Origin: Candidatus Aenigmatarchaeota archaeon
Lineage (GTDB): Archaea > Aenigmatarchaeota > Aenigmatarchaeia > GW2011-AR5 > JACRAC01
DNA length: 64,000 nucleotides
NCBI GenBank assembly: GCA_016187395.1
Contig: JACPJV010000014.1
Coordinates: 891 to 64,890, forward strand
Reading direction: 5' to 3'
Shown here: positions 1 to 64,000 of the stretch, one piece after another
Layout: each line of letters begins with the position of its first letter
How positions within the stretch are numbered: the stretch's first letter is position 1
The notes under the pieces: generated by a model
Databases searched by the model: none
What the model saw: the letters and a program-made list of their open reading frames with translations, nothing else
What the model was told of the DNA's origin: nothing
Program-made: the position numbers and the translations under genes

Positions 1-80
1 ACATCGCGCTCCGATTCTTCTTCCAGAATGCGCTTCTTCCTTCTTCTTTTGCGCAGCTGCTCAAGAACATCTTCGCTCAT
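1..80 (-). CDS. partial ORF, N-terminus only (continues beyond window start)
   Basis: ATG at 80-78 on minus strand, open to window edge; visible peptide MSEDVLEQLRKRRRKKRILEEESERD; no family assignable. Confidence 0.25.
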   Translation of the reverse strand, partial: MSEDVLEQLRKRRRKKRILEEESERD

Positions 81-128
81 AGAAATCAAACCTCATGTTT
101 TCTGGCAGGAAACATGAATACGCCTTCG

Positions 129-317
129 CTACGCAGCCATGCCTTCCTCGTTTATCTGGGATACGGCAAACAAAGGCTTTTCTGTGAGCAGCTGGAGAAT
201 GTCGCCGCCAGTTTCGTTATGATTGCAATCTGCGCAATAGAAGTTCGTCATTGCCATTCCTAAAAGAAAGCCTGCGTTCATAAGTTGCATATCATTCTTG
301 CACCTCGGGCATCTCAT
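129..317 (-). CDS. small zinc-ribbon protein (two CxxC pairs)
   Basis: ORF track 129..326 starts at TTG; first ATG at 317 gives MRCPRCKN...YCADCNH with CxxC...CxxC. Confidence 0.4.
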   Translation of the reverse strand: MRCPRCKNDMQLMNAGFLLGMAMTNFYCADCNHNETGGDILQLLTEKPLFAVSQINEEGMAA

Positions 318-352
318 AGAATGCAAGAAGCGCGAAAGCTTTTAAGCGTTTT

Positions 353-1102
353 TTACAATCGGAAAAGCTTCCTAAGCCAGGATGGTTCCTGATATTCAAC
401 TCCAAGAAGGTACGCAGCAAGCCGCTTTATTTCCCTGGCAGCCGGCGATCGCGGCCTGTAATGCACGACAGGCATCCGCGCTGCTATGGATTCCGGCACT
501 GCCGGATCTTCCGGTATTTCTGCCACTATCTGCGAATCAAGCATTGTCATTATCTGCTCGTATGACATCTCGTGCTTTCTTCCTGTAATGCGGTTTACAA
601 CCGTACCAAGCGTTTTCGTGCCAAGCTGCTCCCCGATCTTTGCTGCCTTTAAAGAATCAGTCACAGACGGCATGTCCGGCGTTGTTACAAGCAAGGTTTC
701 ATCAGCGCTTTCCTGTGCTGCCAGTGCCTCGCGGCCAAGGCCTGCGCTTGCATCAAGCAGAATATAATCCACTATTCCAACGAGATCCAGAAGATGCGTA
801 GAAAGTTCTTTCGGGTCTACTCCACGCAGATCATCAAGCGAAATTCCGGCCGGTATTACGCGCAGCCCGGATGGATGGCGGTATATCGCGTCGGTAATAG
901 AAACACGCCCTTTGAGCACATCGTGCATGGTTTTCGGGTATAGAGGGATGCCTAAGTGTATCCCCAGGTTTGGTGTTGTAAGGTTTGCGTCTACGGCCAC
1001 CACATTAGCGCCAAAGTCCGCCATAGCTGTGCCTAGATTAGCTGTTAAGGTACTCTTGCCTACACCTCCTTTGCCTCCGAGGAGGGCTATAATCCGCGTC
1101 AT
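353..1102 (-). CDS. minD: MinD/ParA-family P-loop ATPase
   Basis: Deviant Walker A GGKGGVGKST at N-terminus, 249 aa, typical MinD/Mrp length and layout. Confidence 0.85.
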   Translation of the reverse strand: MTRIIALLGGKGGVGKSTLTANLGTAMADFGANVVAVDANLTTPNLGIHLGIPLYPKTMHDVLKGRVSITDAIYRHPSGLRVIPAGISLDDLRGVDPKELSTHLLDLVGIVDYILLDASAGLGREALAAQESADETLLVTTPDMPSVTDSLKAAKIGEQLGTKTLGTVVNRITGRKHEMSYEQIMTMLDSQIVAEIPEDPAVPESIAARMPVVHYRPRSPAAREIKRLAAYLLGVEYQEPSWLRKLFRL

Positions 1103-1164
1103 CAGATGAATTATGCAAGAAGCGATATTTAATAATTGCGGGGGTAGGGAAAAGCCGTGTAAAG

Positions 1165-2292
1165 TTATGCGACAGCCTGCCTGGCAAAATAATCCATCAC
1201 TTCTTCCAAAGGAGGCGCTTCAAAAAGCCTTCTCCTCCTTCCAAGAATTTCGTTTGCCACAGACTGGTACATGAGTCCTATCATGTCCCTGAACTCTGCG
1301 GGCAGGGGCACGGGCTCTATTCCAACATGGTCGCGCCAGTCTCCTGGATGCTCTTTTTTTGCTCTCTCTGTTGCAGCGACCCACTCCGGCTGCTCTCTCC
1401 TGTAAAATCGGCGGGCAACCTCCTTGCTGACCGGAATCGTGGTTCCATCTCTCTTATAGGTGAATCTGCACTCGTCCAACGTGCCCAAGGCATCGACGAG
1501 CATTATGCTTCTTGTTCCATCCTGAGCAAAATCTCCGAACCCGAACTCGAATTTTCCATCCTCGTTGGCAAGGCCTAGTGGTGCTGTGGCTTCTGATATG
1601 AGCCTGTTTGCCATCGACATGTAATCTCTTATTTTTTCGCTTTCTCCGGGATGGAGCCCTGCAAGCCTTTCAGCCTCTTTCCAGGACATGTATCTGTCAG
1701 ATTGCTCGAACTTGCTGCTTAAATCGAGGAAAGGCTTTGGAAGCTGGTCTCCTTCTCTTGGCATGGCATCTAGTCCCATTTCAGCAGGGGTTAGCTGCCC
1801 TGACCCCAGGCGTTTGAAGACAGAGCTTCCCAGAGGCAGGCTGTTTCTGTATATGAATTCCATCGGGACAAGCGTTATTCTTGGTAGTAGCTGGAATGCA
1901 GAATAGTCGTAGACGGCTCTGTTTTCTCCATCACCTACAGTCGCTGAATGGGCATCCTTTTCTTCATCCGCGTCGCATGGTTTTCTCTTGACAGGCTTCA
2001 AAACGTTCAGAAGCCACACCCCCATCTGATTGCACGGCCTGTCCAGATCGGCTAAATTTGCATATTCCCCGTCTACTGCCAGGCCGTTGTAATGAGTTTG
2101 CCATCCTGCCCTTGCCAGTGGCTCAAAGTAATATGCAGACATCATGCAGAGGGCTGCTCCCTTTCCCGGTATCTGGTCGGGCATGCGCCCCCAGTCGAAG
2201 ACGGAGTAGCTGTCTGAGAATGTGAATATGCCGCTCCCGAGGTTTTCGTGGGTGGGCTGGCGCAATACCGAGATATCCTTCACGCTGCCCAT
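1165..2292 (-). CDS. purC: phosphoribosylaminoimidazole-succinocarboxamide (SAICAR) synthase, long form
   Basis: PurC-like blocks (FSDSYSVFDW, VPMEFIYRN, GKFEFGF...LVDALGTLDECRF); 375 aa. Confidence 0.7.
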   Translation of the reverse strand: MGSVKDISVLRQPTHENLGSGIFTFSDSYSVFDWGRMPDQIPGKGAALCMMSAYYFEPLARAGWQTHYNGLAVDGEYANLADLDRPCNQMGVWLLNVLKPVKRKPCDADEEKDAHSATVGDGENRAVYDYSAFQLLPRITLVPMEFIYRNSLPLGSSVFKRLGSGQLTPAEMGLDAMPREGDQLPKPFLDLSSKFEQSDRYMSWKEAERLAGLHPGESEKIRDYMSMANRLISEATAPLGLANEDGKFEFGFGDFAQDGTRSIMLVDALGTLDECRFTYKRDGTTIPVSKEVARRFYRREQPEWVAATERAKKEHPGDWRDHVGIEPVPLPAEFRDMIGLMYQSVANEILGRRRRLFEAPPLEEVMDYFARQAVA

Positions 2293-2431
2293 GCGTATTT
2301 CTGGGAAATGAAGTTTTAAATTCGTGCGGTGAGTTAATCCTGACTCGCCTGAATCTTCTTTCCCTCAGAAGGGCTCTTTTTGAAGAAAAGGTAGAATTGT
2401 GATGCTTTCAAAACTATTTCTCAATGGGATA

Positions 2432-2439
2432 TTTAATAG
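2432..2439 (+). promoter_or_regulatory. candidate TATA box for tRNA-Arg
   Basis: TTTAATAG about 25-31 nt upstream of tRNA position 1. Confidence 0.3.
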
Positions 2440-2462
2440 CTATCATCAACAAGGTAGTTTAT

Positions 2463-2572
<110 letters not shown>

Positions 2573-2585
2573 TTTAGGTGAATTA

Positions 2586-3308
2586 ATGGAAAAGGAAATC
2601 AGGATAAAGACTGGGGACGGGCATGTGATTTATGGCACGCTGACGAAGGCGAAAGGAAAGTCAAAAAGGCTGATAATATTTGTGCATGGCCTCGCTGGTC
2701 ACAAGAATGAGCATATATTTTTTAACGCAGCAAGATTTTTCCCTAAGAGGGGTTATAGCACCTTCAGGTTCGATTTGTATAGCTGGCAAAAGGGCGCTAG
2801 GAAACTGAGAAATTGTACGATAACCTTACATGGAAAGGACGTGAAAAGAATTGTGAATTTTTTCAAGGGAAAGGGTTATCAACAAATATTTCTTGTTGGC
2901 CATAGCCTTGGAGGTCCGATAACATTACTTTCTGACACATCTAAACTGAATGCTATTGTTCTTTGGGACCCTACATATAACCTGAAAAGGTTATTTTCGT
3001 CGGAAGTTTACAAAAAAATTGATTATGGGGTTGTATTTGATTGGGGGATAGATATTGTTATAGGAAAAAAGATGTATAGAGAAGCTATGAAATTCGACTC
3101 CAGAAAACTGATTAAGAACATTAAAGTCCCTATTAAGATAGGGGTCGCCGGCAAAGGAATTCTTGTAGAAGGCGCTAGGAAATATTTCCATGATGCGAAT
3201 CCTCCAAAAGATTTGACTATAATCAAAGGTGCAACCCACGGTTTCGACGAAGAAGGAGCCGAAGAAATTTTGTTCAAAGAAACACTGAAGTGGCTTGATA
3301 AATTTTAA
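2586..3308 (+). CDS. alpha/beta-fold hydrolase
   Basis: Nucleophile elbow GHSLGG, HG-type oxyanion region FVHGLAGH; start moved to ATG 2586 because the track start 2529 overlaps the tRNA. Confidence 0.7.
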   Translation: MEKEIRIKTGDGHVIYGTLTKAKGKSKRLIIFVHGLAGHKNEHIFFNAARFFPKRGYSTFRFDLYSWQKGARKLRNCTITLHGKDVKRIVNFFKGKGYQQIFLVGHSLGGPITLLSDTSKLNAIVLWDPTYNLKRLFSSEVYKKIDYGVVFDWGIDIVIGKKMYREAMKFDSRKLIKNIKVPIKIGVAGKGILVEGARKYFHDANPPKDLTIIKGATHGFDEEGAEEILFKETLKWLDKF

Positions 3309-6026
3309 GTGATTTCCATGGACTTCAAAGAAATCGAGAAAAAGTGGCAGTTCAGGTGGGGAGATAAATTCTACGAGCCAAAGGGCAAGGGCAGGAAATT
3401 CTTCGTCACATTTCCCTATCCTTACGTAAACGGCGCGCCTCATATAGGACATATTTATACTCTTTTTCGGGTGGATGTTTTTGCCAGGTTCAAACGAATG
3501 CGGGGCTTTGACGTGCTTTTCCCACAAAGCTTTCACGCAACAGGCGAACCACTTGTTGGGGCGATAGAAAGGCTAAGGAAAGGTGATGCTGTCCAGCTAA
3601 ACACGTTCAAGGCATCCGGCGCAACCGACGAGGATATAGAAAAATTCAAGGAAGATCCTATATACGCCGCGAAGTTCTGGAAAAGAAGATGGATGTCTGA
3701 CCTCAAGGCAGCTGCGGCGTCTATAGACTGGTCGCGAACTTTCATGACAGCTACGCCGCACTACAACAAATTCATAGAGTGGCAATATTTGACGTTGAGA
3801 AGGAAAAAACTTGTGGTAAAGGGAACTCACCCGGTTATATGGTGCCCACATGACCAGAGCCCTACCGGCGACCATGACAGGCTGGAAGGCGAGGGAGAAT
3901 ACCCGGTTGAGCATGTGCTCCTGAAATTTGAGGTAAGTTCGTTATCAGAACAGATGGATAATTTCTCTGTTTTTCTGGTTGTTTCTACGCTAAGACCTGA
4001 AACTGTCTACGGAGTCACGAACATCTGGGTTGATGAAAATACGGAATATGTAATGGCTGTTATGAGCAATGAGGTTTGGATAGTTTCTGAGAAGGCCTTC
4101 GAAAAGCTAAGAGATCAAAACAAAGACCCCAGAGAGATAGGAAGAATCAGCGGCTCTGGGCTTCTTGGAAAGAGGGCTGTTAATCCGGTCACAAACAGGG
4201 AAATTCCGATTTTACCAGGAAAGTTTATAGAAACCGACGTGGGCACCGGAATTGTTATGAGCGTACCGAGCCACGCACCATACGACTGGATGGCTGTCAA
4301 AGGGCTTTTATCAAAGCCTGAGGAGATGGAACGCTTCGGAGTGACAGAAAGAGAGCTGCAGCCGATAAAGGTTGTGAATACAGAAGGCTACGGGGAGAAC
4401 CCTGCCGCGGATTTGTGCGAAAAACTGGGTGTAAAATCGCTTGAACAAAGGGATCTTCTGGAGAAGGCAACAAAAGAATTGTATACGAAGGAGTTTTATC
4501 AAGGAACCATAATGCTGGATTATGGCAAATACGGCGGAAAGAGCGTGGAAAAAAGCAAAGACACCCTTGTCAAGGATTTTCTGAAGGCAAAGATCGCTGA
4601 CATACTCTTCGAAACCAGCAATAAAGTCGTGTGCAGATGCGGAACTCGATGCCACGTAAAGGTCCTCAAGAACCAGTGGTTCCTTAAGTATTCGGACAGG
4701 ACCTGGAAAAAGGATGCAAAAAATCACATAAAACTTATGCAAATTCTGCCAGAAGAGGCGAGGACAAACCTGCTCGCAACCATAGACTGGCTTGACGACA
4801 AGGCGTGCGCGCGCAAAAGTGGTCTGGGTACAAAGCTGCCGTGGGACAAGGAATGGATTGTTGAAACATTAAGCGACAGCACGATATACATGGCGTTCTA
4901 TACAATATACGGAATTATAGAGAGGGAAAGGATTGCAGCGGAAAACTTGAATGTGGAAGTATTTGATTATGTTTTCCTTGGCAAGAATCTGGCAAAGGCA
5001 AGGAAATCTGTGGGCATTCAAACACTCAAAAAAATGCGCTCCGAATTCCTGAGATGGTATCCTGTTGACATGAGGGTAAGCGGCAAGGACCTGATCCAGA
5101 ATCACTTTGCCTTCTTTATTCTGCATCACATCGCGCTGTTTTCAAAAAACCACTGGCCTAGAGGCATAGGAATCAACGGGCATGTAACAATAGAAGGCGA
5201 GAAGATGAGCAAAAGCAAGGGCAATGTGCTTTTGCTAAAGGATATGATTGATAATTACAGTTCTGACCTGGTTAGAATTACTGTTGTCGGCTCAGGCGAA
5301 GGTCTCGATGATGCGAACTGGTCTGTCCGGGATATAGATGCATACCGTTCCAGGATAGAATTTATCCTCGAAACAGCAAATAACCTGAAGAACCTGAAAC
5401 CGGTGAAAGAAAGAAATAGTGACAAATGGCTTCTGTCGGAATTACAGCGTATCTTAAAGGAGACGAAAGAGTGTTATGAAAAATTGCTCATAAGAACTGC
5501 CTGCAATTCTGCTGTATTCCGCTCTCACAATGCGCTAAAGTGGTATCTGCGAAGATGCGGTTCTTTTGAGAATTCAAACAAAGCTGCGCTAGAGAAATTT
5601 CTATCAGCCATCATCAGAATAATCTCGCCGCTTGCACCACATACAATGGAAGAGGCATGGCATATGCTGGGAAAAACTACGTCCGTGTCTCACGAGGAAT
5701 GGCCCGAGGAGGATGAAAACCTGTACGACATATATGCAGAGGCTTGCGAAAATTTGCTTAAAAAAATAATCCAGGATGTCGAAAATGTAAAAAGGATGAT
5801 ATCAAAGAAAACTCCTGACCCAAAGAAGGCAACTATATTTGTTGCGAGAAAACCTGCTTTTAAAGATGCCAAAGAGAAAGCAGTTCAATTATCTGTTCTT
5901 AATGAAGCAAAAGACTTTCTGTCTAAAGAGTTACGTCTTGAGGTAAAAATAATCGATGGCGACAAAAGCATAGACGTAAAGGCGGAAAAAGCTACGCCAG
6001 AGAAGCCGGGTATATTCATAGAATGA
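3309..6026 (+). CDS. leuS: leucyl-tRNA synthetase (archaeal type)
   Basis: HIGH motif (APHIGH), KMSKS motif, 905 aa; GTG at 3309 or ATG at 3318. Confidence 0.95.
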   Translation: MISMDFKEIEKKWQFRWGDKFYEPKGKGRKFFVTFPYPYVNGAPHIGHIYTLFRVDVFARFKRMRGFDVLFPQSFHATGEPLVGAIERLRKGDAVQLNTFKASGATDEDIEKFKEDPIYAAKFWKRRWMSDLKAAAASIDWSRTFMTATPHYNKFIEWQYLTLRRKKLVVKGTHPVIWCPHDQSPTGDHDRLEGEGEYPVEHVLLKFEVSSLSEQMDNFSVFLVVSTLRPETVYGVTNIWVDENTEYVMAVMSNEVWIVSEKAFEKLRDQNKDPREIGRISGSGLLGKRAVNPVTNREIPILPGKFIETDVGTGIVMSVPSHAPYDWMAVKGLLSKPEEMERFGVTERELQPIKVVNTEGYGENPAADLCEKLGVKSLEQRDLLEKATKELYTKEFYQGTIMLDYGKYGGKSVEKSKDTLVKDFLKAKIADILFETSNKVVCRCGTRCHVKVLKNQWFLKYSDRTWKKDAKNHIKLMQILPEEARTNLLATIDWLDDKACARKSGLGTKLPWDKEWIVETLSDSTIYMAFYTIYGIIERERIAAENLNVEVFDYVFLGKNLAKARKSVGIQTLKKMRSEFLRWYPVDMRVSGKDLIQNHFAFFILHHIALFSKNHWPRGIGINGHVTIEGEKMSKSKGNVLLLKDMIDNYSSDLVRITVVGSGEGLDDANWSVRDIDAYRSRIEFILETANNLKNLKPVKERNSDKWLLSELQRILKETKECYEKLLIRTACNSAVFRSHNALKWYLRRCGSFENSNKAALEKFLSAIIRIISPLAPHTMEEAWHMLGKTTSVSHEEWPEEDENLYDIYAEACENLLKKIIQDVENVKRMISKKTPDPKKATIFVARKPAFKDAKEKAVQLSVLNEAKDFLSKELRLEVKIIDGDKSIDVKAEKATPEKPGIFIE

Positions 6027-6030
6027 ATAT

Positions 6031-6256
6031 GGTGAAGCAACAAAATAAACCCGATAAGATTTTGTTGCTTCCCATCCAGTGAACCAAACTCAAGCCGGTA
6101 TTATTAATTTGGTTCACTATAAACATAGTTACTCCTACTACTATTATTTATATGTATATAGTGAAACCACAAAATAAACAGGATATCATACTTGTGGTTT
6201 CACATATAGTGAGCAAGGAAGTATTATATCCTGATTTATTCCTTGCATCACTATAA
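6031..6256 (+). repeat. four tandem hairpins of the GTGA...TCACTATA family (two 2-hairpin modules)
   Basis: Stems 6034-6046/6059-6071, 6078-6088/6108-6118, 6161-6172/6192-6203, 6206-6220/6239-6254; paralog at 10229-10319. Confidence 0.75.
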
Positions 6257-6262
6257 GAAAAA

Positions 6263-6556
6263 TTAAAACTTCTCCAGGCTTTCTGTAAGAGGCTCTTTAC
6301 ATTCCTCTGCCCGAAGCCTTCTGTACCTTGACAGGAAACCTTCAAGGAGGAATTCCATTCGCTTAAGCCTTTCCTCTATTCTATCTGAGCGCTTTTCACT
6401 TTCAAGCAGGGCACACCATAACTGTGCGATCTTCACTTCATCTGCGTTGAAGTATGCGCCTCTATGCTGCGCTACATTCTCCAGATAGGCATTAAGCCTC
6501 GCTTCATCTTCTGGCTTCAGAAAACCTTTCCAATTCTTCTCTGTCTTTGTCAACAT
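6263..6556 (-). CDS. hypothetical protein
   Basis: 97-aa ORF, helical charged sequence, no recognisable motif. Confidence 0.45.
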   Translation of the reverse strand: MLTKTEKNWKGFLKPEDEARLNAYLENVAQHRGAYFNADEVKIAQLWCALLESEKRSDRIEERLKRMEFLLEGFLSRYRRLRAEECKEPLTESLEKF

Positions 6557-6626
6557 CTCTGCACCGTACCACTACTTGACGACTAAAATCTTATATACTT
6601 ATTTGACGGGAGAAAAATACAAAGGT

Positions 6627-7277
6627 TTAAGTCTGTTTGGATTCCGGTTTCTTTTCATATCTTTCTACAAATTCTACAGATTCCAGACCAATCCATTTTA
6701 TTATGATGTCTGCTATGCGATCTTTAATCTGCTTTGGTGCTGGAGCAAATATTTTCGCTGCTTTTCCTTCTACCTCTATTTTATCTGCGTTAATGCCAAA
6801 AAACTCCAGGACTGCATTGATTTTCTCCTTTTCACCTTCTATTTTTCCGGTTATTTTTATTTTGTAATGAAGCCTTTTTCCTGCAAGGGGGTGGTTGAAA
6901 TCTACGCGCACACGGCCTCCGCTCACAGCCTGAACTCTTCCCAGGGCTTCGCCAAAGTCCACCACTGTTCCTGGTTTTGGTGTTTCTTTGAAGGATTTTA
7001 AAGGAAGGGTCTTTATCATTTCCGGCATTCTTTTGCCAAAGGCGTCTTGCGGCTCTATGACCACCTCTTTCTCCTCGTTTACATCCATCTTTTCCAGCTC
7101 ACCGTCGAGACCCGGCAGAATAAAGTTTGCACCTACTATTACAGGAACTGGGCTGTATCTGGCTTTCGGGTTGAATATTTTTTCTTTCTTGGCCAAATCT
7201 TCATTCGTCAGATCGAAAATCTCCCCTGAGTCCAGCCTTCCCACGTATTCTATTTTAACTACGTCTCCTTTCTTCAT
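6627..7277 (-). CDS. FKBP-type peptidyl-prolyl cis-trans isomerase (long archaeal type)
   Basis: MKKGDVVKIEYVGRL...DFNHPLAGK typical of archaeal FKBP/SlyD; start set at ATG 7277; the track extension to 7439 is low-complexity. Confidence 0.85.
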   Translation of the reverse strand: MKKGDVVKIEYVGRLDSGEIFDLTNEDLAKKEKIFNPKARYSPVPVIVGANFILPGLDGELEKMDVNEEKEVVIEPQDAFGKRMPEMIKTLPLKSFKETPKPGTVVDFGEALGRVQAVSGGRVRVDFNHPLAGKRLHYKIKITGKIEGEKEKINAVLEFFGINADKIEVEGKAAKIFAPAPKQIKDRIADIIIKWIGLESVEFVERYEKKPESKQT

Positions 7278-7340
7278 GTTATTAGATGTGAGGAATAACT
7301 TTAAATATATATAACGATAGTAGTAGTAATAGGAGATACG

Positions 7341-7463
7341 ATGAAGCTCAGATGCAGCAAGTGCGGCCACGTATGGCCGACGAGGAAGGACTCCATACCT
7401 GTCCTTTGCCCGAGATGCAAATACTCGACCTATTACCACAAACCGATAGTTCTCAGGAAATGA
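7341..7463 (+). CDS. 40-aa zinc-ribbon protein
   Basis: MKLRCSKCGHVW...LCPRCKY (CxxC x2); AGGAGA 8 nt upstream; below track cutoff. Confidence 0.4.
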   Translation: MKLRCSKCGHVWPTRKDSIPVLCPRCKYSTYYHKPIVLRK

Positions 7464-7531
7464 TGAAATAAGAAACGAGTATAAATAGTTTCATTACAAT
7501 AACTATAAAATCCTTTTGATAGGGTGTTAAG

Positions 7532-8596
7532 ATGGGTGTTCTTACTGTTGAAAAGACCGGAAAGCGCACAGAGGACGAGGAGCTGAAAAAGATTCTTGAA
7601 TCTCAGAAAGCTGTTATCAAAATTATTGGCGCCGGCGGATGCGGGAACAACACTATTTCTAGATTGATGCAGTCGGGTATAGCGGGCGCTGAGACTATTG
7701 CTGTGAACACAGATGCGCAGGATTTGCTGTATACCGACGCCGATGTCAAGCTCCTGATAGGAAGGGGGCTCACAGGAGGGCTTGGCGCTGGCGCTGATCC
7801 CAAGGTTGGTGAAGAATCCGCCAAGGAAAGCAGGAACGAGATAAAGAAGGTTGTGGAAGGATCTGACCTTATTTTTGTAACGTGCGGGCTTGGCGGCGGA
7901 ACAGGCACAGGCTCTATCTATGTTATAGCGGAAACTGCAAAAAAATGCGGTGCGCTAACAGTAGGAGTAGTAACAATTCCCTTTGACATGGAGGGAAGGG
8001 AACGGATGAAGAACGCGATAAAGGGGCTGGAGAGATTACGTGATGCTGTAGATACTCTTATAGTTATCCCAAATCAGCGGCTTTTGGACATTGTGCCTGA
8101 CGTAAGCCTGCCTGCGGCATTCAAGATTGCCGACGAAGTCCTTGTAAACTCTGTTAAAGGAATCATAGACCTTATAACAAGGCCCGGTCTTGTCAACAGG
8201 GACTTTGCAGACGTGCGCGCTATACTGAAAAACGGAGGAATGGCAATGATAGGAATAGGCGAAAGCGATGGCGACAAGAGGGCGGCTGAGGCTATAGAGC
8301 GCGCACTAAATAACCCGCTGTTGAATGTAGAGCTGGATGGGGCAAGAGGCGCTCTGATTAATATTAGCGGAGGAACCGACATAACAACAAGCGAGATAAA
8401 AGAAATTGTTGAATCTGTAAGCTCAAGGATGAGCCCTGACGCGAAAATACTCTGGGGAGTCCAGATAATGAAGGAGCTAGGAGAAACTGTAAGAGCTCTT
8501 GTTGTAATAAGCGGCGTTAGCTCCCCAATTATGCATGCCGTATCATCGCCAAAGAGCGACGTGGAATCAATCCTTGGGATAGATTTTGTGAAGTGA
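7532..8596 (+). CDS. ftsZ: cell division GTPase FtsZ
   Basis: Tubulin signature [17 protein letters not shown]-terminal GTP-binding block. Confidence 0.95.
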
Positions 8597-8760
8597 ATTA
8601 TGGAGAAAATGTATAAAAAGTCTCCTGTGATATTTTTCTTCAGTTCAAGAATTAGAATGGCAAGAGCGGGAAAGAATGAGAAATGCTTTGGGAAAATGCA
8701 GAACCTATTGCCGCTCTTGCCTGACGAGGCATTTAAATCTTTGTTTTCGAAAAGCATTGT

Positions 8761-8949
8761 ATGGTTCTTCTAAAATTGAGAGAATTCATCCAGAAGAGCA
8801 GGCGCGTTATGCTCGTGGCTAGCAAGCCAGACCCCGAAGAGTTCAAGCTCTCGGCAAAAATAACAGGAATAGGCATTGTGATAATCGGCGTGATCGGCTT
8901 TGCGCTGTTTTTGCTTTTCACGCTCACTCCTGTTTCGGTGATTGCATGA
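8761..8949 (+). CDS. secE: protein translocase subunit SecE/Sec61-gamma
   Basis: 62 aa, single C-terminal TM, position immediately upstream of spt5 as in archaeal secE-nusG clusters. Confidence 0.8.
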
Positions 8950-9383
8950 TAGTGACTATAAGGACAACTATGGGAAGGGAAAACATGGTTTTGGAAGCTT
9001 TGTCTGTGAAGATTGACAAGAGGAAATCTCCCATAAAATCTCTCTTTCGCACAGAAGATTTGCGAGGCTATATATTCGTAGAAGGAGACCCTGACGAAGT
9101 TGACGGGCTTATCAAGAATGTTCAGCATGTAAGAGGCATAGTTGCGAGGGATGTTTCATTGGAAGAGCTGGAAAAATTTCTCGTGCCAGAAAAGCAGCAT
9201 ATTCAGCTGGAGATAGGCGATGTAGTGGAAATCATAGGCAGCCCGTTTAAGGGTGAGAAAGCCAAGATAACGCGTGTAGACGAGATGAAAAATGACATCA
9301 CCGTGGAACTCTTGGAAGTTGCCATACCGATACCTGTCACGATTCCTGCTGCATCAGTGCGGCTGCATAAGAAGAAGGAATGA
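8946..9383 (+). CDS. spt5: transcription elongation factor Spt5 (NusG)
   Basis: NGN domain ([11 protein letters not shown]...GYIFVEG) plus KOW (GDVVEIIGSPFKGEKAKI); ATGA overlap with secE. Confidence 0.9.
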   Translation: MIVTIRTTMGRENMVLEALSVKIDKRKSPIKSLFRTEDLRGYIFVEGDPDEVDGLIKNVQHVRGIVARDVSLEELEKFLVPEKQHIQLEIGDVVEIIGSPFKGEKAKITRVDEMKNDITVELLEVAIPIPVTIPAASVRLHKKKE

Positions 9384-9393
9384 TATGAAAAAG

Positions 9394-9411
9394 TTGGTTC
9401 ATATGAACCAA
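9394..9411. repeat. 18-nt perfect palindrome TTGGTTCATATGAACCAA
   Basis: Self-complementary; shares the TGAACCAA/TTGGTTCA arms of the hairpin family; 11 nt after spt5 stop. Confidence 0.7.
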
Positions 9412-9419
9412 GCTGCAGA

Positions 9420-9929
9420 TTATGGAGTTGGAGTATAAGGATCCTGCCTTCTTCGTTTTTCTTCACGTCTTTTCAATGCGCGATTTGTTCCTACTCCTGC
9501 TGTAATACCTAACCCAACCGATAAAATCGCGGTAGGTAAGAATACCATTTTTTCCCTGAAATTAACTTTATCCCAATTTTCCTGCACAACCTGGTTTAGT
9601 TCTTCCCTTCTTTGGAGCGATACTCTTAATTCTGGAGTTGTCATTCTTTCCAGCTCCTCCTGCGCCCTGGCAACAGCGCTCCATTTATACCCAACAGGGT
9701 CGTTTGCACCTTCTAAAACCAGTGACCGAATGCTTTCCGCGCTCTCCCTGTATTCTGCATAATCTACCCTTGATTCTATCTGGCGCACTTCAGCTGCTGC
9801 ACTTTCATATAATCTTCTCGGTGCGCTGCCAATGTATCCGGATAACAGGACTCCTCCAAGCATTACTGCAGTGAATGCTGCAGTTCCTACCAAACTTGAT
9901 AATATCTCGCGCCTAGTGTCCGAACTCAT
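9420..9929 (-). CDS. hypothetical membrane protein
   Basis: 169 aa, N- and C-terminal hydrophobic segments; sits where the 5' half of rpl11 would be expected. Confidence 0.5.
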   Translation of the reverse strand: MSSDTRREILSSLVGTAAFTAVMLGGVLLSGYIGSAPRRLYESAAAEVRQIESRVDYAEYRESAESIRSLVLEGANDPVGYKWSAVARAQEELERMTTPELRVSLQRREELNQVVQENWDKVNFREKMVFLPTAILSVGLGITAGVGTNRALKRREEKRRRQDPYTPTP

Positions 9930-9989
9930 TCAATCACTTAATCAAAATAGGCAGAAACCCTTAAATTCTCTTCCTGCTCTTTATGCTGC

Positions 9990-10232
9990 ATGACTACGGT
10001 CCCAGAGCTGCTGAAGAAGAAACTGAATGTGCAAAAGCTAGGCACGTCAAAAGAGGGCGGCACGCAGGAGATTTGCGGCGACCTGAAGCTTTCTGACATC
10101 AAATCTATAGCAAAGGAAAAGTTCGGAGACGACTCTGCGCCTAACGTGAAAATGGTTATTGGCACGTGCAGGAGCTGCGGGGTGACTGTGGACGGTAAAA
10201 ATGCGAAAGAATTTATACAGGAAATAAAGTGA
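9990..10232 (+). CDS. rpl11: ribosomal protein L11 (uL11), C-terminal rRNA-binding domain only
   Basis: 80 aa; ...GDLKLSDIKSIAKEK...VIGTCRSCGVTVDGKNAKEFIQEI matches the archaeal L11 C-terminal half; no N-terminal domain (PPxGPxLG block) upstream. Confidence 0.7.
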   Translation: MTTVPELLKKKLNVQKLGTSKEGGTQEICGDLKLSDIKSIAKEKFGDDSAPNVKMVIGTCRSCGVTVDGKNAKEFIQEIK

Positions 10233-10319
10233 AACAACAAAATAAACCAGATTGCATTTTGTTGTTTCCCGTCTAGTGAACCAAGTTTCTAGTCGGTATT
10301 TTTAACTTGTTTCACTATA
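10229..10319 (+). repeat. 2-hairpin module, paralog of 6032-6121
   Basis: About 80 percent identical over about 90 nt with compensatory stem changes; overlaps the rpl11 stop codon. Confidence 0.75.
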
Positions 10320-10425
10320 AAGTGAAAGCAAATATTTCTGGACCAGAATTCTTAGTCTGGTTGTTTTAGGTGACTGAAATATGGTACTATAATTCTCAGG
10401 ATGGGTTTATTACTTTCTTTCATTT

Positions 10426-11916
10426 TTACCTTGCTGCTTCAAGCGTCTTCTTTCCGTGGAATGATTCATAAGCCCTATGGATTATTTCACGGCTCCTGCC
10501 TGTGTATGTAAGAGGGTCTGCCATTCTCCTGATTTCCTCTTCGGAAATCCTGCTGCGGATTTCAGGGTCCTCTAACAGCACGTCTGCAAATGACCTTTTT
10601 TCATCATAGGCCCTCGTTGCGAGAGCTCCTACAATATCGTGTGCCTCGCTTCGCGGCATGGCATTTCCCCTGCGCGTATCTGTGAGATATGCAAGAAAGC
10701 GCGGTGAGGTGACGACGCCATGAGAGCGCAAAACGCGCTCTGCGCAACGCTCTTCGTTTGGCTGTATTTTGCAAACAACTTCTGCCATGCCTCTCACTGC
10801 ATAGTCCAGGCATTTGAATCCAATGCTTAGAAATACCCTGTCAAATGCGGATCCGGAAAGATCACGTGCATAATCCATCCTGCATACTTTCTCCGCAGCA
10901 GAGGCGGCTGCTGCAAGGATTGCTTCCATAGATTCCGTGTTTTCTTCTGTTGTCGGATTCCCGCCTTTCCTGTCCTTGTGTGGCATTGCTGAGGATCCTT
11001 TCTTGCCGCGCGGGAATCTGAATATATCGGTGTCGTCGCCTCTTCCTGAACGGATGAAGTTTGCCAGATTCCCTGCTGTGGCTGCTATTCTTGCGAGTGC
11101 GTAATAAATGTCATAAAGGTATTCTCTTCCAGGAACTTGGGCAGGAGCAATCATGTGCCTTAATCCAAGTCTCCGGCAATATTCTTCCTCGATGCGCATG
11201 CCATCCATGCCTAAATCCAAAGCAGAATGATGGTTTCCGGTCGCGTCTGCCCACTTGCCTCTCAAAGAATAGTGATAGAAAAAAGACAGGACATCTATTC
11301 CTGACTGTAGCATTTCTGCATAAAAGGCAAAAGGCCTTCCAAGAAAGGTGGGGAGGGCGTCGTAAAGGTGTGTCTGGTCCATATGCGGAATGCTGTCCCA
11401 TTCCAGTGCCCTTTCCAGAACCACGTCCCGCAAATTCTCTGTAGAATCAGCAATCACTTCCATACCTCTTTTAAGTTGCAGTGCCTTGGCAGGTTCCGTG
11501 GAATCAGCGCTTGTTCTTGCCTTGTTTATGTGCGCAGCTGCTCTTGGATTTACTGACCTCACCGCCTCTTCCAATGCGGTGTTGATTGCTATCACATCAT
11601 GGCCAGTCTTCTGTTCCAGTTCCCTGATTAGCTGTGATTCTACCATCCTCAGGTTTGCATTCTCAGCGATAACCTGGGCGTCTTCTGGAGGCACAACATC
11701 GGGGTAGAGATCACTAAGAACCAAAGAGGATTTTGCCTGAACCTCGAGAATATATTCAAACATTTTTTCTTGGCCAAATATGCTTATCATGTCGTCCGTT
11801 CCATACCTTCCTTCAACAAGAAGCGCTGGGTTTGTTTCCGCGCTAATGCCTCGTGGTTTCGGCTTTGTGCGCTCTTCAGGCGGGGGCAGAACTGCCATTC
11901 GATAAAATGCAAACAA
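10426..11916 (-). CDS. purB: adenylosuccinate lyase
   Basis: Fumarate-lyase family signature GSSAMPHK...NP, 496 aa; start may be M7. Confidence 0.8.
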   Translation of the reverse strand: MFAFYRMAVLPPPEERTKPKPRGISAETNPALLVEGRYGTDDMISIFGQEKMFEYILEVQAKSSLVLSDLYPDVVPPEDAQVIAENANLRMVESQLIRELEQKTGHDVIAINTALEEAVRSVNPRAAAHINKARTSADSTEPAKALQLKRGMEVIADSTENLRDVVLERALEWDSIPHMDQTHLYDALPTFLGRPFAFYAEMLQSGIDVLSFFYHYSLRGKWADATGNHHSALDLGMDGMRIEEEYCRRLGLRHMIAPAQVPGREYLYDIYYALARIAATAGNLANFIRSGRGDDTDIFRFPRGKKGSSAMPHKDRKGGNPTTEENTESMEAILAAAASAAEKVCRMDYARDLSGSAFDRVFLSIGFKCLDYAVRGMAEVVCKIQPNEERCAERVLRSHGVVTSPRFLAYLTDTRRGNAMPRSEAHDIVGALATRAYDEKRSFADVLLEDPEIRSRISEEEIRRMADPLTYTGRSREIIHRAYESFHGKKTLEAAR

Positions 11917-11935
11917 AGAAATAAGAAACGATATT

Positions 11936-12577
11936 TCAAATCTTGATTGCCTCGTAAGCTACAAATATCGGGCCGATATATTTCTTGGTAAATATTCCGT
12001 ATTTCCTTATCTCCCTTTCGCAATCAGTTTCTTTATAGAAATAAACCTCAGTCTTTATCTTTAAGCCAGAAGGAAAAATAAAATTTCCCTTGACGTGGTT
12101 TTTCTTTTTTATATCAAAGGAATCAAACCGTTTCTTTATCATCTGGTGTGAATGGTCGTTTAGTTCAACAATAATAACCTTCGCGGATGTTTTTGCCTTT
12201 GAGAACAGGGCTTCTATTGAAGCTTTAATATCACCAATGTTATGAAGCACCAATGAGCATATAACCAAATCGTAGCTCTCATTGTCCACTTTTGCATCAC
12301 TAGGCAATGACCCCTCTATGAGCTTTATTTGGCCTTTAAATTTTGACCGTATGTAATCGAAAAATGCTGTGTTTGGGTCAATCCCGCAATATTCCTGCCC
12401 TTTTCTCAGAAACTTGGCAGCGGTTCCCCACCCGCAGCCGACGTCAAGTATCTTGGCATTCTTCGGTGCTTTATTCATTATTCTTTTCAGGTATGGTTCA
12501 AGGTATTTTACCCTGAATATGTCTTTGCGGGATTCATAATTCTTTATCCATATGTCTGCCGTAGATTTATCGTACAT
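11936..12577 (-). CDS. class I SAM-dependent methyltransferase
   Basis: Motif I ILDVGCGWG; acidic motif II; 213 aa. Confidence 0.75.
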   Translation of the reverse strand: MYDKSTADIWIKNYESRKDIFRVKYLEPYLKRIMNKAPKNAKILDVGCGWGTAAKFLRKGQEYCGIDPNTAFFDYIRSKFKGQIKLIEGSLPSDAKVDNESYDLVICSLVLHNIGDIKASIEALFSKAKTSAKVIIVELNDHSHQMIKKRFDSFDIKKKNHVKGNFIFPSGLKIKTEVYFYKETDCEREIRKYGIFTKKYIGPIFVAYEAIKI

Positions 12578-12605
12578 AATCAGGAATTAGACATACGATA
12601 AAATA

Positions 12606-13298
12606 TTAAACCCCGTTGATAATGCCTTTCACTTCTGACAAATCAGCTACGGTATAATCGGCGGCTGTTGATTCCATATGCTCATTAGAAATGTGCTCAG
12701 AATGATAATGAGTTAGATTTTGCCCAAAATCACAGTAGATCGTTCTTAGACCTAATCTCTTGGCAGATAGAATGTCCTGAACAGGATTATCGCCTATTGA
12801 GAATGATGACTCAGGATCGCCATTCAAGTTTTTTAAACCGTACTCAAAATGCTTCCCCTCGGATTTCAAAGCTTTCACGTCGTCGCTCGTTACTATAGCG
12901 TCGAATAAATCCAGCAGGCCGGCATGGCCAGCTCGCAGCAATATAACAGCTCTAACAGCGTTTGTTGCCAAGACGTTTTTGCAGCCGCTTTCTCTAGCGT
13001 ATTTTAAAATTTCTTTTGCATATGGAAGCAAAATCAATTCTTTAAGATGCTTTTCTTGATGATTCCTCCAATCTACACCTAGAATTCTGCCATGAAGAAC
13101 ATAGTCATGCCATTCCCATGTATTTTCTAATTTTTTCAAGTGATTCCTAAATCGTTTTTCAGCGTCTTTAAAGGATATGTTGTTTTTCTTCGCAACTTCT
13201 TCTTCCATACTTTTGCAAACAGCTTCATCTAATCTGGACTCGTCGATCAAAGTTCCTGTCCAATCCCAAAAAACTAATTTTTGCTTCATGGCAATCAT
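12606..13298 (-). CDS. HAD-superfamily hydrolase
   Basis: Motif I variant FWDWTGTL, later GDN..D block. Confidence 0.65.
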   Translation of the reverse strand: MIAMKQKLVFWDWTGTLIDESRLDEAVCKSMEEEVAKKNNISFKDAEKRFRNHLKKLENTWEWHDYVLHGRILGVDWRNHQEKHLKELILLPYAKEILKYARESGCKNVLATNAVRAVILLRAGHAGLLDLFDAIVTSDDVKALKSEGKHFEYGLKNLNGDPESSFSIGDNPVQDILSAKRLGLRTIYCDFGQNLTHYHSEHISNEHMESTAADYTVADLSEVKGIINGV

Positions 13299-13349
13299 TG
13301 AAAAATAACCCTATTCCTAACTTTTATATCCTTTTCATTTCATAGAAAT

Positions 13350-13417
13350 CTACTGCAAAGCGGCGAATGCGAAATGCCGTTGCTTCGCAACGGCCATACG
13401 CTTCCGTGTAGCAGTAG
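13350..13417 (+). promoter_or_regulatory. structured 5' leader of the L1-P0-P1 operon
   Basis: Outer stem CTACTGC/GCAGTAG (13350-13356/13411-13417) enclosing hairpin GCCGTTGC-TTC-GCAACGGC (13376-13394); GGTGA Shine-Dalgarno follows. Confidence 0.3.
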
Positions 13418-13425
13418 GTGATTTA

Positions 13426-14037
13426 ATGCAAATAGCCGAGGCTGTGAAAGCGGCTAGGGAGAGTGAAAAGCGCGAATTCAAGCAGAGCTTTGACCTTTCT
13501 ATTAATATCAGTGGTCTTGATCTGAAAAAGCCTGAGAACCGCATATCCAAGGAAATTCTTCTTCCGCATGGGAGGGGCAAGCTTGCGAAAGTATGCCTTA
13601 TTTCTGATTCCGGGGATTACGAAGAAAAAATAGGGAAAGGTGAGTTAGAGTCTCTGGGCAACAACAAAAAGGAGGCGAAAAATCTTGCCAGAAGCTATGA
13701 TTTCTTCATGAGCGAGCCGCAGCTTATGGTAGCTGTAGGAAAATCGATAGGAAAATATCTGGGCCCTGTTGGGAAGATGCCCAAAGTTGTCCCTCCTGGC
13801 ACTGATGTGAATAAAACCGCGCAGCAGCTTTCGAAGTCTGTAAGGCTGCGGATAAAGGACAGCCCTGTTATTCATTGCACAGTCGGCACTGAGGATATGA
13901 GTGATTCGCAGATAAGTGAAAACGTAAACGCAGTCTTGGGTGAGATGAAAAAGATGCTGCCTGGAAAGGGCAAGATCAGGAATGCATACCTGAAATTAAC
14001 CATGGGCAAGTCTGCCAAGATCGATGTGACTCAATAG
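13426..14037 (+). CDS. rpl1: ribosomal protein L1 (uL1)
   Basis: 203 aa, L1-like sequence (FDLSINISGLD..., GKYLGPVGKMP), first gene of L1-P0-P1 cluster. Confidence 0.9.
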   Translation: MQIAEAVKAARESEKREFKQSFDLSINISGLDLKKPENRISKEILLPHGRGKLAKVCLISDSGDYEEKIGKGELESLGNNKKEAKNLARSYDFFMSEPQLMVAVGKSIGKYLGPVGKMPKVVPPGTDVNKTAQQLSKSVRLRIKDSPVIHCTVGTEDMSDSQISENVNAVLGEMKKMLPGKGKIRNAYLKLTMGKSAKIDVTQ

Positions 14038-14916
14038 GTGACCATGATGAAGAAAAACGAAAAAATTGTTTTTGTTGCACAGTTAAAGGAGCTTGCGAAT
14101 AGCCACAGGTCTCTCGGGATAATTAACATGAAGAATGTTCCTGCCGCATTATTCCAGAAAGCAAAGAAAGACCTTGCAGGAAAGGCAACCGTAAAGATGA
14201 GCAGGAAAAAACTGATTTCCAGGGCCTTGAACGAATCCGGAAAGAACGGCATGGATAAACTTGAAAAAACTATACAAGGGTCTGTTTCTCTGGTTTTCAG
14301 CAATGACAATGCCTTTGAGCTGTTCAAAAAATTGAAAACAGCCAGGGTGAAGGCGCCTGCAAAAGAAGGCGACGTTGTCAAGAATGACATAATAATCCAG
14401 AAAGGTCTCACCCAGATATCACCTGGCCCGGCTATAAGCACGCTACAGAAGGTTGGAATAAAAACCCAGGTCCAGGGCGGAAAACTTGCCGTGATGAATG
14501 ATATTGTTGTACTCAAAACAGGCGGCGTCGTAACTGCTGATATAGTAACTGCATTGAATCTTCTTGGCATCATGCCAAACGAAAAACGTCTTAATTTAAG
14601 TGCTGTATGGGAGGATGGCATAATCTATGGCATGGATGTTCTTGACATTGATATTGAAAGGTTCATAAAGGAACTGCAGGCTTGCGTGCATTTTTCGATA
14701 AATTTCTCGCTAAACACAGGCTTTATCACAAAAGAAAGCGCCCCCCTCGCTGTACAAAAGGCGTTCTTGGAGGCACAAACTCTTGCGCTGGAAGCAAATA
14801 TACTTACAAAGGATACTGCAGTTCTGCTCATAAGCAGGGCTGCCAGAACTGCAACAAACATAGAAAAAATGATGCCGAAACCGGCGGAGGAACAGAAGCA
14901 GGAAACCGTGTCATAG
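14038..14916 (+). CDS. rplP0: ribosomal stalk protein P0 (uL10)
   Basis: 292 aa, position between L1 and P1; GTG 14038 or ATG 14044. Confidence 0.85.
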   Translation: MTMMKKNEKIVFVAQLKELANSHRSLGIINMKNVPAALFQKAKKDLAGKATVKMSRKKLISRALNESGKNGMDKLEKTIQGSVSLVFSNDNAFELFKKLKTARVKAPAKEGDVVKNDIIIQKGLTQISPGPAISTLQKVGIKTQVQGGKLAVMNDIVVLKTGGVVTADIVTALNLLGIMPNEKRLNLSAVWEDGIIYGMDVLDIDIERFIKELQACVHFSINFSLNTGFITKESAPLAVQKAFLEAQTLALEANILTKDTAVLLISRAARTATNIEKMMPKPAEEQKQETVS

Positions 14917-14965
14917 CTTTAAAAAGATTAATAGTTGCTTGATGTAAGGAAAATTGCGTGGTTAT

Positions 14966-15265
14966 ATGACAAATTTGATTTATGCCGGATTGCTCCTGCA
15001 TTCAGCAGGAAAGCCTGTTGACGAGGAGCATGTAAAGAAGATTGCGAATGCAGTTGGCGGTGTGGATGAAGCGCAAATAAAGGCGTTTGTTACTGCTATA
15101 AAGGACGTTAACATAGACGACGCAATAAGCAAGGCAGCGATGCCTGTTGCTGCTGCTCCTGTCGCTGCCGCGCCTGTTGCTGCAGAGGAAAAAAAGGAGG
15201 GCAAGGAAGATGTTGAGAAGAAAGCCGAAGAGGCTGCGGAAGGGCTTGGGGCGCTGTTTGGGTAA
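14966..15265 (+). CDS. rpl12: ribosomal stalk protein P1 (aL12)
   Basis: YAGLLLHSAGK N-terminus, Ala/Pro hinge, acidic tail ending EGLGALFG; ATG 14966 preferred over TTG 14954. Confidence 0.9.
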   Translation: MTNLIYAGLLLHSAGKPVDEEHVKKIANAVGGVDEAQIKAFVTAIKDVNIDDAISKAAMPVAAAPVAAAPVAAEEKKEGKEDVEKKAEEAAEGLGALFG

Positions 15266-15294
15266 AGATTTATGCTCAAAGAAGTTCTAAACCA

Positions 15295-15428
15295 TCTGCT
15301 TTTAAGCAGAGTATAAGATACCATCAAGAGCGAAGCTCTTGATGTACAGCATGAACTTCGTTCATGCTTGTATCGAACTTCTTTGGCATGCCATGCTTCA
15401 AGAAACCACGCATTTTAGTGCGTGGTTC
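15295..15428 (+). repeat. array of short hairpins, including two 26-nt AC..GT units
   Basis: ATCAAGAGC-GAA-GCTCTTGAT (15323-15343), AGCATGAAC-TTC-GTTCATGCT (15348-15368), AACCACGCA-TTTTAG-TGCGTGGTT (15404-15427); convergent gene junction. Confidence 0.65.
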
Positions 15429-15442
15429 ATATAGGAAGCATG

Positions 15443-15868
15443 TCATTTTGCCAGTTTCTCTTTTAGGATTTTCAGAAGCTTTGACATGACGATTTTTATT
15501 CTCTTTTCATTCCTCTCCAAAAAATCCGGGTTTACGAAGAATCCTTTATAGACGATTTTGTTTCTTAGCTTTCTCAAATGGTCCATGAGATTTATTTCTG
15601 CATCTGAAAATCGCGGGTAAAATTCCTTCAGGTATCCTATCAGGACTTCATGGCTCAACGTCTTGTACCCGTCCATAGCCATGAGGGCTGTTATGGTTTC
15701 TTTGATGATTTCATAGTAATCTTCTACTACGAGGGAGGCGAATTCCCTTTTATTTTTCAATTCAGCCTCCTTAATCCTCATCTCGATCATCTTCAGCATC
15801 GACCTTGCCATTTCCCCGTCCGGATATATCTTCCTGACTTCTTCCTGCGATTCCTGCCATGTTTTCAT
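15443..15868 (-). CDS. HEPN-domain protein (toxin-like partner of MNT)
   Basis: 141 aa all-helical, adjacent and overlapping the nucleotidyltransferase gene; RxxxH-like region RKLRNKIVY is degenerate. Confidence 0.65.
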   Translation of the reverse strand: MKTWQESQEEVRKIYPDGEMARSMLKMIEMRIKEAELKNKREFASLVVEDYYEIIKETITALMAMDGYKTLSHEVLIGYLKEFYPRFSDAEINLMDHLRKLRNKIVYKGFFVNPDFLERNEKRIKIVMSKLLKILKEKLAK

Positions 15869-16389
15869 CAGAACACCTTCAGATAGCCGTATACAACTAT
15901 TCCGTTTATGATGTTGTTTAACAATTCCTTTGGAATGTCTGAAATTTTTTCTTCGAAATGAAGCGAGATTTTCCTGTGCAATTTTTTCTCAAAGTTTTTG
16001 AGTTCTACGTCCTTTTCCTTTGCCACCAGAAAAAGGTCTATATCGCTTGCCTCTATATCCTCGCCCCGCGACGCAGAACCGAACAGTATTATGGCATCTG
16101 GAACAAAGGCATCGGCAATAAACTCCACCAACCCCGAGGCGTGAAGCCTTATTAACAGGTCATTTCTTTTGTAGATTTTGTACACATCGCTTCCAGAAGA
16201 GGCATAACTATAGTAAACCCCTCTCTTCTCTTTTTTAAGAAGACCTTCCTTTTCAAGCTGCCTTACATGATTTCTTACAGACGGCAATCCTAATTTTAAT
16301 ATCCTGCTTATTTCCCTGAGCTGGAAATGCCTCGCGGGATAGTCAAAGAACAGAGTGACTATCCTGTAGGTGATATAATTTTGTATCAT
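15868..16389 (-). CDS. minimal nucleotidyltransferase (MNT) with N-terminal wHTH
   Basis: GSASRGEDIEASDIDLFL matches GSxxRGx(n)SDxDL of the pol-beta NTase fold; 1-nt overlap with HEPN gene. Confidence 0.8.
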   Translation of the reverse strand: MIQNYITYRIVTLFFDYPARHFQLREISRILKLGLPSVRNHVRQLEKEGLLKKEKRGVYYSYASSGSDVYKIYKRNDLLIRLHASGLVEFIADAFVPDAIILFGSASRGEDIEASDIDLFLVAKEKDVELKNFEKKLHRKISLHFEEKISDIPKELLNNIINGIVVYGYLKVF

Positions 16390-16464
16390 GTGATATATTT
16401 TTATATCATCTGATATTTAAAGTTATCGCATGCCGCCTGCTGGATAATAGAAGGATCCGAAAAG

Positions 16465-16932
16465 ATGGGCTTGGCGCGTTGTTTGGATGGGATTTTTATA
16501 GTTTCGCTTCTTTTTTTTGTTATGACGTACGCTTCTAACCATAAAAGGGATGGCATTCCGATTTATGCTAAAATTTCTCTCTTTTTTATTGCTTCCGGTT
16601 TATCATATGCATTATTTATTGAGCCTTCTCTTAGGCTTGGTACATGGAATCCTGCTGAACAACGTAGGCGCGCAACGATGAATGTAGAGTACAGAGAAAA
16701 ATTGCGCGACTGTTTATTCAGATCGGCCGATGTCGAACCTGGTTCTATTGGATATCTGAGCTTCAGTGAGCAGATTGGTTTGTGGGGAAGGATGGGGCAT
16801 AGCAGAAGGCCATTTGTAGAGTCAGAAGGTCGAAGGCAGTTCCCGGAGCCGACCACAAAAGAGCTGGAAAGGGCTGCTATAACTTATCCAGAATGCACGC
16901 CTCTTCTGAAAAGCCGCCCTGAGCACCTATAA
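16465..16932 (+). CDS. hypothetical protein (two predicted TM segments)
   Basis: Only ORF in a 570-nt gap; weak coding signal. Confidence 0.3.
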   Translation: MGLARCLDGIFIVSLLFFVMTYASNHKRDGIPIYAKISLFFIASGLSYALFIEPSLRLGTWNPAEQRRRATMNVEYREKLRDCLFRSADVEPGSIGYLSFSEQIGLWGRMGHSRRPFVESEGRRQFPEPTTKELERAAITYPECTPLLKSRPEHL

Positions 16933-16958
16933 AAATTCTCTTTCTCGTAATCTATAGC

Positions 16959-19643
16959 ATGGACCCAAAAGAACAACTGCGCCAGAAGTTCTCTGTCGAT
17001 TCAGATAAATACTATAAAGTAAAATTGTTCGAACAGGAAGGCTTCAAGCGACGCAAATGCAATAACTGCGGGAAATTCTTCTGGACCCTTACTGATTCAA
17101 AAAAATGTCCCGACCCTCCCTGCACGACATACGGATTTATCGGAAACAGCCCTGTGCACGGGCGGAAGAAGGATTATATAGAAACGTGGAAGGCTGTTGA
17201 AAGATTTTTTGTCAAAAATGGGCATACTTCTGTGCCTTCGTATCCCACGGTATGCAGGTGGTTTCCGGGACTGTACTTCACGATCGCCAGCATCGTTGCG
17301 TTCCAGCGCGCTGCCGGCGCTACTACGGTCTTTGAATTTCCTGCAAACCCTCTTATCATTCCGCAGGTTTCTTTGAGATTTTCAGACATACCAAACGTCG
17401 GCGTGAGCGGACGCCACCACACAAGCTTCATCATGATAGGACAGCATTCTGAGTATGATCCTGCTGCAAAAAAGGGTTATTGGAAAGACCGCTGTATAGA
17501 GCTGGACTGGCTTTTGCTCACAAAAATATTCAAGATTCCACGTGAGGAAATATCCTTTGTAGAAGACGTCTGGGTTGGCCCTGCTGCATTTGGTTATTCG
17601 CTGGAATATTATGTGCGCGGACTGGAGTTAGGGAATGCAGTTTTTACAGAATTCATCGGCACGCCAGACAACTACAGGCAGATGGATAAAAAAATAATTG
17701 ACATGGGTGCAGGACATGAACGTTTTCTGTGGCTGCTGCACGGAACTCCCACAAGCTACGATTCTGCTTTTGGTCCTGTAATAGAAAAATTAAAAAAGAA
17801 GATTGAATATGATCCTGCTGTATTCAAGAAATACGCCTCTGCCTCTGCGGTGTTAGACCTTACCGATACCGATGATATAGACAAGGCAAGAGTGCAGATA
17901 GCAAAATCGATAGGAGTTGATTATGCAAAATTAAAGTCATCTACTGAACAATTGGAAGCCGCTTATGCCATAGCAGACCATACAAAGACATTATTGTATG
18001 CTATCGTGGATGGGCAGCTGCCTTCCAATATCGGAGGCGGGTACAACCTGCGGGTTGTCCTGAGGAGGGCCCTGGCTGCGAAGAATGAGTTTAATCTTGA
18101 TCTGGATTTGTTTGAAGTCTGCAGCGATCATGCAAACTACCTCAGAAAACTTGCGCCTCACCTGAAGAAAAATCTTTCTCATGTAAAGGAAATTCTTAAG
18201 GTAGAGGAAGACCGGTACGAGAAAAGCAAGGAGAGGGCAAGCCAAAAAGTAACGCAGATCATTGTGAAAAATCCGCAAATAAGCAGTGACGAAATGGGCG
18301 TTCTCTATGAATCGCATGGCATAACACCAGAACTGATAAAGGAGATAGCAAAGGCGCAAAAAATAGAAGTCAATATCCCGCAAAATTTTTATCAAAAGAT
18401 TGCGGAAAGACATGCACAGGAAAAGATCGTGGCGAAGGCAGATATAGATGCCAGTGGCGTTCCTGCTACAAGGCTTCTGTTCTATGAAAACCAGGACATG
18501 CAAAAATTTGACGCTAAGGTATTGAGAATCATAGGAGGCAAGTATGTAATTCTTGATAAAACCGCATTTTATGCGCGCGCAGGCGGACAGGAACCGGATT
18601 TTGGCGTGATAAACGGCTGCAGGGTTTACGATGTAGAGAAACACGGGGATGTTGTGATTCATTCTGTTGAAGATCCGAATTTCAAGGAAAATGAAATCGT
18701 AAAAGGTGAAATAGAATGGGACAGGCGTGTGCAGCTTATGCTCCATCACACAGCAACGCATGTCATCAATGGCGCAAGCCGCAAGGTTCTTGGAAATCAT
18801 GTCTGGCAACACGGTGCATTCAAGGATGTCGAGAAGGCAAGGCTGGACATTACTCATTATGAGGCTTTGGATGCCAAAACTATAGCGAGGATTGAAAAAA
18901 CAGCAAATGACCTGATAAGGAAGGGAATAATCGCGAAAAAACACGTCATTCCCAGGACAGAAGCGGAAAAGAAATATGGATTCACAATATATCAGGGAGG
19001 TGCAGTGCCCCAGGCACAGTTGCGGATAATGGAAATCCCTGGCTTTGACGTAGAGGCTTGCGGTGGCACGCACGAATTAGACCTGAAAAAGCTGTGGGGA
19101 ATTATCATCACATCAAGCGAAAGGATCCAGGATGGCATAGTGAGATTAAATTATGTTGCCGGAACTGCCGCTCAAAAAGTGGCAGAGGAGTATCATAATA
19201 CATTGAAGGACTCTGCCCAGATTCTTGGAACAAAGGAGGAAAACGTTTTGACTGCTGTGAAATCGCTGATAAAAGAATGGAAGAAACTGCGCAAGAAAAG
19301 GGAAAAGGAATTGATAATCAAATCGTCAAAGATTGCAAACGATATCATAAGGAAAAACAAAGGTCTTATTGCAATAGAGGCAGTGGACGGTGACATGAAT
19401 AAACTAAAAGAAATATCACGGCTTGCATCTGAGAAGTATAAACTTTTCATACTGCTTGGCAGAACAGAGGGAAAAACCTCGGTCTGGGTGGCTTCGAAAG
19501 AACAAAATGCCGGGAAAATCGCCAATGATATATGCGATATGATTGGTGGCAGAGGAGGTGGTTCGCATGTGCTTGGCCGGGGATTTGGAAGAGCTTTGAT
19601 AGAAAAAGATATGGAAAAGATAAGGGAGAAATATGAAAAATAA
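16959..19643 (+). CDS. alaS: alanyl-tRNA synthetase (archaeal type)
   Basis: 894 aa; editing-domain HxxxH (HHTATH) and CGGTH motifs; C-terminal DHHA1-like GGRGGG. Confidence 0.95.
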   Translation: MDPKEQLRQKFSVDSDKYYKVKLFEQEGFKRRKCNNCGKFFWTLTDSKKCPDPPCTTYGFIGNSPVHGRKKDYIETWKAVERFFVKNGHTSVPSYPTVCRWFPGLYFTIASIVAFQRAAGATTVFEFPANPLIIPQVSLRFSDIPNVGVSGRHHTSFIMIGQHSEYDPAAKKGYWKDRCIELDWLLLTKIFKIPREEISFVEDVWVGPAAFGYSLEYYVRGLELGNAVFTEFIGTPDNYRQMDKKIIDMGAGHERFLWLLHGTPTSYDSAFGPVIEKLKKKIEYDPAVFKKYASASAVLDLTDTDDIDKARVQIAKSIGVDYAKLKSSTEQLEAAYAIADHTKTLLYAIVDGQLPSNIGGGYNLRVVLRRALAAKNEFNLDLDLFEVCSDHANYLRKLAPHLKKNLSHVKEILKVEEDRYEKSKERASQKVTQIIVKNPQISSDEMGVLYESHGITPELIKEIAKAQKIEVNIPQNFYQKIAERHAQEKIVAKADIDASGVPATRLLFYENQDMQKFDAKVLRIIGGKYVILDKTAFYARAGGQEPDFGVINGCRVYDVEKHGDVVIHSVEDPNFKENEIVKGEIEWDRRVQLMLHHTATHVINGASRKVLGNHVWQHGAFKDVEKARLDITHYEALDAKTIARIEKTANDLIRKGIIAKKHVIPRTEAEKKYGFTIYQGGAVPQAQLRIMEIPGFDVEACGGTHELDLKKLWGIIITSSERIQDGIVRLNYVAGTAAQKVAEEYHNTLKDSAQILGTKEENVLTAVKSLIKEWKKLRKKREKELIIKSSKIANDIIRKNKGLIAIEAVDGDMNKLKEISRLASEKYKLFILLGRTEGKTSVWVASKEQNAGKIANDICDMIGGRGGGSHVLGRGFGRALIEKDMEKIREKYEK

Positions 19644-19756
19644 ATTTATGAGTTTGGAAGGCGAGGGAAAAATTGAGATATTAAGAAAGATTGCAGAACT
19701 TCTCAATACAAGACCTGAGAATGTCTCTCATGTCCTGAAAAAGATGAAGGAAGATA

Positions 19757-20287
19757 TCACGTAGAATTTGATCCTCCTATGAGTATTATTCCGCAGTCTG
19801 GCGGCGCATCCAAAATAGCCAGGCATACTGTCTCTAAAATTTCATTCTTGTTTTCTACCCCTCCTTTGAATGTTCCGCGAAGACTGGATGCTTGCAATTC
19901 ATTTTTATCTCCTTCCAATATCTCAACAGCAACCTGATTCTGAAAGATTTGAGGCAGGGACTCTAAAAACGTTATGCTGTCTTGACAGCATCCTGTCTTG
20001 TGATTCATTGTTACAACTGTCAGGCCGTTTTGAATTATCTGGGATTTCCGGAAATTGCTCAGCGCCTCGTAGAATACGTATTGATCCAAAGAAAATTGCT
20101 GCTGCTGTTGCTCTTGCTGTTGCTGTTGCGGATTAATGAAAGATCCCAGAGAAAACACTATGTAGGTAATAGAAGACATTCCAAAAATCAGGATGATTGC
20201 TAAGGCTCCTAGCACTATCTTGGTTCTTTTTTTCATCTCTATCAACTCTTTCGCGCTCAGCGGGTGCAAACTGCTGATGCGAAGCAT
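19757..20287 (-). CDS. hypothetical membrane-anchored protein with poly-Gln tract
   Basis: N-terminal TM, PQQQQQEQQQQQ tract, 176 aa. Confidence 0.45.
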   Translation of the reverse strand: MLRISSLHPLSAKELIEMKKRTKIVLGALAIILIFGMSSITYIVFSLGSFINPQQQQQEQQQQQFSLDQYVFYEALSNFRKSQIIQNGLTVVTMNHKTGCCQDSITFLESLPQIFQNQVAVEILEGDKNELQASSLRGTFKGGVENKNEILETVCLAILDAPPDCGIILIGGSNST

Positions 20288-20359
20288 CAGCCATTCACCT
20301 TTTCGCTGCGTTTTTGCAAAAACTTGCTCGCCTAGTTCGCTTGAATAGCCCCGCCAGGA

Positions 20360-20397
20360 TGTTCTGCATACCAGCTTTTGCGAAAGCTGGATACGCC
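20360..20397 (-). other. tRNA-Gln T-loop (59/60) intron, paralog of the tRNA-Arg intron
   Basis: GGCGTAT-CCAGCTTT-CGCA-AAAGCTGG-TATGCAGAACA; same flanks and same bulge-helix-bulge geometry as 2524-2558. Confidence 0.7.
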
Positions 20398-20418
20398 TTC
20401 GAACCTGGGTCCGCAGGT

Positions 20419-20773
20419 ATCTCGCTAAGCGTGGAGCTTTCTATGGCAGTTGGCACATAAGACAATACATTTCTTTATTTCGGAGAGAAATCTTGATTTT
20501 GAATATCCATTTCTTTCTATTGAATCGGATATTCCAAATTCTTTTTTGTTTTTATTCAAGTGGTGGAATTCTAGACATGCTGGGTGTTTCTCTCCGCATT
20601 TCAGGCATCCTAACCTCTCTTTGTATTCCCTAATCCATTTCCTGAGTTCATATTTTCTCCTTTTCGTTCTTTCTATTTCTTGCTTCTTGTGTTTCTTGTA
20701 GTACTGTTTATTCCACCGTGTTTTGTATTCTCTCCTTTCTTCCCTGTCTTTATGTGACATTCTCCACCTCAGT
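20419..20773 (-). other. 355-nt bulge-helix-bulge intron at tRNA position 37/38 carrying an HNH ORF
   Basis: 13-nt leader + 336-nt ORF + 6 nt; leader 20772-20762 pairs with 20425-20436; 3-nt bulges at both exon-intron junctions. Confidence 0.7.
20425..20760 (-). CDS. HNH (His-Me finger) endonuclease, intron-encoded
   Basis: CLKCG...LEFHHLN...LCANCHRKLHA; Lys/Arg-rich N-terminal half; GAGGTGGAGA directly upstream of ATG 20760; the track extension to 20799 is tRNA exon sequence. Confidence 0.75.
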   Translation of the reverse strand: MSHKDREERREYKTRWNKQYYKKHKKQEIERTKRRKYELRKWIREYKERLGCLKCGEKHPACLEFHHLNKNKKEFGISDSIERNGYSKSRFLSEIKKCIVLCANCHRKLHA

Positions 20774-20853
20774 CCAGAGCCTGCTATCCATAGCCACATT
20801 TGTTTTGGCCGCTAGACGACGGGGCTTTGCTTTGCTACCATAAATACTTAGCA

Positions 20854-20866
20854 TTAAAATATAAAA
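20854..20866 (-). promoter_or_regulatory. candidate TATA box for tRNA-Gln
   Basis: TTTTATATTTTAA 28-40 nt upstream of tRNA position 1 on the minus strand. Confidence 0.3.
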
Positions 20867-20949
20867 CTGCTCTTTCTCATTTTTGCAATCATTTGATTGT
20901 GAATTAAAGACGCTAAAACGCTTAAATGTCTTAATGTTATGATAATCTC

Positions 20950-21096
20950 ATGGAAAAAAGGAAGGTGACCGTATACATAAACGAAATGGTTTGGAGGCGT
21001 TTCCTTCAAAAAGTTCTCGCAAAGCACGGAAGGGCTGCAGGCGGCGCTATTTCCGAGGAAGTGGAGCGCTCCATAAAAACACAGATGAAGAAATAA
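20950..21096 (+). CDS. 48-aa ribbon-helix-helix-like protein
   Basis: MEKRKVTVYINEMVWRRFLQKV... (beta strand then helices, CopG-like pattern); below track cutoff. Confidence 0.4.
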   Translation: MEKRKVTVYINEMVWRRFLQKVLAKHGRAAGGAISEEVERSIKTQMKK

Positions 21097-21148
21097 TTAT
21101 ATCAGTATATGGTCTAATGTAAGCATGCGGTGTATTTGTTTATGAATC

Positions 21149-21198
21149 ATAGTCATGCAAGGAAAGAATTAGGTATGGTATTTCCTTGCTTCACTATA
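21149..21198 (+). repeat. hairpin of the ATAGT...TCACTATA family
   Basis: GCAAGGAAA-15 nt-TTTCCTTGC; close paralog at 55035-55082. Confidence 0.6.
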
Positions 21199-21251
21199 TT
21201 TAATACCTCTCTGTGATCCCTTTATAAGTTTTTCCAAATCAGTTATGCGAT

Positions 21252-21689
21252 ATGATCGTTGGATTTACGATAAACGGGATAACGGCAAAGAGGAACGATG
21301 GGGTTTCTGTCAGAGGAAAGGAGATTAATGTAACAACAAACCCCACAATAACAGAAATAAAATTGATTGATGTCCTTGGTAAGAAGGATGCACTACGCGC
21401 TAAATATGTATTCAAGTGTGAATACGAACCAAGGATAGGCGAAATCTCGTTTGAGGGAGATGTTCTTTGGAAGGGTAATAGTGAAAAGGAAACGCACCAT
21501 GTAGCTGAACTGTGGGATAAGGAAACTAAATTTGAGCCTGCTGCTGCCACGGAAACAATGAATACAATCCTGCGCAGATGCCTTACGCGGGCAATAGGGC
21601 TGGCGGATGAGCTTAGATTGCCGCCCCCGCTCCAGTTTCCTATCGTGACGACAAAGGAAGAAAAGACTGAACAGCAGGATATTGGATAA
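21252..21689 (+). CDS. hypothetical protein
   Basis: 145-aa ORF, no motif recognised. Confidence 0.5.
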   Translation: MIVGFTINGITAKRNDGVSVRGKEINVTTNPTITEIKLIDVLGKKDALRAKYVFKCEYEPRIGEISFEGDVLWKGNSEKETHHVAELWDKETKFEPAAATETMNTILRRCLTRAIGLADELRLPPPLQFPIVTTKEEKTEQQDIG

Positions 21690-21724
21690 TTTTCATTTGA
21701 TACCTGTATTGTGATTATTGAGGT

Positions 21725-22264
21725 TCATTCTTCTCGCGTTTCTTCGTTCTTTTCCTCTCTCACTTCGCTTTCCTTTGTTTCTTCTTTCATCTCCTTGCCC
21801 TGCCTTGCCGTCCCCAGCATGACTATATCATCGAAATCTTTCGCAATGCGGCGCGTCTTTCTCAGAAATGCTTTCATGGATGCTTCCACTTTGTCGAGAA
21901 GACGGTTCATCGTGGGCGCAGGAAGCATGTAGCCTTTGATAAAGCCGCTCTCGCCTGCCGGAAGCTTGACGAATTCTATCAATCCTAAGGATTTCCATTT
22001 TCTGATTTCCTCATAAGCCTGTGACTGGGAAACCTGCAGAAGCTCTGCCATCTTCGATATGTCTACAGGCAGGTTGTCACGGCGATATTTAAACAAGGCC
22101 AGAAGCAGGGCAGCGTGGTCTGCACGGCTCTCTTTCCTTTTCAGGCCAAGGCGTCTTACAATGACCTTTGCAAGATCCTGCGCGCTCAGGCTAGCGGCGT
22201 CGTCAGGCGGCGATACGCGATGAAAGACCATATCGGAGAGCTTCTTTGGGGGCATGCCAGGCAC
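21725..22264 (-). CDS. winged-helix DNA-binding protein with acidic tail
   Basis: ISKMAELLQVSQSQAYEEIRKWKSLGLIEF helix-turn-helix-like segment. Confidence 0.5.
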   Translation of the reverse strand: MPGMPPKKLSDMVFHRVSPPDDAASLSAQDLAKVIVRRLGLKRKESRADHAALLLALFKYRRDNLPVDISKMAELLQVSQSQAYEEIRKWKSLGLIEFVKLPAGESGFIKGYMLPAPTMNRLLDKVEASMKAFLRKTRRIAKDFDDIVMLGTARQGKEMKEETKESEVREEKNEETREE

Positions 22265-22265
22265 C

Positions 22266-22586
22266 TCATAATCCTTTGAGTTGTCTGAATTTTGTTATGT
22301 GAGTTTGCGCTAATATAAGGTGGATTGCGTCTTTGCCTATTACCATGAAACACTGCCCCTTTGCCAATCTTGTCCAATCAAAGGAATCGTAAATCCCCGG
22401 AAGTTTTTTCTTCAGTTGCCTCATTTCTCGTTTGGCAGGCGCTTTGTCTTTGCTGCCAAGTTTGTCGAGAAATTTGTTTATCGAATCGATGGATTTGGGT
22501 TTCTTTTCAATTTTCACGTAAACAAACCCCTTTCCAAGTATGACATCACGCACTTTTGTTGCCACCTTTTTCTCCAAATACCTCAC
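22266..22586 (-). CDS. hypothetical protein
   Basis: 106-aa ORF abutting the wHTH gene (1-nt gap). Confidence 0.45.
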   Translation of the reverse strand: MRYLEKKVATKVRDVILGKGFVYVKIEKKPKSIDSINKFLDKLGSKDKAPAKREMRQLKKKLPGIYDSFDWTRLAKGQCFMVIGKDAIHLILAQTHITKFRQLKGL

Positions 22587-22796
22587 CTGAAACCTTCATA
22601 ATCTATTTGTAAAGGGGGTTATAAGTATCCTGTTTCGCACTTCTTTGGCACCTGGGCTTGCCCATAACCACCTTGTCCAGAGAATATTTAATTTTTTCGA
22701 TGTTTGGCTGGAATTACGGGATTGGGCTGGAAAAGGGAGGGTTTCTACGATGCGGGGTTGGGAAGACCTCGGAAAATGTAAGAATTGGGGCGGAAA

Positions 22797-23087
22797 CTAA
22801 TCCACTAGATAAATTTGGTGTACAATCCCATTCCTTAACCTATAAACACCCCCTTCACCAGAAATTCTTCTTACTCTTTCCATAACCCTCTCTTCCGCCG
22901 CTGGGATAAAGTGCATCATGGGTCCTCCAAATCTTTCTGTCATTACTTCTATAATTAGATCTAAAGGAACTCTGCCACGATATGTTTCCATGAGTCTATC
23001 CCACCTGTATTTGACCGAGTGATCAAATTTGCCATTGTGGCATATACTAGGAACTATAAACCCATCTCCTGAAATCTCGATCGCCAT
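22797..23087 (-). CDS. hypothetical protein
   Basis: 96-aa ORF. Confidence 0.4.
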   Translation of the reverse strand: MAIEISGDGFIVPSICHNGKFDHSVKYRWDRLMETYRGRVPLDLIIEVMTERFGGPMMHFIPAAEERVMERVRRISGEGGVYRLRNGIVHQIYLVD

Positions 23088-23144
23088 TTAACCCCCTTAA
23101 AACAAGGAAACCGAAAACCTCTTAAAGCTTCTATTAAGCTAGAA

Positions 23145-23468
23145 CTAAACTGCGGTTGCTTCGCTCTCATCTTCTCTAAGAGATCTGGTTGTCCTTCTAC
23201 TTCCATATGCCATTGCTCCTGCTATTCCAAGAGCAAGTAATCCTGATGCCTCCAGAACTGTTGCGTATTTCTGCGGCTCTGATGTTATTGCGTAACTTAA
23301 GACAGAACTTGTATCTATTGCTGGCGGTTGTTTTCTTGCAGTATAATCAACGAGTACCCCTGTTGCCAGGTGAAAAACGCCAAAAAATGTTAATCCTGTT
23401 GCTATTGCTCTTAGGCTCCTTCTATCGCATTCGAGATGTCTTCTTGTGCTTGCTTCCATAAACATCAT
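23145..23468 (-). CDS. small membrane protein downstream of SPFH gene
   Basis: Start moved to M44 (23468) so it does not overlap the SPFH gene; two hydrophobic segments. Confidence 0.4.
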   Translation of the reverse strand: MMFMEASTRRHLECDRRSLRAIATGLTFFGVFHLATGVLVDYTARKQPPAIDTSSVLSYAITSEPQKYATVLEASGLLALGIAGAMAYGSRRTTRSLREDESEATAV

Positions 23469-23509
23469 CTTATATAGAAACGCCGAAACTTTCTTAAAGG
23501 GATTTTGAA

Positions 23510-24358
23510 TTAAGGCGTTGGAATCTGGATGAACGGGGTGACGCCGTCTCCTGTGACCAGCGGAAGCTGACCATTCCATTTGTTTGTCGCTAGCCATTCC
23601 AGATACCTGGGGCTTTGCTCGAGCTCCTCGTTTATAATCTGTATGGATTCAGCTTCTCCTCTTGCGCTTGCGACTTTCTGCTGCGCCTCTATCTCTATTC
23701 TTTTCAGGTCGTTCTGCGCCTTCAATGCCCTCTGCTCTGCGACCTGCTTTTCTTCGATTGCCACGGTGAATTCAGGGCTGAACGTGAATTCCGTGATGCT
23801 TACGATCTCAAGAATAATTCCGAATTGTTCAAGCCTGTCTCTCAGCACGTCTTCTATTTCCTGTTTTATCAAGGGCCTCTGGGTTATCAGCTCTTCTGCG
23901 TTGAATTTGGCTGTGCTTGCCTTTACAGATTCCTGTATGGCTGGAGCGATAATCCTGTCCTCAAACTCCAGTCCCAGGCGCTGGTATATTTCATTTACCC
24001 TGCTGACGTCAAGGTGGTAGTTCAAGGCTACTTCTGCTGAAACGTCCTGCAAATCCTTGCTTGCGCTTGTGGCTAAGGCTGAATACTTCTTTGTTCTGAC
24101 CTCCATTTTTTCCACGTTTTGGACTACCGGGATTTTGAAGTGCAGTCCTTCCCCGAATATTTTTACGGTGTCAACTGCGCCCCACGTTAATATAACTCCT
24201 CTGTGACCGGCAGGCACTATAACAAATGCTCCGAAGATAAGCATCAGCAGGATTATAACTACGGGCACGAAAAGCCATTTTCTGGTTGTGCGGTTCTTTC
24301 TCGTATCTTCAATTACTATCCTCTGGGGTTTTGCAGTGTCTTTCCTCTCTGGCATCAT
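23510..24358 (-). CDS. SPFH/band-7 (prohibitin/HflC-like) membrane protein
   Basis: N-terminal TM then SPFH core and coiled-coil (AEQRALKAQNDLKRIEIEAQQ). Confidence 0.9.
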   Translation of the reverse strand: MMPERKDTAKPQRIVIEDTRKNRTTRKWLFVPVVIILLMLIFGAFVIVPAGHRGVILTWGAVDTVKIFGEGLHFKIPVVQNVEKMEVRTKKYSALATSASKDLQDVSAEVALNYHLDVSRVNEIYQRLGLEFEDRIIAPAIQESVKASTAKFNAEELITQRPLIKQEIEDVLRDRLEQFGIILEIVSITEFTFSPEFTVAIEEKQVAEQRALKAQNDLKRIEIEAQQKVASARGEAESIQIINEELEQSPRYLEWLATNKWNGQLPLVTGDGVTPFIQIPTP

Positions 24359-24385
24359 ATTTCATATTCAGAAAATCTCTTAAAT

Positions 24386-24799
24386 TCAATTTCCCGGCAT
24401 AAAATTGCTCCTTTCGCCGTCTTCGATGGGCTCTATTTTCAGGTACCTCAAGCCTCTTGTTTCTTCCTGCACGGGCAGGCCGTTGCCTGAGAGAAGGGAA
24501 TGCGCCAGTTCTTCATCGCTATATTCTCTTTCCAGCCCCAGATCATACACCATTCTGCCGTCTCTTTGCAGCCTTTTGGAAGCTACTGCGTAAATACCAA
24601 GCCCCCGCGCCCACCTATAATGGCCGTCGCCTATTCCCCACGCGTTTAATACGAGCCTTTCCCATTCCCGGAGTTCCGGTATCCGGCACTCTATCCTTCC
24701 TTTTCCAACACGTCCGTTTCTCTCGAGACATTCGAATACGACTACGGATGGTTTCATTCCTTCCTGAGGCTGGGAATCCATGATTTTATTTTGAATCAA
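24386..24799 (-). CDS. hypothetical protein
   Basis: 137-aa ORF. Confidence 0.45.
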   Translation of the reverse strand: MIQNKIMDSQPQEGMKPSVVVFECLERNGRVGKGRIECRIPELREWERLVLNAWGIGDGHYRWARGLGIYAVASKRLQRDGRMVYDLGLEREYSDEELAHSLLSGNGLPVQEETRGLRYLKIEPIEDGERSNFMPGN

Positions 24800-24829
24800 A
24801 TTATAAAAAGAGCTTTTCTTGTTTGTTTA

Positions 24830-25111
24830 TCACTTCATTCTGGAGAATTTTCTCAGGATAACCTCAAAGTTGTTGGCGAGTTCGCGGCCGTCGTTGGTTA
24901 GTGTGATGTATTTTACACGGCCTTCTTTCTCGAAGTTTACCAGCCCCATTTCCCTGAATTCATCGAGAAGCTTTACGGTGTGAGAATACGTACAGTCGGT
25001 CTCTTTTGATAGGGTGGAAATGTATTTTGCCCTTCCCAGCTTCAGCGCCATTATGAGGCGCACGGGCTTGTTTCTCAAAAACAATTCCTCCAGTTCCGTT
25101 TTTCTTGTCAT
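24830..25111 (-). CDS. winged-helix transcriptional regulator
   Basis: ISTLSKETDCTYSHTVKLLDEFREMGLVNFEKEGR wHTH pattern; start at M17. Confidence 0.6.
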   Translation of the reverse strand: MTRKTELEELFLRNKPVRLIMALKLGRAKYISTLSKETDCTYSHTVKLLDEFREMGLVNFEKEGRVKYITLTNDGRELANNFEVILRKFSRMK

Positions 25112-25194
25112 CGAATAACTAAGGATTCGGGTGGTATAAATATTTGACTTGTTTTGCAATAAACGAATTTAAGCCTCCTATGCATTTTTATCGC

Positions 25195-25404
25195 ATGGCA
25201 TTTACAAAGGCGCCGCTAAAACGCATCATAAAAAGCCACGGCATACGCCGCGTGAGCGCCGATGCGCTTGATTATCTTGCTGCTATTCTGGAGGAGAGGT
25301 TGTCACAATTAGCATTAGAATCAGATAAAATAAGCAAGCACTCTGGAAGGAAGACTATCCTTAGAAGGGATGTAAAATTAGCGAGAAAAGTTGTCGGGCT
25401 ATAG
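25195..25404 (+). CDS. archaeal histone-fold protein
   Basis: APLKRIIKSHGIRRVSADALDYL...SKHSGRKTILRRDVKLA matches the HMf-type histone fold. Confidence 0.8.
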   Translation: MAFTKAPLKRIIKSHGIRRVSADALDYLAAILEERLSQLALESDKISKHSGRKTILRRDVKLARKVVGL

Positions 25405-25413
25405 GCGGTAGAT

Positions 25414-26181
25414 ATGCAGACGATAAAGATATGCAACGTGATTCCTGGAATGATGAACGCAGAAATTATCGGGATTATTGGCAAGATTATTACCAAGGAA
25501 TATTCCGGCAAGAAGGGTTCTGGAAAGCTTTGCTCGCTTATGCTTACAGACGAAACGGGAAGTGTGAGAGTGGTTCTGTGGAATGACGAGATAAGCAGGG
25601 TTGAAGGCGCAAAGGAGGGAGATGCCCTGCGCGTTCGTGGATTTGTAAAACAGGGCATGTTCGGGCCTGAAATCATGCTTGGAAAAGAAGGTTTTGCAGA
25701 AGTTACTGAAAGAGGGCCTGATAAAATACGTATAGCTGACCTGAGAGAAGGGCATAAACCTGATGTCCGGGCGGCTTTAGTATGGCTTTTTGAATCGAGC
25801 CCTTTTTACGATATTTGTCCTAAATGCGGCGTAAGTCTGAAAGGAGGAGAGTACAAATGCGTGGCACACGGGGAGGTTCAGCCTGGCTATGCGCTGAGGG
25901 TAAGCGGTGTTATTGACGACGGGACTGGAAGCATGAGGTGCGTGTTCTTCAAGGAAAACGCAGAAAGGATTCTTGGAGCAGACGCTGAAAAGGCGAAGGA
26001 TATTGTTTTGCGGAAAGGAGTGACCGAGCTGTTCAAGAACGCACAGCTTCGTGAGTATATATTCTCCGGTCGTGTCAGAAAAAATGCGATTTTTGACAGG
26101 ATAGAATTTGTTGTTGATAAAATAAATGAAGTGGATCCCGTAAAGGAGGCGAAGCAAATGCTATCCCGCTTTTCTTCTTAA
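25414..26181 (+). CDS. replication protein A-like ssDNA-binding protein (OB fold + zinc ribbon)
   Basis: OB-fold block (LMLTDETGSVRVVLWND), CPKCG...CVAHG zinc motif. Confidence 0.7.
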   Translation: MQTIKICNVIPGMMNAEIIGIIGKIITKEYSGKKGSGKLCSLMLTDETGSVRVVLWNDEISRVEGAKEGDALRVRGFVKQGMFGPEIMLGKEGFAEVTERGPDKIRIADLREGHKPDVRAALVWLFESSPFYDICPKCGVSLKGGEYKCVAHGEVQPGYALRVSGVIDDGTGSMRCVFFKENAERILGADAEKAKDIVLRKGVTELFKNAQLREYIFSGRVRKNAIFDRIEFVVDKINEVDPVKEAKQMLSRFSS

Positions 26182-26185
26182 TTTT

Positions 26186-26210
26186 ATAGTCATTTATTTG
26201 GTTCACTATA
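26186..26210 (+). repeat. 3' half-copy of the TTGGTTCACTATA hairpin family
   Basis: ATAGTCATTTATTTGGTTCACTATA between convergent RPA and radA stops. Confidence 0.5.
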
Positions 26211-26214
26211 TTTA

Positions 26215-27216
26215 CTAATCTTCTATTCCACTCTCTCCAACAGTGAATATAGCCTCTCCCTCGGGCAGATTTGGACTGTCTATCAACCGTGCTATGCGCT
26301 TGGTCTGCTTGCTTTTCCTGAGATACATTCTATAAGTCGAGCCGTGCCCGAGTATGTGCCCGCCTGTCGCTGTCGTGGGGTCGCCGAAAAGTAGGCCGGG
26401 GTTTGCCATCACCTGGTTTGTCACGAATACTGAAAGGTTGTATATGTCTGCAAGCTTCTGCAACGCATGGATATGCCTGTTCAGCTTTTGCTGGCGCGGC
26501 GCCAGTTCCCCGCGGCCTGAGAATTCTGACCTGAACAAAGATGTTATAGAATCAACAATTACAAGCTTGATGTTTTCTTTCTGGATGACTTCCTTCGCCT
26601 TTTCCACAAGGACGGACTGGTGATCGCTGTTAAATGCCCGTGCCACGAAAATATTTTTCAAAACTTTCTGCGTGTCCAGGCCGCGCTTCTCGGCAATCTG
26701 CTGGATTCTTTCCGGCCGGAATGTTCCCTCCGTGTCGATGAAAAGACATTTTCCATTAAGGCCGCCTTTTTCAGCAGGCAGCTGCACATTCACAGCCAGC
26801 TGGAAGCCGAGCTGTGATTTTCCTGAGCCAAAGGCCCCGTAAGCCTCCGTTATTGCCTGCGTCTCAACGCCGCCTCCTAAAAGCGCGTTAAGATTTGAAC
26901 TGCCTGTCGATATCCTCCCTATGTTCTTCCGCCTTTCCATCAGGTCGACGGCTGTCTTGAATCCCAGGTCAAGGTGTTCCCTTGCTGCCTGAATAACCTT
27001 TTCAGCCGTGCCCTGCCCTAATTCTGCGATGGCAGAAAGCTCGCCCGGGCTGGCTGCGGCAATAGCCATGAGATCTGTAAATCCTGCATCGCGCAGCTTT
27101 TGCGCGCCTTTAGGACCGATTCCCGGAAGGTCTTCAATAGTTATTTCTTTTTTATCGCTCTTAATTTCTTCGCTTGCTGGAACGTCTTCTTCCTCCGATT
27201 CCTTCTTCTTTGGCAT
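26215..27216 (-). CDS. radA: DNA repair and recombination protein RadA
   Basis: N-terminal HhH ([12 protein letters not shown]), Walker [10 protein letters not shown], Walker B LVIVDS. Confidence 0.95.
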
Positions 27217-27342
27217 AAAAAAACCTGATGACAGAAAATGGCAAGAAAACGATAAATAGGCGTGTGATGGTTGCTGTTACAAAAAGGGGCGGTTTTTCAG
27301 GAAATTCTAAATTGATCTGTTACTCCTAATTGCATTCTTATG

Positions 27343-27403
27343 TTAGCAGAAACAAGGCTTCTGCTGCATCGAAGAACTCCTGCCGGAGTTCTTCTTATGT
27401 TAG
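27343..27403 (-). repeat. 61-nt direct repeat copy 1 (two hairpins)
   Basis: 60/61 identical to 27756-27816; immediately 3' of the PRC-barrel gene stop. Confidence 0.85.
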
Positions 27404-27407
27404 AGAT

Positions 27408-27689
27408 CTACAAAATATCTTTCTCCGATATTATGACGTAATCACCGACGGATTTCACGCTGGAGAAAGGTATCAAAATCCTGCTGTTCTCATCCCTATT
27501 CAGGTCCATGTTGACCACGTGTTTTGACGGCTCTGCTATGATGAGATTCAGAAGTTCTCCGGATTCTGAAACAAAAATCACGTCTCCGACAATTCCGAAA
27601 TTGCGCCCGGTTTCTTCTGATATAACCGTCTTCCCCAGAATATCTCTTCCTCTGTGCGGCATATCTATCCCTATTACTTTCATTCCCAT
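27408..27689 (-). CDS. PRC-barrel domain protein
   Basis: 93 aa, ILGKTVISEETGRNFGIVGDVIF...IPFSSVKSVGDYVII pattern. Confidence 0.65.
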   Translation of the reverse strand: MGMKVIGIDMPHRGRDILGKTVISEETGRNFGIVGDVIFVSESGELLNLIIAEPSKHVVNMDLNRDENSRILIPFSSVKSVGDYVIISEKDIL

Positions 27690-27755
27690 GCTTAAATAAT
27701 TATGGTGATTTTTTCAACGCCGCAAAGTATTTTTACCCCATCCTGTCTTCTTATT

Positions 27756-27816
27756 TTAGCAGAAGCAAGGCTTCTGCTGCATCGAAGAACTCCTGCCGGA
27801 GTTCTTCTTATGTTAG
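27756..27816 (-). repeat. 61-nt direct repeat copy 2
   Basis: Immediately 3' of the Orc1/Cdc6-like gene stop (27822-27824). Confidence 0.85.
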
Positions 27817-27821
27817 CGATG

Positions 27822-28961
27822 CTATCTTGTAACAAAGGCTGTTTTTGCCCTGGAAGAAAGCTTATAGACGTATGATTTTTCAAAGGGGTTTCTCTCCACG
27901 AGTCCTGCTTTCATAAGCCTGTGCAAAATATTATTTATCGCCCGCAAAGCGTGCTGCTTTGATTTGTACCTGCCTGCAAAAAGATCTGCAAGATGCGATA
28001 TGGGAGCCGGGTTAACCAATGCTTCCAATATATGACGCTGCTTTTCTGGAACAGAGCTTGCATTTATCATAGGCTGCATCGCCCCGGGTTCTTCTATGAT
28101 ACTTCTGCTTATTGCTGCTGCCCCTGATTCATGGGCTTTGCGCATTGCAGAATCACAAAGCCGCAATATTTCCCTTGGAAAGCCCGTTGACTGTTCATAT
28201 ATGTAATCAATTGCATCCTGCGTGAAAATGTTTTTACCGCCTGCATGCGCCATTCTTCTGTCTATAAGCTGGAGAGTTTCTTCTTTTGTTAGGGATAAAA
28301 CCCCTATTTTTACCGATATCCGCTTTCTCAAAGTTTCCAAGCGCTCTCCCAAATCACGCTCAAAGCGCGGCAAGGCGGCGAGAATCAAAACCATTCCATC
28401 AACGTTATCGCCTAAGACGCGCATCCACTTGAGAACTTCGTCTGATGCTTCGTGTGCCTCGTCGCATATTATCAGAAGATATTTCATTTTCCTTCTTTTC
28501 TGTTGTTCTGCAATAAATTCAGGCAGCTGGTATATACTCTTGGCTCTTTTCTTTCTGAAAAATCCTGACTCGAAATACGGATTTAATATATCTATAAAAT
28601 TATCCGGATTGAGAGGAGGCTTGGGGAGATAAATTACGTGCCTTGTGCCAGCAAGACGCTTTGACAGCCATTTAAGGACGGTGGTTTTTCCGGATCCGGT
28701 TGGGCCTAAAAGCAGAATTATTTTATTCCCTGATAAGACAGCATCTTCCAATTCTGCTGTTTGCTGCTTATAACCGACAAGGGCCTCCGGAAGAATTTCA
28801 AACGAGAACGGGTTGCGTGAAAATCCAAGCGAACTCATCCAACTCTGATAGGATCCTTTATTTTTGGCCAATACTTCAGAATTTTGGCTACCAGGAGGGT
28901 CTTCTATATCAGCATTTTTTGCCATATTGGGTAGCCCACGAGGGCGAAACCTGTCCAGCAT
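27822..28961 (-). CDS. Orc1/Cdc6-like AAA+ ATPase with C-terminal winged helix
   Basis: Walker A GPTGSGKT, Walker B LIICDEAHE, GFPREILRLCDSA lid region, C-terminal wHTH (ILHRLMKAGLVER). Confidence 0.6.
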   Translation of the reverse strand: MLDRFRPRGLPNMAKNADIEDPPGSQNSEVLAKNKGSYQSWMSSLGFSRNPFSFEILPEALVGYKQQTAELEDAVLSGNKIILLLGPTGSGKTTVLKWLSKRLAGTRHVIYLPKPPLNPDNFIDILNPYFESGFFRKKRAKSIYQLPEFIAEQQKRRKMKYLLIICDEAHEASDEVLKWMRVLGDNVDGMVLILAALPRFERDLGERLETLRKRISVKIGVLSLTKEETLQLIDRRMAHAGGKNIFTQDAIDYIYEQSTGFPREILRLCDSAMRKAHESGAAAISRSIIEEPGAMQPMINASSVPEKQRHILEALVNPAPISHLADLFAGRYKSKQHALRAINNILHRLMKAGLVERNPFEKSYVYKLSSRAKTAFVTR

Positions 28962-28990
28962 AACAACTCCTTTCAGATGCTGTTATATAT

Positions 28991-29227
28991 GTTCACGTTG
29001 ATTTAAAGATTATGCGTGAAGTTCACGTGTAGTGCGTGATGTTCACATGAAGTTCACGTGAATGGGGTGAACTTGCCGTGAAGTACGCGTGAATATCGCA
29101 AAACAGACGTTATTTTCCAGTATTTCTCCATAATTTCCATGTTATTTCTTATACTTAGTTCACGTTTAGTTCACGTCTAATAATTAAGTTCACGTGAAGT
29201 TCACGGTATTAAAAAGTGAAGTTCACT
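28991..29227. repeat. iteron field: nine direct GTTCAC hexamers in two clusters around an AT-rich spacer (candidate replication origin)
   Basis: GTTCAC at 28991, 29021, 29041, 29052, 29158, 29169, 29188, 29199, 29221; inverted GTGAAC at 29067. Four copies are embedded in GTGAAGTTCAC. Confidence 0.55.
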
Positions 29228-29337
29228 CTAATCTAATTCTTATAATGGTCTACGTGAGATGTTCTGTGAGGGATGTGTTGGAAAGATAAGACTAAATATC
29301 AGCTTTTAATAAGAGAAACGCTATATTTGATCGTTTC

Positions 29338-29646
29338 TTACTGTTTTCTCACCTTCTCTAAAAGACCTGCCAGGCGTATCACTTGCTTGACAGTATCACC
29401 TTGTCTTAGTCTGTCTAAAACATCTGGTTTAAGCCTCACAATCCTCATAAGCGGTTTTCTGTCGGGACTTCCCAGCGTACTTTCCTCTACAAGGAACATC
29501 AGGGGACCTGATAAGTAATGAGAAACCGTAGTCGGATGCAGCTTTGCATCTCTGGCAATGCTTCTAATCCATGTACCATCTGGATATCTGGCTAGTACCT
29601 GCACTATCGCCACTATTTTCTTTGGGTCGTTTTTTGGCCTTGCCAT
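29338..29646 (-). CDS. winged-helix DNA-binding protein
   Basis: 102 aa, IVQVLARYPDGTWIRSIARDAKLHPTTVSHYL HTH-like. Confidence 0.5.
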   Translation of the reverse strand: MARPKNDPKKIVAIVQVLARYPDGTWIRSIARDAKLHPTTVSHYLSGPLMFLVEESTLGSPDRKPLMRIVRLKPDVLDRLRQGDTVKQVIRLAGLLEKVRKQ

Positions 29647-29814
29647 GGTCTATGATTAGACAGCTGTGCATATAAACCTTTTTGCGGGCTTTAGGGCTTA
29701 AAAGCGCGGAATTTTGAGGGTCATGTGCTCATTATTCATTTATCCCTCACATTGTTTGCGAGGGATTTTGGAGGCGTATGTTAAGAATTAATAGCTAGCA
29801 AGCCAATTCTTGAT

Positions 29815-30351
29815 ATGCGGCTGTTCATGGCTATAGACCTGGACCCTAACATAAGAAGGGCTGTTGAGAAGATTCAGAGGCAGATAGAGGAGCCTGGGTT
29901 GAACGTGGTCAGGCCTGAAAACCTGCACCTTACCCTGAAGTTCCTGGGCGAGATGGAGGATGTCAAAGTTGAGGGCATTATCAAGCAGCTGGAAGAGGTG
30001 AAAATGCAGCCTTTTGAGGTGGAATATTCTGGCATAGGGGCATTTCCTTCATTGGACTATATCCGCGTGATCTGGATAGGCATTAATGGAGAAGGGTTGC
30101 AGGAGCTGGCTGGGAAGGTGCGCAATGCGCTTAGCGAGTACCCGGACGACCATCCGTTTTCTGCGCACCTGACGATAGCGCGGGTGAAGCACAGGCCGCA
30201 GAGGCTTGGGGATAACCTACAGAAACTTGCCGATGTAAAGATAGGGAAGCAGCTTGTAAGCGAATTCAAGCTGAAGAAATCCACGCTTACGCCGCAGGGG
30301 CCGGTTTATGAGGATGTTAAGGTTTTCAAGCTGGGCGCTGATGAAAGTTGA
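29815..30351 (+). CDS. thpR: 2H phosphoesterase (RNA 2',3'-cyclic phosphodiesterase ThpR/LigT family)
   Basis: Two HxT motifs: HLTLKF and HLTIAR. Confidence 0.85.
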   Translation: MRLFMAIDLDPNIRRAVEKIQRQIEEPGLNVVRPENLHLTLKFLGEMEDVKVEGIIKQLEEVKMQPFEVEYSGIGAFPSLDYIRVIWIGINGEGLQELAGKVRNALSEYPDDHPFSAHLTIARVKHRPQRLGDNLQKLADVKIGKQLVSEFKLKKSTLTPQGPVYEDVKVFKLGADES

Positions 30352-30446
30352 CCCTTCCGTGGGTTCTTCTTGTCTGTTTCTACTGCTGCAGTAAATTCCT
30401 CCTCGGAGGGGCAATCGGAAAGGTGCTGCGGCAAAATCGCAGAAAT

Positions 30447-30761
30447 CTACACAAGCAGCGGTTTTACCTCTTCCACCTCAAAAATAGTTTCTTTCTTAGG
30501 GCTGATGACAACTTCAAACATCTTCATCACGTTGTTGGGGACGTTTATCTCGGCAATTTCTTTCCTGGAACTTTGCTTTCTCTGAACATACTGATGCGCA
30601 AAGGAGCGACTTATTGAAGAAACCCCTTTGAAATCTATTACTATCTCCTTCACATCAAGCGCTTCGATGAAATTGAGAAAATTGTCCGCAATTATTCGCA
30701 AGGCTAAATCTGATGAAAGAGCATTTCTTATTGATACTGCAACTTTATTCGACATAGCCAT
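30447..30761 (-). CDS. STAS-like DUF4325-type protein
   Basis: IVIDFKGVSSISRSFAHQYV resembles the DUF4325 core; 104 aa. Confidence 0.45.
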   Translation of the reverse strand: MAMSNKVAVSIRNALSSDLALRIIADNFLNFIEALDVKEIVIDFKGVSSISRSFAHQYVQRKQSSRKEIAEINVPNNVMKMFEVVISPKKETIFEVEEVKPLLV

Positions 30762-31213
30762 ATACGCTCACCTTTTCAGAGGTTCATCGAGCTGTACGCA
30801 TTCATCGTCTTTCGGTATATTTTTCCGATAAATTTTTTCCTGTGGCCAGAAGCGCGCTGATAGCTTGAAAGCAGGCACTGGGCTATCAGAAGCAGTTCTC
30901 TCCGCAGAGAATTTTTTCCTGTGAATGGTTGCTTAAGCGATCTGCCCTTTACTGCCTCATGCCGCATTATATTCCATTCTTTTTCGGCAATTAGCTTTGA
31001 CATCAAAAGAAGAAGCAAGAAAACTTCTTAAATTCTATCAGAGCTAAAAATTGATAGTGTGGTGGCGTGAATTTATTTCTTTGCATTTTCAAATAACTTC
31101 AATACACCTTCACTAATCTGAAACGGCCTGGGAGCGTAGAACTTAGATTCCTGAAACACTGGGCACTTCCAGCAATGTCTCAGATTTAAGAATTCGTTCT
31201 CCATAAATTGCTA

Positions 31214-31957
31214 ATGAACATTCCAGAGATAGATATCAAGAGTAAGTTGAAAGAGATTTCCGAGATGGGTTTTATAAAGGCTCTACGAAAAAGTGACACT
31301 GGTATAGGATTCACTCTTGAAACTGAAATGGGAATAAAAGAAAACAATCTGAAGAATGAAGATTTTACTTACAAAGGAGAGAAAGTAGAATTAAAGACGC
31401 AAAGGAAAGGGACGACTTCTAACATAACGTTGTTTACAAAAGAGCCCGTGAAAGGGGAGCTGAACGACAAGAAACTCATAGACAAATATGGTTACAAGAA
31501 CGGGCATGGCAGAAGAGCGTTAAAAATAACACTCACTACCAGATACTATACACCACAAGGACTAAAATTGGAAATAGATGAAAATAGCAAGAATATATTT
31601 GTAACACACAAGACTGATGGTAAGCTCTGGTATTGGACAGTTTCTGATATAAAATTCAAGTTGGGCAACCTTCTTCTTGTATTTGCAGCTAAAAAGAGGA
31701 AAGGCGAAAGCGAATATTTCCATTACAATGAAGCATACTATTTCACGAATTTTGACGAAGAGACTTTCTTTAAGCTCATCCAGACGGCAAGAATAGTAGT
31801 CGACCTAAGAATGCATCTTAGGCCGACAGGCACAGTAAGAAACCACGGAACAGCCTTTAGGATAATAAATCTTGAGAATTTGACATCTTGCTATAAGAAA
31901 AAAGAAACAATAGTTTCAGAAAATAAGAGCTTTAGATTTTCTGAAGGACCACAATAG
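31214..31957 (+). CDS. type II restriction endonuclease, MvaI/BcnI family
   Basis: Recalled BcnI blocks align: GIGFTLETEMGIKENN, GEKVELKTQRKGTTSNITLFTKEPV, LLLVFAAKK...FHYNEAYYF, VVDLRM...NHGTAFRI. Confidence 0.7.
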   Translation: MNIPEIDIKSKLKEISEMGFIKALRKSDTGIGFTLETEMGIKENNLKNEDFTYKGEKVELKTQRKGTTSNITLFTKEPVKGELNDKKLIDKYGYKNGHGRRALKITLTTRYYTPQGLKLEIDENSKNIFVTHKTDGKLWYWTVSDIKFKLGNLLLVFAAKKRKGESEYFHYNEAYYFTNFDEETFFKLIQTARIVVDLRMHLRPTGTVRNHGTAFRIINLENLTSCYKKKETIVSENKSFRFSEGPQ

Positions 31958-33209
31958 CTTCTTGCGTCATTGTATTAGATATGTCACCTTTCTTGTTAGA
32001 CGGAGAGTTTCTCGAGGGTATTCTTTTGCTCGGTATATTTCTGAATATAGTATTAATGTGGTTCATGTCGTGGTCTTCACCAAGTTCTTGTATTATTTTG
32101 TGAGTAGGGATCTGGTAGCCCTTCACTGTTCTATTGCCTACAACCATACAGATTCTAGCGCCCTTTCTAGTAACACGGTTAAGTTCTACGAAACATTTGT
32201 CTAAATCTACATAGAAGCTTAGTACGTCGTTTGCACGTTGCACATCTTTTTGTTCGATTTTTGTAACATATTCGTTAAGTGTAGGTGTTATTACTTTCCA
32301 CAAATTATCAGCTTTCGTGCCGCCCAACAACATTTTATCTATGATATTAACAACTTTCTCATCAAAGCCTAGCCATTTCAAAGACAATCTTGAAAATTGG
32401 CCGTAAGCAACGGTTGTTCTAGAATCTCCATAAGGCGGGGAAGTGACTATTAAGTCTACGCAGTCATCGGGAACAGACGTCTTCTTTCGTGTGTCTTCCA
32501 GCAGAACAATAGGTTTCGGCGGATTATCTAAGACATTATGAAACTCCGCAATTTTAGGCATGCATTTCTCAATATGTTTTTTGAATATCGCAAGAGGTTC
32601 TGGATTATAACCTTTAAAATCGTCTTCGCTTATCCTATGCAGTTTAAAGCCTCCTTGCCTGACGTTGCTAGATTTTCTTACGGTTTCTGAAAAACAAGTT
32701 AAAAAGAATGCTTTGAATTTGTTAGGAATATTATTTATAGCGTCTCTTATTTTTGCCAAGTCTTCTATCGCTTTGGGCTTAAACCAGAAATCTATATTGA
32801 AGAATTTGGGCGGCTTCACAGGCTCAGAAGTTTCTATTCTTTGAAGTAATTTTGAATAAGTTTTGTTCAATTCGTCTATATCATATAGTGTTGTCTTGCT
32901 TTCTGCGATTAGTTTAGTTAGAGGGTTTATATCAATCCCAAAGCTTTCTTTACCGGTCAGCATAGATTCTACCAAAACAGTTCCGCTGCCACAGAATGGG
33001 TCTAAAATAACATCACCGTTTTTCAAATTTTCTTTAATTAATCTAGCTGCGATCTGGGGTATCATCATTGCCGGATAAGAATGTAAGCCGTGAGTATAAT
33101 ATTTTGTATCAGCTCCCTTAAAATCCCAAGGTGTTTCTAAATATAGATTTTGTTGTAAAGGCATCATGCTTCTTTTATTGTTGATTTTTAACATATAACC
33201 ACCTCTCAC
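31932..33209 (-). CDS. DNA methyltransferase (SPPY type; probably N4-cytosine or N6-adenine)
   Basis: Motif I DPFCGSGT, motif IV TSPPYG; 26-bp convergent overlap with the endonuclease gene. Confidence 0.85.
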   Translation of the reverse strand: MRGGYMLKINNKRSMMPLQQNLYLETPWDFKGADTKYYTHGLHSYPAMMIPQIAARLIKENLKNGDVILDPFCGSGTVLVESMLTGKESFGIDINPLTKLIAESKTTLYDIDELNKTYSKLLQRIETSEPVKPPKFFNIDFWFKPKAIEDLAKIRDAINNIPNKFKAFFLTCFSETVRKSSNVRQGGFKLHRISEDDFKGYNPEPLAIFKKHIEKCMPKIAEFHNVLDNPPKPIVLLEDTRKKTSVPDDCVDLIVTSPPYGDSRTTVAYGQFSRLSLKWLGFDEKVVNIIDKMLLGGTKADNLWKVITPTLNEYVTKIEQKDVQRANDVLSFYVDLDKCFVELNRVTRKGARICMVVGNRTVKGYQIPTHKIIQELGEDHDMNHINTIFRNIPSKRIPSRNSPSNKKGDISNTMTQEAIVVLQKI

Positions 33210-33799
33210 ACCCTAGCAATCCTCCCAGCATCGGTCAATGCGAACTTCCCGTTCTCCTTTGCCAGCAAACCCTCGGATTCCAAATCTTTTATATAGCGGT
33301 ATACCTGCGCCCTGCTTATCTTGAGCTTCTTTATCAGCTGGGTTATGTTAGCTGTTCTGTCCACCTCATTCAGCAGCTTCTTGTAATTGCCGTTTATCGT
33401 GAAGGCAAGCTTTGGCATGAACACGGCCTCATTATTCCCTCCCCAATATACTATCTTCTTTATCCTGTCAGAGCGCGCATAGCATGCGAGAAGCACGCCA
33501 AAGGCCTGAGGCTTTCTTCCCTGGGATATGTCAACGTAAATCTCCGTTCCGGCCGGTATGGAATCTATCAGCTTCATCACGCCTTCAGAAACTGCCGGGA
33601 TATCATAAACATCGACGTTTCTCTCGACTATCTTCAGCGTGTTGTTGAAGGCTTTTTTGATGAACTTTATTGAATTCAGCTGCGCGGCCTTCGCCTTATT
33701 GTCAACAAGCAGAATAAGCCTCTTCGGGTTGAACTCCTTGATAGAAAGAACCGTAGAGTCGCTCTTCTCGTATACGGTAGAAATCAGCACCCCTGACAT
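33206..33799 (-). CDS. Csa3-like regulator (CARF-like Rossmann domain + C-terminal wHTH)
   Basis: N-terminal beta-alpha pattern with VDISQGRKPQAFGVLLA; C-terminal ITQLIKKLKISRAQVYRYIKDLESEGLL; GTGA overlap with the methyltransferase gene. Confidence 0.5.
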   Translation of the reverse strand: MSGVLISTVYEKSDSTVLSIKEFNPKRLILLVDNKAKAAQLNSIKFIKKAFNNTLKIVERNVDVYDIPAVSEGVMKLIDSIPAGTEIYVDISQGRKPQAFGVLLACYARSDRIKKIVYWGGNNEAVFMPKLAFTINGNYKKLLNEVDRTANITQLIKKLKISRAQVYRYIKDLESEGLLAKENGKFALTDAGRIARV

Positions 33800-33943
33800 G
33801 ACAGAATTGTGGTTTCATGCCGTATATATAGATTTGTGTTTTGTGAGATATGTATCGGATTTGTGAGAATTATGATACTGGGTTGTTGAAGCGCTGCGGG
33901 GTTGTTTTTGAGGTCTAACGGATTTAAGCGCTCGCTTTAGAAT

Positions 33944-35011
33944 ATGCGAATGGAAGATCCTCTTAAGGTTGTGTACCTGTTTGGGGCCGGGGCTACACAG
34001 GCAGAAGTTGTTAGATTCGACCCTGATGTAGACTTAACTATGCCTGCAGTTACCGAAAGAATATTCGATAGAAAAATACCAACCGTATCCGATCTGAATG
34101 CTTTGCGTGTTTATTTCTCAGGGACTGTTTCGTCAGCTCTAAATGTCGAGCACATTATTAGCTTACTTGAATCCCTAGAAATAGAGAAATATCGAACGAT
34201 GGCGAGTGTACTAAGAAAGTTGTTCCAAGAAGACATACTAGAAAACTTGATTAAGAAAGACAATTACGTTAGTCCAGATCTGACAAAGGCGTTGTTAAAA
34301 TTTCATACCCTCGACGAAGTTAAAATACACGAAACTCTAAATGGGGTAATAAGCTTGAACTATGATAGTCTTTTGGATATAGCATTTCAATACGTATTCG
34401 GAGAAGTTAATTATGGAATCAACTGTATATCTGAAACTTATAAGACTTCGCAATCTGAAAATTCGACCCCTCTTCTACTGAAAATTCACGGCTCCTTCAA
34501 TTGGAAGCAAGGAATTCCTATCGTAATTTCTGAGGGTATGGATTTTCTTAAAACCTACTCTTCGGTTTGGATACCGCCCTCTATTAACAAAAGTATACAA
34601 AATTTCCCTTTTAACCACATTTGGGGCGAAGCCTTTGAATTACTAAACTGTGATTTACTCAGAGTAATAGGCTGTTCATTGAACCAAAATGATTGGGGGT
34701 TATTAGATTTGTTGTTCAAAACACAGTTTCTTTCTCCCAAACCTTATAAAATTGAATTGGTAGTTTCGCCCAAAAAGTGTAATGAGATAAAGGAAAAGTT
34801 CGCGTTTCTTAAGAATGTGGTTGCGATTGAAGACTTGGACATTCCTTTATTTTCTGATATGGAATTTAACGAAAAAGGCAACTACGTTGGAGAAGATTCC
34901 AATTTCTATGAAAGGTGGTTAAAAACCAAAATAAAATCCTTTGCAAAGTTTATACAGAATAAGGACGTTAAAGAGGAAATAAATAGGCTTGTTGCTGAGG
35001 AGATACTATGA
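33944..35011 (+). CDS. SIR2-like (SIR2_2 family) protein, putative NADase effector
   Basis: LFGAGAT, SLNYDSLLD (catalytic Asn), LKIHGSFNW (catalytic His), VIGCSLNQNDW. Confidence 0.8.
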   Translation: MRMEDPLKVVYLFGAGATQAEVVRFDPDVDLTMPAVTERIFDRKIPTVSDLNALRVYFSGTVSSALNVEHIISLLESLEIEKYRTMASVLRKLFQEDILENLIKKDNYVSPDLTKALLKFHTLDEVKIHETLNGVISLNYDSLLDIAFQYVFGEVNYGINCISETYKTSQSENSTPLLLKIHGSFNWKQGIPIVISEGMDFLKTYSSVWIPPSINKSIQNFPFNHIWGEAFELLNCDLLRVIGCSLNQNDWGLLDLLFKTQFLSPKPYKIELVVSPKKCNEIKEKFAFLKNVVAIEDLDIPLFSDMEFNEKGNYVGEDSNFYERWLKTKIKSFAKFIQNKDVKEEINRLVAEEIL

Positions 35012-36018
35012 AACATCGAATTGAAAAATGGAAAGTTATTGACTTATATAAAGATAGGGATAAAATTCAATATCCATACTACCAGAGATCTCCTAACATA
35101 TGGAATGAAGAAAAAAGGGCTAAATTGATTGATTCTATTGTTAATGGTATACCAATACCTCTAATCTTTCTTTATGAACAAAACGGAGGCGACTCCTATG
35201 ATTGTGTAGATGGTCAGCAAAGAATACAAAGCATTATGGAATTTTTAGACGGACATTTGACTACAGAATACGGAAATATAGATAGGATTACTGAAAGAGT
35301 AAGAGTCAAAATAGAAAACTACGAATTAAGTATAGTTATTATCGAAGATGCAGATGAGGACGACTTACGAAAACTCTTTATAAGATTACAGCTAGGAGCT
35401 CCACTCAATGCTGGCGAAAAACTTAATGCAACTACTGGAGAGATGAGAGACCTTATTTTCAAAAGGTTGAAAGAACATCCCTTTATACAAAAAGTTAACA
35501 TCCCATCGAGAAGGTTTTCTAAAGAACAGGTTCTAGCACAAATTTGTATCAACTCGTTCAGTCTTGCCTTAAAGGGAACATTTCAAAGTGCAAGATTTGA
35601 AAAACTGTTGTCATTCTTCGAACAGTATGAAAAATTAGACCGATACCATCAAGAAGTTGGTACAATAGAAAGGACGCTCAATATACTAGATAAATATTTT
35701 GGTGATGATGCTAGGAGGCTTACTAACAGAGCTTTGGTTTTGACTGCATACCTCTTTATTGAGAATTTAATAAAAAATGATCCGGAGGAAAACGTACCAA
35801 TATTTGTACAGTTTTACTTACGCTTTATTGAAAAGTTAAAAGAACAGGCTAGTTTAGGACTAGATTATGACAAAAGATATAGAAAGATAGTCGACTTCTA
35901 TACCTACGTTACACAGGCTGCGTTCGAACCTTATTCCATCAGCAGGAGAGCCAAAATTATAGAAGACTTCTTTTCGTACTTTAAGCAGACGGGACGAATA
36001 ATGGAAGATGTTGCCTAG
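35008..36018 (+). CDS. DUF262 (ParB-like/GmrS-type NTPase domain) protein without DUF1524 nuclease
   Basis: YQRSPNIW and VDGQQRIQSI motifs; ATGA overlap with the SIR2 gene; no His-Me/HNH motif in the C-terminal 200 aa. Confidence 0.8.
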   Translation: MKHRIEKWKVIDLYKDRDKIQYPYYQRSPNIWNEEKRAKLIDSIVNGIPIPLIFLYEQNGGDSYDCVDGQQRIQSIMEFLDGHLTTEYGNIDRITERVRVKIENYELSIVIIEDADEDDLRKLFIRLQLGAPLNAGEKLNATTGEMRDLIFKRLKEHPFIQKVNIPSRRFSKEQVLAQICINSFSLALKGTFQSARFEKLLSFFEQYEKLDRYHQEVGTIERTLNILDKYFGDDARRLTNRALVLTAYLFIENLIKNDPEENVPIFVQFYLRFIEKLKEQASLGLDYDKRYRKIVDFYTYVTQAAFEPYSISRRAKIIEDFFSYFKQTGRIMEDVA

Positions 36019-37250
36019 TGTCCACAGTTTTTCCAAACAACCAAACTTTCCCTTGCAGGGTCTTTATTGTATTTCACGGTTTGTTGATAGCTGTTGCCTC
36101 TGTATCTTAGAACCAAGATGCTCTCTGGTTTAAGCCCTGCAAGTTCTCCTATTTGTGACAACAGCGTGTCTGTCGGTACACCAACGCCGGCGTATCTTGC
36201 GTTGCTTATAACGAATGCGATTCTGCCGCCGCGCTTTACAATTTTCTTCAGGGCTTTTAGAGTTATGAACATGTCTTCGAAAAAGCCCTCAAGCATTTCA
36301 ATTATCTTGCTATTGTTTAATTCCTTTTTTGCCATTTTTTCTAGAATTTCCTGCAGTTCCTTCGGTTTGGTGTAACCTTCCGCTTCAAATTGTTTCTTTG
36401 CTTCTACGTGAGACCTCAGAGTCTTGTATCTGACCTGTTTAATCTCTCGGTCGTTTCTATCGAACCCTATTGCCTCCTCTAGCAAATACACGCGTGTGTA
36501 GTCATGCCTGTTGGGATAAGGTGGAGAGCTGATAACTGCATCAAAGATTTCATCTGGTTGTATGTTTCGGCTGTCTCCTACAAATGCTCGTGCATTTCCT
36601 CGAAATGTAATTTCGTTGCTTCTTATATCATCCTTTACCTCAGCCAAATACTTTTTGAATATTCTAAGCACATCTCTCTTTCTGAGATTTTCTTTTTCCA
36701 CTATTCTAAGAAACCCACCGCTTTTCTTAGAATTACTGACAGGCTCAAGTGTTTTTAGGAGGCAAAGAAGGAATATAGCTCTTACCCCTGGATCGTCTAT
36801 TCTTCTTATTTTTTCTCTGAACCGTACTAGAAAATTTAGTGTTTTTTTATCAAAGACTTTATTAATTGTGCTTATGTCAAATTTTATCTTTGTTTTAATT
36901 GCATCTATTGTTTTAACACTAAAAAATCTTTCGTATTTCTTTATAGCAGCAATACGCGGTCTAAGCAATTTCGTATTTGATACGAAGACTGGAAACCTCA
37001 TTACATCGTATCCAACTGCTTCTATGCCCGACTCCGCTGCTACCAACAGGGTGGTTCCACTACCACAGAATGGATCTAGTATTCTATCACCTTCTCTTAC
37101 ACCAAGGAGGGAAATTATTTCGTTCACAAGGCTGCGAGAATATCCGTGCTTATACAAGTACCATCTGTAGAATGGCGTTTTTTTATCAACTGCGGGGGAA
37201 ACGAATTTCGAAAGGTGTTGCCTCTCCTCAATTCTGATGGCCTGCTGCAT
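36015..37250 (-). CDS. DNA methyltransferase (SPPY type), no cognate nuclease recognisable
   Basis: Motif I DPFCGSGTT, motif IV SSPPYPNRHDY; stop codon shares the CTAG at 36015-36018 with the DUF262 stop. Confidence 0.85.
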   Translation of the reverse strand: MQQAIRIEERQHLSKFVSPAVDKKTPFYRWYLYKHGYSRSLVNEIISLLGVREGDRILDPFCGSGTTLLVAAESGIEAVGYDVMRFPVFVSNTKLLRPRIAAIKKYERFFSVKTIDAIKTKIKFDISTINKVFDKKTLNFLVRFREKIRRIDDPGVRAIFLLCLLKTLEPVSNSKKSGGFLRIVEKENLRKRDVLRIFKKYLAEVKDDIRSNEITFRGNARAFVGDSRNIQPDEIFDAVISSPPYPNRHDYTRVYLLEEAIGFDRNDREIKQVRYKTLRSHVEAKKQFEAEGYTKPKELQEILEKMAKKELNNSKIIEMLEGFFEDMFITLKALKKIVKRGGRIAFVISNARYAGVGVPTDTLLSQIGELAGLKPESILVLRYRGNSYQQTVKYNKDPARESLVVWKNCGH

Positions 37251-37411
37251 AATAATCTATGGATGGCTCTACATATATTAATCCTCAGCGATTACGTTAA
37301 CTAAGGGTATGATTAAGATGGTGAAAACTTGTAACTTCTCCTCGTTGTACACAAAAATATGGTGGCTATGAAATTTCCCGCAGATTCCGAGAGCGATGCC
37401 CCTGACAGAGA

Positions 37412-38653
37412 TCACCTCCCATAAACCGCCGGGCTGCTGAATGCAAAACTGCCTGCGCAGCTTTCACTTTGCTTTTCGATTTTCAGCTCTGTCTCGCCGG
37501 TTAGCTGGACTATTATCCTGCCGCTCTGGCCCTGAGCTTCGTAGCAGTATACCTTGCCGTCTGGTTTCACTTGGTCGAAGGCGCGGTTGACTGTGCCTGC
37601 GCTACCTGCTGAAAATTCCCACTTCCCTGCGTCTGCGAACGTACCGCCTACTGAGATTACTGAGGTTGCAGGATCTTCGTTGTCCTGCACAAAGGCGAGG
37701 TGCTTGTCCCAGTCCGTGCCGATATCGGCGCGGCTGTTGCCAAAAAACCAGTTGCCTTTCAGCGTGCCTGGAACGTCCTGCATGACAACGCCGCACTGCT
37801 GGGCGTCATTGCGTTCTATAAGGTCGAAAAACTGCTTTTGCATGGCTTCGTCGTAATAATCAAAAGGGCACTGGATGTGCAATGACCTCATTCCATAGCG
37901 CGAGGGGTTTGCGAAATTGTTTGTCTTTCTGAGGTCCAGGACGCCGAAATCAAAGTTTCCCTGCAATCTTCCTACCTTTCCCATGGGCGAATTGGCTTCG
38001 ATGGGCTCCAGAGTCTGGACATTGCATCTGGTTGACTTGCTTTCGCCCTGGAACATGCATTCGTTTTCATCGATAATTTTCTGGAGGTCGGCGGAAATCT
38101 CCTTGACGTGATTGAAATAACCTACGACGTCCTTGCAGAGGGCAAAGTAGATTGTGTAATCGACGGGGTCCTGTGTTATGCCGTGGCTGAAGGATATGAG
38201 TGTTATGTGCATGTCAGCAGGTGAGTTTAGGGATATTGTCTGCGTTGTGGCACCTCCGGCAGAGATGTGGAAGAATGTGTGCTCTGTGGGGAAGGTATGG
38301 CCTGGCGGGCCAAGGTTGCCTAACGGCGTTATTTCAACTATCCTGCCAAGGTCTACGGGCGCTGCTGTGAATTGCTTTCCGTTACAATCAGAAATCTGTT
38401 CCATCTCCAGTTCTGAAGGGATTTCTGGGCTCTGCCTGAAGGAGCTTGCCGGCCTTAGAGGTTCTTCGCGGACTTCCGGCTCTGGATGCATTTCTTCTGG
38501 AGGCATTTGCTGAATTTCTTCGGCTGGTGATTGCTGCTGTTCTTCCTGTATTCCTGTATCTATTTTCACCGGATATTCTGTTACGCCCTGCGAGACGCAG
38601 CCGCTTACAAATATCACGATGGCGACAGAAAAAACCAGCGGCGCGAATTTCAT
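37412..38653 (-). CDS. secreted lipoprotein-like protein, unknown function
   Basis: Signal peptide with lipobox-like FVSGC, Glu/Pro/Gln-rich linker, Cys-rich globular part. Confidence 0.6.
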   Translation of the reverse strand: MKFAPLVFSVAIVIFVSGCVSQGVTEYPVKIDTGIQEEQQQSPAEEIQQMPPEEMHPEPEVREEPLRPASSFRQSPEIPSELEMEQISDCNGKQFTAAPVDLGRIVEITPLGNLGPPGHTFPTEHTFFHISAGGATTQTISLNSPADMHITLISFSHGITQDPVDYTIYFALCKDVVGYFNHVKEISADLQKIIDENECMFQGESKSTRCNVQTLEPIEANSPMGKVGRLQGNFDFGVLDLRKTNNFANPSRYGMRSLHIQCPFDYYDEAMQKQFFDLIERNDAQQCGVVMQDVPGTLKGNWFFGNSRADIGTDWDKHLAFVQDNEDPATSVISVGGTFADAGKWEFSAGSAGTVNRAFDQVKPDGKVYCYEAQGQSGRIIVQLTGETELKIEKQSESCAGSFAFSSPAVYGR

Positions 38654-38663
38654 GATTAAAGAT
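38641..38663. repeat. 23-nt direct repeat copy 1 (covers start codon and upstream 10 nt of the lipoprotein gene)
   Basis: GCGCGAATTTCATGATTAAAGAT identical at 41329-41351. Confidence 0.85.
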
Positions 38664-38711
38664 GTTTCTGCTGCAGATAAATGTTTTTCAGCTCATCAAC
38701 AACCCTATCGT

Positions 38712-39170
38712 CTAAGAATCGAACTTTGGTATTGAATTCCGCTTCCAATTTTCCTTCCTGCCGCCATTAATGAATCCTCTCTTATCTCTGGTTATAAAAA
38801 AGTCAGCTTTGCTTAGCACATGCTGCGCAAATATCTCAGCATCCGGGTATCTTTTTTCTATTGATTTTAACATAGACTCCTCAAAACTCAACCCTCTTCT
38901 ATCCGGATCTGAATGAATCTTCAGTACCTTTAGGACTATACTTTCAAACTCGTCTGAATTATCGGGTTCGGGCAGCATTTCTATCAAATTAAGGTCTTCC
39001 ACAATTTTCATTATCTTCTTTGTTTTCTTGCTTCCAAAGAGCCTGTTGAATTCTATTATGGTCGGATATGCTATTTGCAAAACTATTTTGTTTTGCTTTC
39101 TCAATTCTATAAGCTCACGTAAACATTCCGATTGTGGCTCGAAGCAGGAGGAATCTAAGGTAAGTAACAT
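38712..39170 (-). CDS. PIN-like domain protein (tentative)
   Basis: N-terminal LDSS and C-terminal FITRD acidic positions resemble PIN; 152 aa. Confidence 0.35.
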   Translation of the reverse strand: MLLTLDSSCFEPQSECLRELIELRKQNKIVLQIAYPTIIEFNRLFGSKKTKKIMKIVEDLNLIEMLPEPDNSDEFESIVLKVLKIHSDPDRRGLSFEESMLKSIEKRYPDAEIFAQHVLSKADFFITRDKRGFINGGRKENWKRNSIPKFDS

Positions 39171-39221
39171 ATGCTCGTAATTATTACTACGATTTAAGAA
39201 ACTTCTTAATTCATTTATCCC

Positions 39222-41303
39222 ATGGACATCTCATTCAACCCCGACGGGAGCCTGAAGCTGCCTAGAGGCGCGGCCTGGCGGAGGCAGCGCTACGGGCAGT
39301 CCAGCGGTTCCGTGGAGAAGCCCGAAAGATGCATTTCGTGCCAGAGGCCTATCAGGCACCGTGGGTACTGCCTTCAGTGCAACATCAAGAAGAAAGAGCT
39401 GCTGTCCGGAAAGGAAGAGTATGGGGAAGTTGCAGCAAAGCCAAAATCCATAGCAACATTTCCCCACCCGTCTGTGCGCCCATCCCAGCAGGAAATGATT
39501 GAAGACATCAGGAGCGCGCTGGCGAAGCGCGGGCACCTCGTTGCAGACGCGCCTACCGGGCTGGGCAAAACAATAGCCGCGCTCTATCCTGCGCTTGAAT
39601 ATGCAATCAAAAACCAGAAAACAATATTCTTCCTCACGTCGCGGCTGAGCCAGCACCGCGCTGCAATTGACACGCTGAAGCTGATGAAGCGCTTCGGCAA
39701 CAGCTTCAGCACGGTTGACATGGTAGGAAAAATGCATTTGTGCTCGCAGGATGTTGAAGGCATGCCTGGCTCCATGTTCTACAACTTCTGCGGCGCCATG
39801 GTGCAGGACAAGAAATGCGATTACTACAACAACTACAAGTCAGAAGCTCTGGCAAATGAAAGGAATTCGCTTCACGCCATAATGCGGCAGAAGGGCCCGC
39901 TGAGCTCTCAGGAAACCATGTCTATTGCGTCTGCGCGCTTCTGCACGTATGAGATGCTAATGGACGCCGCAGGCAGCGCGGACGTCATCATCGGCGATTA
40001 CTTCCACCTTTTCGGCAGGGGCGGGGCGTTCCTGAAGAGGCTGGGCAAAGAACCCGGTGACTGCATAATTATAATCGACGAGGCGCATAACCTTGCCGCG
40101 CGGCTCAGGGAATACCTGTCTTCCCGGATTTCTACATACTGGTGCGAGGCTGCTGTAAAGGAAGCCCGGGATTTCGAGGAGGATGAGGCCGCGGGATGGC
40201 TGGAGGCCGTAATAGACGCCATCCACAATCTTGCAACAAAAAGCCTGCTTGAAAAGAAGGAAATGTTCGTAGAGAAAAAATCTTTCGTGGAAGGCGTGGA
40301 GGAGGCAGGCGGCTACGATGAAATAGTAAGCGGCCTCATTTCCATAGGCAAAGTGGTTCTGGAGGAAAAGAAAGCCTCCTCCATAGACAGGGTGGCGGCT
40401 TTCCTTAACTCGTGGACAGGCGACGACCACGGCTACGCGCGCATCCTGTCCAAAGAAAGGATACGAGACAAAGACACCCTTGTTCTTCAGTATAACTGCC
40501 TTGACCCTTCGCTGATATCGGCGGAGATAATAAAGGGGTCTCACTCGACTATACTTATGTCCGGAACGCTGTCGCCGACAGAGATGCACCGCGACCTGCT
40601 GGGAATGGAAGCGGAGCGCACGACAATGAAATCCTACCCGTCCCCGTTCCCTGAAAACAACAGGAAGAATATCATCGTAACAGGCATCACGACACAGTAC
40701 AAGCAGCGCACGCCGGAAACATTTGCGCGCATCGGGGATGTCGTGGCAAAATCTGCCGGCGCAATCAGGGGAAACGCCGCGGTGTTCTTCCCAAGCTACG
40801 AGGTACTTAATCGCGTGTATGCGACTGCCAAAGATTTGATAAATAAGCACGTCATTCTTGAAAGAAGCGAAATGTCAAAAGAACAAAGAGACAAGGTCAA
40901 GGACGATATGAGGCTGCATGCAGGCAGTGGCGCCGTGCTCTTCGGCGTGATCGGCGGCAGCTTCAGCGAAGGCATCGACCTTCCGGGCGAGCTTCTGAAC
41001 GGCGTTGTGATTGTCGGGCTGCCTCTTGAAAGGCCCAGCCTTTCTGTGCAGGCGCTTGTTGACTATTACGAGCAGCGATTCCATAGGGGAAGAAACTACG
41101 GCTATGTCTATCCTGCGCTGATAAAGGCGATGCAGGCGGCTGGCCGCTGCATACGAAGCGAAAGTGACCGCGGCGTCATAGTGTTCGCTGACGAGCGCTT
41201 TCTCTGGAAGAATTACAATTCCGTTTTCCCGAAGAGCTGGAAGTTTGCGGTGGCTGAGGATCCTGAGAAAGAGATACGGGCGTTTTTTGATGCTGGGGGA
41301 TGA
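39222..41303 (+). CDS. xpd: XPD/Rad3-family 5'-3' DNA helicase with N-terminal zinc-ribbon extension
   Basis: DAPTGLGKT, DEAHNL, four Cys of the FeS domain region, C-terminal QAAGRCIRS; about 90-aa N-terminal extension with CxxC...CxxC. Confidence 0.9.
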   Translation: MDISFNPDGSLKLPRGAAWRRQRYGQSSGSVEKPERCISCQRPIRHRGYCLQCNIKKKELLSGKEEYGEVAAKPKSIATFPHPSVRPSQQEMIEDIRSALAKRGHLVADAPTGLGKTIAALYPALEYAIKNQKTIFFLTSRLSQHRAAIDTLKLMKRFGNSFSTVDMVGKMHLCSQDVEGMPGSMFYNFCGAMVQDKKCDYYNNYKSEALANERNSLHAIMRQKGPLSSQETMSIASARFCTYEMLMDAAGSADVIIGDYFHLFGRGGAFLKRLGKEPGDCIIIIDEAHNLAARLREYLSSRISTYWCEAAVKEARDFEEDEAAGWLEAVIDAIHNLATKSLLEKKEMFVEKKSFVEGVEEAGGYDEIVSGLISIGKVVLEEKKASSIDRVAAFLNSWTGDDHGYARILSKERIRDKDTLVLQYNCLDPSLISAEIIKGSHSTILMSGTLSPTEMHRDLLGMEAERTTMKSYPSPFPENNRKNIIVTGITTQYKQRTPETFARIGDVVAKSAGAIRGNAAVFFPSYEVLNRVYATAKDLINKHVILERSEMSKEQRDKVKDDMRLHAGSGAVLFGVIGGSFSEGIDLPGELLNGVVIVGLPLERPSLSVQALVDYYEQRFHRGRNYGYVYPALIKAMQAAGRCIRSESDRGVIVFADERFLWKNYNSVFPKSWKFAVAEDPEKEIRAFFDAGG

Positions 41304-41328
41304 GGAATATAAGATAAAATGTGGGGCA

Positions 41329-41351
41329 GCGCGAATTTCATGATTAAAGAT
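41329..41351. repeat. 23-nt direct repeat copy 2
   Basis: Identical to 38641-38663; degenerate similarity continues about 40 nt. Confidence 0.85.
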
Positions 41352-41453
41352 ACCTTACCGTCAGATAAAGATGTTTCGTGAATGAGCAGCTAGTTTTTAA
41401 ATTAAACACCCTATTTATGAATAAATAATCATCTTCGTTATATTGGATTTGTT

Positions 41454-42113
41454 ATGACAGTCTATGGCATTTCTGTGATTGCTTGGGATCTGGATGGAAC
41501 ACTTTATCCCTTGGACGAAACTACTAGAAAATGTGTCAATGAAAGAATTTATCAAAAAATTCATAAAGAAAAAGGTTGGTCGTTGGAAAGGTGCATAGAA
41601 GAGTTTCACTCTAGGGCAGACAGATTGCATACAGCCACTGGCGCCTTGGTGGATCTGGGATTCAGTAGAGAAACGATGCAGAAATGTATGGAAGAATCAA
41701 ATCTACCTGATGTTTTGCATTACGATGAAAAATTGGTGGAAATGTTTCGCAAATTGGAGAGTTACAGACATATTCTGGTAACTGGGAATACAAGAAGATT
41801 ATCAGTAGAAATAATAAAGCGCTTGGGTATAGAAGGAAGATTCGAACGTATGATCACTTCAGATGATGTTAGAAATGGGAAGCCGCATCCAGAATCATAT
41901 GAAAGGTTGATAGAATGTACGAGTATCCCTGCTGCCAATCATGTTTGGGTGGATGACAGACTGGATCACGTACTGGTTGCAAAGGGTTTCGGAATTAAGA
42001 CTGTTCTAGTCGGCGGAGTGCCAACTGATAAAACAGATATCTGGGTTCCGAAAGTTTATGATGTTCCTCAGAAGTTGGATGAACTTGCATCAGCTCTTGC
42101 AGCCAACGAGTAA
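41454..42113 (+). CDS. HAD-superfamily hydrolase
   Basis: Motif I WDLDGTLY, later VTGNT and VDDR blocks. Confidence 0.75.
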   Translation: MTVYGISVIAWDLDGTLYPLDETTRKCVNERIYQKIHKEKGWSLERCIEEFHSRADRLHTATGALVDLGFSRETMQKCMEESNLPDVLHYDEKLVEMFRKLESYRHILVTGNTRRLSVEIIKRLGIEGRFERMITSDDVRNGKPHPESYERLIECTSIPAANHVWVDDRLDHVLVAKGFGIKTVLVGGVPTDKTDIWVPKVYDVPQKLDELASALAANE

Positions 42114-42221
42114 TGCACCTTCCCAATTGCTTTGATAAGAATTTGCCTTTGGAGTAATTAATTACCTTTGCCTGAAGGCGATAGGTTTGTTCTCCTTATA
42201 TCAATGTTTGTGTTTCATTTT

Positions 42222-43097
42222 TCATCCCCCAGTCCTCAGCACCGCTATCCTGCCGCAGAGCTGGTTCTCAGGCTCCTGCTGGCAGATCTGGCTGCATGTG
42301 CCATAGCGGTTCTGGCAATATTGATTGCACTCTTCCAAGCCGTAGCAGAGGCCGCGGAGGGTGGGCTGATTGGCATGAGAATCATTAATCTCAAGCTGCT
42401 GGGGAAGGGCGACTGCCAGTGATATGATAACTATAACGGCTGCTCCGAGAAGTATTTTCTTTAGAGGTGTGTTGAACTGGACCTTGTATAGCATTATTGA
42501 AATAGCAGCCACGAGGGCGTAAGCAAGGCCGATGGTAAGCCTTTGAATGATCCCTACTGGAATGGGCGGCGGCCATACTGCCAGATAGTTATAGCCGAGG
42601 ATGAGTGTGATGGCGCCAACTGCAAGTATGACTGGCGCTAAAATCCTTAGTTTCTTGTTTTGCCAGGCGTCAAAGGCGAACAGAAGAAGGGCGATGGTCA
42701 AGACAGGAAACTGCCATATGACCGCCAGCTGGTGCAGGTCGTCCGGCGCGTAAATGCCGATGTCCGTATAGGTCGGCGAGATTGCGACAAGAATCATCAG
42801 GATGCCTGTTATGAAGAAGAAAATTGAGCTGAATTTACCTGCTATATGCAATTCAGGTGAGCGATAAACACCAAGGGCAAACAATGCAGTCAGAACCCCT
42901 AACAGACCGAAGCCGAAGATGTTCATTATGAGATGCACAGGGCTGTCCGATGCGCCAAGCTCGCTGATAACCATGCTTACATGATTATAGCCGGGATAGA
43001 GGGCGCCACTGACGGCTATTGCAAGGAGAAATGTGAGCGCTCCGATAAAGCCTGATAATATTATGAATCTGTCGGTTTTTTCTCTGGACTTCTTCAT
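42222..43097 (-). CDS. DUF998-like polytopic membrane protein with Cys-rich C-terminal tail
   Basis: 6-7 TM segments, ISELGA motif, C-terminal CYGLEECNQYCQNRYGTCSQIC. Confidence 0.55.
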   Translation of the reverse strand: MKKSREKTDRFIILSGFIGALTFLLAIAVSGALYPGYNHVSMVISELGASDSPVHLIMNIFGFGLLGVLTALFALGVYRSPELHIAGKFSSIFFFITGILMILVAISPTYTDIGIYAPDDLHQLAVIWQFPVLTIALLLFAFDAWQNKKLRILAPVILAVGAITLILGYNYLAVWPPPIPVGIIQRLTIGLAYALVAAISIMLYKVQFNTPLKKILLGAAVIVIISLAVALPQQLEINDSHANQPTLRGLCYGLEECNQYCQNRYGTCSQICQQEPENQLCGRIAVLRTGG

Positions 43098-43131
43098 AAG
43101 AATTTTTACATTAAGGATAAATAAAGAAAAT

Positions 43132-43278
43132 TCACTTCTTCGCCCACGCCATGGCGCCCCAGATTATCGCCAGTATTGCCCAGAGATAATTCAGCTCACC
43201 GGCTAAATTCAACGCCTGGGTTGCGGCAATCAGGATGCCTACGATGATCGCGCCAAGGCCCATGGTTTTTGAATTCAT
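43132..43278 (-). CDS. 48-aa small membrane protein
   Basis: MNSKTMGLGAIIVGILIAA...; two hydrophobic helices; below track cutoff. Confidence 0.35.
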   Translation of the reverse strand: MNSKTMGLGAIIVGILIAATQALNLAGELNYLWAILAIIWGAMAWAKK

Positions 43279-43368
43279 AAACTATCCGATGAATTACGTC
43301 CCTTAAAGATTTTTTGGCGAGGTGCGGCCAGAAAGCCAGTTAAATATAGAATTTAAATATTCAGCCTG

Positions 43369-44058
43369 ATGTTTATTTCCATGAAACATGTCATCGTGGC
43401 TCCGGTTGTGGAAAATGCAGAGGCGCTGTTCGAGGGGGTACGCGAGTTTCCGACAGAGAAGGTAGTGATGCTTGTTCCGCAGAAGAGGATGAAAAAGGCT
43501 CTGGAGGTGAAGGACGACCTTGCGAGATTCAGAATTCCATCCTCCATCATAGAGATGAAGGGGGATATATGGGAATTTACGTTCAATGCGATAGGCGAAA
43601 TAAAATCAGATGCCGGAAAGGAGGTTATGGTGAATGTGGGTGCGGGCGATTCGATTACGCGGTGCGCGGCAATCAGCGCTGCGTTTGTGAACGGGCTGAA
43701 GGCTTTTGACGTGACTAAGGACGGCATAATGATGCTGCCTGTGCTGAAGTTTTCGTACTACAGGCTGATTCCTGAGAGAAAAATGAAAATTTTGCAGATA
43801 TTGTGCAGGGAGCCTGATAATGAAAGTGACCTTGAAACTCTGAGAAAGAAAATGAATATTTCGCTGCCGCTTCTCTCCTATCATATAAACGGCAATGCCA
43901 AGAGCGAGGGACTAGTTGAGATGGGGCTTGCCGAGGTGAGCGAGAAAGGGAGGCGCGTGAGGGTTGCGCTGACGTCGATGGGACGGCTGATTATACGGGG
44001 CAAAGTACCGGTAGAAGAGCCGCCAAAGAAAAGGCGGTTTGATTTTGCTTTACATTAA
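43369..44058 (+). CDS. second Csa3-like protein (Rossmann-like N-domain + wHTH)
   Basis: VNVGAGDSITRCAAISAAFV loop and C-terminal ILCREPDNESDLETLRKKMNISLPLLSYHINGN...wHTH; same layout as 33206..33799. Confidence 0.45.
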   Translation: MFISMKHVIVAPVVENAEALFEGVREFPTEKVVMLVPQKRMKKALEVKDDLARFRIPSSIIEMKGDIWEFTFNAIGEIKSDAGKEVMVNVGAGDSITRCAAISAAFVNGLKAFDVTKDGIMMLPVLKFSYYRLIPERKMKILQILCREPDNESDLETLRKKMNISLPLLSYHINGNAKSEGLVEMGLAEVSEKGRRVRVALTSMGRLIIRGKVPVEEPPKKRRFDFALH

Positions 44059-44107
44059 GGATGAGATACTTATTCTAAACCTCTCTGTTGATATTGGGGT
44101 GAGAAAT

Positions 44108-44167
44108 ATGAAAAAGCAAAAGTGCAGTTGCGGTTCGGGCAGGGAGGCTGATAAGTGCTGCGAGTAG
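44108..44167 (+). CDS. 19-aa SEC-C-motif micropeptide
   Basis: MKKQKCSCGSGREADKCCE matches CxCGSGxKxKxCC; GGGGTGA 6 nt upstream. Confidence 0.3.
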   Translation: MKKQKCSCGSGREADKCCE

Positions 44168-44237
44168 TTTAGTTTTTGTTTTGCTTAATATTGATGTAAT
44201 GTTGCGAAGGTGTATCTCGCAGAGGAAAGCAAAGTAG

Positions 44238-44408
44238 ATGTGGGAAGATATTTGGGGTGCTAATATGTCATGCATAATCTGTGGCAGGTCAACGAGGGAA
44301 AGAATTCTGGGCACAAAGCGCGGCATGACGGTGACCTATTGCAGCGGTCATGCGATAGACTGCTTGGCTGGCGGAGCAACCTGCAGGATGGAAATTCTGC
44401 CTTTTTAA
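44238..44408 (+). CDS. small Cys-rich (zinc-binding) protein
   Basis: CIICG...YCSGH...C...C; 56 aa, or 47 aa from M10. Confidence 0.35.
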   Translation: MWEDIWGANMSCIICGRSTRERILGTKRGMTVTYCSGHAIDCLAGGATCRMEILPF

Positions 44409-44409
44409 T

Positions 44410-44427
44410 TTGTAGCTAGCTACAAAT
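44410..44427. terminator. 18-nt perfect palindrome at a convergent junction
   Basis: TTTGTAGCTAGCTACAAA. Confidence 0.4.
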
Positions 44428-44436
44428 TTTACTGTT

Positions 44437-44886
44437 TTACTTTTGCCTGAACCCTCCCATCCTGTAGATGGAAAATAACATAAGAGCCACGGCTATCAGC
44501 ATGAAAACCGCGCTGTACTGGGTGAGGGCTATGGAGGCGCTCAAAGGCAGGAAAATCGCGGCTATGCCGAGGCATGCAGGGCATACGCCTATGAAAAATC
44601 CTGCGAATGCGCCGAGAGCGCCTGTGCCGAGCTTTTTCTTATCACAGTCTATGCACAGCCTGCGATTGTAGGAATAAAGCGCGATGAAAAGCCCGAATGC
44701 GATGGAAAAGGCTATGTAGAGCGCTATGTTTAGCGGGTATTGCGCTACGGTCAAAAACCAGAGGTCTAAATTTCCTATGCCCTGCCGAAGGCTCTGCAAA
44801 AATGGCAGGAACAGAGCCATGATTATTGCAGCAGCTATAGCCAGAGCCAGATATTTTTTCTGCCTTAATACTGCGGACAGCCTCAT
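44437..44886 (-). CDS. membrane protein with two CxxC motifs (candidate thiol/metal handling component)
   Basis: 4 TM segments; CIDC and CPAC; last gene of the arsR-merA-trx cluster. Confidence 0.5.
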   Translation of the reverse strand: MRLSAVLRQKKYLALAIAAAIIMALFLPFLQSLRQGIGNLDLWFLTVAQYPLNIALYIAFSIAFGLFIALYSYNRRLCIDCDKKKLGTGALGAFAGFFIGVCPACLGIAAIFLPLSASIALTQYSAVFMLIAVALMLFSIYRMGGFRQK

Positions 44887-44896
44887 AGCATCACCC

Positions 44897-45451
44897 TCAG
44901 ATTAATGGGTTTAGCACCTCCTTCGCTCTTTCGTATGCCAGTATCTCCAGATTTTTCCATTTTATAATGCCTTCCTTGTCCAGCACGTATTTCGTGTCAA
45001 GATACTGCACAGCATAATTTTCTGCCATGCCGTTGTCCGGCGCGATATACCAGTCATCGCGGCCAAAGCTCAGCTTCCACTGCCTGAATTTCTCTTCGCC
45101 CTCGCCCGGGTCGACGAAGACGATGAGGACATTAAACGCATTGTCGCCTGTCTCTGCGTCGTATCGTGCAAGGTTTTTTGCCCCAAGCTGGCAGGGAGTG
45201 CACCATGTTGTTGTGAAGAATATGAAAAGAGGCCTGCCTCTCAGGGAATCGCCTGTAAAATCGCCTTGCTCTACATCTTCAAGCTGAAAGGGGGGCGCTG
45301 AAAATCCCCTTTCAAGCCCTGTTTCCCTGCTTACATCTTCTGTCGCGTAACCTGTACTTCCAGTCTGCGACTGGCCGATGCAGCCGGCGACAAAGACGAG
45401 GGAAAGCAATAAAATAACAGGACCTTTTTTCATAGCGGTTTTCCCTTTCAT
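44897..45451 (-). CDS. thioredoxin-fold lipoprotein (TlpA/ResA-like)
   Basis: Lipobox-like VAGC, redox motif WCTPC. Confidence 0.75.
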   Translation of the reverse strand: MKGKTAMKKGPVILLLSLVFVAGCIGQSQTGSTGYATEDVSRETGLERGFSAPPFQLEDVEQGDFTGDSLRGRPLFIFFTTTWCTPCQLGAKNLARYDAETGDNAFNVLIVFVDPGEGEEKFRQWKLSFGRDDWYIAPDNGMAENYAVQYLDTKYVLDKEGIIKWKNLEILAYERAKEVLNPLI

Positions 45452-45505
45452 TTATCCACCAAGCATTACACTATTTGTAAGGGTTATATTTAAATTCCTC
45501 ATAAT

Positions 45506-46948
45506 TCACTCCGTGCAGCAGCTCATTTTGCTCACGTCTTTATAAAATGACTGTGCAGCGAGCTTGACTGATTCCGACAGGGTTGGAAACACATGCACTG
45601 TGTCGATGATGTCATCTATAGCTAATTTGAATTTTACGGCAAGCGTGCCTTCATGAATAATGTCCGCTGCATGGGGGGCGAGTATGTGCACTCCAACTAT
45701 GCGCTTTGTCTGATTATCAGTTACTATTTTCACAAGTCCTCTTGTGTCGCCGATAATATGAGCCTTCGGGACAAAGGACAGCGGAAGCGTTCTGCAGCTG
45801 CATCTGATGCCTTTGCTTATTGCCTGTGCATCGGTAAGGCCGACGCTTGCGACCTCGGGATAAGTGAATACCGCGCGAGGCACTTCGCTGAAGTTGATTT
45901 TCTTCCGTGCTTTGCCAAAGGCGTTCTCGACAGCAACAGCCCCCTCCTTTGCAGCAATCGTCTCGAGCATGGGCTCGCCTATGACGTCGCCTGCAGCAAA
46001 AACATGAGAGGCAGAAGTCTGCATCTCGCTGTTGACTTTAACAAAGCCTTTCTCGTCGAGCTTCACGTCGGCTTTGTCTAAATGTAATCCGTCTGTATTC
46101 GGTTTCCTGCCTGTTGCAAAAAGTATATGGTCGGCTTCTATTTCCTTTGCACTGCCTTTGACAGAGAAATTTACTGTTTTTTTGCTTCCGGATTTTTTTA
46201 CAAAATTGATGTTCATGCCTGTATAGATTTTGATGCCTTCTTCCTCCAGATACTGCCTGAGCGCGTCGGATATTTCAGGCTCCTCCTCTGGTATGACTCT
46301 TTCGCTTCTCTGCAGCACTGTGACCTTTGTGCCGAAATGGGAGAACATCTGGGCGAATTCCAGGCCAAGCGCTCGGCCGCCGACCACGCACAGCGATTCA
46401 GGAAGCTCCTTTAAGTCCAGCGCTTCCTCGTTTGTCAGATAATTAATTTCATCAAGCCCTTTCACAGGTATGATATTAGATCTTGCACCAACCGCAACTA
46501 TAAATTTACCGCCCTCTATTTTCTTTCCATCAACTTCAACTGAATTTTTAGAAACAAATCTTCCCCTGCCTTCTATATACGTCACGTTCTCAAGGTTTTC
46601 AATAAGGTCAGCATACTTCTCTTTCCTGAACTTCGCGACAAGCCTGTCCTTCTGCTCAATGGCTTTTCTGAAGTTAAGAGCGCCTTTCTCGTACTTTATC
46701 CCCTCAAAAGAGTTGTTCGCAGCATAGTGGAAAACATTTGCCACTGTGATGAGATTCTTGCTCGGCAGGCAGCCGACATTCACGCAGGTGCCGCCGATGA
46801 CAGTTCCGGGCGTTGCGTTGCCGCCTATCATCGCGGTCTTTATGCCCAGCTCATTTGCCTTTATCGCTGCGGCGAATGCAGCAGCGCCCTGGCCAAGGAT
46901 TATCAGGTCGTATTTTGTCTCCATATCCTCACCGTCTTTATATTTCAT
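45506..46948 (-). CDS. merA: mercuric reductase-like pyridine nucleotide-disulfide oxidoreductase
   Basis: GGTCVNVGCLPSK redox disulfide, FAD and NAD GxGxxG folds, C-terminal Cys pair (SCCTE); ATGA overlap with arsR when started at 46948. Confidence 0.75.
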   Translation of the reverse strand: MKYKDGEDMETKYDLIILGQGAAAFAAAIKANELGIKTAMIGGNATPGTVIGGTCVNVGCLPSKNLITVANVFHYAANNSFEGIKYEKGALNFRKAIEQKDRLVAKFRKEKYADLIENLENVTYIEGRGRFVSKNSVEVDGKKIEGGKFIVAVGARSNIIPVKGLDEINYLTNEEALDLKELPESLCVVGGRALGLEFAQMFSHFGTKVTVLQRSERVIPEEEPEISDALRQYLEEEGIKIYTGMNINFVKKSGSKKTVNFSVKGSAKEIEADHILFATGRKPNTDGLHLDKADVKLDEKGFVKVNSEMQTSASHVFAAGDVIGEPMLETIAAKEGAVAVENAFGKARKKINFSEVPRAVFTYPEVASVGLTDAQAISKGIRCSCRTLPLSFVPKAHIIGDTRGLVKIVTDNQTKRIVGVHILAPHAADIIHEGTLAVKFKLAIDDIIDTVHVFPTLSESVKLAAQSFYKDVSKMSCCTE

Positions 46949-47253
46949 TTCAACACACCGCATTCCTTCAGATGCTTATGGTATTTTTTTATGTGCCTGT
47001 CCATGAGCCTTAGCATGGGCAGGATGGTTTTTCTGTTAAGCGAATATATGCGCTGCTTGCCTTTCCTGTTAACTTCCACGAAACCGCATTCTGCAAGGCA
47101 GGCAAGATTATGCGACACGCGCGACTGCTCGAAGCCGAGGCTGTTGCTAATATCGGAAACGCTTGCACCTTTTTTGCTGAGATGCTTTATTATATCGAGC
47201 CTGGTTTTACTGGAAAAGGCCCTTATGAACAATTTATATGATATATCTGACAT
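46945..47253 (-). CDS. ArsR/SmtB-family transcriptional regulator
   Basis: VSDISNSLGFEQSRVSHNLACLAECGFV wHTH. Confidence 0.85.
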   Translation of the reverse strand: MSDISYKLFIRAFSSKTRLDIIKHLSKKGASVSDISNSLGFEQSRVSHNLACLAECGFVEVNRKGKQRIYSLNRKTILPMLRLMDRHIKKYHKHLKECGVLK

Positions 47254-47368
47254 ATGATAACATGGTCATATGTATTTAAATAGTTATCTGCTCGGGTTGT
47301 TAAACGTAACGCTTAAATATATGATAGTTCTATCATATGATTATGTCATCATTTAATGGGATGGTTTT

Positions 47369-47602
47369 ATGGTTGAGGTAAATGTATATTCCACGACATG
47401 GTGCCCGTGGTGCAAAAAGGCGAAGGAATATCTAAAGGAAAATGAAATTCCTTTCAAGGATATTAATGTCGAGAATGACTCTGCGGCAGCAGAGGAGATG
47501 GTAAAGAAGAGCGGCCAGAGCGGCGTGCCTGTTATAGACATAGACGGAAAAATTATTATCGGTTTCGACAAGGAAGCTATCAGGAAAGCATTGAAGTTAT
47601 AA
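47369..47602 (+). CDS. glutaredoxin/NrdH-like small redoxin
   Basis: 77 aa, CPWC active site. Confidence 0.85.
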   Translation: MVEVNVYSTTWCPWCKKAKEYLKENEIPFKDINVENDSAAAEEMVKKSGQSGVPVIDIDGKIIIGFDKEAIRKALKL

Positions 47603-47614
47603 TCGGGGGTTAGC

Positions 47615-48223
47615 ATGAGCGACAGAATGTCTTTGTTTTGCCTGAACAGGGAGGATTACATAAAAACAGTGAGCAGAATCGTGAGGGAACAGATTGAGGC
47701 GGTAGGCGAGGACCCTGACAGGGAGGGTCTGAGGGATACTCCGGAGAGGGTTGCAAAGCTTCTCAGGGAATCCCTGAGAGGTTACTGCGCCGAAGAGGAG
47801 CCAAAGGTCACGATGTTCGAGAACAGGGAAAATTATGACGAGATGATTTTCGACGAGGGATATTTTTATTCGTATTGCGAGCATCATATGGTTCCGTTTT
47901 TCGGCAAGGCGTTTGTCGCGTATATCCCTGACAGGAAGATAATAGGCATATCGAAATTGTCGCGCATCGTGGACCATTTTGCGGCACGGCTGCAAATACA
48001 GGAAAGGCTGACCAAGCAGATAGCGGAATTTCTGCAGGAAAAACTTGAGCCGAAAGGGGTTGCTGTAACGCTTCACGCAAGGCATTTGTGCAGGGAGATG
48101 CGCGGGGTAAAGAAATACAATTCAAAGATGACTACCACAGAGGTTCTGAGCGCGTTCAGGACAAACCCGCTGACAAGGCAGGAATTCATGAATCTTGTCC
48201 AGAACAGGCTGAACGGTGATTAA
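47615..48223 (+). CDS. folE: GTP cyclohydrolase I
   Basis: CEHHMVPF zinc/active-site block, QIQERLT. Confidence 0.9.
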   Translation: MSDRMSLFCLNREDYIKTVSRIVREQIEAVGEDPDREGLRDTPERVAKLLRESLRGYCAEEEPKVTMFENRENYDEMIFDEGYFYSYCEHHMVPFFGKAFVAYIPDRKIIGISKLSRIVDHFAARLQIQERLTKQIAEFLQEKLEPKGVAVTLHARHLCREMRGVKKYNSKMTTTEVLSAFRTNPLTRQEFMNLVQNRLNGD

Positions 48224-49157
48224 GATGAAAGATAAAATTGTTTTGAAGGGGTTCACAGAACCAAACGTTCCAATAGAAGAAATGGAAAGGTTCTGCAAAA
48301 TAGAACCGGAAATGATTCCCTTTAACAGGCCATATGTCTGGTACATGTTTGTAGATACGATGGACGGCAGGGGGAGCTTCCTGCAGAAGGGAAAGGCAGG
48401 GGGCTATCACGTGGCGCTGGGGCATTTCAGGGAGGACACGGGGCTTGCCGCCAGATATCCTGATATCGCTGCAGGCGCGCTTGCAGACTGGCGCCTGCTG
48501 CAATATGGCTGGGTTGTGGCTGACGCAATCATGGCAGCTTCGGGCATCCTGAACAACGAGCCTGGCAACGAATGGAGGGTTGTTGACAGGGACCTTATAG
48601 ATTACAGGCAGAGTCTTGGCAAAAAGCCTGCAATCCGCGTGCTTGTCACAGGAAGCGGAAGCCTTGATGTTGGCGAGAAGGTTTTTTCGCCGCAGAAGGA
48701 ATATGAAACAATTGTTTTCACTGCCAGCGAAGGCGAAAATGTTCTCAAAAGAAAGGCTGAGGAGGCGACGGGCAGGCTGGGTTATAATCCGCTGGACAGC
48801 AATGTGAGGATCTATAGCCTTGGCGAGGGAAGGGATATAACAGATTTTGCGAGGATGATGGAAATACTCAGGAAAACCCATGGCGTGCAGTTGCTGGACC
48901 TGCAGGGCGGTCCGACCCTGGCAGGGCTTCTTGCCGCGCAAAAGCTCATAGACGAGTACAGGCTGACAAAGGCGCCGCACATCATAGGCGACAGATATTA
49001 TAACGGCGGGAAGGCAAGGGAGAGGCCTACAGCATTCACATTTTCTGAAGGCGTCTCGTTCGGTCCTGACAATTCTATCCTCACTCCATCTCTGGCAGAA
49101 GACAGGCAGGTGGGCGGTCATACCTTTATAAGAAGAAAGATGGTTTACAGGCACTGA
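48216..49157 (+). CDS. RibD C-terminal-domain / DHFR-like reductase
   Basis: VDTMDGRGS and LLDLQGGPTLAGLL...DEYRLTKAPHIIG blocks; 8-nt overlap with folE. Confidence 0.5.
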   Translation: MIKMKDKIVLKGFTEPNVPIEEMERFCKIEPEMIPFNRPYVWYMFVDTMDGRGSFLQKGKAGGYHVALGHFREDTGLAARYPDIAAGALADWRLLQYGWVVADAIMAASGILNNEPGNEWRVVDRDLIDYRQSLGKKPAIRVLVTGSGSLDVGEKVFSPQKEYETIVFTASEGENVLKRKAEEATGRLGYNPLDSNVRIYSLGEGRDITDFARMMEILRKTHGVQLLDLQGGPTLAGLLAAQKLIDEYRLTKAPHIIGDRYYNGGKARERPTAFTFSEGVSFGPDNSILTPSLAEDRQVGGHTFIRRKMVYRH

Positions 49158-49175
49158 CGATAATGGGGTGGTTCT

Positions 49176-49529
49176 ATGCCTGAATTATTCGTGAGCAAGG
49201 AATTCGACTTTTCAGCAACGGCAACGCTGAGAATAGCAGGGGAAGAAGGCATTCTGCAGGGGCACAACTATGAGCTGAGAGTCACTGTGAAGGGCGCTCC
49301 TGATGAAAGCGGGCTCGTTGTTCATACCTCGGATCTTGGAGAAATAGTGCAGGACAGCGTAATCAGGGAACTGGACAAGAAAACCCTCAATGACATTGTC
49401 CCAAATCCGACCATGGAGAATATAGCGATATGGATATGGGAACATCTCAAGCACAGGGTCAAAGGGCTGCACGAGGTCAGGGTGTGGGAAAACCGGAAGA
49501 AAGGCAATTGCGCTATATACAGGGGTTAG
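49176..49529 (+). CDS. queD: 6-carboxytetrahydropterin / 6-pyruvoyl-tetrahydropterin synthase family
   Basis: GHNYELRVTV, 117 aa. Confidence 0.85.
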   Translation: MPELFVSKEFDFSATATLRIAGEEGILQGHNYELRVTVKGAPDESGLVVHTSDLGEIVQDSVIRELDKKTLNDIVPNPTMENIAIWIWEHLKHRVKGLHEVRVWENRKKGNCAIYRG

Positions 49530-49530
49530 C

Positions 49531-49968
49531 ATGAAAAATCATTTTGTTGCGAACTGCTACGGTATTCGGAGGGGCAAGGTGCTTCTCGGATTTCACAAAA
49601 AAGAGGGAAAATGGCTGCCGCTCGGAGGGCATATAAAATCCGGCGAGACTCCTGAAGAAGCTGTGCGAAGGGAGTTCAGGGAAGAAAGCGGTCTGCAGGT
49701 TGAATTTCTAACAGGGAAAGAATATTCCTCGGGAAAAATAAAATCCCTCCACCAGCCGCAGAAAATGAATCTTGTGTGCATGGGCGACCATCCTTTGCAT
49801 ATAAACCTTATTTATTTTTGCAGGGTGAAAAAAGGCGGGGAGAAAATCTCGGAAAGGGAGCACAGAAAACTGAGGTGGTTTTCCAAGGGCGATATAGAAA
49901 AAGAGAGACTAGATGCGGATGTAAGGCTTTATGCGAAAGAAGCCATTGGTTTTGTCAGCAAGGCATGA
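49531..49968 (+). CDS. Nudix hydrolase
   Basis: Nudix box GGHIKSGETPEEAVRREFREESGL. Confidence 0.85.
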   Translation: MKNHFVANCYGIRRGKVLLGFHKKEGKWLPLGGHIKSGETPEEAVRREFREESGLQVEFLTGKEYSSGKIKSLHQPQKMNLVCMGDHPLHINLIYFCRVKKGGEKISEREHRKLRWFSKGDIEKERLDADVRLYAKEAIGFVSKA

Positions 49969-50036
49969 TGCCATTGTCAAAGAACTCAGCAAGAACAGCA
50001 GGAAACCATACAAATGCAAATCCTGCAGCTTTGGAA

Positions 50037-51176
50037 TCACGCATACAATTCTGTATCCGGATGGAAATTAAGCCAGGCGAACCACATGGAGCTTTCATGG
50101 GAGATTTGCTCGAGCTGCGTGCCGCTTTCCAAATTAATGCCGTCAAAGGACCATTCCTCTCCGTGGTTGTCAAGCAGTTTTCCGCTGGTGTAAGAGAACT
50201 CGAGGGTTTCGCCTGCTATGCTGCGGCTGAATATGCGGACAGGGTTAAGCTCGAAGCCTTCGCCTACGTCTATGGCAGGGTTGACGACAATCAGGAGAGG
50301 TGTCTCTTCAAAAATATCGTTAACTGCAACTGCATTCGCAACTGCTTTCACAGAATAGGCTTTTGCTTTGCCATTTATCACTATTCCCGCTACCATTGCC
50401 TTTGGATGCAGGCGTGTGTCGCTAAAGGAAACGCCGAAGCCAACGTTTTCGCTTGTATAATAATCACCATAGGGGTCTGTGCCATAGGAGCGGGAAAATC
50501 CTGTGTCGCGCGAAAGGACTTTGGTTTCCGGATGGAGCTTTTTCCAGTCTGCAAAGGTCATGGTTTCAATAGGCAATATTTTCAGTTTTGTGCCTGTTAG
50601 TTCTCCGACAATGGCGCGGCCGCCGACCTGTGTCCAGTAGCTGTCTGTTTTTTCATCATACATGACAAGGTTGCTGCTGTATAATTTTCCTGACGTGCCG
50701 AATCTTACTGCCTCTCCATTAATTGTGCGGTCAAAGGCGATGCCTGTGCCGCAGAGCGGGCAGTACGTGACTAAGACAGGCATGTCGCCGAAGAAATCAT
50801 TGACAATCTCGTGCCAGACCAGAATCTGCTTGGGGTAGGCGCGCGCCTCGCTGTTCAGGGACATGCCAAAGATGATATCGTCGTCGGCGAGCCATGTTGC
50901 CTCTTCGACCGAAATGAACTCTGGCTCTGCGATGGCTGGTATACCTCTGTCTATACCTATGCCGCCTTTTGGCGGACCTCCTGAAAGAAGTTCATCGGGG
51001 TGCACGAGGTATTTTGTGCCGTCCGGCAGGGTTTTGATTTCTGCATTTGCAAAGCTGCTTTCTCTGAAAGTGCTGGACTGGAAGTAAAGGGCGGCGCCTG
51101 CTATTAGCAATACAAATACCACGATTACAACGGCTCCTATGACGAGCTGATTCTGTTGTTTTTTCTTGAGTGCCAT
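50037..51176 (-). CDS. DUF3179-family membrane-anchored protein
   Basis: N-terminal TM; VTYCPLCGTG block. Confidence 0.65.
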   Translation of the reverse strand: MALKKKQQNQLVIGAVVIVVFVLLIAGAALYFQSSTFRESSFANAEIKTLPDGTKYLVHPDELLSGGPPKGGIGIDRGIPAIAEPEFISVEEATWLADDDIIFGMSLNSEARAYPKQILVWHEIVNDFFGDMPVLVTYCPLCGTGIAFDRTINGEAVRFGTSGKLYSSNLVMYDEKTDSYWTQVGGRAIVGELTGTKLKILPIETMTFADWKKLHPETKVLSRDTGFSRSYGTDPYGDYYTSENVGFGVSFSDTRLHPKAMVAGIVINGKAKAYSVKAVANAVAVNDIFEETPLLIVVNPAIDVGEGFELNPVRIFSRSIAGETLEFSYTSGKLLDNHGEEWSFDGINLESGTQLEQISHESSMWFAWLNFHPDTELYA

Positions 51177-51225
51177 GAAAAGAATTTGTCCTGGGATAAT
51201 TAAAGATGATATTTAAATCGGTGGA

Positions 51226-51777
51226 ATGCAATCCATAAGCATGAGGCTGTATCTTCTGGTGGTTTTGTCTTTTGCTGTCTTTACAGCAGGGTGTATAGGG
51301 CAATCGCAGCAGGCGTCTAGTGAAGGTGCAACTGCAAGCGACTGGCATGACCTTCCTCTGAAGGATGTGCGGACTGGCGAGACTTTTAAAATAAGTGATT
51401 TCCGCGACAAGCCTGTGTTATTAGAAAGCTTTGCGGTGTGGTGCCCTGTGTGTCTTGAACAACAAAGACAAATAGCTGAGATGCGTGCGCTGGAGGAAAA
51501 TGGCAACATAGTGCATGTTTCTTTAGACACTGACCAGAACGAGGATGAGGCACGGGTGAGAGAGCATCTACAAAGGTACGGATTTGACTGGTATTTTGCA
51601 GTGCCGCCACAGGAATTTACAGATGCACTGAGAGCGCAATATGGTCTGACGATTGTGCATGCGCCGAGCGCACCGATGGTGCTTGTGTGCGAGGATGGCT
51701 CTACCAGATTTTTGCGTACGGGCGTCAAGCCGCCTGAAGAATTGTTCAGCGAGGTGGAGAAGGGGTGCAATCTATGA
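51226..51777 (+). CDS. thioredoxin-fold lipoprotein
   Basis: Lipobox-like TAGC; WCPVC redox motif. Confidence 0.7.
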   Translation: MQSISMRLYLLVVLSFAVFTAGCIGQSQQASSEGATASDWHDLPLKDVRTGETFKISDFRDKPVLLESFAVWCPVCLEQQRQIAEMRALEENGNIVHVSLDTDQNEDEARVREHLQRYGFDWYFAVPPQEFTDALRAQYGLTIVHAPSAPMVLVCEDGSTRFLRTGVKPPEELFSEVEKGCNL

Positions 51778-51861
51778 AATAGCTGATGGGATGAAATCTG
51801 AATTTATCCGATACTTTGACTTTAACCATCATTTTAATCCCTTCCCATCCCTGATTTCAGC

Positions 51862-52548
51862 ATGGTACTGAATATTCTGGCTGACATCTCGACGGCATTT
51901 ATTTTAGGGCTACTCACGCCGCTCACGGCGGCGTGCGTGCTGCCGCTGTACCCGGGATTTTTGTCGTATCTGGCGTCGCTGGGGGCAGACAGGGGACAAA
52001 AGCATAGCATAGCTTTTTTCGGCATTATGATTACGGCTGGCGTTATTATCTTCATGTTCCTGCTCGGACTGCTGTTCACGACTATATTCCAAGTTTCCTT
52101 AACGAATGTGATAGGAATAATTTCGCCGATTGCGTTTGGCATACTTGCAGTAATCAGCCTGCTGCTGATTTTTGACATCGATATGGGTAGGTTTTTTCCA
52201 AAGGCGCATGCGCCTCTTTCGAAAAGCCCTGTGCGGAGCTCGCTGCTCTACGGCTTCTTCTTCGGCGCGATAGTGGTGCCGTGCAACCCGCTGTTTATAG
52301 CTGCGCTGTTTGTGAGGGCTGCCTCAACAATGGGCTTTATTGGAAATATTTTTGCATTTTTGTTCTTCGGGATAGGTATTGCATTTCCCCTTCTTGCGTT
52401 TTCTCTAATCTCTACGACAAAAAGCGGCGCTGTTATTTCGTTTCTGCTGAGGCACAAGAGGAAGATAAATGGCGGTGCGGGAATAATTATGCTTGTTGTT
52501 TCAATCTATTATCTGGTGTTTGTGTTCAGGGTATTGGGCATTGTTTGA
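51862..52548 (+). CDS. ccdA: cytochrome c biogenesis/thiol-disulfide transporter CcdA (DsbD core)
   Basis: 6 TM; CVLPLYPG and VPCNP motifs. Confidence 0.8.
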   Translation: MVLNILADISTAFILGLLTPLTAACVLPLYPGFLSYLASLGADRGQKHSIAFFGIMITAGVIIFMFLLGLLFTTIFQVSLTNVIGIISPIAFGILAVISLLLIFDIDMGRFFPKAHAPLSKSPVRSSLLYGFFFGAIVVPCNPLFIAALFVRAASTMGFIGNIFAFLFFGIGIAFPLLAFSLISTTKSGAVISFLLRHKRKINGGAGIIMLVVSIYYLVFVFRVLGIV

Positions 52549-52551
52549 TTA

Positions 52552-52851
52552 TTAGTTATGACTGTGCGGGTTTTCAAGATCTACGACGTGAGTACTGATT
52601 TCTACTTCTTTGTACATTCTCAGACTTCTTAATTTATTTGCAAGAGCCCTGCAAAATTCCGGAGAGTCAGAGGCGTATTCAAAAATTCCATCGCCGGGCA
52701 AACTTCTAAGATCGTATCCAACTACGTTAGCTCCCATTTCTTCGGCAAGCTTCCTCACAACCCTATCTGCGGCTCTGTAGTATTCTTCATTTCCTTCTTC
52801 CGGAGGTATGTCTCCGCGAACAATCACGACGTTCCTCTTATGGTGTTTCAT
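52552..52851 (-). CDS. hypothetical protein
   Basis: Start moved to M28 (52851); the upstream 81 nt of the track ORF overlap a structured repeat. Confidence 0.45.
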   Translation of the reverse strand: MKHHKRNVVIVRGDIPPEEGNEEYYRAADRVVRKLAEEMGANVVGYDLRSLPGDGIFEYASDSPEFCRALANKLRSLRMYKEVEISTHVVDLENPHSHN

Positions 52852-52857
52852 AGATGA

Positions 52858-52973
52858 TGAAGACCGATACTCCGCCGCCTGAAGGCGGTGGTTTCGCAAG
52901 GTCTTCAGCATCGCGGAAACCTCCTGTATCATATCCTCTGCCTGAAGGCAGAGGTTTTATGGGGAGGTTTCCG
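52858..52973 (+). ncRNA. two-hairpin structured element, copy 1
   Basis: GAAGACC...GGTCTTC enclosing CCGCCGCC-TGAA-GGCGGTGG, then CGGAAACCTCC...GGAGGTTTCCG enclosing CCTCTGCC-TGAA-GGCAGAGG. G.U pairs favour the plus strand. Confidence 0.5.
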
Positions 52974-53018
52974 ACGATAAAGAAAATGAAGGGACTTTAA
53001 AAGACTTATTTTCCTATT

Positions 53019-53219
53019 GTGAACATGACTGTTTCCAAAAAGGATGGGGAAGAGCTGATAAAATTGATTGAAAGGAAAATTCCTCCGTTTGCAAAATCTT
53101 TTCTGCCTGCCCCGCCAGAGCTGCTGAAAAAGCTGCCTGAGTCCTCGCGAAAATATACTATACAGGAACTCATCGATTTTCTTGAGAAAGCATGGAAAGA
53201 CGGGAAGATTAAGTGGTAG
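53019..53219 (+). CDS. hypothetical protein
   Basis: 66-aa ORF (GTG 53019 or ATG 53025). Confidence 0.4.
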   Translation: MNMTVSKKDGEELIKLIERKIPPFAKSFLPAPPELLKKLPESSRKYTIQELIDFLEKAWKDGKIKW

Positions 53220-53257
53220 AAACTTACTTTATAAGATTTTCGGAGGTAATAATTGCT

Positions 53258-53512
53258 ATGAATTTGAATGCTGGTTACCCTGTGGATGATATGACTACTG
53301 TCAGTGTTTTAGTCAGATGCGTCGAGAATCCTTATGTTGACCCTATTACAGGGCGGAATAACCGAGAGGGTGTTGTGAGAATTGCGCGTGAAAGGCTTGC
53401 TGGAATACAAAGCCCTGAAGCCAGATGGCTGCTTGACTATGCTATAAAGAATTCAGAGGGGCGAACTGGTGTAAGGATGGGTGACATCTTTGACAAGCTG
53501 CCGAGAATTTAG
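53258..53512 (+). CDS. hypothetical protein
   Basis: ATG at 53258 within track ORF 53213..53512. Confidence 0.4.
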   Translation: MNLNAGYPVDDMTTVSVLVRCVENPYVDPITGRNNREGVVRIARERLAGIQSPEARWLLDYAIKNSEGRTGVRMGDIFDKLPRI

Positions 53513-53859
53513 TTCTCAATAACTTCATCTGCTATAATTTCTATTTCTCCCCTGTACAATGCGATTTTTCCGATTACTTTCACGTTGCTGCTAATCTCGA
53601 CGGCGCTCAGGTTTGCGCTTCTCTTCCATGCCACCACTTTTAATGAACTGTCCTCGCTTTCCAGGGAAAGAAAAAATGCATCAGAGCTTTCTGCTTTTTC
53701 TGCAACGTATCCTTCAACAGCCACGTACTTGCCTATGTCTTCTTCTGATATTTCACTTATCTGCATGGCGAGAGGTTCCGCTATTGCAGAAACAATCCAT
53801 ATTCCGATTATTCCTATTATTGCAATAGCGAGAGATAGCCACTTTATCTTGTTTTGCAT
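53509..53859 (-). CDS. membrane-anchored OB-fold protein
   Basis: N-terminal TM; KYVAVEGYV...LKVVAW...VKVIGKIALYRGEIEI OB-fold pattern. Confidence 0.5.
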   Translation of the reverse strand: MQNKIKWLSLAIAIIGIIGIWIVSAIAEPLAMQISEISEEDIGKYVAVEGYVAEKAESSDAFFLSLESEDSSLKVVAWKRSANLSAVEISSNVKVIGKIALYRGEIEIIADEVIEN

Positions 53860-53964
53860 TTATTGAAGTGGTGAGAATGCTTAAATTACTGGCTGCGTTT
53901 ACTTGAAGATGGCTGGCAGAAGCCTTCAGAGTTTTTCGTGCACCAACAGAGCTTAATTTACTTG

Positions 53965-54393
53965 CTACGGCATTGTTCCTTTCACTATTTCCTGGAATTC
54001 CAGGAAGGCCTTTTTTGCTATAACTCCGGCGTTTTTCTTTACATTGCCGTATATTCTATCCCGATATTGCTGGTGAAACAGGCCGGAAACAAGGCCGCGG
54101 GCTTCCGGTATATCGCTGGTTATTGTTGCGCTGAATGTTACGTTCAGCGACTCTGACAGAGAATCGCCCTCTGCATAGATGTCTATGAACAGCACAGAGA
54201 ACTTGTCCATCTGCTTCTTAATTGAAAATTGCACTTTTGACGAAGTCCTTGGGCCTGATGATTCCAGTGAATTTTCTTTTTCTATTACGTGCCCGAACTT
54301 CTGGGCGGCGTGGATCAGCGCATGGGAAAGCTGATACGGGTCCTTTGTGCTTGCTGAAATATACTCTGTCAGCAGGTATTCGCGTACTTGCAT
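53965..54393 (-). CDS. hypothetical protein
   Basis: 142-aa ORF. Confidence 0.45.
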   Translation of the reverse strand: MQVREYLLTEYISASTKDPYQLSHALIHAAQKFGHVIEKENSLESSGPRTSSKVQFSIKKQMDKFSVLFIDIYAEGDSLSESLNVTFSATITSDIPEARGLVSGLFHQQYRDRIYGNVKKNAGVIAKKAFLEFQEIVKGTMP

Positions 54394-54467
54394 AAAATAA
54401 TAGTTTAGACGAGGTATAATAAAATGTCTTTGTAAGGTTTATATCGTTTCTTTTGCAATAAAGGTGC

Positions 54468-55001
54468 ATGAAATTTCAGGCAACAGTTGAGGAAGTCATG
54501 AACACTGACGTGAAAACCGTTGACATGGACGACGACATAAAAAAGGCCGCGGAAATTATGGCAAAGCACAGGGTTGGGTCTGTTCTTGTAATGGGCCAGA
54601 AACACCTGAAAGGCATATTGACCGCGGAAGACATAGTCCATAAGCATGTGGCCAAAGGACTGGGTGAAAAGGTAAGCGACATAATGACGAAAAACCCTTA
54701 CACAATAACACCAGACAAGACGATTGAGGAGGCCTCTGAAATCATGGCAAGAGAGAGGATAAAAAAGCTGCCTGTTTTGAAAGGAGACACAATTGTTGGA
54801 ATAGTAACTGCGTCTGACATCATACGAGTAGAACCGGCATTGTACGAGATTCTTCTTGAACAGTTGCGGATTCACCGTCCTGAGATGCTTAAGGTCAAAG
54901 ATGCTGTTTCTGAAATGGACCAGTGCGAATCCTGCGGCAACTATTCAGACGACCTGAAGGAGGTCGGCGGGATCTGGATGTGCTCAGAATGCAGGGAATG
55001 A
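54468..55001 (+). CDS. CBS-domain pair protein with C-terminal zinc ribbon
   Basis: Two CBS repeats (VMNTDVKTV..., IMTKNPYTITPD...), CESCG...CSEC. Confidence 0.85.
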   Translation: MKFQATVEEVMNTDVKTVDMDDDIKKAAEIMAKHRVGSVLVMGQKHLKGILTAEDIVHKHVAKGLGEKVSDIMTKNPYTITPDKTIEEASEIMARERIKKLPVLKGDTIVGIVTASDIIRVEPALYEILLEQLRIHRPEMLKVKDAVSEMDQCESCGNYSDDLKEVGGIWMCSECRE

Positions 55002-55034
55002 TGAATCTCAACTTTCTTGAATATAGAGAGCGTT

Positions 55035-55082
55035 ATAGTCATGCAAGAAAGAAATTAGCATTATATTTTCTTGCTGATTATA
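55035..55082 (+). repeat. hairpin, paralog of 21149-21198
   Basis: ATAGTCATGCAAGAAA-16 nt-TTTCTTGCTGATTATA. Confidence 0.6.
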
Positions 55083-55185
55083 CAAGCAGAAGCGAAGCTT
55101 CTGCTGTACATGGAAAACTGAAAGTTTTCCAGTACTGATGAACCGAAGGTTCATCATGTACAACAGGAACCCCGTTCCTGTTTGT
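55082..55185 (+). repeat. four tandem 26-nt palindromic hairpin units
   Basis: Units 55082-55107, 55108-55133, 55134-55159, 55160-55185. Each is AC + 8-9-bp stem + triloop (GAA x3, CCC x1) + GT; stems are all different. Confidence 0.8.
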
Positions 55186-55234
55186 ATGTGAACCAAACAG
55201 TATAATATCCTGATTATTTATTTGGTTCACTATG
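55186..55234 (+). repeat. GTGAACCAAA...TTTGGTTCACTAT hairpin
   Basis: 10-bp perfect stem 55188-55197/55221-55230; loop shares ATATCCTGA with 6226-6234. Confidence 0.75.
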
Positions 55235-55236
55235 AT

Positions 55237-55349
55237 TTGCTCCATATACTCCCACGCCTAAAGGCGTGGGTTTCTTTGAGCAAAGCATGTCGGAAGCCTT
55301 CTGTATCATATCCTCCGCTTAAAAGCGGAGGTTTATGTGGAGGCTTCCG
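55237..55349 (+). ncRNA. two-hairpin structured element, copy 2
   Basis: Paralog of 52858-52973 with compensatory changes in both stems of the second hairpin. Confidence 0.5.
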
Positions 55350-55633
55350 CCTATAATTGGAACCCTTTGTTTTCGTTTTATGCGGGTTTTAAGCCAAAAC
55401 AAAGAGTTTAAATAGTTTCCGAATATCTATCCGTAAGGATATTACCAACAACGCGAGAGAAGAGCTGGTGTATTATCATGTTCACAATCCAGTGCCGGAC
55501 TGAACCGGCACTATTCACGGAATTTGAAAATGAATAAGGTATAGCATTAGCTCTGTTTCTTGCCTGAATATCCGACAAAAGGTGTGTGAGATGAATGCAC
55601 GTTTTCCTTCAGGAAAACGTGAGGTGTGTTCAA

Positions 55634-56821
55634 ATGGGAAAACTGGCACAGAATTTCGCCAAGTATATGATACATGCGAAAATGGAGGCTACGGGCACTG
55701 TAGAAAAGCCTGATGTTATCGGGGCTATTTTCGGGCAAACCGAGGGGCTTTTAGGACAGGACTTGGACTTGAGGGAACTGCAGAGGACCGGCAGAATTGG
55801 AAGGATAGAGGTAAGGCTGAAAACTCTCAAGGGCAACACAACTGCTGAAATTGAAATTCCGTCTTCATTGGATTCAAGCGAAACTGCGCTTATAGCAGCT
55901 GCGCTGGAAACAATAGAAAAGGTTGGCCCGTGCACTGCAAAGACCGCCATAGAGAAGGTTGAAGACGTGCGTACGCAAAAGAGGCACTTTGTTATAGACA
56001 GGGCCAAGGATATTCTGCGCGATATGACTTCAGAGCTTAGCGAAAGCCAGAACATCGCAGAACATATCAGAGAATCTGTAAGGAGCTTTGAAATAAGCTC
56101 CTGGGAAGGACTTTCTTCCGGCCCGGATGTTCTGACATCAGATGAAATAATCATAGTAGAGGGCAGGGGAGACGTCATAAACCTGGTCAAAAATGGAATA
56201 AGAAACTGCATAGCGATAGAGGGCAGCAAGGTGCCTGAGCCTATAGAAAGATTGTGCAAAGAAAAGGTCGTTACGGCATTATTGGACGGGGACCGGGGCG
56301 GCGATCTTATACTAAGAAAGCTTCTGTCCACTGTAGAAATAGACTTTGTTGCGAGGGCAGAGGAGGGCAAGGAAGTGGAAGAGCTAACAAAAAAACAACT
56401 GTTCAAATCACTGAGATCAAAGGTCACCGTGAACAGAGTGATCGAGGATATTGGTAAGATTGCTCCTTCGACTATAAAGGATTTTGAAGAGCAGGAAGTG
56501 GAAAAGGAACACCTAACAGCAGAAAAGCGCAAACAGCTGCTGAAGCACGTGGAAGATCTGGTAGGAACCCGAGCGGCATTCCTCCTGGACAGCGATGGGC
56601 ATTTGCTTTCAAAGATGCCGATAGGTGAATTGAGCCTGCTTATACAGGATTATCCAGAGACTGACATTGTTGTCATTGACAGCAAGATAAACCAGGATCT
56701 CGTGGACCTTGCCATACAGAGAAGGATAAAATATCTAATAGGCACCGGCATGAAAGATGAAGTCAAGTCTCCGAAAACACTAATTGTCATAACTCCCGAA
56801 GAACTGAAAAGCATGGCCTAA
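55634..56821 (+). CDS. dnaG: archaeal DnaG-type primase (TOPRIM)
   Basis: KYMIHAKMEATGTVEKPDVIGAIFGQTEGLLG N-terminus, TOPRIM IIVEGRGD and LLDGDRGGDLI; start at M14. Confidence 0.9.
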   Translation: MGKLAQNFAKYMIHAKMEATGTVEKPDVIGAIFGQTEGLLGQDLDLRELQRTGRIGRIEVRLKTLKGNTTAEIEIPSSLDSSETALIAAALETIEKVGPCTAKTAIEKVEDVRTQKRHFVIDRAKDILRDMTSELSESQNIAEHIRESVRSFEISSWEGLSSGPDVLTSDEIIIVEGRGDVINLVKNGIRNCIAIEGSKVPEPIERLCKEKVVTALLDGDRGGDLILRKLLSTVEIDFVARAEEGKEVEELTKKQLFKSLRSKVTVNRVIEDIGKIAPSTIKDFEEQEVEKEHLTAEKRKQLLKHVEDLVGTRAAFLLDSDGHLLSKMPIGELSLLIQDYPETDIVVIDSKINQDLVDLAIQRRIKYLIGTGMKDEVKSPKTLIVITPEELKSMA

Positions 56822-56857
56822 CTGCTACTTTTATTATCCTTCTTGCAATACTGAAAT

Positions 56858-57844
56858 ATGACAGAAAAATCGAGACGCCTATGGCTGCTTAAAGACGAGT
56901 GCAAGAAAGCCGGCGCAAACTGCGTTGTGATAACAAACGCGATAATGAACGAGGGCAAAAATCCGAACTTTTTCTGGCTGACAAACTGCAACTATGGAAG
57001 TGTCTTTTACTGGGAATTTCGTGATAACCCCCGCATAATAGCCAATTCCATAGAGGCGCCTCTGTGCAGGAAAGCATGGGTGAAGTGTGAGATCGGCAAT
57101 GTTGAAGATATTCTGAAATCAATGCACGGTATGGCCGCATTCGATGCATCTCATACCAACGTTAATTTTTACAATAAAATTAACGCCAAACCTTTTGATG
57201 TATCGGATAAATTCAGAAATTTCCGGAGAACAAAAAGCGGTTACGAGATAAAATGTATAAAAAGAGCGTGCGATATTACTGGCAGTATTTTTTCAGAGGT
57301 TTTCAGGATGCAGAAGGGCAAGACTGAAAGACGCATATTTTCTTTTGCCAGAATGAAAATCGCGGAAATGGGTCTAGAGGAGGCTTTTGACCCTATAGTT
57401 GCGTCAGGCTCTAATATCAGAAGTCCTCATCACATACCGACAGATAAGCGGCATAAAGGGGCTCTGCTGGTGGATTTGGGGGTTCGGTTTGGCGGATACT
57501 GCAGCGATGTTACGAGAACTTACGGCAGCAGCTATACGAGAATAGGAGAGAAAATCCATGAAAAGCTAAAAGAAGTTATAAGAGAGGGCGTTTCATGCGC
57601 AGAAGCTGACAAAGTTTCGCGACAAGCGATGGGAACTCTTGCAAAAACATTCGTAACAAGCCTTGGACACGGAATTGGAATTTCTGTTCATGAAGATCCC
57701 CGCGTATCATCAAAAAGCAACGATATACTGAAGAAAGGCGATGTTATAACTATAGAACCCGGGATTTATTTAAAAAACGGGATGCGTCTGGAAAACGTTT
57801 ATCTGGTTGGAAAAAACAAATGCGACAATCTTACAGACTGGTAA
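56858..57844 (+). CDS. M24-family Xaa-Pro aminopeptidase
   Basis: Pita-bread metal ligands (DLGVRFGGYCSDVTRT, HGIGISVHEDP, ITIEPG). Confidence 0.8.
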   Translation: MTEKSRRLWLLKDECKKAGANCVVITNAIMNEGKNPNFFWLTNCNYGSVFYWEFRDNPRIIANSIEAPLCRKAWVKCEIGNVEDILKSMHGMAAFDASHTNVNFYNKINAKPFDVSDKFRNFRRTKSGYEIKCIKRACDITGSIFSEVFRMQKGKTERRIFSFARMKIAEMGLEEAFDPIVASGSNIRSPHHIPTDKRHKGALLVDLGVRFGGYCSDVTRTYGSSYTRIGEKIHEKLKEVIREGVSCAEADKVSRQAMGTLAKTFVTSLGHGIGISVHEDPRVSSKSNDILKKGDVITIEPGIYLKNGMRLENVYLVGKNKCDNLTDW

Positions 57845-58096
57845 ATGACCTTAACAATTAAATAAAGAGAAAAATTAGAAAGAAAATTCCGTTTATCTTC
57901 TCCTTCTTCTGGATGCTCTTTTTGCCGTTCTTCTTCTTCGTGCTGCCATTTAAAACACCTCACCTTGCTTTTGCAAGGTGATTTCATTTTCACCGATAAA
58001 TACATGCATTCAGGTAGTATTAAAAATTAGCGGAAGTGTTTTGTTTCACTTATTTTCGCCTTTTTTATAACGCTTTGACGTTGAAGAGTTATGACG

Positions 58097-59557
58097 TCAT
58101 TTCCAATCCGATAAAAGCCTGTGCAGAAGGCGGATCCCCCAGCCAGTGCTCCCTCTGGGCATATAGTACTTATTTCTCTCGTATAATGTCACTCCTGCTA
58201 TATCCAGGTGTGCCCATGGTGTTTTATTTACAAATGCTTCAAGAAACGCTGCTCCTGTTATAGGACCTGCTGCTCCCCTTTCCTTTCCTGTATTCCTGAC
58301 TTCAGCTACATCACTTTTTACAAGCTCCCTGTAATCGTCCCATAGTGGCAGCTGCCACACTCTCTCGTCTGTTGATGATGAAGCGGCGCTTATTTTTTCC
58401 ATCAGTTTTTCATTATTGCCCATAAGTCCTGCTGCCTCGTGACCCAGCGCTATTACGCATGCACCGGTAAGGGTTGCAATATCTATTATTGCCTCCGGCT
58501 TATATTTCTTTTCTGCATAAGCCAGCGCATCTGCAAGTACAACGCGGCCTTCTGCATCCGTGTTTATAACCTCTATTGTTTTTCCGTTGTATGCCCTGAT
58601 TATGTCACCAGGCTTGTACGATGATCCGGAAGGCATGTTTTCACATAACGGCATTATGCCGATTATATGCAGAGGCAGTTTTGACCTGGCAGCCGCCGTC
58701 ATTGTCCCTAAAACTACGGCAGCTCCTTCCACGTCTCCGTGCATTCCAAGCATGGAGTCGGCGGGCTTGATGTCAAGACCGCCGCTATCAAAGGTTATGC
58801 CTTTGCCTACCAGCGCTATTTTCCTTTTTGCCCGGGGGTTCCACTCTAAAATCAGGAAGAAAGGGTCGTGCGAGCTTCCCCTTGCTACTGCCAGGAATGC
58901 ATTCAGCCCTGTTTTTCCGGCTTCGTTTTTCCCGATTGCGCGAAATCTTAAATTATATTTTTTGCATTCTTTTCTGGCAACATCAGCAAATATCTTCGGC
59001 GTCCTGTCTGATGCCGGCGTATTTACCAGATCACGGGCGAAGCTTACTGACTCTGATAAGATGATTGAAGATTCTATGCTTTTCTGCAGTCCTTCTCCGC
59101 AAATGGTTATTTTATCCAATAAAAATTCCCTTTTCTTCTTGTACTTGTCAAAAGAATAAAGAGACAGGAAGAATCCTTCTGCGACCGGCTGTGTGTATTT
59201 TTCCGGCAGTCCATGGAGGTTTATTGCAACCTTGGGGTATTTTGCTTCCACTGTTCGCTTAGCTGCTATTGCCGCTGCCCGGCGCATGGTTTCCGTTGTT
59301 ATTTTATCCTTCTTTCCAAGTCCTATCATCATAACGTACCTGGATCTGAGTTTTCCAGCGGACGGCAAAATTATGCTTTTGTCAAAGCTTCCATTGAACT
59401 CTTCTTTTTTCAGGTCAGCTCCTATATTTTTCGCCAATGAATTAATCCTCTTTGAATCTTCCTCCAGAAAGAATATTGATGCGTCCGCTGAAACTTCTTC
59501 TGCGCTGCTCTTGCTGCATTCAATCGTGACTTTTTTCTGGTTGATTGTAATTTGCAT
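58097..59557 (-). CDS. pepA: leucyl aminopeptidase (M17)
   Basis: NTDAEGRVVLADAL signature, GKGITFDSGG. Confidence 0.9.
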   Translation of the reverse strand: MQITINQKKVTIECSKSSAEEVSADASIFFLEEDSKRINSLAKNIGADLKKEEFNGSFDKSIILPSAGKLRSRYVMMIGLGKKDKITTETMRRAAAIAAKRTVEAKYPKVAINLHGLPEKYTQPVAEGFFLSLYSFDKYKKKREFLLDKITICGEGLQKSIESSIILSESVSFARDLVNTPASDRTPKIFADVARKECKKYNLRFRAIGKNEAGKTGLNAFLAVARGSSHDPFFLILEWNPRAKRKIALVGKGITFDSGGLDIKPADSMLGMHGDVEGAAVVLGTMTAAARSKLPLHIIGIMPLCENMPSGSSYKPGDIIRAYNGKTIEVINTDAEGRVVLADALAYAEKKYKPEAIIDIATLTGACVIALGHEAAGLMGNNEKLMEKISAASSSTDERVWQLPLWDDYRELVKSDVAEVRNTGKERGAAGPITGAAFLEAFVNKTPWAHLDIAGVTLYERNKYYMPRGSTGWGIRLLHRLLSDWK

Positions 59558-59617
59558 GGATATCTTTTGTATTCCACCATTTTAAACTCTTTTTATCGTC
59601 AAAGTCCAATAAATACC

Positions 59618-59989
59618 ATGCATTTGTATTCGAAGGGTTACAGGAGCGAGAGGGAACTGCTGCACCTGCTTTACAAGCAAGGCTGGGCAGTCATCCGCGC
59701 TCCAAGGTCAGGCCGCGTCGGCATACCAACGCCTGATATAGTTGCAGCCAAAGCCGGCAGGCTTGTCGTAATAGAATGCAAATCACGCGCAGAGGCATTT
59801 GCCGTTGAAAAAGAGCAGCTTTTGCAATTAGCAGAGTGGGAGCAGCGCGCAGGCGCAAAGGCATACATAGGCTGGAAGCAGTCAAGGAAAGGATGGTCTT
59901 TTTTGCGCCTCAATGACGTGCAAAAAAACAACGGAAATGTAGGCAAAGCCTTCGCAGAAGAAAAGGGGATCAAAATGGAAAGTATCTGA
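59618..59989 (+). CDS. hjc: Holliday junction resolvase Hjc
   Basis: KGYRSERELLHLL...RAPRSG...PDIVAAK...IECKS; start at ATG 59618. Confidence 0.85.
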   Translation: MHLYSKGYRSERELLHLLYKQGWAVIRAPRSGRVGIPTPDIVAAKAGRLVVIECKSRAEAFAVEKEQLLQLAEWEQRAGAKAYIGWKQSRKGWSFLRLNDVQKNNGNVGKAFAEEKGIKMESI

Positions 59990-60034
59990 AAAGAAGATTA
60001 CAGAGAATCAAGTTAAAAATACAGAATATGAAAA

Positions 60035-61360
60035 TCATTTGCTTTCAACCCTGCCTATCTCCTTCTCCACAGCAGCGCCGAATTCCTCAATAAGCTTCTG
60101 GGCCTTTACCTTTGTTTTTGCTTCAGCATGCATTCTTACCGTTGGTTCGGTGTTCGAAGCCCGTATAAGCACCCACGAATCCCCAAGATTCACCCTCACC
60201 CCATCCATCGTATCCACGTCTTTATGCACCTTTTTCAGATTTTTCTTTAGGTTTTCTATCACCGCGAATTTTTTGTCATCAGGACATTCGAAGTATTTCC
60301 TGAGAATATGCAGCGCAGGTATTTTGTTTACAATCTCAGACAGCTTCTTGTTCTGCTTTGACAGTGCGTAACCAAAATAAAGCGCCATAGCCACGCTGTC
60401 GTTGAATGGCGCTAAATGAGGAATGGCGCCGTGCCCGTTTATCTCGGTACCATAGGCGACCTTGTGCCTCTGCACCGTCTGCGACAGGAACGTGTGCCCG
60501 ACAGGAAACCTTATCACGTTTCTTCCGAATTTCTTCGCAGCCATATCTATCAGCATGCTGCATTCGACATTGGCAGCCACGTCGCCTTTTCTCTCGTTGA
60601 GCAGTTCATGCAGCGAGATATACCCCATCTGCTCGCACGTGAGTTTGCGGCCTTTGTCATCCACAACCATCACCCGGTCTCCGTCGCCGTCAAATGCAAG
60701 ACCAAAATCATAATCATATACCTTCGATTTCAGGGCTGCCAGCTCGTCTGTCAGAGGGTCAGACGGCCTGTTCGGAAAGTTGCCGTCCGGAACATCAAAC
60801 ATTGCATCCACAGAAAATCCGGCTTTCTCAAACACATTTTTTACACCAACCGATGTCGCGCCGTTGCCGCAATCGATGAGCACGCGCAAAGGCCGCTCAG
60901 CATTTATTTTCGAAGAAAGAAATTCAGCATAGTCCTCATCCACATTGCTTACAATGCTCTTGTCGCACCTGCTGCCGCTTGTGTTCTTCTGACAAAGCTT
61001 TCCTATCTCCTGAACCTCTTCAGCTGAGAAGCCAAGCATGCTGGAATGATAAAATTTGATTCCATTCCATTCCTTGGGAAGGTGCGAGGCAGTTACATAT
61101 GCCAATGCAGCATTATTCTTCCATGCAGCGAAAAGCGCAGCAGATATAGGCAATATACCTGCATCTATCAATTTTTTGCCAGACATGCCGGATACAAACG
61201 CATTTTTCAATGAGAGGCTGGAAAGCCTTGTGTCCTGTGAAATCACAACCTTTTTGTCTTTCGCGACCCTGGAAAAGCCAGTGCCAATTTTTCGCATTAT
61301 ACCCTCGTCCAGATCCTTCTTGTATACCCCCCTTATGTCGTATCTTCTGAAAATACCCAT
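60035..61360 (-). CDS. phosphoglucomutase/phosphomannomutase family
   Basis: Phosphoserine loop TASHLP, metal loop FDGDGDR. Confidence 0.9.
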   Translation of the reverse strand: MGIFRRYDIRGVYKKDLDEGIMRKIGTGFSRVAKDKKVVISQDTRLSSLSLKNAFVSGMSGKKLIDAGILPISAALFAAWKNNAALAYVTASHLPKEWNGIKFYHSSMLGFSAEEVQEIGKLCQKNTSGSRCDKSIVSNVDEDYAEFLSSKINAERPLRVLIDCGNGATSVGVKNVFEKAGFSVDAMFDVPDGNFPNRPSDPLTDELAALKSKVYDYDFGLAFDGDGDRVMVVDDKGRKLTCEQMGYISLHELLNERKGDVAANVECSMLIDMAAKKFGRNVIRFPVGHTFLSQTVQRHKVAYGTEINGHGAIPHLAPFNDSVAMALYFGYALSKQNKKLSEIVNKIPALHILRKYFECPDDKKFAVIENLKKNLKKVHKDVDTMDGVRVNLGDSWVLIRASNTEPTVRMHAEAKTKVKAQKLIEEFGAAVEKEIGRVESK

Positions 61361-61410
61361 AGCTTTTCTACTCTACTACAAGTTCTTAAGTCTTTTTGGT
61401 AAATTTCCGT

Positions 61411-62664
61411 ATGGACTGGAAGAAGTTCAGGGATTTGCCTATAGAGGAAAGGCTAAGATACGTACAAGAGAAATGCGGACTGAGTGATGAAGAAGTGCGC
61501 ATGCTGAGGGGCGGGTTTCTGGACGAAGATACTGCGAACCATATGATTGAGAACGTTATCGGAAGCATAAAGCTGCCGATAGGCATAGCCACAAATTTTG
61601 TCGTTAACGGCAAAGAATACTTGATTCCGATGGCTATTGAAGAAAGCTCTGTTGTCGCGGCTGCTAGCAATGCGGCAAAACTGTGCAGGGGTTCCGGAGG
61701 GTTTGCCGCAGAGGCGGATGATTCTATAATGATCGGGCAGATTTTCATACGAGATTTTGATTCACGCGCAACAGACCGCATAATTGCAGAAAAGGACAGG
61801 ATAAGGCGTGAAGCTAATCCGGCGGATTCGACGCTTGTAGCTTCGGGAGGCGGCATGGAGGATCTGGAAGTCAGGGAGGTTGGGGACAGGTTATGCGTTC
61901 ATCTGCTAATAGACGTTAAGGATGCCATGGGCGCGAATTTTGTCAACAGCACTGTTGAACGGGTTGCCCCGCTGCTTGAGGAGATAACCGGTGGCAAGGT
62001 TGTTTTGAAGATTCTCTCCAACCTGGCCGTCTATAGAAAGGTTCGTGCAAAGGCTGTCTGGGATAAGGGTTTCCTGGAAGAGTCGTTTAAAGAAAGCGGT
62101 GATTATAAGGCAGAGGATATAGTCAACGGCATAATTGAACTGTGGAATATTGCCAAGGAAGATCCGTACAGGCGTGCGACACATAACAAGGGCATGATGA
62201 ACGGAATAGATGCGCTGATGATCGCGACCGGCAATGACTGGAGGGCTATTGAAAGCGGTGTTCATGCATATTCGATGCTTACCGGAGGCCTCCTCACCAG
62301 GTTTAGCGCGACTGCTGAAGGCAACCTGGAAGGTTTCATAGAAATTCCACTAGCTGCCGGGATTGTTGGAGGGGCTACAAAAATAAACCCTGTTGCACAG
62401 GTTTGCCTCAAGATACTGGGGGTGAAGAGCGCAAAGGAGCTTGCATGCGTGGCTGCAAGCGTAGGGCTTGCCAATAATTTTGCGGCCTTGCGCGTATTGT
62501 CCACAGAAGGGGTGCAGCGAGGGCACATGAAGCTTCATGCAACGAATATTGCCCACATGGCCGGGGCGAATGGAAGGAATATAGAGAGGGTTGCGCAGAT
62601 AATGATACAAGAGAAAAAAATAAGCGTTGCAAGAGCCAAGGAGATATTGGAAGAGATTATTTGA
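61411..62664 (+). CDS. hmgA: HMG-CoA reductase (class II-like)
   Basis: ENVIGSIKLPIGIA, EESSVVAAAS, DAMGAN, GTEGVQRGHMKLH blocks; ATG 61411 preferred to TTG 61396. Confidence 0.9.
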   Translation: MDWKKFRDLPIEERLRYVQEKCGLSDEEVRMLRGGFLDEDTANHMIENVIGSIKLPIGIATNFVVNGKEYLIPMAIEESSVVAAASNAAKLCRGSGGFAAEADDSIMIGQIFIRDFDSRATDRIIAEKDRIRREANPADSTLVASGGGMEDLEVREVGDRLCVHLLIDVKDAMGANFVNSTVERVAPLLEEITGGKVVLKILSNLAVYRKVRAKAVWDKGFLEESFKESGDYKAEDIVNGIIELWNIAKEDPYRRATHNKGMMNGIDALMIATGNDWRAIESGVHAYSMLTGGLLTRFSATAEGNLEGFIEIPLAAGIVGGATKINPVAQVCLKILGVKSAKELACVAASVGLANNFAALRVLSTEGVQRGHMKLHATNIAHMAGANGRNIERVAQIMIQEKKISVARAKEILEEII

Positions 62665-62673
62665 GGTGAAGGC

Positions 62674-62997
62674 ATGTATCATCCTGGAAAGGTTGTCAAG
62701 GTTTTGGCTGGAAAAGAAAGTAATGACCCAACGCAAGCTGTTCTTGAGATGTGGGATGATAACCTTCTCACTTTTCTCGTTGATTCTCGCATAGCTTCTG
62801 AGGTAAAGGAGGGTGACATTGTTCTTGTAGACTATAGATCCGTAACCCCTGCTAATCCGAATTCACATGTCATAGTAAAAATACTTCATGGAGGAGATGC
62901 GAGTGGTATATGGAGAAAATACAAGGAAAGTTATGAAAAGAAAGGACGTAATCAGCGTATGCATGATGTTTTGGATAACGACGAATATCTAGGCTAG
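62674..62997 (+). CDS. hypothetical protein
   Basis: 107-aa ORF, 9 nt after hmgA. Confidence 0.45.
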   Translation: MYHPGKVVKVLAGKESNDPTQAVLEMWDDNLLTFLVDSRIASEVKEGDIVLVDYRSVTPANPNSHVIVKILHGGDASGIWRKYKESYEKKGRNQRMHDVLDNDEYLG

Positions 62998-63812
62998 AAT
63001 ATTGCCAGGGCCTCCAGTGCTGCCCCTAAAACTATAAGCATTTCTGCGGCAAGTATCCAGACAAGGGAATCCTTTACAACTTCGTTGAATTCCGGGGTTC
63101 CCGGGGTCTCGCGGATTAACGCTGTTGACAATATACCGCCGGCAACGCCTGCGAAAAAGTATCCTGCTATTTCCGGTATTCCGTGCAGCGCGATCGAGGC
63201 TAGGCCTGCTGACACACCGTAAAGATATGCTGTCGGCTGCCCAAGGCTTGGAACCAATTTTTCGGCAAATATTCCCAGGTATACAGCTATTACAGATGCG
63301 TTCCACGTCAATATGAATATGGCTCCTGCCCCGAATATGACTGACAGAATAAAGAAGATCATCATAACCTGCGTATTGTTCATGAGATAGACCTGGAAAT
63401 GCGCCGGGTCTACTACCGCCCCTGCCAGAAAATTGTTTGACTTGAACCAGTCTAATTGCAAGGAGAAAACGTTGCTGTAATCCTGGACAAACATGAATAC
63501 AAAACTGAACGTTATTATTGTGCCCAAGAAGAATGCGGAATATGATACTATAAGGGGTTTGTGTCTGGTCAGGAATCCGTGAATGTGTTGGTGAGATTCT
63601 TTTCTGTCAACTTCTTCTTCCAATGAAAGCATTTTGTGAAAGTATGGCACAAAGAACATTGCCATCAGGGCTACTGCAAAGGCAGAAGCCTGTGCAGGAA
63701 AGACCATGTTTGCCAGCCATATTGCCAAAAACGAGAAAACTGCCGATAGCGCAACAAGATAATATGGCTTTTTCTTTGCAGTCTCGGGGCTAAGCAACGA
63801 CTCCAATACCAT
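62994..63812 (-). CDS. SpoIIM/DUF95-like membrane protein
   Basis: 6 TM; HGIPEIAGYFFAG motif. Confidence 0.55.
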   Translation of the reverse strand: MVLESLLSPETAKKKPYYLVALSAVFSFLAIWLANMVFPAQASAFAVALMAMFFVPYFHKMLSLEEEVDRKESHQHIHGFLTRHKPLIVSYSAFFLGTIITFSFVFMFVQDYSNVFSLQLDWFKSNNFLAGAVVDPAHFQVYLMNNTQVMMIFFILSVIFGAGAIFILTWNASVIAVYLGIFAEKLVPSLGQPTAYLYGVSAGLASIALHGIPEIAGYFFAGVAGGILSTALIRETPGTPEFNEVVKDSLVWILAAEMLIVLGAALEALAIF

Positions 63813-64000
63813 ATATCTGGTAACCTACACTTCTCATATAAAGATTTCTGTAATTTGTTACCTCACTTTACGAGCGGTGTGCCAAATTCTCTATACATTC
63901 AGTAGCAGACTATATAAAAAGCCTTCAACTCCTATTTAGAAACGATGTCAAATGCGTTTGTCAGCCATATCAATATTTGACAAACAAGCAGAAGGCTTCG

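What the first reader, a model, noticed from the sequence alone, without database searches (positions are those of the whole stretch)
6031..6256. Covarying hairpin family (GTGA-stem-loop-stem-TCACTATA) filling the gap after leuS; adjacent loops are mutually complementary
- Four hairpins occupy the 236-nt convergent gap. All are framed by (ATA)GTGA...TCAC(TATA), but the inner stems differ and are self-complementary: AGCAACAAAAT, ACCAAA, AACCACAA, GCAAGGAA.
- The first two form a module that recurs at 10229-10319, with a compensatory G-C to A-T exchange: GTGAAGCAAC..GTTGCTTC versus GTGAAACAAC..GTTGTTTC.
- The loop of hairpin 3 contains CAGGATAT (6179-6186) and the loop of hairpin 4 contains ATATCCTG (6226-6233). 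These are exact reverse complements, so a kissing-loop interaction or an inverted duplication is possible.
- Further members lie at 9394-9411, 15404-15427, 21149-21198, 26186-26210, 55035-55082 and 55186-55234. Nearly all sit immediately 3' of plus-strand genes, most at convergent junctions.
- The GTGAA/TTCAC arms are also the half-sites of the iterons at 28991-29227.
- Possible roles: a hairpin-type 3'-end or terminator element (unusual for archaea, which rely on oligo-U), a MITE/REP-like element, or a protein-binding palindrome.
Basis: seen in the sequence. Interest (0 to 1): 0.6.

Follow-up and report, generated by a model that had tools for sequence, protein, structure and literature searches.

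The report
Hairpin-forming miniature repeats of Aenigmatarchaeota
The four hairpins after leuS are copies of a roughly 50-base palindromic repeat that has spread, mostly as back-to-back pairs, through the gaps between genes of a group of tiny groundwater archaea, and it looks like a miniature jumping-DNA element rather than a transcription stop signal.

Summary
The hairpins are real. The gap 6024-6262 folds into four stem-loops (z = -10.9 as DNA).

They are copies of one ~50-nt unit: TATA(N)G, variable stem, conserved asymmetric loop, stem', CTATA. The complementary loops of hairpins 3 and 4 are the same unit in opposite orientation, not a kissing pair.

A covariance model finds 9 full units and 1 truncated unit in the window. 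All four pairs are tails-out (-,+) doublets.

The family is multi-copy in the source groundwater metagenome. It is dispersed through many Candidatus Aenigmatarchaeota MAGs (locus or name-tag GC about 36-53%) and was found in no other lineage or viral contig sampled. Doublets are 95-99 or about 149 nt long.

Stem covariation is strong: 90.5% of cells paired against 73% in shuffles.

Position and orientation follow the background of intergenic gap types, with no convergent-junction or strand bias and no U-tract. Two nested insertions and two population indels each equal one module plus one TA.

Best reading: a non-autonomous, TA-targeting MITE family resembling Correia and REP/BIME elements. Its mobilising enzyme is unidentified. 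Any effect on transcripts is untested.

It is a new family of a known kind.

The parts
6028..6077 (-). Unit 1 (CAACAAAAT stem). Left half of doublet 1. It starts one base after the leuS stop codon.
   Evidence: CM R1 57.1 bits; nhmmer E 1.3e-10; 13-bp perfect stem (I3).
6075..6121 (+). Unit 2 (ACCAAA stem). Right half of doublet 1, ending TTCACTATA.
   Evidence: CM 41.6 bits; 11-bp stem (I8).
6122..6156 (.). AT-rich spacer between the two doublets, with only a weak hairpin.
   Evidence: Sequence and fold.
6157..6207 (-). Unit 3 (ACCACAA stem). Left half of doublet 2. Its loop carries CAGGATAT.
   Evidence: CM 65.6 bits; 12-bp stem (I5).
6204..6255 (+). Unit 4 (GCAAGGAA stem with one bulged A). 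Right half of doublet 2. Its loop carries ATATCCTG. It is the most abundant subfamily in the metagenome.
   Evidence: CM 50.2 bits. Logan contig depth 124-258 against about 9 for the flanks.
10225..10319 (.). Doublet 3: 10225-10274 (-) plus 10272-10319 (+). It is a paralogue of doublet 1. The TGA stop of the L11 C-domain ORF (10230-10232) lies inside the unit's GTGAA.
   Evidence: CM 49.4 and 39.7 bits; alignment with doublet 1; Pfam PF00298 for the ORF.
21149..21198 (.). Single unit in a divergent (promoter-side) gap. Its orientation is ambiguous: 35.0 against 34.2 bits on the two strands.
   Evidence: gene context.
26186..26210 (+). Internally deleted 25-nt copy (ATAGTCAT-TTATTTGGTTCACTATA) in the 33-nt RPA/RadA convergent gap.
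   Evidence: nhmmer partial hit; CM E 0.06; exact TTCACTATA.
55034..55083 (-). Left unit of a composite doublet upstream of dnaG.
   Evidence: CM 30.7 bits on the minus strand against 18.4 on the plus strand.
55084..55183 (.). Four small hairpins (9-bp stems; GAA, GAA, GAA and CCC loops), each separated by TA/GTAC, inserted at the centre of the doublet. A form without them, joined with a 2-nt TA overlap, exists in three runs.
   Evidence: Joint 55080->55185 skips 104 nt with overlap 2.
55184..55234 (+). Right unit (ACCAAA stem) of the composite doublet.
   Evidence: CM 63.7 bits.
15322..15368 (.). Pair of small GAA/TTC-loop hairpins after the P1 gene, of the same small-hairpin class. A variant lacking 68 nt (15303-15370), bounded by TA, exists in two runs.
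   Evidence: Joint 15302->15371.

Best explanation
The hairpins are copies of a non-autonomous mobile repeat, a MITE of the Correia / REP-BIME style.

Structure (shown):
- The basic unit is about 50 nt: 5'-TA|TAG(T/C)G, variable 6-9-nt arm, conserved asymmetric centre (..ATATCCTGATT.TTT.. or ..ATGTCGGTATT..), complementary arm, C(A/G)CTA|TA-3'.
- Units are propagated mainly as tails-out doublets of 95-99 nt.
- Some doublets carry extra small GAA-loop hairpins at their centre, giving about 149 nt in one MAG and about 200 nt at window 55034-55234.

Mechanism (inferred):
- New copies insert at TA dinucleotides and gain one TA. Every module is therefore bounded by TATA, and insertions pile up next to or inside earlier copies.
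- Copies survive only where they do no harm: in intergenic DNA, often hard against stop codons, and seldom close to start codons.
- The enzyme acts in trans and has not been identified. The TA duplication and TAGTG termini point to a TA-specific DDE transposase of the IS630/Tc1-mariner type. This attribution rests on established knowledge of that superfamily and was not tested here.
- The conserved centre of each unit would then be the subterminal binding site.
- The perfect, covarying self-complementarity of each half, and the GCGAAGC-type mini-hairpins, suggest that a folded single-stranded form also matters. This is inferred.
- Effects on neighbouring transcripts (3'-end protection, blocking of read-through) are possible by-products and are untested.
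For: - One family: nhmmer and CM R1 find 9 full units and 1 truncated unit in the window, and no others with filters off.
- Multi-copy with unrelated flanks: Logan contig depth rises from about 9 to 124-258 over units, contigs break there, and loose ends disagree. The same holds at 55041-55382. Up to 7 identical 57-nt cores and about 20 near-identical 149-nt composites with different flanks occur in one MAG.
- Lineage-wide but patchy: 73 loci were fetched with one stem subfamily, nearly all Aenigmatarchaeota MAGs (GC about 36-53% by MAG name tags; 37% and 50% measured for two metagenome contigs), plus about 7 chance bacterial hits. There are 221 CM hits in 617 kb. In 916 kb of unbiased LeuS loci from 80 archaeal genomes, hits occur in only 5 Aenigmatarchaeota loci. 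Units are AT-rich (GC 0.2-0.4) whatever the host GC.
- Defined architecture: adjacent pairs are -+ 59, +- 6, -- 5, ++ 3. Lengths peak at 95-99 and 148-149 nt, and there are no direct repeats outside TATA.
- Insertion signature: a doublet inside the loop of another unit (L098) and a doublet inside the central junction of another doublet (L115) each equal element TAG...CTA plus one extra TA. The population joints 55080->55185 (104 nt, 2-nt TA overlap) and 15302->15371 (68 nt, TA at both edges) fit the same rule.
- No functional positioning: tandem/divergent/convergent counts are 46/23/18 against a background of 290/114/109. Single units in tandem gaps are 8 co-oriented and 8 anti-oriented. Only 6 of 118 element clusters fall inside crude ORFs.
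- Tails lie within -10..+20 nt of stop codons in 20 of 88 cases, and within 0..+20 nt of start codons in 5 of 105.
- No Rfam family matches.
Against: - No transposase or any recurrent ORF family lies next to the elements.
- No longer element bounded by the same termini was found. The only two ORF-containing (-,+) pairs enclose a methyltransferase-like protein and a small HTH-like protein.
- The (TA)n context makes the size of the duplication ambiguous. It could be 2 bp or TA/TATA-specific insertion without duplication.
- A DDE enzyme that binds double-stranded ends does not explain why each half stays self-complementary through compensatory changes.
- It also does not explain why the loop is more conserved than the stem.
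- Near-identical units in genomes whose LeuS proteins each share only 46-51% identity with the window's need either horizontal spread or strong constraint. No viral carrier was found.
- Elements occupy orthologous gaps in genomes about 65% identical in flanking proteins: dnaG upstream, and leuS upstream. This is also what a selected host function would give.
- Gene calls used for context were crude longest-ORF calls.
Confidence: 0.68

Rival explanations
1. REPIN/RAYT-like or IS200/IS605-like system. The units are recognised and moved as folded single-stranded DNA hairpins by a single-copy HUH (Y1) enzyme. The flanking TATA would be the cleavage or target motif rather than a duplication.
For: - Inverted doublets resemble REPINs/BIMEs.
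- Structure, loop and flanks are conserved while the stem sequence is free to covary.
- The small hairpins include GCGAAGC-type motifs, known as very stable DNA mini-hairpins. That stability is established knowledge, not tested here.
- Elements persist at orthologous gaps across about 65%-identical genomes.
- There is no multi-copy transposase nearby, as expected if the enzyme is single-copy.
Against: - No ORF with an HUH...Y motif of IS200 type occurs in the 1.5 Mb held.
- No gene flanked by units looks like a nuclease.
- RAYT classes are reported only in bacteria, and only IS200-type TnpA in archaea (PMC6006769).
- There is no GTAG/CGTC head tetranucleotide.
- The nested insertions show gain of a TA, which HUH transposition does not normally give.
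Confidence: 0.15
2. Host cis-acting RNA elements. The hairpins are transcribed at gene ends and act as 3'-end barriers, terminators or processing sites. Doublets would serve both directions between convergent genes.
For: - In the window most copies follow plus-strand genes and fill convergent gaps.
- Tails often abut stop codons, in 20 of 88 cases.
- Predicted folds are strong.
- Base pairing is maintained by covariation.
- G.T-type mismatches outnumber A.C-type mismatches 11 to 3 on the unit strand, but the copies are not independent.
- The symmetric doublet makes the orientation test weak.
Against: - Across the family there is no enrichment at convergent or 3' positions.
- About a quarter of elements lie in divergent, promoter-side gaps.
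- Single units show no orientation bias.
- There is no oligo-T tract, which is the known archaeal termination signal. The scan found no terminator-like site at the units.
- Distribution among related genomes is patchy.
- Identical copies and nested insertions indicate transposition.
- No RNA data exist.
Confidence: 0.1
3. Double-stranded protein-binding palindromes related to the origin iterons, for example Orc1/Cdc6 or another GTGAA/TTCAC-binding protein.
For: The iterons at 28991-29227, next to an Orc1/Cdc6-like AAA+ gene, contain TTCACGTGAA.
Against: - The shared motif is only a 5-mer.
- GTGAA/TTCAC is replaced by other outer stems in many family members.
- The covariance model has no match in the iteron region.
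- The half-sites in a unit are about 35-40 bp apart rather than abutting.
Confidence: 0.03

Closest known systems
Correia repeat-enclosed elements (CREE) of Neisseria
   Same: - Both are small non-coding elements with two main size classes: about 105 and 155 bp for CREE, against 95-99 and about 149 nt here.
- Both have inverted ends starting TATAGTG(G/A)A.
- Both show target duplication and have no known transposase.
- Both lie mostly in intergenic DNA.
- CREE ends come in two subterminal flavours, CCGGTACGG and TCAGGACAA. Here the loops come as ACCGR-type and ATCAGGA-type (PMC5039591 and PMC2649163).
- The 10-mer TAAATCAGGA sits at the same offset in window unit 6204-6255.
   Different: - Beyond the terminal heptamer the similarity is not clearly above chance. 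20 of 500 shuffles match the best variant, and alignment scores are not significant.
- Here each half is its own perfect hairpin with covarying arms.
- No CREE core or IHF site is evident here by eye, though none was searched for.
- The host is an archaeal lineage, whereas CREE are described as unique to Neisseria.
REP / BIME / REPIN elements with RAYT transposases (bacteria)
   Same: - Both are short imperfect palindromes that are extragenic and highly repeated.
- Both are arranged as inverted doublets and mosaics with linker modules.
- In both, sequence classes differ in the stem while keeping pairing.
   Different: - There is no GTAG/CGTC tag here.
- No RAYT-like gene was found.
- A TA is gained on insertion.
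- The units are AT-rich rather than GC-rich.
- RAYTs are so far reported only in bacteria (PMC6006769).
TA-duplicating MITEs derived from IS630/Tc1-mariner elements (e.g. ERIC/MITEEc1, RUP, Stowaway). This comparison is from established knowledge.
   Same: - Both have a TA target with TA duplication.
- Termini are of the YAGTG kind.
- Sizes are about 50-150 nt.
- Both fold into a long hairpin and have an intergenic location.
   Different: - No parent IS with matching ends was found.
- The inner part of the inverted repeat is not conserved in sequence, only in complementarity. This is unusual for a transposase-binding TIR.
Archaeal MITEs and PATEs (Sulfolobus SM elements, Haloquadratum PATEs) and the MITE census of prokaryotes
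   Same: Non-autonomous small repeats are known in archaea. High MITE densities have been reported for DPANN genomes such as Altiarchaeum and a Woesearchaeon (PMC11602168).
   Different: - The papers searched and read do not mention this family or Aenigmatarchaeota.
- PATEs derive from IS200/IS605 and lack TIRs and TSDs.

Membership tests
MITE (non-autonomous TIR transposon) | Small, non-coding and multi-copy, with unrelated flanks | tested here: met
   Units are about 50 nt and doublets 95-149 nt. There are identical copies with different flanks. Metagenome depth is about 13-27 times that of the flanks.
MITE (non-autonomous TIR transposon) | Terminal inverted repeats | tested here: met
   Doublet ends read TATAGTG.../...CACTATA. 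Unit arms are 11-14 bp.
MITE (non-autonomous TIR transposon) | Target-site duplication | tested here: inconclusive
   Two nested insertions and two population indels each fit the gain of one TA. The (TA)n context allows other readings. No repeats occur beyond TATA.
MITE (non-autonomous TIR transposon) | A related autonomous element or transposase with the same ends | tested here: not met
   None was found in 1.5 Mb of loci. Whole genomes were not available.
REP/REPIN-RAYT | Palindromic units in inverted doublets | tested here: met
   Adjacent pairs: -+ 59 of 73.
REP/REPIN-RAYT | Conserved GTAG or CGTC head | tested here: not met
   Heads read T(A/G)TA(N)G. GTAG occurs in only one subfamily, TGTAGCGGAC.
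REP/REPIN-RAYT | Single-copy Y1 (HUH) transposase gene flanked by units | tested here: not met
   There is no HUH..Y ORF. ORFs flanked by units are unrelated to nucleases. Genome coverage was partial.
Correia element (CREE) | 26-bp Correia inverted repeat (TATAGTGGATTAA...) | tested here: inconclusive
   The terminal 7-9 nt are identical. The rest gives p about 0.04 to not significant.
Correia element (CREE) | Conserved core with an IHF site; host Neisseria | not tested
   The host is archaeal, so that half of the feature is not met. The CREE core and its published IHF site (CTTCAGCACCTTA, PMC2649163) were not searched for. The 95-99-nt doublets leave little room for a core between the two units.
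Intrinsic (hairpin plus U-tract) terminator | G+C-rich stem followed by a T-run, oriented with the gene | tested here: not met
   No terminator-like site lies at the units. Unit GC is 0.2-0.4. There is no orientation or position bias.
Known RNA families (Rfam 15) | Match at the gathering score | tested here: not met
   The only hit is a tRNA-like match elsewhere. The best matches in the gap score 14-20 bits against thresholds of 40-100.
Any transcript-level element | Transcript 3' ends or stable RNA at the units | not testable with these tools
   No RNA run holds the window.

The most novel reading that the evidence does not exclude
The units are not ordinary cut-and-paste MITEs. They would be structure-selected hairpins handled as folded single strands by a still unknown enzyme conserved across Aenigmatarchaeota. 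That would make this an archaeal counterpart of the bacterial REPIN-RAYT partnership, or a domesticated hairpin-recognition system. It would explain why the loop and TATA flanks are conserved across genomes with about 50% LeuS identity while the stems covary. A weaker corollary is that the family shares ancestry, or a transposase type, with the orphan Correia elements of Neisseria.
Probability: 0.15. Interest if true: 0.7.

Novelty: new member of a known kind. Interest (0 to 1): 0.42.

Why it matters
- Aenigmatarchaeota are DPANN archaea with small, tightly packed genomes and no cultured, genetically tractable member. A repeat family that makes up a visible share of their scarce intergenic DNA bears on several practical problems:
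  - assembly, because Logan contigs break at every copy;
  - gene-end annotation, because some stop codons lie inside units;
  - strain typing.
- It also gives a ready covariance model (50 positions, 11 pairs) for marking these elements.
- Finding the mobilising enzyme would add an archaeal case to the small set of hairpin-type miniature repeats (REP, Correia, ERIC). The biology of these is still partly unresolved, and for Correia the transposase is unknown.
- For the original question the result is a caution. Covarying hairpins at convergent gene ends in one window looked like a terminator class. With 200 copies from many genomes, the positional signal disappears.

Tried and rejected
- Kissing loops: rejected. 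The complementary loops are the same unit inverted.
- Known RNA family: nothing in Rfam at gathering or relaxed thresholds.
- tRNA-derived origin: no tRNA was found by ARAGORN.
- Terminator scan: nothing at the units.
- Own genome in genome contigs: 0 hits for a module pattern.
- A loop-based pattern in genome contigs gave only 3 chance hits in bacterial genes.
- Viral contigs: 0 hits.
- RNA runs: none.
- Search for a partner gene, with no candidate found:
  - all-against-all blastp of 583 ORFs from the loci;
  - ORFs lying between close element clusters;
  - ORFs bounded by (-,+) units 0.5-3 kb apart;
  - a regex screen for the IS200-type HUH/Y motif in six frames of 1.5 Mb.
- C/D-box sRNA and TATA-box promoter ideas. 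The unit has no C box. Distances from the tail TATA to start codons show no peak.
- Homology to Correia TIRs: alignment-score shuffles are not significant once TATAGTG is fixed. The longest common substring at matched offset is marginal, 20 of 500.
- Strand asymmetry of G.T against A.C mismatches is 11 to 3, but the copies are not independent, so it was not used.
- The depth spike in run X4 at 19489-20722 probably reflects the poly-Q (CAG) stretch of the 176-aa ORF. This was inferred from position only and not checked.

Full report
**What is in the gap.** The window comes from a groundwater metagenome. Its LeuS is at best 51% identical to LeuS of Candidatus Aenigmatarchaeota MAGs, and the genome itself is not in the species collection.

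The 236-nt gap lies between the leuS stop (6024-6026) and the stop of a minus-strand 97-aa ORF (6263-6265). It holds four hairpins with perfect stems of 13, 11, 12 and 8(+4) bp. It folds far better than shuffles: DNA -47.6 kcal/mol with z -10.9, and RNA z -8.9.

The repeat finder shows that hairpins 1 and 3 are direct copies (82% over 34 nt). Hairpins 2 and 4 share their 3' ends. Hairpins 3 and 4 are inverted copies of each other (37-nt arms, 76% complementary). So the complementary loops CAGGATAT and ATATCCTG are one asymmetric loop seen on both strands. No kissing interaction needs to be invoked.

**One unit, read both ways.** When oriented alike, all copies align to one unit. It reads TATA(N)G, variable arm, centre (..GTAT.ATATCCTGATT.TTT..), complementary arm, CTATA.

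nhmmer and a covariance model built from 40 diverse units (R1: 50 positions, 11 pairs) were run on the window with filters off. They find nine full units and one truncated copy, and nothing else.
- The four pairs are 6028-6077(-)/6075-6121(+), 6157-6207(-)/6204-6255(+), 10225-10274(-)/10272-10319(+) and 55034-55083(-)...55184-55234(+).
- All four pairs are tails-out, with the CACTATA ends outside.
- 21149-21198 is a single unit.
- 26186-26210 is an internally deleted copy.
- Hairpin 1 lacks the TCAC frame on its inner side.

**It is a dispersed, multi-copy family.** Logan contigs of four groundwater runs were laid on the locus. Depth jumps from about 9 to 124-258 over the units, contigs end at them, and the loose ends run into many different sequences. 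The dnaG-upstream cluster behaves the same way.

A loop-plus-tail pattern found two JGI metagenome contigs (GC 37% and 50%), each with a doublet. A pattern for one stem subfamily (GTGAACCAA...TTGGTTCACTAT) found 73 loci in the species collection. Nearly all are Aenigmatarchaeota MAGs with GC of about 36-53% by their name tags, plus about seven chance hits in bacteria.

The model gives 221 matches in 617 kb of these loci. In an unbiased sample, 916 kb around leuS in 80 archaeal genomes, it hits only five loci, all Aenigmatarchaeota. No viral contig carries the pattern. Units are AT-rich (GC 0.2-0.4) whatever the host GC.

**Architecture.** Among adjacent units, 59 pairs are (-,+), against 6 (+,-), 5 (-,-) and 3 (+,+). 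Doublet length peaks sharply at 95-99 nt and at 148-149 nt.

The longer form, abundant in one MAG, carries two small hairpins between the units (AAAAAGC-AAA-GCTTTTT and CGGAAAAC-YTTG-TTTTCCG). The window's dnaG-upstream doublet carries four, with GAA, GAA, GAA and CCC loops.

Such tight hairpins (stem of at least 8 bp, loop 3-4 nt) number 21 in the window against 2.9 expected, and 19 of them are intergenic. In the element-rich loci their loops are mostly GAA or AAA. The modules are separated by TA or GTAC.

**Covariation.** On the hand-checked alignment, 86% of cells pair against 68% in shuffles. Ten of 11 pairs show double changes. The covariation score is 0.426, against 0.126 for shuffles and at most 0.12 for slid controls.

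On 100 distinct model-aligned units, 90.5% of cells pair against 73%. There are 145 double-change cells against 32.5. The score is 0.383, against 0.102 for shuffles and at most 0.096 for slid controls. That alignment is fitted to the model and so leans towards the structure.

Among units not selected by the fetch pattern, the 3' CTATA and the central ATATC..ATT..TTT are the most conserved columns. The inner stem is the least conserved. It separates subfamilies, each of which has many copies.

**Position and orientation.** I used crude longest-ORF gene calls.
- Element clusters lie in tandem, divergent and convergent gaps 46, 23 and 18 times. The gaps themselves number 290, 114 and 109. Only 6 clusters fall inside ORFs.
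- Single units in tandem gaps are co-oriented 8 times and anti-oriented 8 times.
- Tails lie within -10..+20 nt of a stop codon in 20 of 88 cases. They lie within 0..+20 nt of a start codon in 5 of 105, and there is no preferred distance to starts.
- No T-run follows the units.

The convergent, 3' picture seen in the window therefore does not generalise. The pattern is what purifying selection on random intergenic insertions would leave.

**Signs of insertion.**
- In L098 a doublet sits inside the loop of an ACCAAG unit.
- In L115 a doublet sits in the central junction of another doublet.
- In both cases, removing TAG...CTA plus one TA restores the intact sequence.
- In three runs a form joins 55080 to 55185, without the four small hairpins, with a 2-nt TA overlap.
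- In two runs a form lacks 15303-15370, which begins with TA and is followed by TA.
- Outside the TATA there are no direct repeats.

The simplest reading is TA-targeted insertion with a 2-bp duplication. The (TA)n context leaves room for TA/TATA-specific insertion without duplication.

**Who moves them.** I found no candidate.
- No recurrent ORF family lies near elements.
- No nuclease-like ORF lies between close clusters or between (-,+) units 0.5-3 kb apart.
- No IS200-type HUH/Y ORF occurs in 1.5 Mb.
- Nothing in the window looks like a transposase by eye. Pfam scans of ten ORFs, most of them next to elements, found none.

A TA duplication and YAGTG termini are the mark of IS630/Tc1-mariner transposons. 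This is established knowledge and was not tested here. HUH enzymes of the REP/RAYT kind are reported only in bacteria, with only IS200-type TnpA in archaea (PMC6006769).

**Comparison with known elements.** The ends TATAGTG(G/A)A match the Correia repeat of Neisseria, for example tatagtggattaacaaaaaccggtacgg and tatagtggattaaatttaaatcaggacaa (PMC5039591). [quoted passage not shown]

Here the loops are ATCAGGA-type or ACCGR-type. The 10-mer TAAATCAGGA sits at the same offset in window unit 4. With TATAGTG held fixed, however, the rest is at best marginally above chance: 20 of 500 shuffles in one test, and not significant in another. I therefore treat Correia as the closest analogue, not as a relative.

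REP/BIME/REPIN elements share the palindromic units, inverted doublets and mosaics. They differ in lacking a TA gain and in having a GTAG tag and a RAYT gene.

MITEs are known in archaea, and high densities have been noted in DPANN genomes (PMC11602168). Generic intergenic palindromes have been called REPs in archaea (PMC12306157). None of the papers searched and read mention this family or Aenigmatarchaeota repeats.

**What stays unexplained.**
- Each half of a doublet keeps perfect self-complementarity through compensatory change.
- Loops and flanks stay nearly the same in genomes whose LeuS proteins each share only about half their residues with the window's.
- Elements occupy the same gaps (dnaG upstream, leuS upstream) in genomes about 65% identical in flanking proteins, although with different unit arrangements.

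These points keep two rivals alive: a single-strand hairpin mechanism, and some host use of the elements. No RNA data exist to test a transcript-level role.

**Verdict.** The best-supported explanation is a non-autonomous, TA-targeting hairpin repeat family specific to Aenigmatarchaeota. It is a new family of a known kind, and its enzyme is still to be found.

Noticed in passing
window 28991-29227, with gene 27822-28961 (-): A cluster of GTTCACGTGAA-type dyad repeats, resembling origin-recognition boxes, lies next to an Orc1/Cdc6-like AAA+ gene (Pfam AAA_22 1e-13; ORC-CDC6-like weak). This is probably the replication origin.
   Followed up: partly
window 9990-10232 (+): An 80-aa ORF matches only the C-terminal RNA-binding domain of ribosomal protein L11 (PF00298, 2.7e-11). 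No N-terminal domain is readable upstream in any plus frame. Its TGA stop lies inside the GTGAA of the adjacent repeat unit.
   Followed up: partly
window 2463-2527 (+): An Rfam tRNA match (33.6 bits, just above the gathering score) that ARAGORN does not call. It lies directly before the ORF starting at 2529.
   Followed up: no
window about 31200-37250: A low-GC island (0.35 at 34-36 kb). By eye from N-terminal sequence, not scanned, it holds two DNA methyltransferase-like ORFs (31932-33194 and 36015-37250) and a DUF262/GmrSD-like ORF (35008-36018). It is probably a restriction/defence island.
   Followed up: no
window 27371-27394 and 27784-27807: An identical 24-nt hairpin (GAAGAACTCC-tgcc-GGAGTTCTTC, with shared flanks tgcatcga/ttatgt) lies on both sides of the 93-aa gene 27408-27689. 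A contig joint 'goes back 166' was seen here.
   Followed up: no
window 52935-52954, 55251-55270, 55312-55331: A third hairpin type: (t)atcatat/catatact-CCNCNGCC-tetraloop-GGCNGNGG-TTT. It is G+C-rich and followed by a short T-run. Contig depth over 55212-55382 is 4-9 times that of the flanks, so it is also repeated.
   Followed up: partly
window 55554-55667: Contig depth is about 6 times that of the flanks, over the hairpin CACGTTTTCC-ttca-GGAAAACGTG. This lies just upstream of the likely true dnaG start (MGKLAQNF, by comparison with L135). It is another repeated module, and the ORF start at 55595 is probably too early.
   Followed up: partly
window 9394-9411: The perfect palindrome TTGGTTCATATGAACCAA lies in the 36-nt Spt5/169-aa convergent gap. 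It reuses the ACCAA stem and could be a relic of two truncated unit tails. The models do not detect it.
   Followed up: partly
window 15246 -> 18582 (runs X3, X4): A contig joint skips 3335 nt at a depth (26-69) well above that of the genome. It runs from the Ala/Pro-rich tail of the P1 gene into the 894-aa ORF at 16959-19643. It is probably a low-complexity cross-match.
   Followed up: no

Follow-up and report, generated by a model that had tools for sequence, protein, structure and literature searches.

A tRNA-Gln(CUG) Gene with Three Predicted Introns in an Aenigmarchaeota Archaeon, One of Them Encoding an HNH-Family Protein

Within a 64,000-nucleotide stretch of DNA (hereafter, the window) from an Aenigmarchaeota (DPANN) archaeon, the minus strand carries a tRNA-Gln(CUG) gene interrupted by three inserts: 15 nt in the D-loop at 21/22, 355 nt at the canonical 37/38 position, and 38 nt in the T-loop at 59/60. 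We interpret this locus as a functional tRNA-Gln(CUG) gene with three bulge-helix-bulge (BHB) introns, of which the 37/38 intron is protein-coding and of the homing type, a reading in which splicing and DNA cleavage are predicted and to which we assign a probability of roughly 0.7. The anatomy of the gene, the conservation and covariation of its intron junctions, an empty-site allele in a relative, the profile-level family membership of the encoded protein, and the association of that family with tRNA genes are the observations that carry the argument. The features discussed below are as follows.

20855..20866, minus strand: TATA-like A/T-rich box TTTTATATTTTA, some 35 nt before the mature 5′ end; from its sequence, a putative promoter element of the tRNA-Gln(CUG) gene
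20346..20826, minus strand: interrupted tRNA-Gln(CUG) gene, 481 nt, with 73 nt of exons in four pieces
20805..20826, minus strand: exon 1 (tRNA positions 1-21), with the acceptor 5′ strand, U8, C9, the D-stem 5′ strand and the D-loop part AGCGGCCAA
20790..20804, minus strand: D-loop intron AACAAATGTGGCTAT, 15 nt, at 21/22, its boundaries set by homology to the mature D-loops of relatives
20774..20789, minus strand: exon 2, with the D-stem 3′ strand, A26, the anticodon-stem 5′ strand GCAGG and the loop nucleotides C32 U33 C34 U35 G36 G37 (anticodon CUG)
20419..20773, minus strand: ORF-bearing intron of 355 nt in the anticodon loop, at canonical position 37/38; the same insert is found in 12 other loci
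20762..20772, minus strand: 5′ strand of the closing (outer, h′) helix, formed by the intron leader and carrying the Shine-Dalgarno (SD)-like motif GAGGUGGAG
20425..20760, minus strand: ORF of 111 codons plus TAG, HNH / beta-beta-alpha-Me nuclease-like
20425..20436, minus strand: 3′ strand of the closing helix, spanning the last ORF codons (Leu-His-Ala) and the TAG stop
20419..20424, minus strand: intron tail CGAGAU, in which GAG pairs with C32-U33-C34, C lies opposite U35, and AU together with A38 makes the 3′ bulge
20398..20418, minus strand: exon 3, with A38, the anticodon-stem 3′ strand CCTGC, the variable loop GGAC, the T-stem 5′ strand CCAGG and T54-A59 (TTCGAA)
20360..20397, minus strand: T-loop intron, 38 nt, at 59/60, GGCGTAT-CCAGCTTT-CGCA-AAAGCTGG-TATGCAGAACA
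20346..20359, minus strand: exon 4, with U60, the T-stem 3′ strand CCTGG, the acceptor 3′ strand CGGGGCT and A73
20318..20322, minus strand: oligo-T run TTTTT, 24 nt past the tRNA 3′ end; as read, a possible archaeal terminator

Read downward from 20826, the minus strand begins AGCCCCG-TC-GTCT-AGCGG..CTAT-GGAT-A-GCAGG-CTCTGG, resumes after the 355-nt insert as A-CCTGC-GGAC-CCAGG-TTCGAA, and after a further 38 nt ends in T-CCTGG-CGGGGCT-A. The first-pass annotation had assigned this strand to tRNA-Gln(CUG) with exactly this sequence, and the assignment holds. Its 37/38 intron likewise stands, but its count of one intron plus 38 unexplained nucleotides does not: the gene has three introns, and the ".." written in the D-loop had passed over the 15-nt insert at 20804-20790. 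The uncut gene escapes standard detection, as neither ARAGORN (with and without intron options) nor Rfam (at the gathering score and at E≤1) called a tRNA at the locus, the only Rfam match at these thresholds being the tRNA-Arg gene at 2463. Removal of the 355-nt insert alone still gave no ARAGORN call, and removal of the 355-nt and T-loop inserts with the D-loop insert kept gave an 88-nt "tRNA-His" that we reject as a mis-call; excision of the T-loop intron is needed for the call, and with all three inserts removed ARAGORN reported tRNA-Gln(ctg) of 73 nt.

In the spliced 73-mer all four stems are perfectly paired and the conserved tRNA nucleotides are intact: U8, A14, G18-G19, U33, T54-T55-C56, A58, the anticodon CUG, A1-U72, and A73 are all in place; U8, U33, T54-T55-C56, A58, A73, A1-U72, and CUG had been listed in the first-pass annotation. 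A1-U72 and the discriminator A73, which we take to be archaeal tRNA-Gln identity features, are also present in the intron-less gene of the relative L250 and in all 11 intron-bearing relatives with complete 5′ ends. TTTATA-type boxes similar to the putative promoter element lie upstream in most of the related loci. The earlier description of the tRNA as essential is presumptive, since a tRNA-Gln(UUG), were one present elsewhere in the genome, could also read CAG.

The two shorter introns take relaxed BHB forms, with registers read by hand. For the D-loop intron, the central helix is GGCC/GGCU with bulges AA|A and AU|G, and the corresponding GGCCA/UGGCU helix is present in the minimum free energy (MFE) fold. 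The D-loop left in exon 1 agrees with the AG(C/T)GG(C/T)CAA of relatives that have no introns or no D-loop intron, and one related locus, L014, carries a 17-nt insert at the same D-loop site with the helix GGCC/GGCC. For the T-loop intron, U54-A, U55-A, and C56-G pair while G57 lies opposite A, and its inner helices are present in the MFE fold. A paralogous T-loop intron occupies the same position of the tRNA-Arg gene (2524-2558).

The 37/38 intron consists, in order, of a 13-nt leader ACTGAGGTGGAGA, an ATG at 20760, the 111-codon ORF ending in a TAG stop at 20427-20425, and a 6-nt tail CGAGAT, exactly the layout of leader, ORF, and tail first proposed. Because the ORF and its stop take up 336 of the 355 nt (95%), with 19 nt outside, there is no room for a ribozyme, and no group I or group II ribozyme matched in Rfam at the locus even at E≤1. 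The sense strand of the window intron contains no run of four or more T, and in 12 of the 13 intron-bearing loci the intron contains no run of five or more.

Both the pairing analysis and the MFE fold of the whole 481-nt precursor join 20762-20772 to 20425-20436 over 11 bp with one bulged G, so that the predicted leader helix over the stop and last codons was recovered. At the splice sites, C32-G, U33-A, and C34-G form three Watson-Crick pairs of a central helix completed by a U.C mismatch at U35, with bulges GG|A and AU|A38, and the motif is flanked by the 5-bp anticodon stem and the 11-bp h′ helix (10-12 bp in relatives). At the fourth central position L161 has a true U-A pair and L164 a U.G pair; the remaining 11 of 13 loci, among them the window, show a pyrimidine mismatch there. 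The 37/38 motif is near-canonical, a relaxed rather than a strict BHB. The pairing analysis and the covariation described below agree with the near-canonical BHB that the first-pass annotation had drawn, with the qualification that the MFE fold, which shows the acceptor stem, the anticodon stem, and the outer helix, favors a BHB register shifted by one nucleotide.

The arrangement is not unique to the window. We found ORF-bearing inserts of 355-361 nt at position 37/38 of tRNA-Gln(CUG) in 12 further loci, drawn from Pacearchaeota, Micrarchaeota, an unclassified archaeon, and metagenome contigs, and all 12 possess a near-canonical BHB junction and a covarying closing helix of 10-12 bp. Every homologue located on DNA with at least 52% identity to the window protein lies at 37/38 of tRNA-Gln(CUG), a set made up of L001 (Pacearchaeota), L002 (Micrarchaeota), L014, L081, and the loci of the closest database proteins, fetched for six of the eleven closest (P0002-P0008, P0012). 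Eleven of the 12 other loci have 5′ ends that are complete; after splicing in silico, with the D-loop insert of L014 taken out too, ARAGORN identified tRNA-Gln(ctg) in each. The leader between the splice site and the ATG ranges from 13 to 19 nt across loci. The stop codon is a UGA overlapping the BHB central helix in 9 of the 13 loci, while the window places its TAG in the outer closing helix. Twelve of the 13 loci retain an intact ORF; that of L002 starts with ACG, and some copies may be decaying. In a neighbor-joining tree strict monophyly is absent, as one of the 12 intronic proteins falls just outside, with nearest neighbors that are all intronic; the intronic proteins are one subfamily conserved in several DPANN lineages.

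Alignment of the 13 junctions reveals conservation of the RNA structure. The outer helix retains 10-12 of 12 bp in each locus, with compensatory changes in relatives, 12-13 of the 13 junctions preserve the GAG/CUC pairs, and 10 of 20 junction pairs change on both sides. Overall, 90% of junction cells are paired compared with 74.7% in shuffles (none of 500 reaching the observed score) and 28-49% in slid controls, and these pairing counts are conservative as three bulged-strand rows and L164 stand out of register in the MAFFT alignment. The junction covariation score is 0.479 compared with 0.189 in shuffles (0/500). Furthermore, leaders pair on average better with their own tails than with those of other loci, cognate combinations averaging 4.69 of 5 bp compared with 3.41 for non-cognate ones, a value that none of 20,000 permutations reached.

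The closing helix also bears on the expression of the ORF. It had been suggested that the SD-like motif, sequestered in the precursor, would be freed after excision or circularization. This is incorrect: both strands of the helix lie within the intron, so neither process frees the motif, and the SD is free only in the nascent transcript, prior to synthesis of the 3′ strand. SD-like motifs precede 17 of 65 long ORFs in the window (26%) compared with an 11% background, an enrichment weak enough that we use the label "SD" tentatively.

The ORF product is deposited in NCBI as hypothetical protein HYW25_02350 of Candidatus Aenigmarchaeota archaeon. Across 40 aligned sequences C52, C55, E57, H66, H67, C102, N104, C105, H106, and H110 are invariant, giving the window protein family the catalytic His...Asn...His and the two CxxC pairs of zinc ligands. 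On its own the window protein scores 13.8 bits against Pfam PF01844, below the gathering score of 21.4 (E 0.065), and NCBIfam gave no relevant match for it; PF01844 does match 11 of the 40 aligned relatives at E<0.01 (best 1.1e-5), and the family profile matches the McrA HNH domain 6ghc over CxxCHxxxH with E 0.0016. An AF2 model (pLDDT 89.4) places strands beta63-67 and beta98-102 and helix alpha103-110 around the ligands. The top Foldseek matches in the PDB are Cap5 HNH nucleases at a non-significant level (E 0.6, probability 0.35), a weakness that probably arises from the 43-residue N-terminal helix dominating the model. The family is a divergent HNH (beta-beta-alpha-Me) family, and for the window protein membership is assigned from family-level profiles. 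The earlier claim of an HNH ORF therefore survives as to family type, by profile and invariant residues, but not as to the single protein passing the Pfam HNH cut-off; a direct HMM search of the 111-aa protein stays sub-threshold, and it is the relatives that match.

The family as a whole comprises 47,870 clusters at 50% identity, a very large number, and its more distant members, found in bacteria, haloarchaea, and phages, are free-standing genes that abut tRNA genes. In 69 of 80 genome loci, 62 of 80 metagenome loci, and 26 of 80 viral loci the homologue has a tRNA gene no more than 150 nt away. The crAss001 gp8 and halovirus HGTV-1 gp102 genes are homologues wedged within tRNA clusters, and the highest-ranking free-standing relatives (L003, L004, and L006; 47-50% identity) abut tRNA-Gln(CUG) genes. 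In the viral contigs L192 and L197 a family member sits inside bacterial-type tRNA genes, and insertion scars in tRNA genes occur in bacteria and viral contigs. Duplicated tRNA fragments flanking free-standing copies were considered as a general rule and rejected, since only a few copies (L004, L039) show them. What is new is the intronic placement only; the protein itself is not new.

An intron-less tRNA-Gln(CUG) allele was sought in relatives and found in L250, the closest relative identified, where positions 8461-8533 hold an uninterrupted gene with none of the three introns at the syntenic AlaRS locus. The spliced 73-mer of the window is identical to this gene at 67 of 73 positions (92%), and the four differences in stems amount to two compensatory pair swaps. 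The L250 gene scores 60.4 bits on the Rfam tRNA model RF00005, compared with a gathering score of 29. Both L250 and L251 carry an uninterrupted tRNA-Gln(CUG) beside the same neighborhood of AlaRS and a 159-aa ORF, with AlaRS 69% identical; the tRNA orientation relative to AlaRS is inverted in the intron-less relative, and the loci are not strictly collinear. Aenigmarchaeota, Pacearchaeota, and Micrarchaeota all have representatives with the intron, which a close Aenigmarchaeota relative lacks, and an intron-less allele in a close relative fits a mobile or homing element. As to origin, we favor a BHB intron of the homing type that derives from an HNH family associated with tRNA genes.

We weighed this reading against three others. 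The intron might be spliced yet immobile, an old vertical DPANN feature that the relative has lost and whose HNH protein is decaying or has been domesticated, for example as an aid to processing its own intron and tRNA or for defense. Constant length and position across several DPANN phyla could indeed reflect ancestry, one copy (L002) has no ATG, and the family is huge and mostly uncharacterized. We nevertheless regard immobility as unlikely, given that a close relative has a clean gene with none of the three introns, that no catalytic residue or zinc ligand varies and the ORF has stayed intact in all but one of the 13 loci, that relatives act like free-standing selfish genes in phage tRNA clusters, and that bacteria and viral contigs bear insertion scars in tRNA genes.

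Even less probable, and indeed very improbable, is that the tRNA gene is dead, retaining the HNH cassette and other insertions while another tRNA-Gln does the work. Four perfect stems and intact conserved nucleotides emerge after three precise excisions, the insert lies exactly at the canonical splice position, 11 of the 12 other loci (those with complete 5′ ends) keep an intact tRNA around it, and the junction helices covary, a pattern expected only under selection on the RNA structure. These points must be set beside the failure of ARAGORN and Rfam to find a tRNA in the raw sequence, a view of 64 kb of the genome that leaves space for another tRNA-Gln, and the family members of L192 and L197 inside bacterial-type tRNA genes, where BHB splicing is not expected. 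The least credible of the three holds that the ORF is expressed from its own internal promoter and that the tRNA is assembled by trans-splicing of separately transcribed halves. Split tRNAs occur in DPANN archaea (Nanoarchaeum), and the long closing helix is like those through which split halves are joined; here, however, the halves are contiguous, co-oriented, and merely 355 nt apart, the intron lacks a T5+ run in all but one locus, and the helix strand occupies the whole leader of 13-19 nt, in which no space is left for a promoter.

Returning to the homing-type intron, we infer splicing in vivo, translation of the ORF, DNA cleavage, and present-day mobility, and envisage the following course. 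A single precursor of about 0.5 kb would be transcribed from the gene's own A/T-rich promoter, and pairing of the leader with the last ORF codons over 11 bp would bring together splice sites 355 nt apart. The GAG of the tail and C32-U33-C34 would then complete a near-canonical BHB with 3-nt bulges and a 3-bp helix plus U.C mismatch, which the archaeal splicing endonuclease would cut and an RtcB-type ligase would join. The relaxed BHB introns of the D-loop and T-loop would be removed by the same enzymes, producing a 73-nt tRNA with A1-U72 and A73. The ORF product is predicted to be a small HNH nuclease that binds zinc, has a long basic helix at its N-terminus, and may cut or nick intron-less tRNA-Gln(CUG) DNA near the anticodon loop; recombinational repair of the cut allele would copy the intron in, that is, homing. 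As the SD-like GGAG would be free in the nascent transcript only and sequestered in the finished precursor and excised intron, sequestration may keep nuclease expression low and stop ribosomes from disrupting the BHB.

More tentatively, and at somewhat less than even odds, this may be the first archaeal protein-coding tRNA intron and the first BHB-borne HNH gene, the product of a tRNA-specialized selfish family whose homing continues and in which the helix acts as a timer. Under such a scenario, a pan-domain selfish HNH family that usually sits beside tRNA genes of phages, bacteria, and haloarchaea would have jumped, in DPANN archaea, into the tRNA-Gln(CUG) anticodon loop, where protein splicing by the host would render it harmless; the closing helix would confine translation to the nascent transcript, before the BHB forms. 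In the searchable literature we found no account of an archaeal tRNA intron that bears an ORF, HNH or otherwise, an absence that is not proof and that agrees with the first-pass annotation's statement that no HNH ORF was known in such an intron.

Several known systems share parts of this arrangement. Archaeal rRNA BHB introns encode LAGLIDADG homing endonucleases such as I-DmoI, I-PorI, and I-ApeI. Like them, the window intron is, as predicted, a protein-spliced BHB intron of a stable-RNA gene with an ORF in the intron loop, a helix joining the intron ends, presence/absence polymorphism, and presumed homing at the DNA level (for reviews of the rRNA introns, see PMC3984707, PMC2602781). It differs in that the host is a tRNA rather than 16S or 23S rRNA, the predicted nuclease belongs to the HNH class and not to LAGLIDADG, 95% of the intron is taken up by a very small ORF (111 aa), and the placement of the stop codon varies, with a UGA in the BHB central helix in 9 of 13 loci.

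Archaeal tRNA introns described to date are roughly 10-200 nt long, and we know of none with a protein gene; the reviews of archaeal tRNA introns that were searched mention neither ORFs nor homing in such a context. Ordinary non-coding introns, including multi-intron genes and non-canonical sites, are documented in Thermoproteales and ARMAN/DPANN (PMC4090602, PMC3239211, PMC5829648). The window gene resembles these in the 37/38 position, the BHB or relaxed BHB motifs, the extra D-loop and T-loop introns, and the occurrence of paralogous introns in one genome (those in the T-loops of tRNA-Gln and tRNA-Arg), and differs in that its 37/38 intron is 355 nt long and protein-coding. The Haloferax volcanii tRNA-Trp intron, which carries a box C/D guide RNA, is likewise a canonical-position intron with a functional payload released by BHB splicing; its payload, however, is a small RNA rather than a protein gene, and the intron is not known to be mobile.

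The HNH enzymes of phage T5 are free-standing homing endonucleases in phage tRNA gene clusters. T4 SegB, a GIY-YIG enzyme, cuts within the tRNA gene region and drives its own inheritance (PMC2330249). In these phage systems, too, a selfish nuclease gene is tied to tRNA genes, and crAss001 gp8 and HGTV-1 gp102 belong to the same protein family as the window ORF; unlike the latter, the phage genes sit between tRNA genes and involve no RNA splicing, and SegB has a different fold. The homing endonuclease I-Ssp6803I belongs to a group I intron in a cyanobacterial tRNA-fMet gene. Bacterial group I introns in tRNA anticodon loops, some with a homing endonuclease (PMC3984707), share with the window a nuclease-coding intron in that loop, but they are self-splicing ribozymes with nucleases of another family.

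In the searchable literature archaeal tRNA introns appear as short non-coding spacers whose origin and spread is an open question. An intron with its own endonuclease, together with an empty site in a sister genome, provides a concrete and testable mechanism of tRNA-intron gain. It also offers an explanation for the incomplete tRNA sets that standard tRNA finders report in DPANN genomes (PMC5829648), as neither ARAGORN nor Rfam detects the present gene in its raw form; in DPANN, disrupted tRNA genes are reported to go together with EndA variants that bear additional loops (PMC5829648). Coding sequence, Shine-Dalgarno, stop codon, and splice motif overlap in the intron, a compact case of competition between signals for translation and for RNA processing; with its 111 aa, the enzyme would be a very compact nuclease with sequence specificity for a universally conserved target. 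Within one protein family, homing genes that stand free in phage and bacterial tRNA clusters are connected to a form carried by an intron, and the locus would capture the step by which a selfish gene passes from beside its target to inside it, made harmless there by host splicing.

The minus-strand reading of 20826-20346 in the first-pass annotation matches the sequence exactly, and both interruptions that it reported in this tRNA-Gln(CUG) gene are present, a 355-nt insert after G37 and a 38-nt insert after TTCGAA in the T-loop; a third, in the D-loop, had been missed, hidden in an elided part of that reading. The D-loop stretch of the window gene is AGCGGCCAA-AACAAATGTGGCTAT-GGAT, and that of relatives is AG(C/T)GG(C/T)CAA-GGAT. 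The inserts are laid out as follows, with the bulge-helix-bulge (BHB) registers of the two small introns read by hand and arrows marking splice sites.

20804-20790, minus strand: D-loop intron; central helix GGCC/GGCU, bulges AA↓A and AU↓G, 2-bp stem with tetraloop
20773-20419, minus strand: 355-nt insert, read from sequence; 13-nt leader ACTGAGGTGGAGA and 6-nt tail CGAGAT
20760, minus strand: ATG of the intronic ORF, then 111 codons
20427-20425, minus strand: TAG stop of the intronic ORF
20397-20360, minus strand: T-loop intron; T stem as helix h, pairs U54-A, U55-A and C56-G, a G.A mismatch, bulges AA↓G and CA↓U60, long inner hairpin

Neither ARAGORN nor Rfam finds a tRNA at this locus in the raw sequence, and ARAGORN finds nothing once the 355-nt insert alone is removed in silico. 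Removing the 355-nt and T-loop inserts yields an 88-nt "tRNA-His", a wrong call; with all three removed, ARAGORN reports a 73-nt tRNA-Gln(ctg), AGCCCCGTCGTCTAGCGGCCAAGGATAGCAGGCTCTGGACCTGCGGACCCAGGTTCGAATCCTGGCGGGGCTA. The acceptor, anticodon and T stems of this product are entirely Watson-Crick, its D stem has a G.U pair at each end, and it retains U8, A14, G18-G19, U33, T54-T55-C56, A58, A1-U72 and A73, bearing out the identity originally assigned to the gene.

The ORF-bearing tRNA-Gln intron of the window is not a one-off. A protein search with the window protein returned about 196 homologues, and the DNA around them was taken from genomes, metagenomes and individual contigs. All DNA-placed homologues at least 52% identical to the window protein sit at position 37/38 of tRNA-Gln(CUG), at 12 distinct loci besides the window:

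L001: Pacearchaeota
L002: Micrarchaeota
L014: unclassified archaeon
L081
L161, L162/L163 (counted as one arrangement) and L164-L169: retrieved through six of the eleven nearest database proteins (P0002-P0008, P0012)

Across these loci and the window the 37/38 insert is 355-361 nt long. ARAGORN calls L002 directly as tRNA-Gln(ctg) with a 358-nt intron, and after in silico splicing (with a D-loop insert of L014 also removed) all 11 loci with complete 5' ends are called tRNA-Gln(ctg). The ORF of P0009, another of those eleven database proteins, continues into a tRNA-like 3' half. Near position 2001 of L002, ACG replaces the ATG start found in all other copies with the remaining frame intact, which could be decay or a non-canonical start. 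L162 and L163, which encode the same protein (P0008), are identical upstream of and through the intron-bearing tRNA-Gln and diverge directly after it, where L163 has a phage-type integrase gene immediately 3'; this tRNA gene therefore seems to be an integration site for another mobile element as well.

Conservation of the splice junction was apparent in all 13 loci. The intron ends in (C/U/A/G)GAGAN, whose GAG pairs with C32-U33-C34, and the bulges are G36-(G/A)37↓N and A-N↓A38, so that each cut would follow the second nucleotide of its bulge, the textbook BHB position. The nucleotide opposite U35 is C or U in 11 of the 13 loci, a mismatch, and forms a true fourth pair in L161 (A) and L164 (G). 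Hence, the near-canonical BHB proposed earlier keeps its bulges and its 11-bp outer helix but lacks the fourth central pair: the motif is relaxed in the window and canonical in two relatives. Intron nucleotides 2-13, which follow the 5' bulge, form 10-12 of 12 bp per locus with the final four codons of the ORF, and compensatory changes are visible, such as CTGAG/CTTAG, TTTGG/CCAAG, GCTAA/TTAGC, ATTAG/CTAAT and GTTAG/CTAAC. Over the proximal 5 bp, cognate strands form 4.69 pairs, a value reached in 0 of 20000 permutations, and non-cognate strands form 3.41. Standard pairs fill 90.0% of junction cells versus 74.7% after shuffling (0/500), the covariation score is 0.479 versus 0.189 (0/500), 10 of 20 pairs change on both sides versus a shuffled mean of 6.8 (7/500), and sliding the partners by 1-3 columns lowers pairing from 90.0% to 28-49%; these shuffle and slide figures are conservative because four alignment rows are out of register. 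A minimum-free-energy fold of the whole 481-nt precursor gives the acceptor and anticodon stems, the 11-bp outer helix and the inner helices of both small introns, with the short central helix one nucleotide off the BHB register.

The small introns have relatives of their own. L014 carries a D-loop insert in the same place as that of the window, with a GGCC/GGCC helix; the T-loop insert is absent from all 12 other intron-bearing loci and shares the layout of three base pairs plus a mismatch with the 355-nt intron. A tRNA-Arg(UCU) gene at window 2463-2572 (plus strand), missed by ARAGORN and matched by Rfam only as a truncated 65 nt, contains a 35-nt T-loop intron at 2524-2558, position 59/60. 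The two T-loop introns are paralogous: they share the start GGCGTAT, a hairpin and the ending TATGC(A/G)GAA..., and they hold the only two occurrences of GTTCGAAGGCGTAT in the window, which suggests intron transposition between tRNA genes within the genome. This lineage evidently tolerates many non-canonical introns, which fits the report that DPANN tRNA sets look incomplete owing to undetected disrupted genes (PMC5829648).

The window tRNA-Gln lies in an ordinary archaeal chromosome, with an alanyl-tRNA synthetase (AlaRS) gene upstream and, past the tRNA, ORFs named by eye from their translations as RadA-type recombinase-like and band-7/prohibitin-like. The intronic ORF product is 100% identical to the NCBI hypothetical protein HYW25_02350 [Candidatus Aenigmarchaeota archaeon], from the same MAG as the AlaRS. 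Just past the tRNA promoter region, a 48-aa ORF at 20950-21096 (plus strand; begins MEKRKVTVYINEMVWRRFLQK...) appears by eye ribbon-helix-helix/CopG-like. Among AlaRS relatives with usable flanks, the closest (P0123, 69% identity) is encoded on the groundwater metagenome contigs L250 and L251, which retain the neighbourhood of AlaRS, small ORF and 159-aa ORF (opposite strand). Directly after it stands an uninterrupted tRNA-Gln(CUG), the intron-less allele that the first-pass annotation had proposed to seek in related genomes. It scores 60.4 bits with the Rfam tRNA model and matches the spliced window product at 67 of 73 positions, four of the six differences make up two compensatory base-pair exchanges in the anticodon stem, and the other two are in the D-loop; its orientation is inverted relative to the window and the loci are imperfectly collinear. 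A mobile intron would be expected to show presence/absence polymorphism of this kind, with occupied and empty sites. In L253, a contig with a 58% AlaRS relative, the contig end falls inside a tRNA-Gln-like 3' half (..GACGGCAGTTCGAATCTGCCCGGGGCTA) whose strand and position with respect to AlaRS match those in the window, and the assembly may have broken there because the population is polymorphic for the intron.

Intron loss in the relative could also account for the empty site. An intron that is still spliced and is now immobile or domesticated we consider improbable, and that the tRNA-Gln gene is dead is very unlikely, given perfect exons wherever the 5' end is complete and a covarying splice structure. 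The chance is slighter still that the ORF is transcribed independently and the tRNA halves are trans-spliced, because the 13-19-nt leader is wholly taken up by the helix. Rfam matches no group I or group II intron here, and just 19 nt are outside the ORF and its stop codon, which excludes both types.

The first-pass annotation identified the product as an HNH protein, and this holds at the family level, although the window protein alone falls below the Pfam HNH threshold (13.8 versus 21.4 bits). In a 40-sequence alignment, C52, C55, E57, H66, H67, C102, N104, C105, H106 and H110 are invariant and form CxxC...HH...CxNCHxxxH, the zinc-bound HNH nuclease pattern. PF01844 matches 11 of the 40 relatives (best 1.1e-5), one relative additionally has a "homing endonuclease associated repeat", and the family profile finds the McrA HNH domain (6ghc; E 0.0016). 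An alignment-based AlphaFold2 model (pLDDT 89.4) predicts a 43-residue basic N-terminal helix and then a beta-beta-alpha element bearing the ligands (strands 63-67 and 98-102, separated by two short helices, and helix 103-110); in a Foldseek search of the PDB, Cap5 HNH effectors rank best, not significantly. We therefore accept the window protein, at the family level, as a divergent HNH-type putative nuclease.

This HNH family, which comprises 47,870 clusters at 50% identity (E<=1e-3), is closely tied to tRNA genes across all domains. By ARAGORN, 69/80 genome, 62/80 metagenome and 26/80 IMG/VR viral loci have a tRNA gene no more than 150 nt from the homologue; as a rough comparison, the whole 64-kb window has only two tRNA genes. 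Typically, the ORF of CPR bacteria, Planctomycetes, Methylophaga and about 20 haloarchaea precedes an intact, co-oriented tRNA-Gln(CUG) by 9-600 nt; in Woese-, Pace- and Nanoarchaeota it precedes tRNA-Gly(UCC) or tRNA-Trp by about 47-50 nt, and in Pyrinomonadaceae it is convergent with tRNA-Met or downstream of tRNA-Trp. Among cultured viruses, 450 phage records have homologues, and crAss001 gp8 and halovirus HGTV-1 gp102 lie between tRNA genes of a cluster. Many of the best-scoring members of the 50%-identity cluster library (P0241-P0389) are about 180-300 aa long with two or three matched stretches and look like tandem double or triple HNH modules. Neighbour joining groups 11 of 12 intronic proteins in a single clade without other members, and the nearest neighbours of the twelfth are all intronic; the top-ranking free-standing relatives (L003, L004 and L006; 47-50% identity) adjoin tRNA-Gln(CUG).

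At about 1910-2430 of L004, a Planctomycetales MAG, the free-standing HNH ORF is preceded at 25 nt by a tRNA-Gln 5' half (positions 1-39, UUG-like anticodon loop) and followed at 29 nt by a complete tRNA-Gln(CUG), which looks like the scar of an insertion in a bacterium unable to splice BHB introns. In the IMG/VR contig L197 (1406-1861), the ORF separates the anticodon arm from the T arm of a bacterial-type tRNA-Gln(UUG) with intact acceptor, anticodon and T stems. Both layouts are consistent with scars of insertion into tRNA genes outside Archaea. The viral contig L192 (1413-1892) has an HNH ORF between tRNA-Met-like halves; neither it nor L197 has an obvious BHB at the insertion, and these could be dead tRNA genes or depend on another removal mechanism. 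In L039 (Pyrinomonadaceae), a copy of the 3' part of tRNA-Met lies on the far side of the ORF. In the Nanohaloarchaea-like L086 and L103 (e.g. NAR1_12), tRNA-Gln(UUG) has an ordinary non-coding intron of 35 or 69 nt with a perfect canonical BHB (central helix CUUU/AAAG), and a free-standing HNH homologue lies 54-73 nt upstream; thus, nuclease gene and intron coexist there at one tRNA-Gln locus, unmerged.

Alongside the observed anatomy, conservation, covariation, empty site and tRNA-gene association, we propose the following mechanism. The gene would be transcribed as a single precursor, as suggested by a TTTTATATTTTA box some 35 nt before the gene, an oligo-T run 24 nt past it and the lack of any run of at least four T in the sense strand of the window intron. 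The helix between leader and last codons would draw the two distant splice sites together, and splicing endonuclease and ligase would take out all three introns. The HNH protein would recognise intron-less tRNA-Gln(CUG) DNA and cut or nick it near the anticodon loop, and the intron would be copied in by recombinational repair. The earlier suggestion that excision frees the Shine-Dalgarno fails because both closing-helix strands (20772-20762 and 20436-20425) are intronic and stay paired after excision or circularisation. The Shine-Dalgarno-like GGAG is unpaired only while the roughly 330 nt between these strands are transcribed; we therefore propose that the ORF may be translated co-transcriptionally and the GGAG then self-sequestered, which would limit the amount of nuclease and prevent ribosomes from occupying the BHB. 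The Shine-Dalgarno label is tentative because such motifs precede only 26% of long ORFs in the window, versus 11% background. In 9 of 13 loci the UGA stop shares bases with the central BHB helix (UGAGAN); C replaces that U in the window, which stops at its upstream TAG, and in L001 and L014, where the ORF crosses the splice junction and stops inside the 3' exon.

Archaeal rRNA genes contain protein-coding BHB introns with LAGLIDADG homing endonucleases; the window intron likewise encodes a putative nuclease, in this case HNH-type and in a tRNA gene. Known archaeal tRNA introns, multiple and non-canonical ones included, are short and non-coding, unlike this 355-nt protein-coding intron. The known bacterial nuclease-coding tRNA introns are group I ribozymes, whereas the present one is BHB-type. 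In phage tRNA clusters, nuclease genes such as SegB lie between tRNA genes (PMC2330249), and the window ORF lies inside one. Consistent with the first-pass annotation, the full texts searched and the reviews read, incomplete in coverage, nowhere describe an archaeal tRNA intron with an ORF of the HNH or any other type. The HNH-coding BHB intron of this archaeal tRNA gene is a well-supported finding and apparently a new combination of known elements.

Follow-up and report, generated by a model that had tools for sequence, protein, structure and literature searches.

The window analysed here, the whole stretch of 64,000 nucleotides, contains a trio of overlapping genes within a low-GC island (35–41% compared to about 45%), adjoined by a restriction-modification (R-M) system. 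The first gene (33944..35011, plus strand) encodes a 355 amino acid SIR2-family protein, predicted to act as NAD+-hydrolysing effector. The second one (35008..36018, plus strand) encodes a nuclease-less ParB-DUF262 protein of 336 amino acids, a predicted NTP-dependent sensor, and the third one (36015..37250, minus strand) an amino-methyltransferase of 411 amino acids, which is the dedicated partner of both and is predicted to methylate DNA at N4 of cytosine. The stop codon of the SIR2 gene and the start codon of the DUF262 gene together form an ATGA (35008..35011, plus strand), which suggests translational coupling of both genes. The convergent DUF262 and methyltransferase genes have a CTAG in common (36015..36018), in which the TAG stop of the former is located at 36016-36018 and the stop of the latter is the reverse complement of 36015-36017. 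The three open reading frames with their strands as well as the two overlaps were read from the sequence exactly as given in the original prediction. Between the SIR2 gene and a divergent Csa3-like gene lies an AT-rich intergenic region of 144 bp (33800..33943), which harbours a TATATATA stretch at about 33824-33832 and is presumed to be the promoter region of the SIR2-DUF262 operon. The neighbouring R-M pair, described earlier as BcnI/MvaI-like and convergent with a 26-bp 3' overlap, matches this description in its open reading frames and in Pfam, where the nuclease (31208..31957, plus strand) is assigned to MvaI_BcnI; its methyltransferase is encoded at 31932..33209 on the minus strand. A HAD gene (41454..42113) is located 4 kb from the trio; a HAD gene also lies close to a related SIR2-DUF262 pair (L001), but the two are not orthologous.

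The SIR2 protein consists of a SIR2 domain only, according to both Pfam and the structural model. The Pfam match to SIR2_2 is weak, passing the cut-off of 24.5 with 27.2 bits. The AlphaFold2 model (pLDDT 90.4) has its best Foldseek matches in the SIR2 of SIR2-HerA (8sub and 8wld; E about 1e-9), DSR2 and ThsA, while PADLOC returned only weak, generic SIR2 models (best 4.8e-12). The GAGAT Rossmann motif, G14, G16, Asn139 and His182 are all present, and the earlier assignment to SIR2_2 with intact catalytic Asn and His is borne out by profile, residues and fold. None of the 252 family members deviates at G14, G16 or N139; at position 182, 228 members have His, 19 Tyr and 5 Phe. In about 10% of the members, including some from intact trios, the presumed catalytic His is therefore replaced by one of the two other residues. 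Based on the modelled fold, which is closest to that of defence NADases, the protein is predicted to be a NADase.

The DUF262 protein was confirmed as such by profile search (Pfam GmrSD_N, 63 bits). No other domain was found at E<=0.01 in Pfam, and neither DUF1524 nor HNH was among the hits. In the structural model (pLDDT 94.1), only helices follow residue 135. Foldseek matches to ParB-CTP, Noc, KorB, BrxU and SspE were weak (E about 1e-3), the nearest solved structures being ParB folds binding CTP or CDP. Foldseek detected no nuclease fold in the model, nor was a beta-beta-alpha-metal element present, so that the lack of DUF1524 or any other nuclease, first noticed by eye, holds for Pfam, model and Foldseek alike. 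The N-terminal ParB/Srx-type domain carries the motifs QR...W and DGQQR, and Q26, R27, W32, D68, G69, Q71 and R72 do not vary across the aligned family; the motif statements made originally for the trio proteins were all correct. The median pI is 9.2 for the C-terminal part of the family compared to 5.4 for the N-terminal part. In PADLOC, the NsnA model matches residues 10-323 of the window protein (1e-22) and 38 out of 38 family members (best 1.5e-31), whereas PD-T4-2_A matches the DUF262 core only (residues 14-101). Helical C-terminal domains of the ParBDB type are homologous to the DNA-binding M domain of SspE (PMC12065111), and the basic, all-helical C-terminal domain found here is predicted to resemble the ParBDB of NsnA, SspE and GmrSD.

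The methyltransferase belongs to Pfam N6_N4_Mtase and has motif I (FCGSG) at residue 61 and the expected SPPY as motif IV at residue 242. It matches the PADLOC model MTase_II PDLC03224 with 1.9e-74. The SPPY motif is typical of N4-cytosine enzymes. It predicts, but does not prove, N4-methylcytosine (m4C) as the product, as exemplified by M.CbeI, which forms m4C despite a DPPY motif.

Conservation of the trio was analysed in two sets, 81 genome loci retrieved via the SIR2 protein and, in reverse, 80 metagenome loci retrieved via the methyltransferase family of the window. In the genome set, DUF262 is located directly downstream of SIR2 in 78 loci; an amino-methyltransferase is encoded at a distance of <=150 bp in 49 loci and of <=2.6 kb in 69 loci. 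The complete trio is thus present in about 70 of the 81 loci. In the reverse set, SIR2 and/or DUF262 adjoin the methyltransferase in 72 loci, seven contigs are too short and one locus truly lacks the pair, so that the trio is found in 72 of 73 informative loci. The genes overlap by 4 bp or are separated by less than 25 bp at the SIR2/DUF262 junction in most related loci; 4-bp overlaps with the methyltransferase gene are frequent. Convergent genes whose 3' ends overlap or abut were seen in 13 genome and 17 metagenome loci. The adjacency observed in the window thus exceeds chance and is a property of the trio in many phyla of uncultured bacteria and archaea. The distribution is patchy over these distant phyla, which indicates horizontal transfer. 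In L001, the pair is intact, and no methyltransferase is encoded within 8 kb of it.

That the pair fills the restriction slot of the methyltransferase was originally proposed from gene position. This proposal is sound in so far as the window methyltransferase family is found almost exclusively beside the SIR2-DUF262 pair. It does not hold as a simple replacement of a nuclease, since in 15 of the 81 genome loci, and additionally in L165, a classical nuclease already belongs to the partner methyltransferase; the pair is rather attached to the methyltransferase. The nucleases found there are of the XhoI, BsoBI, XcyI-like, BcnI/MvaI and HNH types.

The partner methyltransferases fall into at least six families (at 35% identity) with two motif orders, and a change of partner sometimes brings along its own nuclease (XhoI-, BsoBI- or BcnI-type). 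SPPY is present in all 62 scorable partner methyltransferases of the genome loci, in every immediate PF01555-type partner and in the partners of two closer archaeal relatives. This is set against a share of m4C of only about 20% of the methylated motifs in prokaryotes (PMC4752239). Methyltransferases with DPPY were found by the same search solely as second, more distant genes, and in L080 a D12-class DPPY methyltransferase stands in place of the SPPY partner. Other methylase types occur in the same islands, none of them as immediate neighbour. The exchange of partners is not mirrored in the pair: DUF262 identity is 63–74% within a methyltransferase class compared to 61–70% between classes, and neither SIR2 nor DUF262 diverges more across partner classes than within a class. 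DUF262 and SIR2 proteins with 70–75% identity are combined with unrelated methyltransferases (alpha versus beta order, BsoBI-type, XhoI-type), and the loci L062 and L052 are 75% identical in the DUF262 comparison with unrelated methyltransferases.

These data bear on a classical R-M logic, according to which the pair recognises the methyltransferase's own site when unmethylated and then depletes NAD+. Such a function would fit the tight linkage to the methyltransferase and the fact that, as is typical of type II R-M, the genes converge and overlap at their 3' ends; furthermore, the methyltransferase family of the window is conserved over its whole length (mean column identity 58%), so that a single specificity matched to the sensor is possible. 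However, partner swaps without extra divergence of SIR2 or DUF262, all with SPPY, argue against a site-specific reading of unmethylated targets. No hypervariable target-recognition region was seen in the DUF262 alignment, the restriction role is already filled by a classical nuclease in the loci mentioned above, and the logic offers no reason for partners of the SPPY type only. Recognition of the unmethylated site is therefore regarded as unlikely. The same pattern points to a DUF262 sensor that probably reads the m4C mark rather than a particular site.

The reading preferred here, held with slightly less than even confidence, is that the three genes form one immune unit depending on m4C. The methyltransferase would mark the host DNA with m4C, and the DUF262 protein, with its ParB NTPase and basic helical domain, would serve as an NTP-driven reader of this mark on DNA. 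It would thereby resemble its relatives, of which GmrSD and BrxU recognise modified cytosines and SspE phosphorothioate. A sensor that keeps meeting m4C would remain reset, while unmarked DNA (missing self) would switch on the co-translated SIR2 protein; the latter would hydrolyse NAD+ and the infected cell would stop, with no need for DNA cleavage. We infer m4C as the product of the methyltransferase, the m4C-reading function and the absence of the mark as trigger, as well as the NADase activity and the defence role of the trio. It is speculation that the reader acts as a sliding clamp or timer and in this way notices that a single DNA molecule lacks a sparse mark which the rest of the DNA in the cell carries. 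If the mark and not the site is read, the loss of recognition sites would be no way of escape for phages, and any m4C methyltransferase could be plugged in, which would explain the swapping of partners. If true, context-independent reading of m4C would trigger SIR2-mediated NAD+ depletion on unmarked DNA. That the trio represents the first methylation-based self/non-self system with a metabolic instead of a nucleolytic "restriction" arm and with context-free reading of m4C is conceivable, although doubtful.

A logic similar to Metis, in which the methyltransferase installs m4C on the host DNA and a mononucleotide is sensed, is considered improbable. Metis senses m6dAMP and depletes NAD+, and its authors predict methylcytosine-sensing variants with their own methylase (bioRxiv 10.1101/2025.11.05.686725). 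The nucleotide-binding ParB fold of the DUF262 protein, with CTP or CDP bound in its nearest structures, would be suited to this purpose; it would be understood why SPPY occurs exclusively and why methyltransferases, with or without nuclease, are swapped freely, and an abortive effector would be sensible once the genome is lost. On the other hand, a mononucleotide sensor would not need the conserved basic C-terminal DNA-binding module shared with SspE, GmrSD and NsnA, the unit contains no counterpart of MisB for the clearance of basal methylated nucleotides, and all characterised DUF262 sensors read modifications in polymeric DNA.

PrrC-EcoprrI sets the precedent of an R-M locus that contains an abortive effector. 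In a guard model of this kind, the methyltransferase or R-M complex would hold the pair inactive, and the pair would fire once this complex is attacked by a phage anti-restriction protein. Physical linkage of the pair does indeed exist, with methyltransferases in general and with complete R-M systems in some loci. Nevertheless, this model would require that at least six unrelated methyltransferase families are guarded without matching changes in SIR2 or DUF262 and leaves the restriction to SPPY partners unexplained, which makes it very unlikely.

The pair could also be an independent type IV-like or Menshen-like sensor of foreign modified DNA that is found next to methyltransferases due to the clustering of defence genes. 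GmrSD and BrxU sense foreign modified cytosines with their DUF262 proteins, about 28% of the Menshen operons likewise adjoin R-M or methylase genes (PMC12065111) and the L001 pair has no methyltransferase nearby. The adjacency described above, with 72 of 73 informative reverse loci, frequent 4-bp overlaps and SPPY partners, goes far beyond such an island effect, and the methylases of other types in the islands are never immediate neighbours; independence is therefore hardly to be expected. A non-immune role of the trio as housekeeping or epigenetic m4C module, e.g. in nucleotide sanitising or m4C-read gene regulation, might agree with the replaced catalytic His in about 10% of the SIR2 proteins and with the absence of the family from the searched phage, plasmid and IMG/VR collections, but it is rendered highly improbable by the patchy distribution indicative of horizontal transfer, the low-GC island in the window, the neighbourhood of type I, type III and type IIG R-M, toxin-antitoxin and integrase genes in related loci, the pseudogenised copies (L005, L018, L038, L043, L072 and L082) and the nearest structural relatives of SIR2, which are all defence NADases.

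No named system matches the trio. None of the PADLOC models describes it, with generic SIR2 models and NsnA as the only matches to the pair, and no paper on a SIR2-DUF262-methyltransferase trio was found in a literature search. Ssp and Dnd models are absent among the PADLOC matches listed for seven proteins of the island (27822..37250), and Dazbog (DzbA/DzbB) gave no PADLOC match to the DUF262 protein. As a candidate for a novel defence system, the trio is well supported; it has the appearance of a hitherto undescribed type of immunity in which the host DNA is marked and infected cells are probably killed by NAD+ depletion rather than by DNA cleavage.

Parts of this arrangement are found in several known systems. 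The predicted fold of the SIR2 protein and its GxG, Asn and mostly His motifs are shared with the NADase effectors of SIR2-HerA (Nezha), DSR1/DSR2, ThsA and SPARSA, and NAD+ depletion is the presumed outcome here as well. However, sequence identity to these effectors is only 12–18%, and DUF262 and a methyltransferase are the partners instead of HerA, SLOG, pAgo/APAZ or a fused or DSR C-terminal sensor. As in type II R-M, a methyltransferase is linked, in a convergent and 3'-overlapping layout, to genes that would act on unmarked DNA; in contrast to type II R-M, neither SIR2 nor DUF262 has a nuclease fold in Pfam or Foldseek, and the same pair combines with many unrelated methyltransferases and may coexist with a true nuclease. 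Metis also defends via host methylation and ends in NAD+ depletion, but with a calcineurin-like NAD+ diphosphatase (MisA) and a HAD phosphatase (MisB), neither domain of which occurs in the trio; furthermore, a free mononucleotide is sensed there, whereas the sensor of the trio has a DNA-binding domain. NsnA of Menshen (NsnABC) aligns with the DUF262 protein over its full length and shares the ParB-DUF262 plus ParBDB architecture. Here, however, the DUF262 protein is accompanied by SIR2 and a methyltransferase, no NsnB ABC/OLD-type ATPase or NsnC inPIN-nuclease adjoins it in the window and about 150 related loci, and SIR2 is not mentioned in the Menshen survey (PMC12065111). GmrSD and BrxU, the latter being among the Foldseek matches, have an N-terminal DUF262 with the same QR...W and DGQQR motifs; they differ from the trio by their DUF1524 His-Me nuclease, and they act on foreign modification, whereas the trio comprises several genes and its DUF262 protein is linked to a host methyltransferase. 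Closest in logic is SspABCD-SspE. The mark predicted for the trio is m4C from a single methyltransferase and not phosphorothioate from SspABCD, and the role of the DUF1524 nickase in SspE would be taken by the separate SIR2 protein, as the DUF262 protein has no nuclease. Both, however, would combine a dedicated modification module with a DUF262 reader of the host's own mark, with mark-stimulated NTPase, and in both a helical DNA-binding domain follows DUF262.

The three genes predicted to form an R-M-like NAD-depletion system encode a SIR2 protein (33944..35011, + strand, 355 aa), a DUF262 protein (35008..36018, + strand, 336 aa) and a methyltransferase (36015..37250, - strand, 411 aa). The ORF list gives exactly the coordinates of the original prediction, and in Pfam the gene products match the domains expected from it, namely SIR2_2 (27.2 bits versus a cut-off of 24.5), GmrSD_N (identical to DUF262, 63 bits) and N6_N4_Mtase. 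The SIR2 and DUF262 ORFs overlap by ATGA and the convergent stop codons of the DUF262 and methyltransferase genes have a CTAG in common; both features had been noted and can be read in the sequence. The same is true of the neighbouring R-M pair upstream of the trio, where an MvaI/BcnI-family nuclease (31208..31957, + strand) and a second, BcnI-type methyltransferase (31932..33209, - strand) are convergent and overlap by 26 bp at their 3' ends.

For the forward test, a SIR2-homologue alignment was scanned against one genome per species, resulting in 80 loci, which together with one found earlier form a set of 81 (L numbers designate single loci, here and below). These were analysed by six-frame ORFs, phmmer and clustering; ORF calls in the related loci are mechanical and most loci stem from metagenome-assembled genomes. 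The loci are found in Archaea (including Bathyarchaeia, Altiarchaeia, Micrarchaeota, Iainarchaeum and Methanobacteriaceae) as well as Bacteria (including Acidobacteriota, Chloroflexota, Bacteroidota, Nitrospirota, Patescibacteria, Verrucomicrobiota and Omnitrophota). A DUF262 homologue is encoded immediately downstream of SIR2 in 78 of the 81 loci, and a methyltransferase is located at a distance of up to 2.6 kb from the pair in 69. In 49 loci, an amino-methyltransferase lies within 150 bp of the pair, 34 times upstream and co-directional and 13 times downstream and convergent as in the window. The three genes are thus co-localised across diverse archaea and bacteria, as the prediction of a common system supposed. 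Seven of the 11 methyltransferase-less loci are near a contig end (L004, L006, L033, L035, L039, L075 and L077) and two are pseudogenised copies (L018 and L072). An intact overlapping SIR2-DUF262 pair, with 45% and 55% identity to the window proteins and no methyltransferase within 8 kb, is encoded at L001:8001-10045, an arrangement present in three independent assemblies (L001, L002 and L003). The pair of L001 is surrounded by HEPN-MNT, Fic, ParE and HNH genes.

In the reverse direction, an alignment of window-like methyltransferases, the family of the 36015..37250 protein and of PADLOC model PDLC03224, was searched against metagenome contigs and the best 80 of 420 relatives were kept. SIR2 and/or DUF262 adjoin the methyltransferase in 72 of these best 80 relatives (51 in the order M>SIR2>DUF262>, 17 convergent and 4 divergent), 7 contigs were too short for judgement, and only one locus, L155, is truly pair-less. 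Because of this adjacency and the single true absence, the window-like methyltransferase family is essentially dedicated to the SIR2-DUF262 pair. At L155:4971-10626, the methyltransferase gene precedes those of a 339-aa protein, an AAA ATPase, a PIN-like protein and a Lon/BrxL-like one, pointing to a multigene system akin to BREX or MADS that uses a methyltransferase of the same family.

Several related loci show further arrangements. L012:4921-7171 (- strand) contains a second, shorter DUF262 gene (316 aa) in an operon with the SPPY methyltransferase, divergent from the SIR2-DUF262 pair; the two form a methyltransferase-DUF262 pair without SIR2. One Dehalogenimonas sp. assembly harbors two M>SIR2>DUF262 trios on different contigs (L067 and L071). 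In the closer archaeal relative L165 (1726-7508), the gene order is integrase, a 256-aa gene, SIR2, DUF262, a 266-aa SPPY methyltransferase and an HNH protein, a layout suggesting that the module is carried by an integrative element and that HNH nucleases are among its possible partners.

In the window, the G+C content at 31-37 kb is 35-41%, compared to roughly 45% in the rest, and archaeal housekeeping genes (RadA, RPA, XPD helicase, AlaRS) flank the low-G+C stretch. A Csa3-like CARF-wHTH gene (33206..33799, - strand; PADLOC CARF3, 1.8e-51; NCBIfam cas_HTH) shares 4 bp with the 5' end of the BcnI-type methyltransferase gene and is transcribed divergently from the SIR2 gene; its product may control either the R-M system or the SIR2 operon. 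No CRISPR array, which might have explained this gene, and no tRNA genes were found within the 64-kb window. L001 has a Csa3-like gene as well, 5 kb from the pair. An AAA_22/STAND-like ATPase (27822..28961, - strand) has a weak PADLOC mad8 match (3.5e-6). Its suspected relationship to the ATPase of L155 was dropped, since the two proteins are alike only in the N-terminal LG(F/L)SRNPF-to-Walker A stretch (E 3e-4), which reads LGFSRNPF in the window protein. Just upstream of the ATPase gene, two tandem 31-nt direct repeats (TGAAGTTCACGTG...) at 29017-29078 are possibly an operator. Between ATPase and R-M genes, the same island encodes a LigT-like 2H phosphoesterase (29815-30351, + strand) and a small DUF4325 STAS-like protein (30447-30761, - strand), which may be part of another defence module.

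The partner methyltransferases belong to at least six families at 35% identity. Besides the window-like enzymes (~408 aa), these are families of ~430 aa, ~475 aa (BsoBI-linked) and ~335 aa (beta order), and two singletons. Both motif orders occur, with motif I before or after motif IV. Motif IV is SPPY in all 62 scorable partners, and also in the partners of L165 and L166, the two closer archaeal relatives. A detection bias of the SPPY queries was rejected as the cause of this exclusivity, since the same search picks up DPPY enzymes; within the same loci, these are always encoded by a second, more distant gene. L080, located on the deepest-diverging branch in the tree of SIR2-DUF262 pairs, is the only locus with a DPPY D12-class partner (L080:6270-7424, 570 bp upstream of the pair), which was missed by the first search and came to light when the loci lacking a detected methyltransferase were searched for motifs. 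From the SPPY motif, typical of N4-cytosine enzymes, the product of the partners is predicted to be N4-methylcytosine (m4C), a rule with known exceptions. In a survey of 230 prokaryotes, m4C accounted for about 20% of the methylated motifs (PMC4752239).

In a tree computed from the concatenated sequences of SIR2 and DUF262, the methyltransferase classes are interleaved, and for both proteins identity within partner classes equals that between classes. DUF262 identity is 63-74% among loci with window-like methyltransferases and 61-70% between these and the BsoBI-type R-M loci; for the alpha-430 and beta classes, identity is 69% between and 70-73% within a class. The DUF262 proteins of L062 and L052 are 75% identical, and the methyltransferases of these two loci are unrelated. 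Neither a hypervariable region in the DUF262 alignment nor a region co-varying with the methyltransferase class in DUF262 or SIR2 was found. Clustering of all neighbours did not reveal a fourth conserved gene, as only SIR2, DUF262 and methyltransferases are present in more than 10 of the 81 loci; the next clusters are unrelated R-M genes and classical nucleases. The latter are encoded beside the methyltransferase in 15 of the 81 genome loci and additionally in L165, and belong to the XhoI (9 loci) and BsoBI (4 loci) families or are XcyI-like (L078), BcnI/MvaI-like (L005) or HNH proteins (L165). Sister loci contain the same methyltransferase class without the nuclease; the methyltransferase is therefore retained, while the nuclease is dispensable.

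The SIR2 protein was modelled with confidence by AlphaFold2 (pLDDT 90.4). Its best structural match in Foldseek is the SIR2 subunit of SIR2-HerA (E about 1e-9), followed by DSR2, ThsA and SPARSA, with eukaryotic sirtuins ranking below these. The GxG motif and Asn139 are invariant in 252 family members, and position 182, the presumed catalytic His, is occupied by His in 228, Tyr in 19 and Phe in 5 of them. Forms without His182 are present in intact trios (among them L124, L132, L140, L141, L144 and L145); either the His may not be essential or these proteins may represent a subgroup with a different activity. The SIR2 family is small, sharply bounded and widespread, with 209 representatives (50%-identity clusters) at E<=1e-30 in an exhaustive profile search of 1.84 billion proteins.

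The model of the DUF262 protein is confident as well (pLDDT 94.1) and consists of a ParB/Srx-type domain (residues 1-130) and an entirely helical part past residue 135. Foldseek matches were CTP- or CDP-bound ParB, Noc, KorB, BrxU, SspE and sulfiredoxin, all of them weak (E about 1e-3) and none with a nuclease fold. In PADLOC, the entire protein aligns to Menshen NsnA (1e-22, residues 10-323), which has the architecture of a ParB-DUF262 and a helical DNA-binding domain (ParBDB) common to DndB, GmrSD and SspE (PMC12065111). The median pI across the DUF262 family is 9.2 for the C-terminal and 5.4 for the N-terminal part, and the basic C-terminal part is in line with a ParBDB DNA-binding domain. 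The helical C-terminus, the nuclease-free Foldseek result and the full-length NsnA architecture uphold the claim that no nuclease is present in the protein. A PADLOC model annotated as type II restriction enzyme (PDLC03418, REase_II, 372 positions) hits the DUF262 core both in the window protein (4.5e-17) and in 28 out of 38 family members, so DUF262 occurs in some of the "type II nucleases" of REBASE.

The trio is almost confined to uncultured lineages (DPANN archaea, Bathyarchaeia, CPR bacteria, Acidobacteriota, Chloroflexota and others). As nearly all hosts are uncultured, the trio escaped the screens, which focused on E. coli and Bacillus. The SIR2 protein had no tblastn match in 72,556 plasmids and 50,697 phage genomes, and no contig in IMG/VR carries it.

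According to these data, the three genes appear to be a working unit, which would require a methyltransferase but no particular one; the trait common to the accepted enzymes would be their predicted product, m4C. Characterised members of the sensor's family read modifications in polymer DNA via a modification-stimulated NTPase, with GmrSD and BrxU reading modified cytosines and SspE phosphorothioate. In the most economical model derived from sequence and gene context, the DUF262 protein would read m4C as a self mark and SIR2 would be set free on DNA without m4C. Speculatively, a ParB-like NTP-gated clamp, in which the mark triggers hydrolysis, could detect that a sparse mark is missing.

One main rival is a Metis-like mechanism, with activation of the pair by free N4-methyl-dC nucleotides that are released as a phage breaks down the host genome. 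Partner swapping and the nucleotide-binding fold fit such an activation as well, whereas the conserved DNA-binding domain of the sensor and the lack of a clean-up enzyme in the unit argue against it. HAD hydrolases near the L001 pair and at window position 41454 were considered as MisB-like cleaners and rejected, since the match between the two covers only 62 residues with 34% identity. Classical site-specific R-M logic, a second main rival, is weakened by the swapping of partners and by SPPY exclusivity. The third, a PrrC-like guard of the methyltransferase, is difficult to square with the six unrelated families of partners.

If the m4C-reading model is true, two branches of prokaryotic immunity would be connected by a system that couples a methyl mark to NAD+ depletion. 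All methylation-based systems known so far (R-M types I-III, BREX, DISARM and MADS) appear to act by interfering with foreign DNA in the end, and the triggers of all known SIR2 systems are proteins, small-molecule signals or guide-bound nucleic acids. m4C, the least understood bacterial DNA methylation, would gain a dedicated reader protein, with m4C detection as a possible use. With three genes on about 3.3 kb, the trio is compact and heterologous expression should be easy.

Comparison of the window proteins and of 36 SIR2 and 38 DUF262 family members with PADLOC, NCBIfam and Pfam returned no named system, only generic SIR2 models (best PADLOC match among the 36 members 4.8e-12) and NsnA, in agreement with the novelty originally presumed. 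PADLOC v2 (2023) has no model specific to the SIR2 family and contains no system definition for the trio, and NCBIfam has no model for either protein. In the full-text literature covered, no paper links SIR2, DUF262 and a methyltransferase; a "putative" annotation may already exist in REBASE. Metis was a promising match, but its proteins are unrelated. NsnA of Menshen matches the DUF262 protein over its full length, but SIR2 is absent from the comparative study of Menshen, which covers other DUF262 systems and solitary methylases beside Menshen (PMC12065111). The modules, i.e. methyltransferase, DUF262 sensor and SIR2 effector, are therefore rated as known, and their combination and its logic as not described so far.
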